A stretch of 31,424 nt of DNA from a virus (Duplodnaviria > Caudoviricetes): positions 1-31,424 of the IMG/VR virus record IMGVR_UViG_3300037851_000161; one strand, 5' to 3'. Position numbers and translations under genes: made by a program. The first letter of the stretch is position 1, and each line of letters starts with the position of its first letter. Shown one piece after another: positions 1-31,424 of this stretch. Under the pieces are notes generated by a model that saw nothing but the letters and a program-made list of their open reading frames with translations, did not search any database and had not been told where the DNA came from.

Positions 1-16
1 GTCTTGGCGCAAAACA

Positions 17-418
17 TCACAGACTTTTCACCCTCCCCCCCGCCTGTTTGTCGCGTTCTCGCCAAGTTTTTTCGGCGTGACATGATGTGCAGAGGGCCTG
101 TAGATTTTCGAGCGCCAGTCTTTCTCCGCCGCGCGCGAGAGGGATGATATGATCGATCGGAGAACTTACAGACAGCCATGTTACTCGGCCGGCACGAGCA
201 CAGGCCTGACATCGATAGTTAGCGCGCGCGAGTACGATGAGCCTGACACGCTGCCATATCGCATCGTAGCCTCGAGATGCTGCGCTGCCTCGCCGTGCAT
301 CGCGTTCGGCGTGGCGGGTACGTCGCGGGCACTGCTGCTGGCACTGCTCCTGCGGTGCGCGACATATCGGGCACCACTTACTCGGTCCGTGCGTATGCGT
401 AGCTGCGCCGGTAATCAT
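17..418 (-). CDS. HNH endonuclease (terminase-associated, HK97 gp74-like)
   Basis: RGSAASRGYDAIWQRVR, CQAC, DHIIPLARGG, NLQALCTSCHAEKT; ends GGRVKSL as is typical just upstream of cos/terS. Confidence 0.93.
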   Translation of the reverse strand: MITGAATHTHGPSKWCPICRAPQEQCQQQCPRRTRHAERDARRGSAASRGYDAIWQRVRLIVLARANYRCQACARAGRVTWLSVSSPIDHIIPLARGGERLALENLQALCTSCHAEKTWRERDKQAGGRVKSL

Positions 419-599
419 GCTGGTATGTCGCGCCGATTTTTTTCACGGTGCGGGAATCCTCGGCGATCGGCAATCGCTGTGGCTCGCGCAATAGCGCGAG
501 TGATCCATCGCGCATTAGATACGCCCTGCCAACAGCGATCATACGCAGCGCATTGCGCTGGCTGATAGTGGCACGTGATCCGGCTATGGATAGTCTCAC
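378..599 (-). CDS. Hypothetical protein
   Basis: GTG-start ORF between the 649-677 promoter and the HNH gene, co-oriented with the late operon. Confidence 0.45.
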   Translation of the reverse strand: MRLSIAGSRATISQRNALRMIAVGRAYLMRDGSLALLREPQRLPIAEDSRTVKKIGATYQHDYRRSYAYARTE

Positions 600-648
600 G
601 TCTCGGGCTTACCCGGCGCGGTGTTGCCGCGATTGCTTACTATGTGCG

Positions 649-677
649 AGTATGCCACTGATTCAGGATGCAGTCAA
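649..677 (-). promoter_or_regulatory. Leftward sigma70-like promoter (candidate late promoter)
   Basis: Minus strand TTGACT-N17-CATACT with TG extended -10; followed by two small hairpins (CGCGG-caaca-CCGCG, CGGG-taag-CCCG). Confidence 0.6.
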
Positions 678-973
678 TGCTTACCTGTTTTACGCAGTGC
701 GTAAGCGCCTTGGCCGTCGATGCGTAACAGATACCAGTCCGCCATCGAGCCATGATGCCCAGTCGTATGGATCATCACCGTAATCCCAGGCTCAATCCGC
801 ATCTCTGACACCCAAGATGAATGCACTACGCTCCGGCCATCAGAAATCCGCAACCCCGATACCCAGGACGAATACACCGCACTCCCGCCGTCACGAATAC
901 TGCTAGGCCTGATATCTACCGGGATTACCGCCTCCGACATCGATAAGGCCAACCACAATAGATGTAGCATCAT
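674..973 (-). CDS. Small hypothetical protein with probable signal peptide and internal tandem repeat
   Basis: Hydrophobic N-terminus MMLHLLWLALSMSEA; repeat IRDGGSAVYSSWVSGLRI / ISDGRSVVHSSWVSEMRI. Confidence 0.6.
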   Translation of the reverse strand: MMLHLLWLALSMSEAVIPVDIRPSSIRDGGSAVYSSWVSGLRISDGRSVVHSSWVSEMRIEPGITVMIHTTGHHGSMADWYLLRIDGQGAYALRKTGKH

Positions 974-974
974 T

Positions 975-1180
975 GGTGCCCGCGGTGGGGTCGAGGCACC
1001 CCCCCCCTACCCCCCCCTTGGGAGGTTTGACCGGCGCGGCAGGTTTCGCTTTTCCGTGGGTCGGCGAGCTCGCCCGCTAGGGGTCACGCCATCCCTGCCG
1101 TGGCCGGATCGCCGGGTGGCATCGTAGGCCCGCGGTGGATTCCGCTCGGCCTATTGCCCTTGCCCGCGATCCGCTCCCAT
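975..1180 (-). ncRNA. Putative structured leader RNA / ncRNA
   Basis: ORF-free GC-rich tract with several stems, an 11-bp direct repeat GCCCGCGGTGG (978, 1128) and a C9-TA-C8 tract (999-1017). Confidence 0.35.
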
Positions 1181-1184
1181 CCTT

Positions 1185-1195
1185 ATTATGCGCCA
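1185..1195 (-). promoter_or_regulatory. Leftward -10 element TGGCG-CATAAT
   Basis: TGGCGCATAAT matches TGGCGCATGAT of the leftward promoter at 9391-9401; no good -35 at 17 bp. Confidence 0.4.
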
Positions 1196-1244
1196 GGGTT
1201 TTTTCAGTCAGATCATTAAAATTCGTTCATTTTGCATTTTGTGC

Positions 1245-1273
1245 TTGACGCTACGGGGCTACGATGCTACGAT
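1245..1273 (+). promoter_or_regulatory. Rightward sigma70-like promoter
   Basis: TTGACG-N17-TACGAT with AT-rich upstream tract; spacer contains three 8-bp-spaced GCTACG copies; purine-rich RBS before ATG 1318. Confidence 0.7.
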
Positions 1274-1317
1274 GCAATTGTGGGATGTTGAGAGGAAAGA
1301 GGAAAGAGAGAAAGAAA

Positions 1318-1509
1318 ATGTACTGCCCCAAATGCGGACAACTAATGAATGTCTGGGATGACTGGTCGTACGGCGATGCCGTACACCAGTTCTCGTTGTG
1401 CCCGGAGTGCGGGCACTTCGAAGAAGAGTTGAAGGACGCGGAGAGCCACAAAGAGTGGCTCCGCCGCGAGGCTGCCAGAGCGCTAGAGCTCTGGGTGGAC
1501 CGGACATGA
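1318..1509 (+). CDS. Small zinc-ribbon protein
   Basis: MYCPKCG...LCPECGH followed by a helical tail; purine-rich RBS. Confidence 0.75.
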   Translation: MYCPKCGQLMNVWDDWSYGDAVHQFSLCPECGHFEEELKDAESHKEWLRREAARALELWVDRT

Positions 1510-1515
1510 CGGAAG

Positions 1516-2316
1516 ATGAAAAGGAGAACCCACCACATGTGGACACGAGATCAAGTCATGACACGCGCGAGGGCCTGTGGCTCTCGCGCCACCACCCTTC
1601 AAGGCGCGGGCCGCGCCATCATCGCCGCCAGGGAGTGCGTGATCCCGGCGGAAGGCAGTGGTCTGTACCGCCGCCGCGATCCGCGCACCACCACGCGTAC
1701 CACGTGGTACGCACGGCAGCACGCCAAGCGGATCGTGGGTCGCTACGCCCACCTGTGCGATTGGGCGATCGGGTCGAAGATTCTGCGGTTCGGCAGCGCC
1801 GTACCGCAACGCGTCAGCGCCGAGCTGCGGCAGGCGGTCGCCATGATCCCATGGGGCGATCCCGCCCTGGACTACCTGCGCTGGCTGTCCTACCCCATGC
1901 CTGTCCGTGGGCTAACCCACATCCCAGACGTGGCCCCGCCCCATGTACGTGCGGCGGCGATTCGCGCCGCCGAGGGCTGGAGCACGGATCCGCTTAACGA
2001 AAAGCTAATGTCGATTGTCGGCGACTACGCCGAGAATGCCTACGATTGGGGCCGTCTGCGCGTGCATTCGCGCGGCGATCAGGTCGGCCTACCCGATAAG
2101 GTGGGGATGGTCGAGACCGGCGACAACCGCGACTGGCACCGCAGGTCCACCCTTCAGCGGCAGGCAGATTACTATCTGGCCATGGGGCCAGCTGGCCCAT
2201 ACCGCCAGGGGTGGATGTACGTGGCCACCGATGCCACGCGTCGCGAGTGGCGGCGCGTGTGGATCAGCCCCAACTACCTGCGCGTCGGAGCCGCCGCGGA
2301 AAGGATTACAGCATGA
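1516..2316 (+). CDS. Hypothetical protein (266 aa)
   Basis: Long ORF in operon; ATGA overlap with the next gene; no recognised family. Confidence 0.7.
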   Translation: MKRRTHHMWTRDQVMTRARACGSRATTLQGAGRAIIAARECVIPAEGSGLYRRRDPRTTTRTTWYARQHAKRIVGRYAHLCDWAIGSKILRFGSAVPQRVSAELRQAVAMIPWGDPALDYLRWLSYPMPVRGLTHIPDVAPPHVRAAAIRAAEGWSTDPLNEKLMSIVGDYAENAYDWGRLRVHSRGDQVGLPDKVGMVETGDNRDWHRRSTLQRQADYYLAMGPAGPYRQGWMYVATDATRREWRRVWISPNYLRVGAAAERITA

Positions 2317-2792
2317 CAACTTACTTCGGATGCACGCCGGGAGATACCCTCTCCTGGTGTAGCGCGGCAACCCGCCGCGCGGTTTTCCAACCGAGCGCAA
2401 CGGTCGCCCGGGTGGGCGACCGGCGTGTAAGCTTGGCCACAGACGAACACATGATCGTCCTGTGGCACCAATCAGACGCGGGAACATGGCACGGATTCTA
2501 CGACCCTGACACGTTCCGCAACAACCCGAAGCCCGGCTACCGGGCCTACTCAAAGCATGGCAAATGTCCCACAATTACCCCCGCCCGGGCAGCCATCACC
2601 CAGAGTTCATCCGGCAACGGCATCGCCATCGGCGTCGTTGCCGTGGTCCCACCAGAGGGAATCATCTGGGTCACATCCCGCTACATGGGGCGTGGAGGAT
2701 GGGAGGTCCACTACCTCCCACACAATGGCGATGTACAGTCGATGTCCCTCGCCGATTTCCGGGCCTCGAATGGCCCGGTGGAGAAACTCTAA
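2313..2792 (+). CDS. Hypothetical protein, paralog of 8404-8925
   Basis: ATGA-coupled start; shares TDEH..LWH, GTWHGFYDP and WVTS..G.G.W.VH motifs with 8404-8925. Confidence 0.85.
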   Translation: MTTYFGCTPGDTLSWCSAATRRAVFQPSATVARVGDRRVSLATDEHMIVLWHQSDAGTWHGFYDPDTFRNNPKPGYRAYSKHGKCPTITPARAAITQSSSGNGIAIGVVAVVPPEGIIWVTSRYMGRGGWEVHYLPHNGDVQSMSLADFRASNGPVEKL

Positions 2793-2805
2793 GAAAGGAG
2801 TCAGC

Positions 2806-2967
2806 ATGAAGAATGTAATGGTGATACGCATATCGCGCGATGCGTACGAAATCCTGCGCGAGCAGGCCTTCCGCCTGCGATCCACGATCCGGGCTCAGGC
2901 CGATGCGGCGATCTTGCCGCCGCAGCCCGAACCCGAACCCGAACCCGAACCCGAACCGGACAACTAA
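2806..2967 (+). CDS. Putative ribbon-helix-helix DNA-binding protein with (PE)n tail
   Basis: AAGGAG RBS; VMVIRIS strand, then RDAYEILREQA helix and STIRAQADAAI helix. Confidence 0.6.
   Translation: MKNVMVIRISRDAYEILREQAFRLRSTIRAQADAAILPPQPEPEPEPEPEPDN
2926..2955 (+). repeat. (CCCGAA)5 in-frame tandem repeat
   Basis: Five perfect copies encoding PEPEPEPEPE. Confidence 0.95.
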
Positions 2968-3006
2968 AGCAGCCTCTGCCCGCGTTTGCCAAAAACGCGG
3001 GCAGAT

Positions 3007-3735
3007 CTATGTCTGGCCACCGGGCATTTCGTCCCAGGTGCGCCCGTCCAACACGCGGCCAGTGCGACTCTTCACCGCCCCGCCCCACTGCTTGAAGAAA
3101 AATGGCACGTTGGCCCGCGCGCACTGGTCGCGGATGTCGCGTACCCAGCCGCCAATAGGGATCCGACGTGCGCCTGGACCCGACTCGCCGCCGACGATCA
3201 CCCAGTTGATGCCGCGCAGCGGAATCTCGCCGAGATCCTCAAGCAGCGGCTCGATTGACAGAAATCGCATAGATACAGGCGTCGCCTGGAGATCTGCTAT
3301 ACGCGGTAGCCCGTGCTTTCTGTCCTCCACAGACACACCCCACCAAATATGATTTCCCTGCACATCATGATCCTGCATTCGGCGCGTGTGCCAGTATCGC
3401 ATTCTTTCCGACCGCTTCGTTAGCACTTGGTACGTGTGCCAATTAGCCAGTAACATCGTATCCATGATTTGTTCGATGTAAGCATCTGGAACAGATTCAT
3501 GGAACAGATCGCTCATGGAATCCACGAAAACCATTCGTGGCTTTTTCCACCGCATCGGCAAGTCCAGCGTGTGGGGCTGAAGCGTCACCTGGAAGCCGTT
3601 CGCGTAGTTCGGCTGGCCCATGGCCTGGAGCCGTAGCGCCATGCGTTCGGCGTAGCAGTGCTTGCAACCGGGACTGATCTTTGTGCATCCCGTGACCGGG
3701 TTCCATGTCTCGTCAGTCCACTCGATCTTACTCAT
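3007..3735 (-). CDS. Phage Gp37/Gp68 family (DUF5131) three-Cys, radical-SAM-like protein
   Basis: SKIEWTDETWNPVTGCTKISPGCKHCYAE, VFVDSMSDLFH, LTKR, FLSIEPLL, WVIVGGESGPGAR, FFFKQWGG. Confidence 0.93.
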   Translation of the reverse strand: MSKIEWTDETWNPVTGCTKISPGCKHCYAERMALRLQAMGQPNYANGFQVTLQPHTLDLPMRWKKPRMVFVDSMSDLFHESVPDAYIEQIMDTMLLANWHTYQVLTKRSERMRYWHTRRMQDHDVQGNHIWWGVSVEDRKHGLPRIADLQATPVSMRFLSIEPLLEDLGEIPLRGINWVIVGGESGPGARRIPIGGWVRDIRDQCARANVPFFFKQWGGAVKSRTGRVLDGRTWDEMPGGQT

Positions 3736-3787
3736 ATTTTCACCCACTTATCAGCCATGTGTGCTCCGTCAAATTTTTCCAAAGTGA

Positions 3788-4039
3788 TTAGCTGCGGCGG
3801 TCCCGAAGATGAACTTGTTTCGCCGCCGCCAGTACAAACCGCGAACACTTCGGCGTCCGACCGCGACGCAGGTCCAATATCGCGGCCACAACATTCAGCC
3901 GGAATTCTGTTGTTGTCGCATCATACACTACCTCGGTCGCGGGCCGCGCCAACACTGCCGCAACGCCCCTGTCAGGGCATCGCTCGATCACATCATCGCC
4001 CGAAACAAAGTAGGGTCGCCAGCCAACGCCACGCTTCAT
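3788..4039 (-). CDS. Hypothetical protein
   Basis: GGAG RBS before MKRGVGW; fills the gap in the leftward operon. Confidence 0.5.
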   Translation of the reverse strand: MKRGVGWRPYFVSGDDVIERCPDRGVAAVLARPATEVVYDATTTEFRLNVVAAILDLRRGRTPKCSRFVLAAAKQVHLRDRRS

Positions 4040-4040
4040 A

Positions 4041-4358
4041 TCATCTCCAGACAAAAACTCTCGGATCTCCGGGCCCTGGCGTCGGACTAAACGGGAACCC
4101 GCAAGGCCAGTATCGGCACGCGCGGCTAACCATATCCGGGTACCATGATCGCGCCGAGTACGGCAACGGGTTCCAGTCCGGGTGCACATCTCGCACACAG
4201 CCTCGCGTCGCCTCACCACGCGCGCGATTGCGCTTCGTTCGGCGCGCGCGCATCTCGCGTTCCCATCGCATCTCGGGCCGTCGCCGGATGGATTGCGCGA
4301 TCCGGCCCATGTCCGCGACGAGCAGGCGCTCAAGATCCGGCAGTGCATCGCCGCACAT
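4041..4358 (-). CDS. Hypothetical basic protein
   Basis: Co-oriented ORF in the replication operon; start uncertain. Confidence 0.45.
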   Translation of the reverse strand: MCGDALPDLERLLVADMGRIAQSIRRRPEMRWEREMRARRTKRNRARGEATRGCVRDVHPDWNPLPYSARSWYPDMVSRACRYWPCGFPFSPTPGPGDPRVFVWR

Positions 4359-4764
4359 AGTCGTACGCCTCGACCGTCTTACGCATCCGCATAAGCCCGA
4401 TTTCCCCGTCATCTCCCGCGCGTACCTCGCGCTTCTCGACATACTGTCCGAGCGAGTTAGTGTGCGCAGGAATTAGTAAGTAGTGCTCCCACCCAGTACC
4501 GCCACAGATACGGCACTTATCGTGCAAGTTACGCCGCTCTGACTGATGCGTACCTCGCGCAGCTGCGCGAATATCGGCTGGCGTCGGAAGCTCGCGGGAC
4601 TCCCGCAACCACGCGTCAACGATGCGCGCGGCGTGCGCATCGTCGTCCGCATAGCGGGCCAGCGCAACGATGATTTCGTCCCGCCCGGCAGGTTCCAACT
4701 GCCGCCAGAACGGCAGGCACGAGAACCTCCGCGCCTCCTCCGCCGCCACCCGCGCGGAGATCAT
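4330..4764 (-). CDS. Replication accessory protein (helicase loader/inhibitor-like) with Zn-finger
   Basis: ATGA-coupled to the initiator; ELPTPADIR motif typical of genes downstream of phage initiators; CRICGGTGW. Confidence 0.6.
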   Translation of the reverse strand: MISARVAAEEARRFSCLPFWRQLEPAGRDEIIVALARYADDDAHAARIVDAWLRESRELPTPADIRAAARGTHQSERRNLHDKCRICGGTGWEHYLLIPAHTNSLGQYVEKREVRAGDDGEIGLMRMRKTVEAYDYVRRCTAGS

Positions 4765-5618
4765 GATGGCCTCCGCGCGAGCAGCGACTCGACCCTCGCG
4801 AGATCGTCTACGACAGTTTCCGTAGCTCCCGCTGGAGCCTCCTCGGGGGGCTCCGTAACACAATTGCAACCATCCGTGCGAGGATTCAGCCAACGCGTCA
4901 AGCTCGGCACGAACCGCTGATTCTCACTGCGCCATGCCTCGCTACGGCACCAGCCCTCGTGCCGCCTATTGATCTGCTCGGCCATTTCATCTGGCTCCGT
5001 CGCATCCCCCAACAGCATCGCTAGCGCCCTCTCTGCCTCCTGGCGCGTCGATCTCCGGTGTTTCGGGTGTCGCTGCCAGATCCGTTCCGCGATGTCGCTG
5101 AGCGCAAAATCACGCGCGCGTGACGTCTGCGTCTGCGTCTGTTTCTGCGTCTGTTTCTGATTCTGTGACGTCACATGTGACGTCTTTGTATCTGTATCTG
5201 TATCTGAGGGCGTCACAGTGACGTCACACGTGACGCTGTTGTGACGCTGCTGTGACGTCACAGGTGACGCTCCCGTGACGTCACACGTGACGCCCTCGTG
5301 ACGCTCGCGGTGACGCTTCATCCTCTGCGCCGAGCCGCGATCTGTGACGTACTGATGCTCGTCCCAGTCGTGCGGCTTAAGCGATCCTGTAGTCTCATCG
5401 CGGTCGATCAAACCAGCCGCAACGAAGTGTGCGAGATGCGATTCCAGCAGGCGCAACGGAATCTGCGATTCGAACGCCGCCTGCTTAGTATCTGGTATTA
5501 CTCCGTCGTGGAGCGCAGATACAGCCAGTATCTTCATCCATGTCCGAAACTGCGCGTCGGTGAGTTGCGCAACCTTGAAATTGTTCAGGAAATGCGTATA
5601 CATGCGGAACCATCTCAT
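4761..5618 (-). CDS. Phage replication initiator (replisome organizer-like)
   Basis: MRWFRMY...KV...W..IL N-terminal wHTH-like domain, HDWDEHQ...SAQRMKRHRER, low-complexity iteron linker, C-terminal FVPSLTRWLN. Confidence 0.88.
   Translation of the reverse strand: MRWFRMYTHFLNNFKVAQLTDAQFRTWMKILAVSALHDGVIPDTKQAAFESQIPLRLLESHLAHFVAAGLIDRDETTGSLKPHDWDEHQYVTDRGSAQRMKRHRERHEGVTCDVTGASPVTSQQRHNSVTCDVTVTPSDTDTDTKTSHVTSQNQKQTQKQTQTQTSRARDFALSDIAERIWQRHPKHRRSTRQEAERALAMLLGDATEPDEMAEQINRRHEGWCRSEAWRSENQRFVPSLTRWLNPRTDGCNCVTEPPEEAPAGATETVVDDLARVESLLARRPS
5120..5349. repeat. Iteron array / probable replication origin inside the initiator gene
   Basis: GTGACG at 5120, 5165, 5177, 5218, 5230, 5241, 5252, 5264, 5275, 5287, 5298, 5310, 5344; perfect palindrome GTGACGTCAC at 5165, 5218, 5252, 5275. 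Confidence 0.85.
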
Positions 5619-5625
5619 AGAATCC

Positions 5626-6024
5626 TCACAGCGGCATGATAACTATCTTTGCGCCGGTTCTCTTCTCCCCGCCAAACGAGTTATCGGTGTAGCGCTTGAC
5701 GCAGATCAATCGGCACACCTGCGCGTCGTCCCGCCAGACGACACCAGATCTAGTGATCCCGTCCAGGGTCGCGCGGACCAGCTTATCGATGTCTGGTCTG
5801 GTTATTGGTGTCTTGTTTTGTGGCCGCTGTGGACGAGGTAGGTAAAACTCACAGCCAACATAGATTGCGGAATCCCAGTTTCGCGGACTTACCTCGGCCT
5901 TCAGCGCCCACGCTACGGCATCCTCCCACGCGGCAACCTTGCGCGAGGATTCGATCATTCTGCCGCGCATCAGCACCTTGCTGCCTTTTGGTGCTGGTGT
6001 GCCCTCGACGAAGATCTCAATCAT
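5626..6024 (-). CDS. rusA: RusA family Holliday junction resolvase
   Basis: GTPAPKGSK, FYLPRP, RPDIDKLVRATLDGIT, VWRDDAQV, KRY. Confidence 0.93.
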   Translation of the reverse strand: MIEIFVEGTPAPKGSKVLMRGRMIESSRKVAAWEDAVAWALKAEVSPRNWDSAIYVGCEFYLPRPQRPQNKTPITRPDIDKLVRATLDGITRSGVVWRDDAQVCRLICVKRYTDNSFGGEKRTGAKIVIMPL

Positions 6025-6226
6025 ATAGCGCCCCGCGCCGCGCATCATCGACAGCGAGGTAGTATCTGGCGCGGAACTCTCTGCACGCGAGGGCAGCCAC
6101 TTCCCACGCGAGCATGTATCCCGCGCGTAGGTGCAGTAAGATCGAGACCGCAATGATGATAGGGTCGCGGCGAGTGGCGGTGAGAATGAGCGCCCACCCA
6201 AACACAATGCAGAATAGCGCGATCAC
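6017..6226 (-). CDS. Small membrane protein
   Basis: Two hydrophobic segments; GTGA overlap with bet; GGAGG RBS. Confidence 0.55.
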   Translation of the reverse strand: MIALFCIVFGWALILTATRRDPIIIAVSILLHLRAGYMLAWEVAALACREFRARYYLAVDDARRGALYD

Positions 6227-7185
6227 GGCGTTACCTCCTGGGCCTGCACTTGCTGCGCGAGTAGCCGCATGTCATTTAGCACGGTCCCCATTTCCTTGTA
6301 GATCCTGCGGCCAACCTCAACATCGGTAATCTGATTCGATTTCTCATACCCGGCCGCGCCGAGGATACGGTAGTAAGTAGCCTCGCCGAGTTCCGTTCCA
6401 AGCTCGGCCTTCATCGTTTTTTTCATTTCCGAGAAGGCCTTTAACATGTCAAACTCGCGAGTCTTTTTCTTCGGTGCCGGTGTTGGTGTTGGTGGCTCTT
6501 CCACCGCCACTGTTGCGGATACTGCCGCCTCCGCTGCCGCAGCCTGCAACATGGCGATCTTGCTTTCCGCCACGTCGATCTGTGCTTGGCGCGACTCGGT
6601 CGCCTGCCCCATTTCATCCGTGGTGTAGAGCCCGCCGAGAGACTCGGGAAAACATCTCCGCATGGCGAGCGCCTCGGCGCACTTGGCCAGTTGGTTAGCG
6701 GGCATCTTAGTCCACATACTATTTGGCGCGCCGTCCTTGCGTGTCTGGACATACTCGCTGTATCTCGCTACCGAGTAGATCGGCACGCGGAATCCGCGCC
6801 GATAAACTCCGACCCTGGCCGCGACTGGCGGATGTTTGTGCAGCCACGCATTGACCCACTGTCCATCATCGCCGCACCAGTACGGCCCGTCCTGGCCCTC
6901 GTACAGACCGGAGCGCTCGGCCAGCACGCGGAATCCGTCGATGGAAGTCTGAATCGTCATGACGTTCTGCTGCTGGTCCGAACTCCAATGCTTGCGGAGG
7001 TAGATCTGCCGCGAGAATGGGTCGAGATTTTTGCGGCGGCAGACCTGAAGGAACATCATCAACTCGTCGTCCGTCGCGTCGCGCGCGATGGTGCGCTTGA
7101 TTAGCTCGATCTGCTCGCGCGAAAACGACACCTGATGCAAAGGTGCTTCCTCAACTGTCATGATTGCTTGTTCAGTTATTCCCAT
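6223..7185 (-). CDS. bet: Phage recombination protein Bet (single-strand annealing, RecT/Redbeta superfamily)
   Basis: ATDDELMMFLQVCRRKNLDPFSRQIY, IQTSIDGFRVLAERSGLYEG, WTKMPANQLAKCAEALAMRRCFP, GLYTTDEM; alternative start at 7209. Confidence 0.95.
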   Translation of the reverse strand: MGITEQAIMTVEEAPLHQVSFSREQIELIKRTIARDATDDELMMFLQVCRRKNLDPFSRQIYLRKHWSSDQQQNVMTIQTSIDGFRVLAERSGLYEGQDGPYWCGDDGQWVNAWLHKHPPVAARVGVYRRGFRVPIYSVARYSEYVQTRKDGAPNSMWTKMPANQLAKCAEALAMRRCFPESLGGLYTTDEMGQATESRQAQIDVAESKIAMLQAAAAEAAVSATVAVEEPPTPTPAPKKKTREFDMLKAFSEMKKTMKAELGTELGEATYYRILGAAGYEKSNQITDVEVGRRIYKEMGTVLNDMRLLAQQVQAQEVTP

Positions 7186-7205
7186 CTCTCTCTCCACACA
7201 AACGG

Positions 7206-7487
7206 TCAAAAATGTTTGCCCGTTTTTGACCGTTTGTCTGACCGTTCATCCCACTGCTTAGCCAAGCCTTTCCATAGACTTAGCGATGTGCCAAAAAAAC
7301 GGGCAAGAAACGGGCAAATATCGTTGACCGTTTTGCTGCCATCTAGATAGGCCAGCAATGTAGTTGGCGAAGCCCCGTATTCGCGCCGCAGATCGGCCAT
7401 CAAGTCAGCCAGATTCATTCCTCTAGCCGCCAGTTCTTCGATGATGTATACGCCCGGAGGCGTGGGCATCCAGACTACCTTGCGCAT
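7206..7487 (-). CDS. HigA-like XRE/HTH protein (solo antitoxin-like)
   Basis: PTPPGVYIIEELAARGMNLADL...LARFFGTSLSLWKGL matches the HigA pattern HPGEIL.EEL...LARFFGTS.EFW.NLQ. Confidence 0.75.
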   Translation of the reverse strand: MRKVVWMPTPPGVYIIEELAARGMNLADLMADLRREYGASPTTLLAYLDGSKTVNDICPFLARFFGTSLSLWKGLAKQWDERSDKRSKTGKHF

Positions 7488-7897
7488 CCGTCGGATTTCC
7501 TCCGGCTGCTCAAAACTGCGGATATGGCCAAGCCTGCGACATCTATCATTCTGTCTTCGTACTCGGGATGGTTCGGTTTCAGCTGCACGGTGATGCCGGA
7601 TTCCAACACCTCGTTCGGGTCCAGCGCAGCGATCCTGGCGCGGTAGGCGTAATCCTGGATGAATCTGCACCAATCTTCGGGCGTGTGAGTGTCATCGTGC
7701 GTCGGCCCACCGTGGCTGGCATCTTGCTCCCCGCGGCGTTTGGACAATTCCGGGCCGAGAATGGCCATATACGATTTCCGGATCTGATCGAGTTCCTTCG
7801 CCGCAGCCTCCAGCCCCATAATGTATATCCGCCAGAATTCAGGCAAAGTATCAAACTCGGCCTTAAATCTGTCTTGTGACCGTGTTACTTCAGGCAT
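7475..7897 (-). CDS. MazG-like all-alpha NTP pyrophosphohydrolase-related protein
   Basis: RRGEQDASHGGPTHDDTHTPEDW and RMIDVAGLAISAVLS resemble the phage ER.RQD.KWG / LIQVAA.A.AA.ES family; GGAG RBS. Confidence 0.5.
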   Translation of the reverse strand: MPEVTRSQDRFKAEFDTLPEFWRIYIMGLEAAAKELDQIRKSYMAILGPELSKRRGEQDASHGGPTHDDTHTPEDWCRFIQDYAYRARIAALDPNEVLESGITVQLKPNHPEYEDRMIDVAGLAISAVLSSRRKSDGCAR

Positions 7898-7930
7898 TTT
7901 TGATCTCCATTCATCCAACAAAATGACAAA

Positions 7931-8001
7931 CCTCCTGGCGCGGCCATCCGGTAGAGGAGGAAACCCGGAAGTGGCGCAATGGCGCAGTCCGCGCCAGGAG
8001 G
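7931..8001 (-). ncRNA. Structured intergenic element (three-way junction; possible sRNA or terminator)
   Basis: Perfect 13-bp stem CCTCCTGGCGCGG/CCGCGCCAGGAGG; inner TCCGG/CCGGA stem with loop GTTTCCTCCTCTA; followed by TTTGTCATTTT on the minus strand. Confidence 0.55.
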
Positions 8002-8017
8002 CTCCCGCTGCGGACCC

Positions 8018-8392
8018 TCATGCCAGCGGGAAGTCCGATGAACCCTCGGTTGGGTCGCGGTCGATCTGCTCCTCCTCGTGCTCGCGCGTGATGCGATCGC
8101 GGATGCCAGACAGCATCACGACCGCTTCTTTCGCGATCAGTCGAAGTCCACCGGATTGGGCGCACGTGGATGCAGATCGGCTGAGGATGTAGATTGCCTC
8201 GTCCATGTCTTCAACCCAGATGTTGTACTCGCACTGCGAGCAGATGTAGATCTCTTCGCGATCCAGCCCTATCCCGACGAGCGCAACATCCTTGCGGGAG
8301 TAGCAGCGCTCACAGATAGCAGATTGTTCTTCCCCCACTCCCATCTGTAGGCCCGCGGTTGGGCCGAACCTGTCTAAGTCACCCATTGCCAT
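8018..8392 (-). CDS. Zinc-ribbon plus helical hairpin protein, paralog of 8922-9179
   Basis: CERC...IYICSQC...W...AI...STCAQS..LR; AAAGGAG RBS. Confidence 0.75.
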   Translation of the reverse strand: MAMGDLDRFGPTAGLQMGVGEEQSAICERCYSRKDVALVGIGLDREEIYICSQCEYNIWVEDMDEAIYILSRSASTCAQSGGLRLIAKEAVVMLSGIRDRITREHEEEQIDRDPTEGSSDFPLA

Positions 8393-8403
8393 CTCCTTTT
8401 GGC

Positions 8404-8925
8404 TTACAACTGCACAACGGACTGATGCTCGCGTAAATCATCCAAACTGCATGACTGTAACTCGCATCCCTGTTCTAGCTGATGGACAGTCCACCGCCCG
8501 CTACCACGGAATCCTGATGTTACCCAACACAGTCCCTGTAGCGGGACGACGATCACAGCGGCTACGGCTATGACGCCATGCTGCTTCCCTCGCGACCAGA
8601 TCGATCGATCTGGGATGATAGTCTCACACGGATGGATGCCATAAGTATGCGCGTCCCAATCGGTGTAAGGGTGCTGGCGTAATGCGGCAGGATCGTAGAA
8701 TCCGTGCCACGTCCCATCATCGTCCCCGTCATACAGCCGCCACCACGACCATTTGTGTCTTCTGTGCCAGAGGATCAATAGGTGCTCGTCAGTGTCGATC
8801 GAAACTAATCGTGTCCCTACACTAATTCTCCGGCTTTCTTGTGCGCGTCGGAGATCCAAGGTCACACGTGGATTCTTGCCGTACGCATATTTGCGACCGA
8901 TTACGCACCCGTGTAGCGTTATCAT
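8404..8925 (-). CDS. Hypothetical protein, paralog of 2313-2792
   Basis: Collinear end to end with 2313-2792, plus a Trp-rich insertion HKWSWWRLYDG. Confidence 0.85.
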   Translation of the reverse strand: MITLHGCVIGRKYAYGKNPRVTLDLRRAQESRRISVGTRLVSIDTDEHLLILWHRRHKWSWWRLYDGDDDGTWHGFYDPAALRQHPYTDWDAHTYGIHPCETIIPDRSIWSRGKQHGVIAVAAVIVVPLQGLCWVTSGFRGSGRWTVHQLEQGCELQSCSLDDLREHQSVVQL

Positions 8926-9179
8926 TTGTCCATTGCCGATCGCTCGGCGGAATCGACTCTGCTACGCACTAGATCCAATAGCTCGGCGCACTCGATCGAC
9001 ATCTCGCGCAGTTCGGCGGAGTGCGCGCAGGCGGCGGCGCGCCGGACGAGGACAATCGCGCCGACGATGTGGTTTGCCCACAGGATCATCGCGCATGATG
9101 GACACAGGTATAATTGTGTGCCTTCAATCGGCGGATCTATCAGCGATCCGCAACGCTGGCACTGTCGCGGATCACTCAT
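8922..9179 (-). CDS. Zinc-ribbon plus helical hairpin protein, paralog of 8018-8392
   Basis: CQRC...LYLCPSC...W...AI...AACAHS..LR; ATGA overlaps on both sides. Confidence 0.75.
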   Translation of the reverse strand: MSDPRQCQRCGSLIDPPIEGTQLYLCPSCAMILWANHIVGAIVLVRRAAACAHSAELREMSIECAELLDLVRSRVDSAERSAMDK

Positions 9180-9382
9180 GGCTGCGTCTCGCCACCGCCA
9201 TCAACGGCATCCGCATCCCATGGCGGCATCGATGATCGCGATGCCACGGTGCGCACGACAGCGTCAATGGCCTGCCCAATCGTGCAGCCGTCAGCCGCAG
9301 CGCGGACACGTAGGTAGCGGGCAGTGGTCGATAGGACGCGAGCCTGCAACGACTGGCGAATCACATCTTTTTTTTCTTCCAT
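9176..9382 (-). CDS. Putative ribbon-helix-helix regulator (likely leaderless)
   Basis: SLQARV strand, STTARYLRVRAAADG helix-turn, TIGQAIDAVV helix; first gene after the leftward promoter. Confidence 0.65.
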   Translation of the reverse strand: MEEKKDVIRQSLQARVLSTTARYLRVRAAADGCTIGQAIDAVVRTVASRSSMPPWDADAVDGGGETQP

Positions 9383-9390
9383 CGGCTTCG

Positions 9391-9420
9391 ATCATGCGCC
9401 ATGTTTCCGCACGGCGTCAA
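9391..9420 (-). promoter_or_regulatory. Leftward early promoter
   Basis: TTGACG-N18-CATGAT, 8 nt upstream of ATG 9382, no SD. Confidence 0.6.
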
Positions 9421-9426
9421 GATGCT

Positions 9427-9449
9427 ACATGATTAAATTTTTTTCATGT
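9427..9449. promoter_or_regulatory. Palindromic operator candidate between divergent promoters
   Basis: ACATGA-(11 nt AT-only)-TCATGT between the two -35 boxes. Confidence 0.5.
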
Positions 9450-9452
9450 CGA

Positions 9453-9481
9453 TTGACAACGAAAGAGACCGGACGCACACT
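9453..9481 (+). promoter_or_regulatory. Rightward early promoter
   Basis: TTGACA-N17-CACACT, 7 nt upstream of ATG 9489, no SD. Confidence 0.6.
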
Positions 9482-9488
9482 TACTTAC

Positions 9489-9674
9489 ATGACACAAGAA
9501 GCTGCGCGAGAAGCAATCGTAGACGCGCTGAATGAACTCGCCGCCTTAGAGCAAAGGCGGCAGGAAACTGGAGCGGATATCCGAGACCGCATCAAGCGGT
9601 GTAGGGCCGACATTGATCGATACCGGCGCATCGCAAACGGAAGTGACCGGCAGATGGAGATAGGCGACGCATGA
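9489..9674 (+). CDS. Small coiled-coil protein
   Basis: MTQEAAREAIVDALNELAALEQRRQ heptads; ATGA overlap with the next gene. Confidence 0.7.
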   Translation: MTQEAAREAIVDALNELAALEQRRQETGADIRDRIKRCRADIDRYRRIANGSDRQMEIGDA

Positions 9675-9892
9675 AGCGGCGCTACATCGACCCATGCCAG
9701 GAGCTACGCTGCTGGATCAATGATGATGGTACAGTGTGCCATTCGTCGCACTGGGTAGCTGAACCCGACAAAAACGACGAGTGGGCCATCAAGCAGATGG
9801 CGGAGTGCAAGGGGAGACTCATGCAGCGCGTCAACCTGATTACAGAATGGCTTGATGCCGCCCGTATGGGTAAGTGGGAGGAGAGGCGATGA
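9671..9892 (+). CDS. Hypothetical protein
   Basis: GGAG RBS; ATGA overlaps on both sides. Confidence 0.7.
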   Translation: MKRRYIDPCQELRCWINDDGTVCHSSHWVAEPDKNDEWAIKQMAECKGRLMQRVNLITEWLDAARMGKWEERR

Positions 9893-10428
9893 TTACGTGC
9901 AGCCTATTCGTGGCGTGGCTGATCGTTGATCGCTCGCGCCTGCCGCTTTACCCGATGTGGACGCTGTATCTCTGCACCCAGGTTATCTCGCAGTATGTCA
10001 GATACGAACTCGGCGAGATGATCCCAGTGTTATTGATGGCGGTCTGCATCATGCGTATCGCCGCTGCCGCTGAGTTAGCCCGTCTTAGTTCCTGGATGTG
10101 GCTAGCGATGGGCTCTGGCAGCGCCGCCATGGTGCTGCTGGTCTACACAAATGATGCCGTGGCCGGCCAGCAGGAGGTGCTTGCATGGATCGCGGCGGTA
10201 ATCGCTGTGATGGCGTGGGGCTATCGCCGCGACCATCATTCATTGATCCTCGCGTTACACTGCCTGTCCTGGTCTCTTATCTATTCGACGTACCGATTCT
10301 ACGAGCAGGCATCAACGTGGTGGAACGTGCGGACCATCGGCGCTTGCATCCTCGCCGCCACCATCGCTTTCGACATGTGGCGGAAGCGGAGATATGCTGT
10401 ACAGGCGCGGATTCTGCGCGGGCTTTAG
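9889..10428 (+). CDS. Polytopic membrane protein (about 6 TM)
   Basis: GGAGGAG RBS; repeated hydrophobic segments; basic C-terminus. Confidence 0.75.
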   Translation: MITCSLFVAWLIVDRSRLPLYPMWTLYLCTQVISQYVRYELGEMIPVLLMAVCIMRIAAAAELARLSSWMWLAMGSGSAAMVLLVYTNDAVAGQQEVLAWIAAVIAVMAWGYRRDHHSLILALHCLSWSLIYSTYRFYEQASTWWNVRTIGACILAATIAFDMWRKRRYAVQARILRGL

Positions 10429-10587
10429 AAGCGCCTCCAGGGCCAGTATCTCATCGCGTTGCGAAAGCGACTCTACCAGTCGTAGCAGCGTCTCGCGTAT
10501 AAGACGGTCTTCTTCCTCGTCGTGGAGCGACAAAGCGCGCCGGTAGGCGTATACCGCCAGCGCCGCGAGCAGGAGCACCAGGACCAT
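10312..10587 (-). CDS. Hypothetical protein with N-terminal membrane anchor
   Basis: MVLVLLLAALAVYAYRR then an amphipathic helix; 3' end overlaps the convergent membrane gene. Confidence 0.45.
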   Translation of the reverse strand: MVLVLLLAALAVYAYRRALSLHDEEEDRLIRETLLRLVESLSQRDEILALEALLKPAQNPRLYSISPLPPHVESDGGGEDASADGPHVPPR

Positions 10588-10609
10588 CTCATGGTGTTAG
10601 TGCGCGATG

Positions 10610-10635
10610 TCAGCCGATTCTCTCAGATCGGCTGA
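10610..10635. terminator. Hairpin near the end of the late operon
   Basis: TCAGCCGAT-8 nt-ATCGGCTGA; no clear U tract. Confidence 0.35.
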
Positions 10636-10687
10636 TCGTCTGGCTTCTTGCCTTGTTTCGGCTTGGGCTTCGGCTTTGTTTTTTTCT

Positions 10688-10957
10688 TCATCGTGTCCAG
10701 TAAACCACCATCACTATATCGCGGCTAAGCGCTGGCCGGGATAGTGTCAGTCGCCTTCCAGCGACGGAGTAATCACGTGCGAGGCGACTAAGCAGAAGTC
10801 CGTTATGACTGACTAATATTAGTCCATCCGGCATTCTATCGAGAGTGAATTCGCTCGTTGCTGATTCGCAGATCCACTCCTGCGTTAGTTGCTCTGGCGC
10901 TTCAGCGCTGAGTGTTGCGCGATGCTGGAATAGCAGGGCCCTGCGAGTGATGTTCAC
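10688..10957 (-). CDS. Small beta-sandwich virion-type protein
   Basis: FTL..P...V..NG...DYSV.G..LTL..P...D.V.V.Y pattern typical of phage tail attachment domains; GTGA overlap. Confidence 0.6.
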   Translation of the reverse strand: MNITRRALLFQHRATLSAEAPEQLTQEWICESATSEFTLDRMPDGLILVSHNGLLLSRLARDYSVAGRRLTLSRPALSRDIVMVVYWTR

Positions 10958-11253
10958 TTACTGCTACACACCCAGTCTTTCTCGATTCCTAGCGCACATC
11001 CATCAGCGTTGAATTCTTTTCGCAGCGCCTCGAAGAATGTTTTCCACTCGGTCACTGCCTTTTCCACCGCTTTCTCAGCGTCGAGTAACTCAGACATCTT
11101 CACAGTGTCTCTCTGCCGTAGGAGCATCAGTTGATGCTGCGCTACCAGTAGGCGTAATTGGACGCGCGATATAGCCTCGTGGCGTTCCGGTGGGATTGCT
11201 TTCGGCGCTGGCGTGATCGTTTGTGCCAATAACAATGCGAATGTCAGGAGCAT
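10954..11253 (-). CDS. Signal-peptide coiled-coil protein (possible fibre chaperone)
   Basis: MLLTFALLLA|QT, long amphipathic helices, C-terminal Cys pair; directly after a fibre-like gene. Confidence 0.6.
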   Translation of the reverse strand: MLLTFALLLAQTITPAPKAIPPERHEAISRVQLRLLVAQHQLMLLRQRDTVKMSELLDAEKAVEKAVTEWKTFFEALRKEFNADGCALGIEKDWVCSSK

Positions 11254-12035
11254 CCTACAGTCACCGCGCCGCTCGATGAAACAGTAACACTCGTCACGTG
11301 CTCGCCAGGATCGCATGATGCCGATCCTCCGGTGTGGTACGAGGTAATGTGATCCGACAAACTCGTGATACAAGTAGGACACGAGATCGTATACTGATTG
11401 GACCCAAGGTCTTCGATGTAGATCGGCCCGCCGGAAAAGATTGATGCTACGTTTGATGTGCACGTGACTGTCGGCGTCGCTGTCCCTGATGCGATGGACA
11501 CTGTAACTACAGCATTATTCCCGCCGCTACAAGATGAACTGCCACCTGCCGGAGGAGATGCCACCGCGCCGCACGATGCCGACAGCGATCCTGCACTCGT
11601 CAGCGCCACTGATAATACTCGCTCGCCGAGTGGGCATACAGTAGATCCTCCAGGCATCACAAAATCTCCTGACGAATTGATGCGCAGAATCCCATTCGCC
11701 GTAAGTCCGATAAGTCGGTGTAACTCCCACTTCACGCCGCTATCCATGCTCGTGATGCCGTATCGGTTGACGGTCCCATACGAGCCTCCAGTTCCGATGT
11801 TGATCGCGGCGTTGGATGGTAGCGTGATGCCAAGGTCGGACAGCATTATCGTCGCACCTGGAGTGATCGACGATGCGCCTTGCACCGCGACGCAGGAGCC
11901 TCCAGCGCTCACGGGCTCGCATACGTTCAGCGTGCCGCTCAGTGTCGGAGCATTGAAGGGCGACACAAGATCAATGCGACTCGTCGTCTGACACACGGCA
12001 CTTATCGCACATACAAACAGAAGTAGTATTCTCAT
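11244..12035 (-). CDS. Signal-peptide, Cys-paired fibre-like protein
   Basis: MRILLLFVCAISAVC|QTT; three C..G..V..V....G....C hairpin repeats; 10 Cys in the mature part; Gly/Ser/Thr-rich. Confidence 0.7.
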   Translation of the reverse strand: MRILLLFVCAISAVCQTTSRIDLVSPFNAPTLSGTLNVCEPVSAGGSCVAVQGASSITPGATIMLSDLGITLPSNAAINIGTGGSYGTVNRYGITSMDSGVKWELHRLIGLTANGILRINSSGDFVMPGGSTVCPLGERVLSVALTSAGSLSASCGAVASPPAGGSSSCSGGNNAVVTVSIASGTATPTVTCTSNVASIFSGGPIYIEDLGSNQYTISCPTCITSLSDHITSYHTGGSASCDPGEHVTSVTVSSSGAVTVGCS

Positions 12036-12361
12036 AGCTCCTTCTTTCTGCGAAGTATTACTTCCTCCGCGCTTTCATCTGCCTCATAGACGCACATTCT
12101 GGAACGAGATAGTTTGTCGATTGCGGCCAGCATCTTTCCGCGATTCTCGTTACTCTCCTTGATTAGCTCGAACAACTCGCGTGAGAGTGCCGCGAGTTGC
12201 CGTTCCGAGTGCCGCCGATCCTGACGGTAGAATGTCAGGCACAGGACCGCCATTGCGACTCCCGCGCCCCAGTTAAGCCATTCGGTCTCTCCGACCTGTA
12301 GAAGAAACGACCACACCGTGACAGGTGCTGCTATGTATGGGATCAGAGATGGGTATGTCAT
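12032..12361 (-). CDS. Holin-like protein (BhlA/UviB-like architecture)
   Basis: TM helix WGAGVAMAVLCLTFY, then RQDRR and a coiled coil; start uncertain. Confidence 0.55.
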   Translation of the reverse strand: MTYPSLIPYIAAPVTVWSFLLQVGETEWLNWGAGVAMAVLCLTFYRQDRRHSERQLAALSRELFELIKESNENRGKMLAAIDKLSRSRMCVYEADESAEEVILRRKKEL

Positions 12362-12530
12362 TGCGAAAGATGATGGCAATCTCGTCTCCGATCCTGCCGA
12401 CTGAAACATAGTGTGAGCACGCCGAGACAACGGGCGTACCAAATTGATCCAACCTACAAAAAGAGACATAGCCACATACAGGGCAGATAGCTCCAGGGGA
12501 AGCGATTACCCATGAGACGTCATGATGCAA
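12273..12530 (-). CDS. Hypothetical Cys/His protein
   Basis: CPVC...CSH; starts 1 nt after the holin stop; overlaps the next gene. Confidence 0.4.
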   Translation of the reverse strand: MHHDVSWVIASPGAICPVCGYVSFCRLDQFGTPVVSACSHYVSVGRIGDEIAIIFRNDIPISDPIHSSTCHGVVVSSTGRRDRMA

Positions 12531-12531
12531 G

Positions 12532-12729
12532 TCAGTATCTCGGGGGAGTATCGTTACTATCCGCGGAGAACCACCCGAGCAGAAGAATCCCTACGACCAT
12601 AATCACAAAAGATGCCTTCACCCACCATGGCGTTGATGGGTCCAGCAACTCTCTGATATTCATCACGGCCATCGATAGTACCGTCAGTATGCCTGCGCGC
12701 GTTGTCCTGTAGTGTCCTTTCGGCCTCAT
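12532..12729 (-). CDS. Putative two-TM holin
   Basis: RTTRAGILTVL first TM; second TM ending GWFSADS, a pattern common in small phage holins. Confidence 0.6.
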   Translation of the reverse strand: MRPKGHYRTTRAGILTVLSMAVMNIRELLDPSTPWWVKASFVIMVVGILLLGWFSADSNDTPPRY

Positions 12730-12944
12730 TTCCGCCTCCGTTTTCTTGCGATAGTCGCCGGTGCTTTGCGTTTCTTCGACTCGCGCAATTGCGTAATTGC
12801 GAGTGTTAATTGCGGCCTGAGAGATTCGAGTATCAGTTGAGCCGCGCGATCGGCTGGCAGTGATCCATCATCCGCCATCACGGCAGAATAGATAGTCATC
12901 CCAATACCGATATACTCGGCCCAACTAAGGTTGATCGTATTCAT
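12726..12944 (-). CDS. Hypothetical protein with basic tail
   Basis: ATGA overlaps on both sides. Confidence 0.6.
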   Translation of the reverse strand: MNTINLSWAEYIGIGMTIYSAVMADDGSLPADRAAQLILESLRPQLTLAITQLRESKKRKAPATIARKRRRK

Positions 12945-14770
12945 CGCATCTCTGCCTTTCCGCTCAGTGTTGATCGCCCACTAAGCATAGTTGTCTGTCC
13001 GTTTGCGTTTACGTCGAAGCTGGCCAGCGACACGACGTATGGATTGAAGGAACTTAGTAAAGTGAATATTCTGATTGTTCCATCGCCATTATCGAATGCT
13101 GACTCTGGCGGTAACTGGTATGGTCCATAGGCATTGCCCGGCAATCCAAACGGAGAACCAGAAGTGAACTGATCGTATGGCGGCGCTGAGTCAGGATCGT
13201 ACACCGGCGGAAACAGCGTGAAGTTCGCGTTGTCGTTCGCGGGCGAATGAACAAGGATCGCGTGCCAGCTTTGCGCTCCAGTCGATTGATTGTGATTGAC
13301 CAGAATGCGAACCTCGCGGCTCCACTTCCACGGCTGCGGTCCATCGCTCGTGCGAGCCCAGATACCGCCGCATTCCGCAGCGCCGTATGTTGCCACCCAT
13401 CTGTTGATCGATCCGTACCACCGCACGCTATGTTCGCCGATGCAGGGCAATCCGCTCGATGTCCCTACGTGATCCCAGTTCTGTAGCAGCGGAACCGCTG
13501 AATCCTCATCCTGCAAAGTCCATGTTGGAGTCGTGGCCGTGAGATAGTAAGCGTTGCTAAGTCCGTTTGAGTATGTCGCTGCATCAATCGCAGACGTGCT
13601 CGCCAGCATCGCCATCAGATACAGATTGCTTTTGCGGTATGCCCACGTCGAGCCGAAGCAGAACAACACATCCTGTCCTTGCAGCGGCGCGGGGAGACCA
13701 TCCGAGATTGCGGACGGCATATCATCAGCGGCCATATATTCGCACGAGCCCATGATGAATTTCCCGATGTTGATGTCCTGCCTCGGCATGACAACAAACT
13801 GAAGTCCGCTACACGACGAGCACGTTACTGCTTGGTTCAGCGTGATCGTATTTCCAGCGACGTCTACGACCATATATCGGACTCCGCTCACATGCCAGTT
13901 ACCCTCGATGATGACTCCCTCGTATATCTCATCGTCTGCCCATGTCGTAGATGCAACAGATCCAGATGTGCGAGTGACAACAGCAGATCCGTTTGTCGCA
14001 TCAACAGTAGCAACTGGAATCGTCGGAGCCTCGGAAATCGTAGCCCCTCGCGTCCACGTCGGAGCATTCGTGCTTGTGATCGAAGATGTATCTATGTCCG
14101 ATTTGAGTAACACCGTGCGTCCCTTCAGCGACAGCCGAGGCATATTCAATCTCGTTTGCGCTAGCGTTTGCGCGTACAGTGTCGTTCCTATCGAAAAGCC
14201 ACCAACTGGCGGGACACCGGCGCCGTAAAAATCACCGGCCTGCGCGCCTGTTATCGACTGCATAGCGGCTTTCGGTATCTCGCCAGTATGTGCAGGATCA
14301 GTGATTACAGTCATGGCCGGGCAGCTGGAATATTGTGTATCTGCGCCCTGAATTGTCGCCTTCAAATTCTCGAACGAGTGGCAATCGTTCTGCGTCGTTG
14401 ACGGCAGCAACGCCATCACGTGCGTTCCGAGACACAGAGTATCCGATTGGCCAGGGCCGAAATTACAGTTAGTGCGCTCGTGCACAGACATCGTTTTACT
14501 TGCGCCGGAATCATAGTATGTCGTCACCGAATCTCCGAAGAAAATGAAGATGCGCCCGTCCGCAAGCCTGATGCTCGGTCCTTCATCCGATCCATGCACC
14601 CCGGCTAAAGTCATGGTTTGCGATGGGCTCGCCTGCGATCCGTAGACATCGAGGATATCCATTTGCTCCAGGTCGCCGATTACCTGTTGCCGGTACACCA
14701 TCGAGTTTTGGATCGGCTGCGCGGATACAGCGCAGATCGAAATAGCAATAGCGACGATAAGGTACCGCAT
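12941..14770 (-). CDS. Secreted DUF4185-like (five-bladed propeller, GH183-like) hydrolase with inserted phage beta-barrel segment
   Basis: Signal MRYLIVAIAISICAVSA|QP; GSDEG..., IFIFFGDS, GEHSVRW, PW.WS, YGPY, LLSSFNPYVVSL motifs; insertion TVDATNGSAVVTRTSG. Confidence 0.6.
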   Translation of the reverse strand: MRYLIVAIAISICAVSAQPIQNSMVYRQQVIGDLEQMDILDVYGSQASPSQTMTLAGVHGSDEGPSIRLADGRIFIFFGDSVTTYYDSGASKTMSVHERTNCNFGPGQSDTLCLGTHVMALLPSTTQNDCHSFENLKATIQGADTQYSSCPAMTVITDPAHTGEIPKAAMQSITGAQAGDFYGAGVPPVGGFSIGTTLYAQTLAQTRLNMPRLSLKGRTVLLKSDIDTSSITSTNAPTWTRGATISEAPTIPVATVDATNGSAVVTRTSGSVASTTWADDEIYEGVIIEGNWHVSGVRYMVVDVAGNTITLNQAVTCSSCSGLQFVVMPRQDINIGKFIMGSCEYMAADDMPSAISDGLPAPLQGQDVLFCFGSTWAYRKSNLYLMAMLASTSAIDAATYSNGLSNAYYLTATTPTWTLQDEDSAVPLLQNWDHVGTSSGLPCIGEHSVRWYGSINRWVATYGAAECGGIWARTSDGPQPWKWSREVRILVNHNQSTGAQSWHAILVHSPANDNANFTLFPPVYDPDSAPPYDQFTSGSPFGLPGNAYGPYQLPPESAFDNGDGTIRIFTLLSSFNPYVVSLASFDVNANGQTTMLSGRSTLSGKAEMR

Positions 14771-14771
14771 C

Positions 14772-16361
14772 TTAGTTGTGCTGGAAAGCCCTCATGTGCG
14801 TCTGCGTAATCATCGTGTTTGAATCAACAGTGCCAGCCCAAGTCACGACAACATTTAGCGTGATAGCGGCAGTAGTATCAACCGACACTGAGTAACTTCC
14901 TAGCGCGTTGTCGAGACTAACAGCCGCCAGTCCCGGCATGAACAACATGCCTGCGACATTGACCGGAGCGCTGGCTCCAGCGGCAGCCGTTCCCTCGATT
15001 ATGAACCGTCCGTACCCGCCACGGTCCGAGAGGTTCGCGGTCATGACTTGGTTTGCGGCCATGCAATATAGAGACGTGCTGCCAGCCCGCAAACACAACT
15101 GCATCCCGCCTACTGAGGATGCAGGCGTCACGATGTTGTAGCCCACTGTTACCTCGATGACAACACCGGTAACTAAGTGCCCTGCCGGTATCGTACACGT
15201 ATTCCCAAACTGCACACTCGTCGCGGCCGAGTTTACCTCTTCCGCCGATGCGCCGCCGGTGCATGTCAGCGTATGCGGAACAACAAATGATGCATCCGGG
15301 AAATGGATCGTTCTGTTGGTGCTGGAGTATGTCTGGAATGTCGTCGTCGTTGCTGTTGCTTGCGTCGTAGGAGTGAATGCTATTTTCTTGGTCTCGTCAG
15401 TGCTGTCCGTGTGGTATACGGTAAGTAGCAGGTTCTTACTTCCGATGGTTTGTTGCTGGCCTGCTGTTACGTAATATCGGCACGCCGTACCATCAGAAAC
15501 GCACATGAACTTCGTGGTTGAGTTGTAACTGATGTTACCTGCGCTCGTGCTAGGGCCACTGGCGACAGTAGGCAGGATGATTGTTGCAGCGGCAAAGTTG
15601 TTCGCCGCTGTCCACGTGTTAGACGCGCCTAGATATGCATCGCCGCCGCCGCCGCCGCCAGAAGTCCATGTACACGTGCTTACGCCGCCGGATGGAGCAG
15701 AGCACGATATCACCTGATCGTCGAGCGGGTCTGTATCTGGATAGACCAGGGTTAGTGATGTCGATCTTGAATCAGGCGCTTTGATCGAGAAGAAATCGTT
15801 CCCGTTGGCTGCCAGCTCGACGAGCGAGATACTTCCAGCTACGGTCCCATCGCCGGATGATACGCCACCTGGGAACGCGCCGAGACCGGAATCATTCACC
15901 GTAGCGATGCTGTTTTGCAGGATTCTCCCGCTCGTCAGATTCCATCTCGCGACCGCGTTATCTGTCGAGCTTGCCGGGCCGCTCAGGCCAAGGCTCGGAG
16001 TAGCGACAACTCCGGTCTCAATCGCCGATACCGTCGTCGTTGTCGGTGATGCTGGAACAACCCAGTATCTCGTATATGCGCTGCCTCGATCTGGTGTATA
16101 TCTCACGCTGTAAGACGAGCCCTCCGGGTAACATCCCTCGTTGGCAATCATCGTCAGGTTGAGAACTCCACTCGCAATCGTGTAGCTTTTCATCACTGCT
16201 GGATAAGTGCGCACACCGCACGTCATTGCTTGTGATTGTATGTCGAGACGGCCATTGAAAAGGTCTCCATCAAACGCATTGCGCAGTGTGTCCGTCACCG
16301 TGATCGTAGTTTGCGCAATCGCCGATAGAGACAATAGGAGTGTGGCGAAGAGTATCTTCAC
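14772..16361 (-). CDS. Tail-fibre-like protein with N-terminal signal peptide
   Basis: GTG start (GTGA overlap, GGAGG RBS); KILFATLLLSLSAIA|QT; fibre motifs GVLNLTMIANEGCYPEGSSYSVRY, GPASSTDNAVARW, ELAANGNDFFSIKAP, DSTDETKKIAF. Confidence 0.8.
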   Translation of the reverse strand: MKILFATLLLSLSAIAQTTITVTDTLRNAFDGDLFNGRLDIQSQAMTCGVRTYPAVMKSYTIASGVLNLTMIANEGCYPEGSSYSVRYTPDRGSAYTRYWVVPASPTTTTVSAIETGVVATPSLGLSGPASSTDNAVARWNLTSGRILQNSIATVNDSGLGAFPGGVSSGDGTVAGSISLVELAANGNDFFSIKAPDSRSTSLTLVYPDTDPLDDQVISCSAPSGGVSTCTWTSGGGGGGDAYLGASNTWTAANNFAAATIILPTVASGPSTSAGNISYNSTTKFMCVSDGTACRYYVTAGQQQTIGSKNLLLTVYHTDSTDETKKIAFTPTTQATATTTTFQTYSSTNRTIHFPDASFVVPHTLTCTGGASAEEVNSAATSVQFGNTCTIPAGHLVTGVVIEVTVGYNIVTPASSVGGMQLCLRAGSTSLYCMAANQVMTANLSDRGGYGRFIIEGTAAAGASAPVNVAGMLFMPGLAAVSLDNALGSYSVSVDTTAAITLNVVVTWAGTVDSNTMITQTHMRAFQHN

Positions 16362-17680
16362 GCGAGAATCCCTCCAGCAAAACCGATGTTGCACGATGCC
16401 TCAATGTCGCTGCCGCCAGCGATAGATAATGCTCCATCAACTAAGTCATCCGGGTAGCAATTGTTCCCAACCATGCGGCAGTTGTTGATACCTTCCAGCA
16501 GAATCCCGTACGAGGCGCTCGATGCGAACGCAACATCCGTGCAGTTGTTTCCATCGATGAGTAACCGATGAGAGTACGACGCAACAAGGTTCGAGTATCG
16601 AGGCGATGAATACAGCCGTGAATTGATGTGGCACAAATTCCCAGAGATCGTGTGCCCCTGCCCGGAATACAGATAGATTCCATGCTGGCCGTTGAATCGC
16701 ACGGAACATCCGATGATGCGGCACCCAACAGAACCAGATAGCAAAATCCCATGGCCGTTGTTAGTCAGTACTTCGCACCCAGTTAGCTTAGTGAATGAGC
16801 CGTACGGCTTGTAGTAGCCACCAGATCCGTTGAAGTTGATGTGACAGTTTGTCCAGGTCTCATCGCCGGGAGGCTGTATTGATGTGCCTCCAGCAGCTTC
16901 AACAACTCCCCACAGATTGTGCGCGAGTATCCAACAGTCCGTGAAATTCACCTCGTCCGCCATGCCTGAAAATCCGTTTTCTAGGTTGGACCAGTTCTCC
17001 AGCCGCACCCCATCATCTGTGCCGTTCACGATGCGGCAGGACACAAAGTGCGAGTAAGCAGAATTGCGCACTAACAATGTCGCGGTCCCGCCTGAAGATG
17101 ATTGATACTGCCTGCTCCCGTTCAGCGCAACGCCGAATATTCTGCTGTGATAGCACTCCTGCATCCACAGCAGCGGATTCGTGTTTCCTCCTGGCTTGAG
17201 GATAAGATTACCGCCCTCGAACGTAAGCCCGTTCCAGTCTGTTACTCGGTGCCCCATGCTCCATATCGAAGCGCCTTGCCGCTCGCAGTACAGCGGCCCT
17301 GTCAGAAAGCAATAGTCGCTCGGGAGATATACGACTGGCAACGTGTCTATTGCTTCTTGTAGCGCCGCGGTATCGTCCGTGCCATATAGCATCCTCGATC
17401 CGATTGCCGTTGTTCCAGCAGCCACGGACGATCGGAACGAGTCCGTTGACAGAACTTCGTCGATGGTCCCGACGAGCGGAGCCGTTCCTTCACCGGCACC
17501 AACTACGCCGAATACCTTTCCAACATCGTTGCCGGTGAGTTCATTGCTGACATCTGTCACAACGTCACTTAGTATTTCGGTCGATGCGTCGCAATACCGT
17601 GCGTCTCCGACGGCACCGAACGACAGGGGAGTCGCTATCGTTCCGTTGATGTCGCTTTGCAGGATCGGGATAGAAGGCAA
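16358..17680 (-). CDS. Right-handed beta-helix tail spike (pectate lyase-like depolymerase)
   Basis: FGAVGD, GTDDTAALQEAIDT, repeated N..HGI.L / I.GN.C rungs; TTG start with GGAGG; no signal peptide. Confidence 0.85.
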   Translation of the reverse strand: MPSIPILQSDINGTIATPLSFGAVGDARYCDASTEILSDVVTDVSNELTGNDVGKVFGVVGAGEGTAPLVGTIDEVLSTDSFRSSVAAGTTAIGSRMLYGTDDTAALQEAIDTLPVVYLPSDYCFLTGPLYCERQGASIWSMGHRVTDWNGLTFEGGNLILKPGGNTNPLLWMQECYHSRIFGVALNGSRQYQSSSGGTATLLVRNSAYSHFVSCRIVNGTDDGVRLENWSNLENGFSGMADEVNFTDCWILAHNLWGVVEAAGGTSIQPPGDETWTNCHINFNGSGGYYKPYGSFTKLTGCEVLTNNGHGILLSGSVGCRIIGCSVRFNGQHGIYLYSGQGHTISGNLCHINSRLYSSPRYSNLVASYSHRLLIDGNNCTDVAFASSASYGILLEGINNCRMVGNNCYPDDLVDGALSIAGGSDIEASCNIGFAGGILA

Positions 17681-19045
17681 TTAGTACGGTTCGCCTCCGT
17701 CGTGAGTGATCGTACCATCACTTCCTCCAGAGCCACCGCTTTGCGTCGATGATGTGATGATAGTGCCACCTCTCAGTTCCTTGAAAAAGCGAATCGCATC
17801 CTGCAACATCGGACCCGATGCCGCGGTGATATCGACCTGGATTCCGATGTTCGATAGATTCGCGAATCTCAACCCGGTAATCAGATAATGTCCAACCGCA
17901 TCGGCGGCAGCGACATCAAACCACAGTCGCTCGCCTAGCGAAAGAGACAAGCACGATGGCTCTAAGAACGTGTTGGTCGTCGCTGTTATTTCTTCGCTCA
18001 ATGCCGCGCGATCCGACAGTATCGCATTGGCCAAAGCCTCAGATTCTCCCTGTGTCGATGGAGTCTGGGATTCCGTGATGTATTCGTATCGCCCAGATGT
18101 ACCCTCTAATAGTTGGCGTGCTGCTATCTCGTCGTCGTCCTGGACTGTGATGACACGCGAGTCTTGTCCGATGTAGACGACTTCGAGAGTATCTCCACCC
18201 GTCAACACTGTCTGTCCAGAATCTTGCGTGAGAGTATTCGAGCCGACCTGCCAGTACCACTGTGCCGTACCGCCGATTATGTCAACGGTCTGAATGACGG
18301 AGTTGACCGTAACTGTCGGAGTAGAAGCGATACCGTACGTCAGTTCAAATGTCCTCGTACTGCCGTTGCCATTCATTGATTCTGTTTGCTCGTCGGTGAT
18401 GTAGTTGCCGACGCGAACATGAACAACGTTGGCGTACTCCTCACGCGACTCTCGAACCGACAGCTCGGATATGTTACTCGAATTTATCACGACAGAAGAT
18501 GTGTAACCTGCTTTGTCGTGCCATCGAAGTTCCTTGTCAAACGTTACTCGCCACACGTAGCCAGTTATCGCTTTGAGGCTGTCGAGTGCTTGTGAAACAG
18601 TCGCGTAATCGACGCTGAATGACTCTACGTTCGTCCCTGTCGCGACATACGTAAGTCCGATGTCTTCGTCCGTGAGATACGTGTTCGCGATGTCTTGGAC
18701 GATGGTTCCACTGGGCAGATTAGTCCACGTCCGTTGATCTGTCATCCGCCTGTCGAGCGCATGAGTGTAGTCCGTGACGGCTGATGCAGTCGTCAGAGCG
18801 TAGACTCCATCGGCACCATACGCAACAGTTCTCGTAACGCTGTTCACCGTGCCAGTAAACAGCGTTACTCCCATCGCGGAAAAGTCTATCGGCTGTCCTA
18901 TTGCCGGGCCGAAGACATCATCAGACTTGCACTTGAAGGTGAAATCAGCAGACCATCGCGCGCCGAAAGAGCCGTTGATGCTGAACTCTTCGAGATACTG
19001 TTTTTTCTCGAATCCACCGACGAGACAGCTATGCGTGAATGGCAT
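17681..19045 (-). CDS. Tail tip / baseplate hub protein
   Basis: Immediately after the tape measure; LFTGTV, G.IV.DI, ALDSL...GYVWRV, YANVVHV patterns. Confidence 0.75.
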   Translation of the reverse strand: MPFTHSCLVGGFEKKQYLEEFSINGSFGARWSADFTFKCKSDDVFGPAIGQPIDFSAMGVTLFTGTVNSVTRTVAYGADGVYALTTASAVTDYTHALDRRMTDQRTWTNLPSGTIVQDIANTYLTDEDIGLTYVATGTNVESFSVDYATVSQALDSLKAITGYVWRVTFDKELRWHDKAGYTSSVVINSSNISELSVRESREEYANVVHVRVGNYITDEQTESMNGNGSTRTFELTYGIASTPTVTVNSVIQTVDIIGGTAQWYWQVGSNTLTQDSGQTVLTGGDTLEVVYIGQDSRVITVQDDDEIAARQLLEGTSGRYEYITESQTPSTQGESEALANAILSDRAALSEEITATTNTFLEPSCLSLSLGERLWFDVAAADAVGHYLITGLRFANLSNIGIQVDITAASGPMLQDAIRFFKELRGGTIITSSTQSGGSGGSDGTITHDGGEPY

Positions 19046-19048
19046 CAG

Positions 19049-21088
19049 TTACAATCTCTGTTTGATCGCTCTTACGATCTCATCAGCCATGGCCTGAGGG
19101 TTGTTTGTGTTGGTGTTTATGGTGATATTCCACGTCGATCCGGCGCCGCCAATTGAGCCACCAACACCGGCGACGGCCAGCTGGTTCCCGTCTGTAAACA
19201 CTTTGATCCCGACCGTACGGAATTCAATCAGCCTCGCGTGTATTCCCTCCAGGGACGGTAGGTAGCGATTGAGCGCCGGCTGAATTCCGTCTGTTAACTG
19301 GCTGAGAATTCCTCGCGATGTAACTTCGAGCCGCGCGATATCCTTGCCCTGGCTCGCCGATTGAAACAGTCCGATCACGCCGGTGACAGCAGAACTGATC
19401 GACGCGAAGGAACTAACGACGCTACTAATCCCCTTTGTCGCCGCGCTTAGGAATCCGCCAGCAGAACTGGCCGCACTATTGACCGAGCTACCAAACACGC
19501 TACTAAGTCCTGGAATGTTTCCGAGTAGTCCGCCAAGAGCTTTCCCGATGTCTGCAAACACGCCTTGCACGAGACTTCGCGTAAGGCTCTTGGCGATGTC
19601 GATGCCAACTTGCTTCATCACTTCGCCGAATTTTTTGCCAGAGAAAATGGCGTCTGCGATGCCGCGGGAAAGATCAGTGATGATCGTCGATACTTCGATC
19701 AACGGTTTCTGCGCGTCCTGGAAAGAATCCTTGAGTTCCTTGACGCTCTTTTTCTCAGCGCCGAACATCACATCCTGCGCGGCGTGTCGCTTCCACGCGT
19801 CGCTCATATCCACGAATGCTACTTTTGCAAAAACCAGTTCTCGGTTCAGTAACTCAGTAGCAAACGCAATCCCTTCGATATTGTCAGTTACCTCAAGCAG
19901 TGGGCCTGTCGGTGGAAGAAAATCAGGAAACTTAGTTATGCCGGTCAGGTGCTGAATCCATCGAGACCGCTCGATTGCAGCGCTTGCTTCCGCGAATTCG
20001 CGGGCATTTTTTCGTAGCGCGTCGTCCAATTTTTCGATGGCCTTTGCGGCCTTGCTCGCCTCCTCTTCCGCGGCCTTGATTTCAGCTTTCGTTTTTCCCG
20101 TGATGATTGTCAGCCCCTCTCCGGTGAGGACGTTTTTCCCGAGAGACTTTTCGACAACGGATGCTGGAATATCAATTACATCAATACCGAGTTGCTTTCG
20201 CTGGAACTTATCAAACTCCTCAAACTCACGCTTTACATTTTCCCACGTCGAGCCACTTACAGCGTTAAGCAACCCGGCGAGAGCATTTGTGACAAGCTTA
20301 ATTGCAGGCTCTATCTTCTTACCTAACGTGTTAGCGAAGTTGTCCCAGGCATCGCCGAGATTGCTCAATTCGTTTTGCATCGTGCCCGCTGCTTTTGGGA
20401 GTTTCTCTGTTGCGGTAATGATGCCGTCGATGAATTCCTGAGCGCCAAGGCCAGACTTTTGTAACTGCTCAGTGTCGGCTGTGCCAAACGCATCTTTCAT
20501 TAGCTGTCGGATCTGCGGTAACCGCTCGGCTAATTGATTGATTTCCTCCGCCGATACCTTGCCCTTTCCAACGATCTGTTGCAGCGCTTTGATTACGCCA
20601 TCGAGATCCTCCTTGCCGCGGCCAACTAAGGCCAGCGCATTCCCGAATCCCTCGATGGCGCGACGCGCTGTCTCCGCTTGTAGTCCCGCGCCCTGTAGCG
20701 CTATGCTCCCCTGTATCGCCTCCTTCATGCCGAGGCCTGGAAGCTCGGCTGTCTTCTTTAGTTTCTCCAATTCCTGTCGCGCTAACTCGCTTGATCCCAT
20801 CATTGCCGCAAGGCCCTTTTCCAGGGATTCAAATTGGAGGCGCGTTTCGAAAATGTTTTTCCCTATCGCTGCGATTCCTGCGCCAATTCCGACGACGCCG
20901 AAAGCTTGCGATAACTTGCCGATGCTTCCCGCTAGCGAGCTAATCGTGCCGTCAGTTCCGCTGATAGACTTGGGCAGCTTACTTATCTCGGAGGAAAATC
21001 CGCTTACCGCTTTCTCGCTCTGCTGTGTCGCGGTGCGGAAGCTCGTCGAGTCCCCGAGTATGCGGACGAGTAACTCCCTAATTGCCAT
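19049..21088 (-). CDS. Tail tape measure protein
   Basis: IRELLVRILGDSTSF; tape-measure N-terminal domain ALQQIVGKGKVSAEEINQLAERLP; Ala/Gly-rich helical body. Confidence 0.95.
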   Translation of the reverse strand: MAIRELLVRILGDSTSFRTATQQSEKAVSGFSSEISKLPKSISGTDGTISSLAGSIGKLSQAFGVVGIGAGIAAIGKNIFETRLQFESLEKGLAAMMGSSELARQELEKLKKTAELPGLGMKEAIQGSIALQGAGLQAETARRAIEGFGNALALVGRGKEDLDGVIKALQQIVGKGKVSAEEINQLAERLPQIRQLMKDAFGTADTEQLQKSGLGAQEFIDGIITATEKLPKAAGTMQNELSNLGDAWDNFANTLGKKIEPAIKLVTNALAGLLNAVSGSTWENVKREFEEFDKFQRKQLGIDVIDIPASVVEKSLGKNVLTGEGLTIITGKTKAEIKAAEEEASKAAKAIEKLDDALRKNAREFAEASAAIERSRWIQHLTGITKFPDFLPPTGPLLEVTDNIEGIAFATELLNRELVFAKVAFVDMSDAWKRHAAQDVMFGAEKKSVKELKDSFQDAQKPLIEVSTIITDLSRGIADAIFSGKKFGEVMKQVGIDIAKSLTRSLVQGVFADIGKALGGLLGNIPGLSSVFGSSVNSAASSAGGFLSAATKGISSVVSSFASISSAVTGVIGLFQSASQGKDIARLEVTSRGILSQLTDGIQPALNRYLPSLEGIHARLIEFRTVGIKVFTDGNQLAVAGVGGSIGGAGSTWNITINTNTNNPQAMADEIVRAIKQRL

Positions 21089-21766
21089 GCTTCAGCCTCA
21101 TTAGTCCTTCCGACATAGCGCGTGCGCTCATTTCCATCGCTTTTTGGCTGGAGTCTTTCTGTGGTACAGAAGGCATAAACGTCTCGATCGGTAACTTACC
21201 GCCGAGCGCCGAGGAGATGATAAAAGGCGTCCACGCTGTACGCAATTCCTCCATCTGAAACTCCTCAGATAGTATCTCCTGCATTGCTGCCAGACGCCGA
21301 GGAGTTAGGCTGATGAACTCTTCCTCGCTTACCCGGTAGTGGTATCGGCACCAACTGTATAGCCTGTCCCAGTCGAGTTCCCGAAAATCGGGCTTGCCCC
21401 GAAGATCGCCTTCGCGCCCGGCATCACTGTCTCGAAAAAATCCTTCACCGCTGCATCGACAACGTTGCCGAGTTTCGCGCGATCCTCAAAGGAAATCGGC
21501 ATCGCATCCTCGATCCATTCAATCGTCACGTCTGGTTTCGCGTGTTGCAGTCCGACAAACAGTATCAGCGTGATCTGCCACAGTGACGACGACTCCAGGA
21601 ATACGCGCGTAGTCAGTGGGAACAACGCTCCGTATCCATCCGCTTTTTCCTGCTCTGTAAGTTGCGCCTTCCACTTACGCTCGGCTCTAAGAAAATCGCC
21701 GATCTGAAATCGGAGGGCGAGCAATTGCCCTCCGATCTCGACCATGCGCGGCTCAGGAGCTAACAT
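21078..21766 (-). CDS. Tail assembly chaperone GT (-1 frameshift fusion)
   Basis: -1 frame open from the slippery site: FRDSD...LDWDRLYSWCRYHYRVSEEEFISLTPRRLAAMQEIL..., typical gpT EF..LTP motif. Confidence 0.8.
21329..21766 (-). CDS. Tail assembly chaperone G
   Basis: Between tail tube and tape measure; GGAGG RBS before ATG 21766; EIGGQ..LRF and GLQH..P motifs. Confidence 0.85.
   Translation of the reverse strand: MLAPEPRMVEIGGQLLALRFQIGDFLRAERKWKAQLTEQEKADGYGALFPLTTRVFLESSSLWQITLILFVGLQHAKPDVTIEWIEDAMPISFEDRAKLGNVVDAAVKDFFETVMPGAKAIFGASPIFGNSTGTGYTVGADTTTG
21434..21440 (-). other. Programmed -1 frameshift slippery heptamer T TTT TTC
   Basis: In-frame GAT TTT TTC gives X XXY YYZ, and the -1 frame stays open to 21078. 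Confidence 0.8.
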
Positions 21767-21790
21767 GTGAACCTCCCGGTTACTCGACAT

Positions 21791-22198
21791 TTAGACCGAC
21801 CAGTCGCCAGACATCAGAAGCTCAACGTTGGTCCGGCCTGCGTTGTTGCCCTGTATCGTCGGCGTGAACTGTGATACGGTTGCGGCAAACGTAAGCACGT
21901 TGTTTGTCCCGGCGAACGGCAACAGCGCCTTGTAATTCAGCGCGGTCGTGTTGTTTTTGCGCGTCAGGAGAAACTGATGTGATTCGCTCGTGGGGTCCCA
22001 GAACAGCGGCATACTCACAGTGATATCGCCTGGAGATCCGGGAAACGTTGTCGCGGATGACGCCTCAAGCGGCTTGATCGATACTTGATCCGCCGCGCCG
22101 CCCTGTATGTCAAACGACTCGACGCCGTTGATGTTGATGAACGTTCCGTTGGTGTGCTGCACCTGAACGATGGTGCCTTGCGTTGACCAATAGGCCAT
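21791..22198 (-). CDS. Major tail (tube) protein
   Basis: STQGT.V, I.GVESFD..GG.AD, PG.PGD, LTFAATVSQF, L.MSGD pattern; position. Confidence 0.88.
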   Translation of the reverse strand: MAYWSTQGTIVQVQHTNGTFININGVESFDIQGGAADQVSIKPLEASSATTFPGSPGDITVSMPLFWDPTSESHQFLLTRKNNTTALNYKALLPFAGTNNVLTFAATVSQFTPTIQGNNAGRTNVELLMSGDWSV

Positions 22199-22225
22199 GA
22201 CTGTTAGCTCCTAAGTGAAGTGGCC

Positions 22226-22639
22226 TCACGGCCTGTACTGCAATTCTATCTCGGTCACAACGATATACACATTCGCATCCCGATTCAATCCGCCATCAGA
22301 CCGCGATGACTGTATGCACTTAGTCACGGTGACATCGCCCATTGCGCCTGAGTAACCGTGACAGCGGGATCGAACGTGCTCGGATAGCAGATGCGCCTCT
22401 TCATGGATCGCGCTATGCGATTCTATGATCCATGTCGAATTCCACAGATGCCCTCCACGCTCAGCAATCAGATGCGGCATTGCGTCTGATTCGCTCGTCA
22501 GAGCATAGATGATCGCCGGGTCCGCCTGCTCTTCCACGGACTCTAGTCCATGCTCGACTGGGTACACGCGATCCGAGACCATTCCGGCGATAGTAGCATC
22601 GTCGAGAAGGAACGTGCGAAAACCTTCTACCAGCGTCAT
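22226..22639 (-). CDS. Tail terminator / tail completion protein (DUF3168-like)
   Basis: L..D.TI.GMVSDRVYP, PAIIY, A..L...VR...GYSG. Confidence 0.85.
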   Translation of the reverse strand: MTLVEGFRTFLLDDATIAGMVSDRVYPVEHGLESVEEQADPAIIYALTSESDAMPHLIAERGGHLWNSTWIIESHSAIHEEAHLLSEHVRSRCHGYSGAMGDVTVTKCIQSSRSDGGLNRDANVYIVVTEIELQYRP

Positions 22640-22893
22640 GCGCCACGACCCCACAAGTACGAGATAGCTTCCGAGTAAGCGGTAGAAAGTATGTCGCTCG
22701 CTCCCAATTCCGCCGCTCGGATTCCAGGCTCGAATGCTGGCTTTGCCGGTAATCTGCGACGAGTGCCACTTTCAAAAATTCTCGCGAGCGACATACCGAG
22801 CTTCGTTCCCTTCCCGCGCACTGCTGGCATAGCGAGATTGGAAGCAGCCTTTCTCCGCTTGATTCTCCTGCGCCTGATTACCGATCTCGCCAT
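22636..22893 (-). CDS. HK97 gp10-like neck protein, C-terminal part
   Basis: IFESGTRRRLPAKPAFEPG matches the gp10 E.GT..PA.PF.RPA motif; in frame with 22894-23286. Confidence 0.65.
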   Translation of the reverse strand: MARSVIRRRRIKRRKAASNLAMPAVRGKGTKLGMSLARIFESGTRRRLPAKPAFEPGIRAAELGASDILSTAYSEAISYLWGRGA

Positions 22894-23286
22894 CTACTTT
22901 TTCTGTCTCCGCTTATACGCCCGCAACCGCTTCACATCGGATCTTACGCTGCTGCCAGAAAACCACTCGCGGTACAATTCCTTGTCGCTTCGCGGTCCTG
23001 TCTTTATTCCGACGATGCTACTAATCTGTTGTATCTTTCCTCCTGGCTTTTGCGCGGCATAAAAAAACAAAGCTCGCTTCTTTAGCACGCTGGCCCAATC
23101 CCGCGAGTTCATCAACGTCCTGATGATTCCGGCAGTGAACTGCGATGCGCGAGTGATGCCGCGCTGTACGAGTGCCCTGCCGATCGCGGCATCAGATGAT
23201 CCGCCAGATTTCGCTACGCCATCGTGCAGGGCCTTGAATGCTCGGTGTAATTCCTTCACACCAGTTACCTGCACCGATGCGCTCAT
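22894..23286 (-). CDS. HK97 gp10-like neck protein, N-terminal part (ends at in-frame TAG)
   Basis: VQVTGVKELHRAFKAL typical gp10 N-terminus; position between head closure and tail terminator. Confidence 0.7.
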   Translation of the reverse strand: MSASVQVTGVKELHRAFKALHDGVAKSGGSSDAAIGRALVQRGITRASQFTAGIIRTLMNSRDWASVLKKRALFFYAAQKPGGKIQQISSIVGIKTGPRSDKELYREWFSGSSVRSDVKRLRAYKRRQKK

Positions 23287-23636
23287 TGTTGCTTGACCTC
23301 TTCTACGGTAAGTAGCTCCATCTCCCTGTTTCGCTCGCCGACATTCACCACGCCCTCAATGCGCCAGATCCTCGACCCGGAACGTAACCGCATGTTAGGC
23401 CTGATATCGGGTCTCCAGTGCGTGCGCCAGACACATGTGACAACGGGGACCAAGCGGTCCCCGCTATCACGCTCTGCGGGTTTCTGCTGCACCGCGCTTG
23501 ACATAACCGTGAACTGATACGTCCACGTCGAAGGGTCAATTTGGCCCGTTGGGCTTGCAGTCCCGATCAAAGCATCAACATCGAGTGGCGTCGAGTAACT
23601 ACCAATTCCAAATGATCCTGGCCCGCTTGTCTTCAT
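23283..23636 (-). CDS. Head closure / head-tail adaptor (SPP1 gp16-like)
   Basis: WRPDIRPNMRL..GSRIWRIEGVVNVGERNREMELL. Confidence 0.9.
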   Translation of the reverse strand: MKTSGPGSFGIGSYSTPLDVDALIGTASPTGQIDPSTWTYQFTVMSSAVQQKPAERDSGDRLVPVVTCVWRTHWRPDIRPNMRLRSGSRIWRIEGVVNVGERNREMELLTVEEVKQQ

Positions 23637-23639
23637 TCG

Positions 23640-24389
23640 TTATTCCGTAGGTGGAGGTACTTGCTTTAGCACATCGATTAGCTTTCCACTGAAGCGATAC
23701 GGCCCTTCGTGCGATAGATCAGCCGTCGCGTGCGCCCAGATGCGACCGCCAATGTGTTGCCACATGCGGCAGAACCCGAAATCCTCGGATAGAAACCTGC
23801 GATCCTCCGAGCCTACATCGATGATCGCGGAAAACAAATCGTATGACCAGCGTCTTTGCGACTCCGGCTGATGCGGCCCGAACGTGCATTTCCGTTCCGG
23901 GTAAGCATTCATCATGCGCAATAAGCACTGACGCGTAGCGCACATGAACCCAGTCGGTGCGTCCGCGAGTTCCATGAATCCACTTAGTGGGTGCTGGTAG
24001 ACCAAGCCAGCATTGTTGATGAAATTCGCTGGCCAGTCAATCGGCAAACATTTTTTCGGGTAGACTACGCACGCGAGATCGTGTCCGCCGAGTAACATGC
24101 CGCCCACTAAATCTGTTACTACTTGCGGCTCCCATCCAAGATCGGAATCGATGAATAGAAAATGCGTCATCGCATCGTCTTCCATCGCCTTAGCGACGAG
24201 TACGTTTCTCGCGCGCTGCACCAGCGAATCTCCGACCTCGGGAATATACCTCCATGGGATACCAACTCGACTAAGATGCTGCGTCGTTTCCATCAGAGAT
24301 CCCTGGTACAGCGCCTTCGGCCCTTCGGTTGGCGTCGCGATTGTCAGTTTGACGCCCCGGAAATTTACCGTCTCGGTTCTTGTCTCCAT
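23640..24389 (-). CDS. GT-A fold glycosyltransferase-like protein
   Basis: IATP, DSLVQRARN, THFLFIDSD (DxD), TGFM, LSEDFGFC..W..IGG.IW, LSHEG. Confidence 0.85.
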   Translation of the reverse strand: METRTETVNFRGVKLTIATPTEGPKALYQGSLMETTQHLSRVGIPWRYIPEVGDSLVQRARNVLVAKAMEDDAMTHFLFIDSDLGWEPQVVTDLVGGMLLGGHDLACVVYPKKCLPIDWPANFINNAGLVYQHPLSGFMELADAPTGFMCATRQCLLRMMNAYPERKCTFGPHQPESQRRWSYDLFSAIIDVGSEDRRFLSEDFGFCRMWQHIGGRIWAHATADLSHEGPYRFSGKLIDVLKQVPPPTE

Positions 24390-24495
24390 GTTGACCCTCT
24401 CGGTCTTTGTGTCTGCACTCCGCGCTACACCAGCGCTCGTTGTACGGTATGTCGATTCCGCATCGCCGGCAATGTTTCGCCCATCGTGATTGCAC
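24271..24495 (-). CDS. DUF2116-like Zn-ribbon small protein
   Basis: HCRRCGIDIPYNERWCSAEC; 3' part overlaps the glycosyltransferase gene. Confidence 0.5.
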   Translation of the reverse strand: MQSRWAKHCRRCGIDIPYNERWCSAECRHKDREGQHGDKNRDGKFPGRQTDNRDANRRAEGAVPGISDGNDAAS

Positions 24496-24496
24496 G

Positions 24497-25072
24497 TCAG
24501 GTGTGGTAGTAACGATAGTTCGCGATGAGATGATCGAACACTAACTCAAGCCGCGAGGAAATAGTACCGATGACCTGAGATTCCCTGTTCTGGTACAGGT
24601 CCGCGGTGAGAACCATCACGGCGTCAAACAGGTCAGATGGCACATCATTCCACGTAGCCCAACCACTTACAAATCGGACAGCAACACCATTCAGCGGGCG
24701 CAGCATATCCGTCGGCCATGACAGTCCGGTTTTCAGCGCGATCCTCGCAGGAATCGACGCTACGTCAACCTGATAATTGGCCGCATCAAATGTGGACCAG
24801 TCAGAGCCCGTGTCGGCGTAATACTTGATGCTCGTCACCGATGTTACCGGGCCATTCGGCAGTTGCACCGGCGAGCTCGGGAACGTGTCGAGGAACCAGT
24901 CCCACGTGGACGATATCAGCGATAGGCCGGTGATTCGCTCGATGTATTGGATTGCCGCTGCGCACTTCCGCTCGATATCCATATCCTCGATGCTGTGAGT
25001 AACGCGAAGATGTTCTTTTATCACAGTCAGCGATGGCAGCGGCGTCGATGGCGCGGTAACAAGTGATAGCAC
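24497..25072 (-). CDS. Head-tail connector (HK97 gp6 / phiE125 gp8-like)
   Basis: IKEHLRV...ED, IERITG, LP.GPVTSVTSIKY, VP.DL..AV.VL..DLYQNRE. Confidence 0.92.
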   Translation of the reverse strand: MLSLVTAPSTPLPSLTVIKEHLRVTHSIEDMDIERKCAAAIQYIERITGLSLISSTWDWFLDTFPSSPVQLPNGPVTSVTSIKYYADTGSDWSTFDAANYQVDVASIPARIALKTGLSWPTDMLRPLNGVAVRFVSGWATWNDVPSDLFDAVMVLTADLYQNRESQVIGTISSRLELVFDHLIANYRYYHT

Positions 25073-25090
25073 GATAGCACCTATTGTTCA

Positions 25091-25124
25091 GATGCGCGAC
25101 GACTCCCCCGAGCCGTCGCGCATC
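25091..25124. other. Strong hairpin after the capsid/decoration genes
   Basis: GATGCGCGACG...CGTCGCGCATC 11-bp stem; no U tract, so possibly an mRNA stabiliser or partial terminator. Confidence 0.6.
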
Positions 25125-25141
25125 CCTTGGATCAACTGCGA

Positions 25142-25609
25142 TCAGTCGGTGATAGCAGCCGGAGGCGTGGCCTGCTTGTAGCGGGTATCCAGGTAGTACA
25201 TGACTTCCGTGATATTAGCCGCATTCGATGCTGAGGTAATTGCGGTGATGCAATCGAATCCGCCAGCGACATCGAGCGATGCTGGCTCGATCTGGAATAC
25301 GACTACCTTGTTAGTCGTCGTTGCGCCAGTCGCATAATTCACAGCATCTGTCTGCCGCACGAGGGTATCACTCGCCGCAACATTGGTGTTGGCCCAGATC
25401 GGCACAGTGTTAGTGATTACCTTCGACCCGGTTCCGGCAACGGCTGTCGCCTGATTGATACTAACGGTTACAGCAGCCGCGTTGCCTTGCGTGATGTGCG
25501 CGACAACGTAGCAGGCGTGTGCGTTTTTGAGCGAGATGTAATCGCCAGTCCGTCCCGCAGCGTCAGCCGCGGGAGGAAGGCCTTCAACGAGTTTGAATTG
25601 TTCGACCAT
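25142..25609 (-). CDS. Capsid decoration / auxiliary head protein
   Basis: Directly after the capsid gene; GDYISLKN, LDVAGGFDCI, RY motifs; Ala/Thr-rich beta protein. Confidence 0.75.
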   Translation of the reverse strand: MVEQFKLVEGLPPAADAAGRTGDYISLKNAHACYVVAHITQGNAAAVTVSINQATAVAGTGSKVITNTVPIWANTNVAASDTLVRQTDAVNYATGATTTNKVVVFQIEPASLDVAGGFDCITAITSASNAANITEVMYYLDTRYKQATPPAAITD

Positions 25610-25641
25610 TGTTGATTGTCCTTTCTTACTTGGCTAACTAA

Positions 25642-26919
25642 CTACGAACGGGTTTCCACGACGACGAACGGAGACAAGGTAGCCGATCCCTTGTACGGGG
25701 TGATTGCCGATGTCCAGCGCGGCGTTCCATCGATGCGGTAAGTGAAGCGGAACACTTCCTCGTCATACAGGAAGCGCACGTGCATCGATGATGCCTGATT
25801 CACCACGCCCTTTGTGGCTACGACGTACTGCGACATATCGGCGACCATGATGTCCCCTGTAGTGCCGAGCGCCGCGCACTGCTCCAGGATGTTGATCCGA
25901 CGGCCATACAACGTTCCGAGCGGCGCATCGGCAACTCTGCCGGGCGGAACAAACATCGGTGTTGCCGCAGACGAAGCAGCCGATGTAAGTAGTAGTAACT
26001 GCGCGTACACTTCTGAGTTCAAGAACCACTCGGCGCGATTCTGGCTCGCCGCCGGAAGACGACCGAACATCTTACTGACGTTGGCCCAGTTTACGGTAGC
26101 AGCCGTCTGCGAGCCTTCCTTTGTGATGGTAACAAGAGCGCCGGAATTCATCATTCCGAGAGGCGTTCCTGCGCCAGTTCCGTTGTAGATCGCCTCGTCG
26201 AGTCCGAAGCCGATCTCCGCAGGGACTACCTGACTTACGATCCCCTGCAATGCTGTCGCATCCGCGAGTAACTCGCTCGTGGCGTAAAAAATCGCCATGA
26301 GTTTCTTGAGTTCGAGTTCGACCCGCTTGAATTTCGGCTGCGTCGCCGTAACCGTCGCGGCCTCAGCGGCCCAGTACGCACGCACGCCGCCGTAACGCGA
26401 GCCGTTCGCCCGCGATGTCTCGTCTATGCTGTTGATCTTGACGCCGTTGAAGCCATCTCCGATCGGCACATTGAAACATTTCGGAAGCAAAATGGAGGTC
26501 TGGAAAATTCCCTCGTAGACCTCGTTCGCCATCTGCTTGTCTACGAGGAATCCGCCTTCGCTCCCGATCGTTTCATTCGCGCCGCTCGCGTACTTGCGAA
26601 GCCTGGGATCGATGTAACCGCTCGAAGGATTCACATTCTTGACAGCGATCAGAAACTCGCCGAAGGAAGTAAATGGCCGATCCTCAGCGTTGTCTCTTAT
26701 TACCGCCACGCGCGGTTCGCTGGCCATTCGAGTTTTCACCTTCGCGAGCGCATCATCGTGCGCAAGGATTTGTTTGTCGATATCGTCGATTGCGGCATCG
26801 ATTTCAGACGCACGCGCGATATCATCCGTTGTTGCCGTTTCGGTGTTGAGCGCCGCGAGCAATTGCTGTGCTTCCTGCGCTAGCGTCGCCCGCTGCTGTA
26901 GAAGTTCGCGCTTGTTCAT
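25642..26919 (-). CDS. Major capsid protein (HK97 fold with N-terminal delta domain)
   Basis: Coiled-coil N-terminus; EGGFLV, KKLMA...TSELLADA, AIYNGTGAGTPLG, TLYGRRI, FRFTYRIDG. Confidence 0.97.
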   Translation of the reverse strand: MNKRELLQQRATLAQEAQQLLAALNTETATTDDIARASEIDAAIDDIDKQILAHDDALAKVKTRMASEPRVAVIRDNAEDRPFTSFGEFLIAVKNVNPSSGYIDPRLRKYASGANETIGSEGGFLVDKQMANEVYEGIFQTSILLPKCFNVPIGDGFNGVKINSIDETSRANGSRYGGVRAYWAAEAATVTATQPKFKRVELELKKLMAIFYATSELLADATALQGIVSQVVPAEIGFGLDEAIYNGTGAGTPLGMMNSGALVTITKEGSQTAATVNWANVSKMFGRLPAASQNRAEWFLNSEVYAQLLLLTSAASSAATPMFVPPGRVADAPLGTLYGRRINILEQCAALGTTGDIMVADMSQYVVATKGVVNQASSMHVRFLYDEEVFRFTYRIDGTPRWTSAITPYKGSATLSPFVVVETRS

Positions 26920-26936
26920 TCGCGTTCTCCCTTGTT

Positions 26937-27563
26937 TCATTGGCCCATCGTCCGCAGACGCAGGCCCAGTATTGCCCGTGCGATCTCCACACCGGGTTTT
27001 GCGGTTAGCGCGGGCGAACCTTTGCTACCCACAGAAGTACGTAAGTGGCGTATCATCCCAACTTGCTCAGGCCGTGGACACGCCGAAAACAATCTCGCAC
27101 CTGAGTCAGCGCCGACAGGCACAATTGCCACAGCCTCCGGCTCCCAGTCTTCCGAAATGATGTTGCGGTACTTGTCTCCGCGTTTCGTAACATCTCGCGT
27201 CGAATGCAGGACAGCTTCTACTGACACTTGCCGCAAGATACCGGATGATACCTTTTGCCAGATCGGATCGACATCGGGAGTATCGGAAAATCGCGTTTCT
27301 CCGTAGAGGGCACCATCCGAGACATACGCTTTCTCGATAACTCCGATTACGTTGTCTACGGAGCGATTATGATCCTTGAGGAGCGGTCCGCCTATAATGC
27401 GATCCATGCGGATCGAGTTCTCGGTAAGTGACAGACTCAGGTAATACTCCAGGTCTGCCATCCAATCATAGCGATAGACGGGCTCGCCACTGTAGATCAC
27501 CATGCGCTTGACGCGATCTCCCGTATCATCAGGAACAAACGACGCAAGAAATGTTTGCTTCAT
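26937..27563 (-). CDS. Prohead maturation protease (HK97 family)
   Basis: PLLKDHNR...VIGV, RFS, V.SGILRQVSV, WEP..A.VPVGADSGA. Confidence 0.9.
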   Translation of the reverse strand: MKQTFLASFVPDDTGDRVKRMVIYSGEPVYRYDWMADLEYYLSLSLTENSIRMDRIIGGPLLKDHNRSVDNVIGVIEKAYVSDGALYGETRFSDTPDVDPIWQKVSSGILRQVSVEAVLHSTRDVTKRGDKYRNIISEDWEPEAVAIVPVGADSGARLFSACPRPEQVGMIRHLRTSVGSKGSPALTAKPGVEIARAILGLRLRTMGQ

Positions 27564-28000
27564 TGATTCACCCCTAATAGCATCAGCGCGTACAAATCAT
27601 CGATGAGCGCATCCGCACCGCGAAACCGGCTCGACCCAGAAAGCACATGCTTACCAACATCGATTGCAGCAGATACAGTCCGCTGTCGCCGTATACCCGT
27701 GATGGCGATTCCGAGATTTGTCACTCCGAGGTCTCCATCAAATGATTTCTCAATCTGCCAGTCCGATGCGAGTACGACGCCTTTGCAGTCGATCGATCCA
27801 GCGTATTCCCTCGCGGGGGGAGGAAGTAAGATGATGTTTCCGCTTCCTCCGGTACCAACAGGGACAACCCGCACATACGATCCATCAAGGACCGTGGGAA
27901 TGACTTCAATCTCTCCGGCAACAATGCGAACCGTCGCGCTGAATTGCGGGAAGTACTCAGCGTGATAATACTCATGGGAGAAATATGCGCTAGGAAACAT
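27560..28000 (-). CDS. Hypothetical virion-associated protein
   Basis: MFPSAYF..YY...YFP N-terminus; tightly coupled within the late operon. Confidence 0.6.
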   Translation of the reverse strand: MFPSAYFSHEYYHAEYFPQFSATVRIVAGEIEVIPTVLDGSYVRVVPVGTGGSGNIILLPPPAREYAGSIDCKGVVLASDWQIEKSFDGDLGVTNLGIAITGIRRQRTVSAAIDVGKHVLSGSSRFRGADALIDDLYALMLLGVNQ

Positions 28001-29180
28001 CTATCGTGATCGATGTCCTGTTGCCGCTTCCATCGACATCAGCAACGATCCTGTCCTTACTATCCGTTATGTCTCTGATCGTAACCGTTCCTGATCCAGA
28101 ATTGTATGTCAACTTACCAGCGAGCGCGGAAAGGATCAACCGTATCGTCTGTTTCAGCGTCAACGTTGACTCGATCGTCGATGTGTCGATTACTTGAGTC
28201 GCTATTTCAGTCGCCGTAGGAAGAGCCGCAATATCAGCCGACACCGAAGCCCCAGATGGAGCGCCCAAACGAGCATAGGAGTCTCCCGTCTGCGTAACAC
28301 CAATTACCCAGTCGGCAAGCTTTTTCCCGATGCTACCGGCTGTCGTAAGAGCAGATGTTAGCGCATCCCAGATCGATTGCACCGCGGATGCGGATATGTT
28401 TACCGCGGCAGTAACGCTTCCGACTGACCCGCTGAGATTGCCGGTGATGTTTCCCGTCACGTCGAACGTCTGCGAAGATGACAGCGAGTATCCTGTCTTG
28501 TCCGACACGGTTGATGCAGTGTAACCGGTCTTGTCGTTGTTTGTCCCGACCGTGACCGTGCCGCTCGACAGTAGCACCTGTCCCGCGCCGCTGCCGGATG
28601 AGATCAGCACACTGGCACCAATATCGCGCGCCGTTTGCGATGTCCCGCCGAGCGCCACAGTATTCGCGTCGATGGTTCCATTCGCCGCCTGATTGATCTG
28701 CCCAGCGCCGGTGCCGCGCGTGAATAGTCCGCCAGATGCTTCCGCCGCCGCATTCGGCAGCGCCGTCAGCCCGAGCCGCACGGAGTCTTGGCCGTTGTAG
28801 GCCACCAGCGGAATCTGAATCGGCAACACGGCTACTCCGGTCGCCGTCAGATAGATTGTGAGCGACTGGCACGAGTTAGTTGCATTCACCCAGTCCGCGT
28901 GAATCTGAATCTCGTAGACGCCGATCATATTTGTGTTATCGACGGCCTTGATGCGGATGTTGGTGTTCGCTGTAGGGGACGCGTAAGTTCCGATGGTCGA
29001 GATATCCTCTGGAGTAATCGCTCCTGAGATCGCCTCGCCGCTGCGGATGTAGCGGCACGCCCACGAGCTATACGCCACCGATGCCTTGCCCGCTCCAATT
29101 GTCGATGCCGAGTCCTGCGCGAACACGTGGAAGATGAGCCCAGAGTTACCCGAAGCGCCACGCGTGATGATTCTCTGCAT
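27990..29180 (-). CDS. Fibre-like virion protein
   Basis: Gly/Ala/Thr-rich; DKTGY repeat, TGNITGNLSGSVGSV, IWD...TAGSIGK, C-terminal DRIVADVDGSGNRTSI. Confidence 0.7.
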   Translation of the reverse strand: MQRIITRGASGNSGLIFHVFAQDSASTIGAGKASVAYSSWACRYIRSGEAISGAITPEDISTIGTYASPTANTNIRIKAVDNTNMIGVYEIQIHADWVNATNSCQSLTIYLTATGVAVLPIQIPLVAYNGQDSVRLGLTALPNAAAEASGGLFTRGTGAGQINQAANGTIDANTVALGGTSQTARDIGASVLISSGSGAGQVLLSSGTVTVGTNNDKTGYTASTVSDKTGYSLSSSQTFDVTGNITGNLSGSVGSVTAAVNISASAVQSIWDALTSALTTAGSIGKKLADWVIGVTQTGDSYARLGAPSGASVSADIAALPTATEIATQVIDTSTIESTLTLKQTIRLILSALAGKLTYNSGSGTVTIRDITDSKDRIVADVDGSGNRTSITIDVS

Positions 29181-29181
29181 A

Positions 29182-30276
29182 TCAGCCTCTCATCCCTCCA
29201 GCCATGCCGGGATGCGTCAGGAGTCCGCCGCCTGCGCTTGCGCCATCGTCGAAGCCATCGAGTATCAGGCCAGCCATGATCCTCGCGGTCGTCGTGTCCG
29301 TCCAAGATTCTGATCCGGTTGGATTGTTGGCCGTCGATAAGTAAGCCTCGATACCCATCTCGGTAACTGCGAATTGCGCATTCGAGCCGAGCGAGTAGTG
29401 ATACGACGTGAGCGATGTCGTCGTCGTGGGCTTGATTACCACGCGGTATGTCGTATCGGCTGCCAGCTCGACCGATGACGTGAGCATGTAGCGGCCTGCC
29501 CGGGCCGAGGTCCCGTATCGGATATCCTTGTCGAGCACTACGCGGGCCAGCGCATTGCCGTTTGTGCCGTCCCAGTTATCGGCTACGAGCAGCAAGTCCA
29601 TATCGCCATCCATGTCCGCCTGGGCCCACAGCCCGCCCACGCGAACCTTGCACGGCAGACGGAACCGCAGAGCGCGGTGATTCGGGTTCGTCGAGCTTGA
29701 GAATGTCGTGCTGGTTATCGAACTGGCGAATGAGTTATGCGGCTGATACGCGTACGACCCGTCGGAGTACTCAAGCAGAAACACAAGCTGATATGTTCCC
29801 GAGTAACCACTCCATGAACTGGTGTATGTAGCCATATACGGGAAGTTCCCGGTATTCGAGTATCCGGCAAGGCTGACGATCTGCATGTTGCCGAACGACA
29901 CCGACGGATTCGCTATTACGATCGCGATGATGTCGTTCTTTGTTACCGACGCATCCGATGTCAGTTGCGTCTCGTACACGGTGCTCCCCGCGCTTACAAC
30001 CTGCGATCCGTTAGTGTTCGTGCCCCAGAGGGTTCCCGTGGGCATTCCCGTCGATGTGCTGACTGTCTCGATTCGCACATCGAGCGTCGCCCCAGTTGTC
30101 ACCGTTCCCGTGCGCCAGATCACTTTGCGAATTGAGCCTGTTTTGGGAGCCTGACAGATGATTGCTACCTTCTCATCGGCGGCGTCGATTACGAACGTCG
30201 ATGTCAGGAAACTCAGCGCAGACGTATCATACGGAATCGGCGGAATGACGATACCATTGATCGCCTGGAATGCCAT
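29182..30276 (-). CDS. Tandem beta-sandwich (possible carbohydrate-binding) virion protein
   Basis: Two similar halves (LTSDASVTKNDIIAIVI / LTSSVELAADTTYRVVI); C-terminal GGGLLTHPGMAGGMRG. Confidence 0.65.
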   Translation of the reverse strand: MAFQAINGIVIPPIPYDTSALSFLTSTFVIDAADEKVAIICQAPKTGSIRKVIWRTGTVTTGATLDVRIETVSTSTGMPTGTLWGTNTNGSQVVSAGSTVYETQLTSDASVTKNDIIAIVIANPSVSFGNMQIVSLAGYSNTGNFPYMATYTSSWSGYSGTYQLVFLLEYSDGSYAYQPHNSFASSITSTTFSSSTNPNHRALRFRLPCKVRVGGLWAQADMDGDMDLLLVADNWDGTNGNALARVVLDKDIRYGTSARAGRYMLTSSVELAADTTYRVVIKPTTTTSLTSYHYSLGSNAQFAVTEMGIEAYLSTANNPTGSESWTDTTTARIMAGLILDGFDDGASAGGGLLTHPGMAGGMRG

Positions 30277-30494
30277 CAGTCAATATCCCTGTCATTCAGC
30301 CACGCGCGCAGTTCCGCGTACGTGTTGATTCCCGCAGCTTTCGCGGCGGCGCGAATATGCGCGAGTAGCGGATGCTCTGATTCGCTCCGCTCTGCCATCT
30401 CCGCAAAATGGAAACAATGCCGCCTGCCGCGATACTCGATGTCAATGTGACGGCAACTCGCGGACGGTGGCGGAAACAACGTGATACGCGCCAT
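30276..30494 (-). CDS. Hypothetical protein
   Basis: TGATG coupling with the downstream gene. Confidence 0.6.
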   Translation of the reverse strand: MARITLFPPPSASCRHIDIEYRGRRHCFHFAEMAERSESEHPLLAHIRAAAKAAGINTYAELRAWLNDRDID

Positions 30495-30495
30495 G

Positions 30496-30945
30496 TTACT
30501 CGCCCTTCATCGCATCAGCAAACGCCATCAGCGCTTTCTTGATCGAGCGGATCTCGCGCAATATCTCTTCGATCTTTCCATTCGGAGAATCATCAGAGAT
30601 ATCATCGATCTCGTGCCATGAGACCGTGCCAAGCGGGCCGATCACTTCCCGCCATTTCATCGGGTCCGGTTTCTGCATCGGGACCGGACACTCGAAGTTA
30701 GTTCCTCCAGGCTCGTTCGTTTCACCGATTGGTATGTTCACTATGTCCGCCTGCGACAGGTCCGCGTTCACTCGCACCCAACCTACATTCAGCACGTAGC
30801 TGTCATACTGCGGGCCGAAGTTTCCCAACCATCGCTTGATCGGATGAGAAGCGTTGAACGGTGGCGGATCAACGCCGAATTGCGCCCTGTAGTCCGCGCG
30901 CGTCTGATAGATTTTTGCGAGCCTGATATCGGCGATTGTTTTCAT
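30496..30945 (-). CDS. Hypothetical protein with C-terminal coiled coil
   Basis: Tight packing in the late operon; KIEEILREIRSIKKAL. Confidence 0.65.
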   Translation of the reverse strand: MKTIADIRLAKIYQTRADYRAQFGVDPPPFNASHPIKRWLGNFGPQYDSYVLNVGWVRVNADLSQADIVNIPIGETNEPGGTNFECPVPMQKPDPMKWREVIGPLGTVSWHEIDDISDDSPNGKIEEILREIRSIKKALMAFADAMKGE

Positions 30946-30948
30946 TTA

Positions 30949-31332
30949 CTAACTCGCGAGTTTGAGTTTCGGCGTGATCTTCAGCGCGTATCCCGCGCCG
31001 GTCGCGAATGGAGCATCGAGCGCTTCAATGCCTAGCAGTGTCCCGGTCCCGGCGTCCGTCAAATAGTACCCAAGAATTGTTCCAGCCGATCCGCTGAACG
31101 AGAACGTCTGCTCCGGGTACTCGGTCTCGACAGGATCACCGACGGGAGACCATGATGCCCTGTTCAGCGTGATCGCGCTGTATCCGCCGCCAGTAGCTTC
31201 CGTGACATCGGCCTCGGTCATGTCTGGTGTGATCGTAGCTGCGGTATACAGGTGCAGGCCGATATCATCCATAGCATCGAGAAAAGATTCAAACATCAGC
31301 ACCGATGCCTGAGTAACAAATGTGCCAGCCAT
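30949..31332 (-). CDS. Fibre-anchoring-type beta protein (phage tail fibre N-terminal-like)
   Basis: LHLYT...TEATGGGYSAITL...W...YP.QTF...GTI.GYY..D..GTLL pattern; GGAGGAG RBS. Confidence 0.7.
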   Translation of the reverse strand: MAGTFVTQASVLMFESFLDAMDDIGLHLYTAATITPDMTEADVTEATGGGYSAITLNRASWSPVGDPVETEYPEQTFSFSGSAGTILGYYLTDAGTGTLLGIEALDAPFATGAGYALKITPKLKLAS

Positions 31333-31335
31333 GAT

Positions 31336-31424
31336 TTACTCCTCCCTCACTCCGATGATACGGCCCTCGCTATCACGCTCGACTACGCGCCGCCCGAGCT
31401 TAGGTAACTCAGGCATATTTACGA
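31336..31424 (-). CDS. C-terminal fragment of the upstream gene (possibly a portal C-terminal extension)
   Basis: Open frame VNMPELPKLGRRVVERDSEGRIIGVREE*; position upstream of head genes; identity is inference. Confidence 0.45.
   Translation of the reverse strand, partial: VNMPELPKLGRRVVERDSEGRIIGVREE

Follow-up and report, generated by a model that had tools for sequence, protein, structure and literature searches.

Gene 14772-16361 of the window (the whole 31,424-nucleotide stretch of Caudoviricetes DNA that we analysed) codes for a side-fibre-type protein which, on balance, we suggest matures in the host periplasm and is added to the finished particle at lysis. The gene has a leader that is conserved family-wide, paired cysteines, and a position in the tail operon, and its N-terminal domain is predicted to adopt a collar fold. 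In the accepted picture, particles of tailed phages are assembled in the cytoplasm from start to finish. A periplasm-matured fibre added at lysis, if true, would be an extra step in this assembly, would account for the folding of receptor-binding proteins rich in disulfides, and would keep fibres from binding early to host receptors or partners. The literature we searched holds no report of periplasmic fibre folding followed by clamping onto a finished particle. The relevant features are as follows.

10688..10957, minus strand: leaderless gene, 89 aa, similar to a single repeat of the secreted fibre of host type (profile match weak, E 8e-4 in a set of 15 window proteins)
10954..11253, minus strand: predicted helical protein, 99 aa, whose leader is short and hydrophobic and whose C-terminus has a Cys pair (sequence)
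11244..12035, minus strand: Ser/Gly/Thr-rich protein, 263 aa, with a predicted signal and 10 mature Cys (sequence)
12032..12944, minus strand: three small genes, putatively holin-like, with hydrophobic segments in two of them (ORFs; no family matches)
12941..14770, minus strand: secreted DUF4185 (GH183-like) protein, 609 aa, 10 Cys in the mature part, plus a short additional Gly-spaced tail at the C-terminus (Pfam, homologues)
14772..16361, minus strand: side-fibre-type protein, 529 aa, with five predicted Cys pairs (fold and homologues)
16314..16361, minus strand: predicted Sec signal peptide of the fibre, residues 1-16, with Gln at the predicted +1 (sequence; leader in 137/149 homologues)
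16358..17680, minus strand: beta-helix protein of tailspike type without a leader, 15 Cys (Pfam Beta_helix, PHROG tail spike)
17681..26940, minus strand: leaderless siphophage core, with probable hub (no family match), tape measure, tail tube, head closure, adaptor, and HK97-type capsid (Pfam/PHROG)

We found no terminal repeat in the window and recognised no terminase, portal, or endolysin there (Pfam/PHROG), so the contig is probably incomplete; nor was a spanin recognised in the same searches, or a separate distal tail gene in the window. A word-based search with the hub returned almost nothing.

Predicted signal peptides on four late genes

The four ORFs at 10954-11253, 11244-12035, 12941-14770, and 14772-16361 lie on the minus strand, with coordinates and N-termini as first described, and are not contiguous, being separated by the three small genes at 12032-12944. 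An earlier note had claimed that each opens with a Sec-type signal and that the spike, hub, and head genes do not. Both statements are borne out: the best 9-residue hydropathy within the first 28 residues is 2.53-3.52 in the four genes and no more than 1.72 in the 20 late genes at 16358-31332, our signal calls being made from hydropathy rules and conservation. The leader of 10954-11253 is the weakest of the four, with 10 residues and without a basic residue. Gln directly follows the predicted cut in all four genes (cut site placed by rule), and the mature parts contain even numbers of cysteines, as had also been claimed, with 10 in 14772-16361, 10 in 12941-14770 (an 11th sits in the leader), 10 in 11244-12035 (the leader holds two more), and two in 10954-11253. 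Because the spike holds 15 Cys without having a leader, Cys richness by itself is no proof of export; Cys parity and covariation are informative.

The starts upstream of the leaders are favoured over downstream ones by coupled starts, ribosome-binding motifs, and homologues aligned from residue 1-20. The GTG start of 14772-16361 overlaps the spike stop codon with GGAGG just 5′, the ATG of 12941-14770 follows the previous stop after one base, and that of 11244-12035, preceded by AAGGAG, overlaps a stop. The signal is also kept among homologues, 137 of 149 for 14772-16361 and all four full-length ones for 12941-14770. Export of the signal-bearing products is thus very likely, with the three companions of 14772-16361 likely exported too, and leader conservation, Cys parity, and covariation argue well for the predicted export and periplasmic disulfide folding that the earlier note proposed.

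The fibre family

The 14772-16361 protein comprises a predicted signal (residues 1-16), a predicted collar-type beta-sandwich (17 to about 120), a shaft motif (about 127-299), and a C-terminal domain (about 368-520). The shaft matches the leaderless protein P0002 (E 8e-13, in a small set) and is common to leaderless phage proteins, with L001-L008 sharing the shaft motif only; the tip matches other signal-bearing fibres, and homologues match PTR, collagen, and tail-fibre PHROGs. Word-based searches with the gene found almost nothing, the family profile has no match among PDB sequences, and Pfam reports no S74 match; phage_tail_N (PF08400) is likewise without an hmmscan match, appearing as an Atlas lead at 0.85 only. 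Of the two genes said to carry fibre motifs, the claim stands statistically for 14772-16361 only; 11244-12035 has no Pfam/PHROG match and scores 0.8 with the collar profile.

The family defined by the first 125 residues contains 613 clusters, and a signal-like leader is present in 137 of its top 149 members, a count inflated by the presence of the signal itself in the profile query; among the collar-domain ORFs of the fetched loci, 58 of 62 have a leader. The leaders are conserved in position and not in sequence. Long family members have an even Cys count in 63 of 81 cases, compared to 21 of 45 leaderless controls, and C48 and C77 co-occur (both in 23 members, one alone in 0 and 4, neither in 122). 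The three clearly leaderless members have a single Cys each.

The earlier note had linked the Gln to the Q-rule of Bacteroidetes. Gln is indeed common, following the rule-predicted signal peptidase I site in 89 of the 137 leader-bearing homologues, but it is not required, and the host is likely to belong to Acidobacteriota rather than Bacteroidetes. The Q-rule genes of Porphyromonas gingivalis phages similarly combine a Sec signal with Gln at +1, although PMC10367356 reads them as host-surface modifiers, not fibres, and the host is one of the Bacteroidota. Acidobacteria do not appear in the main text of PMC5837995.

Predicted collar fold and gene position

An AF2 model of the collar domain has a pLDDT of 91, and, of 48,161 PDB chains compared with it by VIA, the five best are all virion fibre anchors (Z 8.3-11.0, with the next unrelated row at 7.8), as in 9e7m_Ta (Z 9.9, rmsd 2.9, 91 aligned). 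Foldseek returns the same PDB chains with E values of only 0.015-0.13 (TM about 0.55), together with many predicted tail-fibre N-termini. The domain is thus predicted to fold like the fastener of lambda Stf and four other fibres. Domains of pilin and carboxypeptidase type in secreted proteins have a related fold, too, so anchoring to the cell surface is possible instead. Folding the mature fibre (513 aa) from its single sequence gave an unusable model (pLDDT 33), and a complex prediction with two tail-tube chains and two collar domains scored 0.00, which weighs neither way.

Stf-type fibres assemble in the cytoplasm. Those compared (lambda Stf; Ur-lambda 9E7M, A-1(L) gp82 8KEG, Bxb1 9D93, XM1 7KJK, and DEV 9COD) have an N-terminal collar beta-sandwich, as does the 14772-16361 model, and shaft repeats and a tail-operon place are also common to both; however, their anchor chains begin at residue 1 without a leader, whereas 14772-16361 has a signal and paired Cys, and sequence identity is only 11-17%. 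In Ur-lambda, the collar domain rings the junction of tube and distal tail (PMC12617516), and the neck fibre of A-1(L) self-assembles and then hooks on (PMC10966104). In eight of 13 related viral loci, the gene with the signal comes directly after a distal-tail-like one, inside the tail-tip block and flanked by distal tail and hub genes; these eight include near-copies and represent about four independent cases. It follows terminase, not tail genes, in three of the 13.

The host and a GTA-like particle cluster

The phage host is likely to be among the soil Acidobacteria (Acidobacteriota); searches with the capsid and RecT returned unrelated hosts and did not identify it. In one Acidobacteriota family, of the Bryobacterales, 59 of 61 genomes have a chromosomal copy of the secreted fibre by profile count, which supersedes a count of 212 of 301 genomes made with a weak query. 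The same family carries a GTA-like head-tail cluster at another place in 56 of 61 genomes, its capsid (also 56/61) having 69-90% identity to the G002 copy; fibre and cluster are both present in 55 genomes. The gene order is the same in all six regions read, there is no secreted-fibre gene inside the cluster, and no integrase or replication genes were seen beside it when the ORFs of six 20-kb regions were read. The host fibre copy is usually a single locus, standalone among housekeeping genes, and in a prophage of G011 secreted fibre and head-tail cluster occur together. The near-universal presence of fibre and cluster in one family counts as one evolutionary event, not many.

The tail-fibre gene of RcGTA similarly lies outside a conserved single head-tail cluster, as PMC10883770 describes, although the Acidobacteriota cluster differs in capsid and lineage, and the Acidobacteriota fibre carries a signal. 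A host family with both a secreted fibre copy and an apparently undescribed GTA-like cluster is new here.

Proposed assembly route and alternatives

M13 pIII is a virion adsorption protein with a Sec signal and periplasmic disulfides. Inoviruses assemble at the membrane without lysis. The cytoplasm is where tailed phages are put together, and any part of theirs made in the periplasm therefore has to join at lysis or later. We infer that the 14772-16361 product would be exported via its predicted Sec signal and cut, disulfide-bonded and folded as a trimer in the host periplasm, and clamped onto the tail of the finished particle, at the tube/tail-tip junction, once the inner membrane breaks at lysis. 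The 12941-14770 product may ride on the fibre or act on the cell surface, and 10954-11253 may be a folding helper. That the fibre joins the virion seems somewhat the better supposition, from its fold, its gene position, and the co-retention of fibre and GTA-like cluster. We speculate further, with more doubt than confidence, that assembly in Acidobacteriota phages, and in a GTA-like particle owned by the hosts of one Bryobacterales family, draws on a second compartment, the periplasm, in which exported and oxidised collar fibres are stocked and from which they snap on no earlier than lysis. A single particle could in that case combine fibres encoded by the host, by prophages, and by the infecting phage, and so shift its host range with the genome unchanged.

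A rather unlikely alternative is that the exported proteins never join the particle, serving as fibres on the surface of the lysogen or infected cell, adhesins, or receptor decoys, with the leaderless spike as the sole receptor-binding protein. PMC10769870 describes Bdellovibrio MATs as adhesins of the predator, 21 in number and encoded on its chromosome, often together with an S74 chaperone; they are displayed on cells and combine a signal, a conserved ~130-aa beta-rich N-domain, and a mosaic phage-like fibre with variable tips. The layout of 14772-16361 is the same, with an N-domain of similar size (compared by layout), although it belongs to the tail operon of a phage, lacks an S74 match, and is not a multi-copy chromosomal family. 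Surface display would also suit the standalone chromosomal fibre copy amid housekeeping genes across a whole host family, the chromosomal rather than viral relatives of 12941-14770, the three loci with the gene after terminase, and a spike that could recognise the host unaided. It accounts less well for virion anchors being the best structural matches of the collar domain, the eight loci that place the gene in the tail-tip block, the existence of leaderless versions of the collar domain, the particle cluster kept by the host family with the secreted fibre, and the signal-bearing state of all long fibre- and spike-like slot genes in Tunturi 1 and 2. Even with surface display, the family would amount to a large collection of secreted fibres that phages carry in a dominant phylum of soil.

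In the public annotation, 14772-16361 (P0001, 473 aa) begins at residue 57, where the automatic caller took an internal ATG; this call bears on two other explanations. Each gene could give two products, an exported form for the cell surface and a leaderless virion fibre made by internal initiation or cytoplasmic clipping, in the manner of phage capsid proteins with signal-like leaders that are probably cut by phage proteases (PMC10367356). We regard this as improbable: a start at residue 57 would delete about 40 residues of the collar domain, including several predicted strands, there is no Met at the predicted mature start, and the even numbers of Cys indicate an oxidising compartment. The idea that the leaders reflect misplaced starts, or hydrophobic stretches arising by chance, is largely refuted, since this one downstream call is set against coupled starts with ribosome-binding motifs, leaders in most homologues of 14772-16361 and in the full-length ones of 12941-14770, and family members that align from residue 1-20. 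There is also a slim chance that the four genes are unrelated cargo, comprising a fibre, morons, and lysis helpers such as a spanin-like 10954-11253, grouped because late operon ends gather accessory genes. The three interrupting small genes, the lack of a recognised endolysin or spanin in the window, the helical character and two Cys of 10954-11253, and the host-like appearance of 12941-14770 would fit, but similar gene runs recur in L064, L072, L079, and Tunturi 1 and 2, and 10954-11253 lacks a full transmembrane segment or lipobox. A cargo origin leaves the fibre's own leader unexplained and is compatible with periplasmic maturation of 14772-16361.

Tunturi phages

In the cultured phages Tunturi 1 and 2, six genes of the fibre slot bear signals, among them all of the long fibre- and spike-like ones. 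Tunturi 3 and 4 infect the same host genus with leaderless fibres, so export is not demanded by the host. The collar profile has no match in the fetched regions of Tunturi 1-4 (best E 0.13), and the similarity of Tunturi gp13 to residues 191-237 of 14772-16361 is not significant (E 0.07-0.14), which makes these phages design analogues rather than shown homologues. As Tunturi 1 and 2 are cultured and have the same design, the proposed route is directly testable in them, and likewise in the host family with the GTA-like cluster and secreted fibre. L064, L072, and L079, like Tunturi 1 and 2, contain successive signal-bearing genes of the fibre, enzyme-like, and small helical kinds.

Companion genes

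The proposal of a single four-gene fibre module did not hold up, as 12941-14770 is a DUF4185 (GH183-like) protein with chromosomal relatives, and the chaperone role given to 10954-11253 has no significant match behind it. The 12941-14770 protein scores 40.5 bits against Pfam DUF4185 (cut-off 39.5) and matches over residues 360-582 only; PMC10509167 describes GH183 (DUF4185) enzymes as endo-D-arabinanases. Such enzymes are characterised by a five-bladed propeller bearing catalytic carboxylates. Leader and Gln are kept in all four full-length homologues, and residues D80, E422, E446, E466, and E486 are invariant across seven rows. Its relatives are in Acidobacteriota chromosomes, with none in viral contigs by word-based search and no match among PDB sequences. 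Judged by sequence, it is probably a host-derived glycan hydrolase, either fibre-borne or acting at the cell surface.

We found no Pfam/PHROG or other family match for 11244-12035, which is possibly a second fibre part; a candidate placement in the collar family (E 6e-4) was dropped at its collar profile score. The spike at 16358-17680, which serves as an internal control for the leader comparison, may be an ordinary receptor-binding protein. Spanins are recognised by a lipobox or a transmembrane segment; 10954-11253 has a 9-residue hydrophobic stretch and no Cys near the N-terminus, and thus neither. A word-based search with it was almost empty, and its Atlas look-alikes are unnamed viral proteins below the 0.9 bar; a role as a periplasmic folding helper is possible. 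By eye, small signal-bearing genes resembling it are present in L079 and L067.

Four late genes begin with predicted export signals

Family searches identify a siphophage late operon on the minus strand, encoding a protease, HK97-type capsid, adaptor, head closure, tail tube, tape measure and beta-helix spike; a late gene without a family match is the probable hub. The window spans the entire virus record (31,424 bases), which is probably incomplete, because no terminase, portal or endolysin was recognised in it by family searches and its ends do not overlap. Re-reading the sequence bore out the earlier note's description of four genes with leaders, Gln at the predicted junction, and 10, 10, 10 and 2 mature cysteines:

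14772-16361, minus strand, fibre-type protein with a predicted N-terminal collar-type domain
12941-14770, minus strand, DUF4185 protein
11244-12035, minus strand, signal-bearing gene
10954-11253, minus strand, signal-bearing gene

The absence of signals from neighbouring late genes, which that note had also claimed, held as well: N-terminal hydropathy is 2.53-3.52 in the four and at most 1.72 in all 20 genes at 16358-31332. Their start codons are coupled to upstream stops, with clear ribosome-binding motifs at two. The set is not unbroken, three small genes intervening, and the beta-helix spike is leaderless yet has 15 cysteines. Other genes in the window are:

27560-30276, three leaderless genes (146, 396 and 364 aa) upstream of the protease, without family matches, possibly ordinary appendages of the head or neck
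23640-24389, glycosyltransferase-2-like gene (phage protein family PHROG 1574) between adaptor and head closure, making virion glycosylation a possibility
10688-10957, leaderless single-repeat gene resembling the repeat of a chromosomal host fibre; its product starts with a twin-arginine-like stretch, without a hydrophobic core
9874-10428 (plus) and 10312-10587 (minus), two convergent membrane-type genes ending the late operon, with no Pfam or PHROG match where scanned
3007-3747, DUF5131 gene in the early region (E 8e-97)

Most fibre family members keep a signal-like leader and even cysteine counts

At E values of 0.001 or less, residues 1-127 of 14772-16361 match 613 cluster representatives, of which we analysed the best 149 (self excluded). 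Conservation of the signal among homologues, raised as a check beforehand, is evident: by a hydropathy rule, 137 of these best 149 have a signal-like leader, 89 of the 137 with a small residue followed by Gln at the junction. The remaining 12 include three barely below the cut-off and nine with short leaders, six of which appear cut or mis-started; the other three (P0089, P0116 and P0157) appear truly leaderless, with one cysteine each. Leaderless forms are under-counted, because the query contained the signal; among domain-bearing ORFs of fetched loci, some found with a leader-blind motif, 58 of 62 have a hydrophobic leader. Mature cysteine counts are even in 63 of the 81 members of at least 400 aa (p 5e-7; some may be truncated), compared with 21 of 45 leaderless controls. 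C48 and C77 occur together in 23 members, singly in 0 and 4, and are both missing from 122, kin not being independent. Downstream of the domain lie phage tail repeats, collagen or beta-helices (any Pfam match in 17 of 64 scanned), and members match tail-fibre PHROGs; the shaft of 14772-16361 is common to leaderless phage proteins.

The domain has a predicted collar fold

A model of the domain from a 92-row alignment (pLDDT 91) predicts a collar fold; when it is compared with 48,161 PDB chains, the top five matches are all anchors of virion fibres.

Best PDB matches of the domain model (chain; Z; rmsd; aligned)
8keg_a; 11.0; 6.8; 106
9d93_La; 10.5; 3.5; 92
9e7m_Ta; 9.9; 2.9; 91
7kjk_A3; 9.5; 6.5; 105
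9cod_A; 8.3; 2.8; 92

Subsequent rows (Z 7.8 and lower) are secreted or pilin-type sandwiches. Foldseek places the same entries on top, but at E of only 0.015-0.13; against predicted viral structures it gives 12 matches at E 0.001 or better, the named ones being tail or fibre proteins. Judged by chain length, 9e7m_Ta is Stf residues 1-94, described as forming a collar round the tube/distal-tail junction (PMC12617516), and 8keg_a is gp82N; the gp82 fibre is described as self-assembling and then hooking on (PMC10966104).

Signal-bearing genes mostly lie among tail genes

Scanning with a motif yielded 13 viral loci, whose neighbourhoods were counted from genes among the matches listed. In eight, several of them near-copies, the signal-bearing gene comes directly after a distal-tail-like gene, and it precedes the hub wherever the contig reaches that far. 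One locus has it between tape measure and hub, preceded by another gene; in three it follows the terminase, heading a further signal-bearing run in the two longer of these; and in one the stretch in view has no tail context. In L062, L064 and L072, collar-domain proteins of ~2,000 aa directly follow the terminase, ahead of a probable portal gene, and four or five extra signal-bearing genes come after them. Several genome matches are prophage-like runs of a hub and two or three signal-bearing genes. Because 26 of the 27 genome matches are titled Acidobacteriota, we guess that the phage infects this phylum. One record titled Bacillota (L083) has a locus that the tree shows as almost identical to Acidobacteriota loci L080 and L093; the record is probably mislabelled or mis-binned.

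Export is very probable and virion attachment is tentatively favoured

The leaders and their conservation, the cysteine pairing statistics and the position in a tail operon are observed. The fibre is very probably exported. It would pass through Sec and lose its leader, form disulfides and trimerise, then clamp onto the tail, either after release or when damage by the holin lets periplasm and cytoplasm mix. M13 pIII is a further comparison for a virion protein with a signal. We lean towards attachment of 14772-16361 to the virion; the chief alternative is a fibre or decoy on the cell surface, comparable to the Bdellovibrio surface fibres (MATs) described in PMC10769870.

In the cultured podoviruses Tunturi 1 and Tunturi 2 (PMC11924767), six genes in a row (gp12-gp17) have signal-like starts, four of them with Gln, and encode 20, 10, 20, 2, 1 and 32 or 34 mature cysteines. 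Tunturi 3 and 4 have fibre genes without leaders. 'Signal peptide' and 'mass spectrom' are absent from the main text of that paper. Literature searches, mostly without subscription journals, found none that describes tail fibres with signals in tailed phages; the nearest are a report of P. gingivalis phage Q-rule genes without assigned function (PMC10367356) and the Q-rule paper (PMC5837995). The individual parts are of known kinds; their combination and the implied assembly route, which we infer, are new.

Companion genes

The 12941-14770 product scores above the Pfam cut-off for DUF4185, described as a family of GH183 propeller arabinanases (PMC10509167). It has six homologues at 29-54% identity, with leader and Gln kept in all four full-length ones; two homologue loci are in Acidobacteriota chromosomes with phage neighbours absent, and none was found in the viral contigs searched. 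Its short, Gly-spaced C-terminal tail (12941-13003), which we guess to be a docking tag, is absent from these six. Among 647, the tail pattern recurs in two other signal-bearing phage proteins and one chance ORF. Signal-bearing proteins of L064 and L072 have similar ends, as do, by eye, those of L018 and L077. Family, PHROG and profile searches gave no significant match for 11244-12035 or 10954-11253.

A chromosomal fibre-like gene accompanies a GTA-like cluster

One Acidobacteriota family, that of genome G002 and probably Bryobacteraceae, has a standalone chromosomal gene with a signal, collar domain, Cys pair and small repeats. It often adjoins housekeeping genes, commonly one identified by eye as probably encoding a seryl-tRNA synthetase. 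Elsewhere in these genomes lies a head-tail cluster.

L052:10611-11948, L058:10049-12205, L059:9917-11002 and L060:9664-10755, standalone chromosomal host fibre-like genes, predicted secreted
L108-L113 (e.g. L113:829-17365), GTA-like head-tail cluster, ~16 kb

The cluster contains terminase, portal, scaffold, capsid, tail, short tape-measure-like, distal tail and hub genes, in identical order in all six regions read. DUF2460, which sits within it, occurs in 72 of 81 genomes of the family, a tally including the unpublished G082. A profile built from seven host fibre genes, some from genomes within the sample, finds the fibre in 59 of 61 genomes; the cluster capsid is in 56 (69-90% identity), both are in 55, and one genome has neither. 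No capsid match turned up in 100 other genomes of the phylum, six of which have domain-only matches. Literature searches, again mostly without subscription journals, found no description of this cluster, including in the accessible part of PMC5900883.

The chromosomal copies form a single 31-row branch (SH-aLRT 96), which includes rows titled Bryobacterales and lies amid phage-type rows, in a quick, midpoint-rooted tree of 117 rows and 113 columns that covers about one third of the representatives. These results suggest that particle and fibre were domesticated once. As in RcGTA, whose fibre gene is described as lying outside its head-tail cluster (PMC10883770), the fibre gene stands apart; joint retention is one event, and not proof that the fibre joins the particle. 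A prophage in G011 (L054, L114; G011:C43) combines homologues of 11 cluster genes (capsid 75%) with replication-type genes and a signal-bearing fibre of its own; it may be a free relative of the element that was domesticated.
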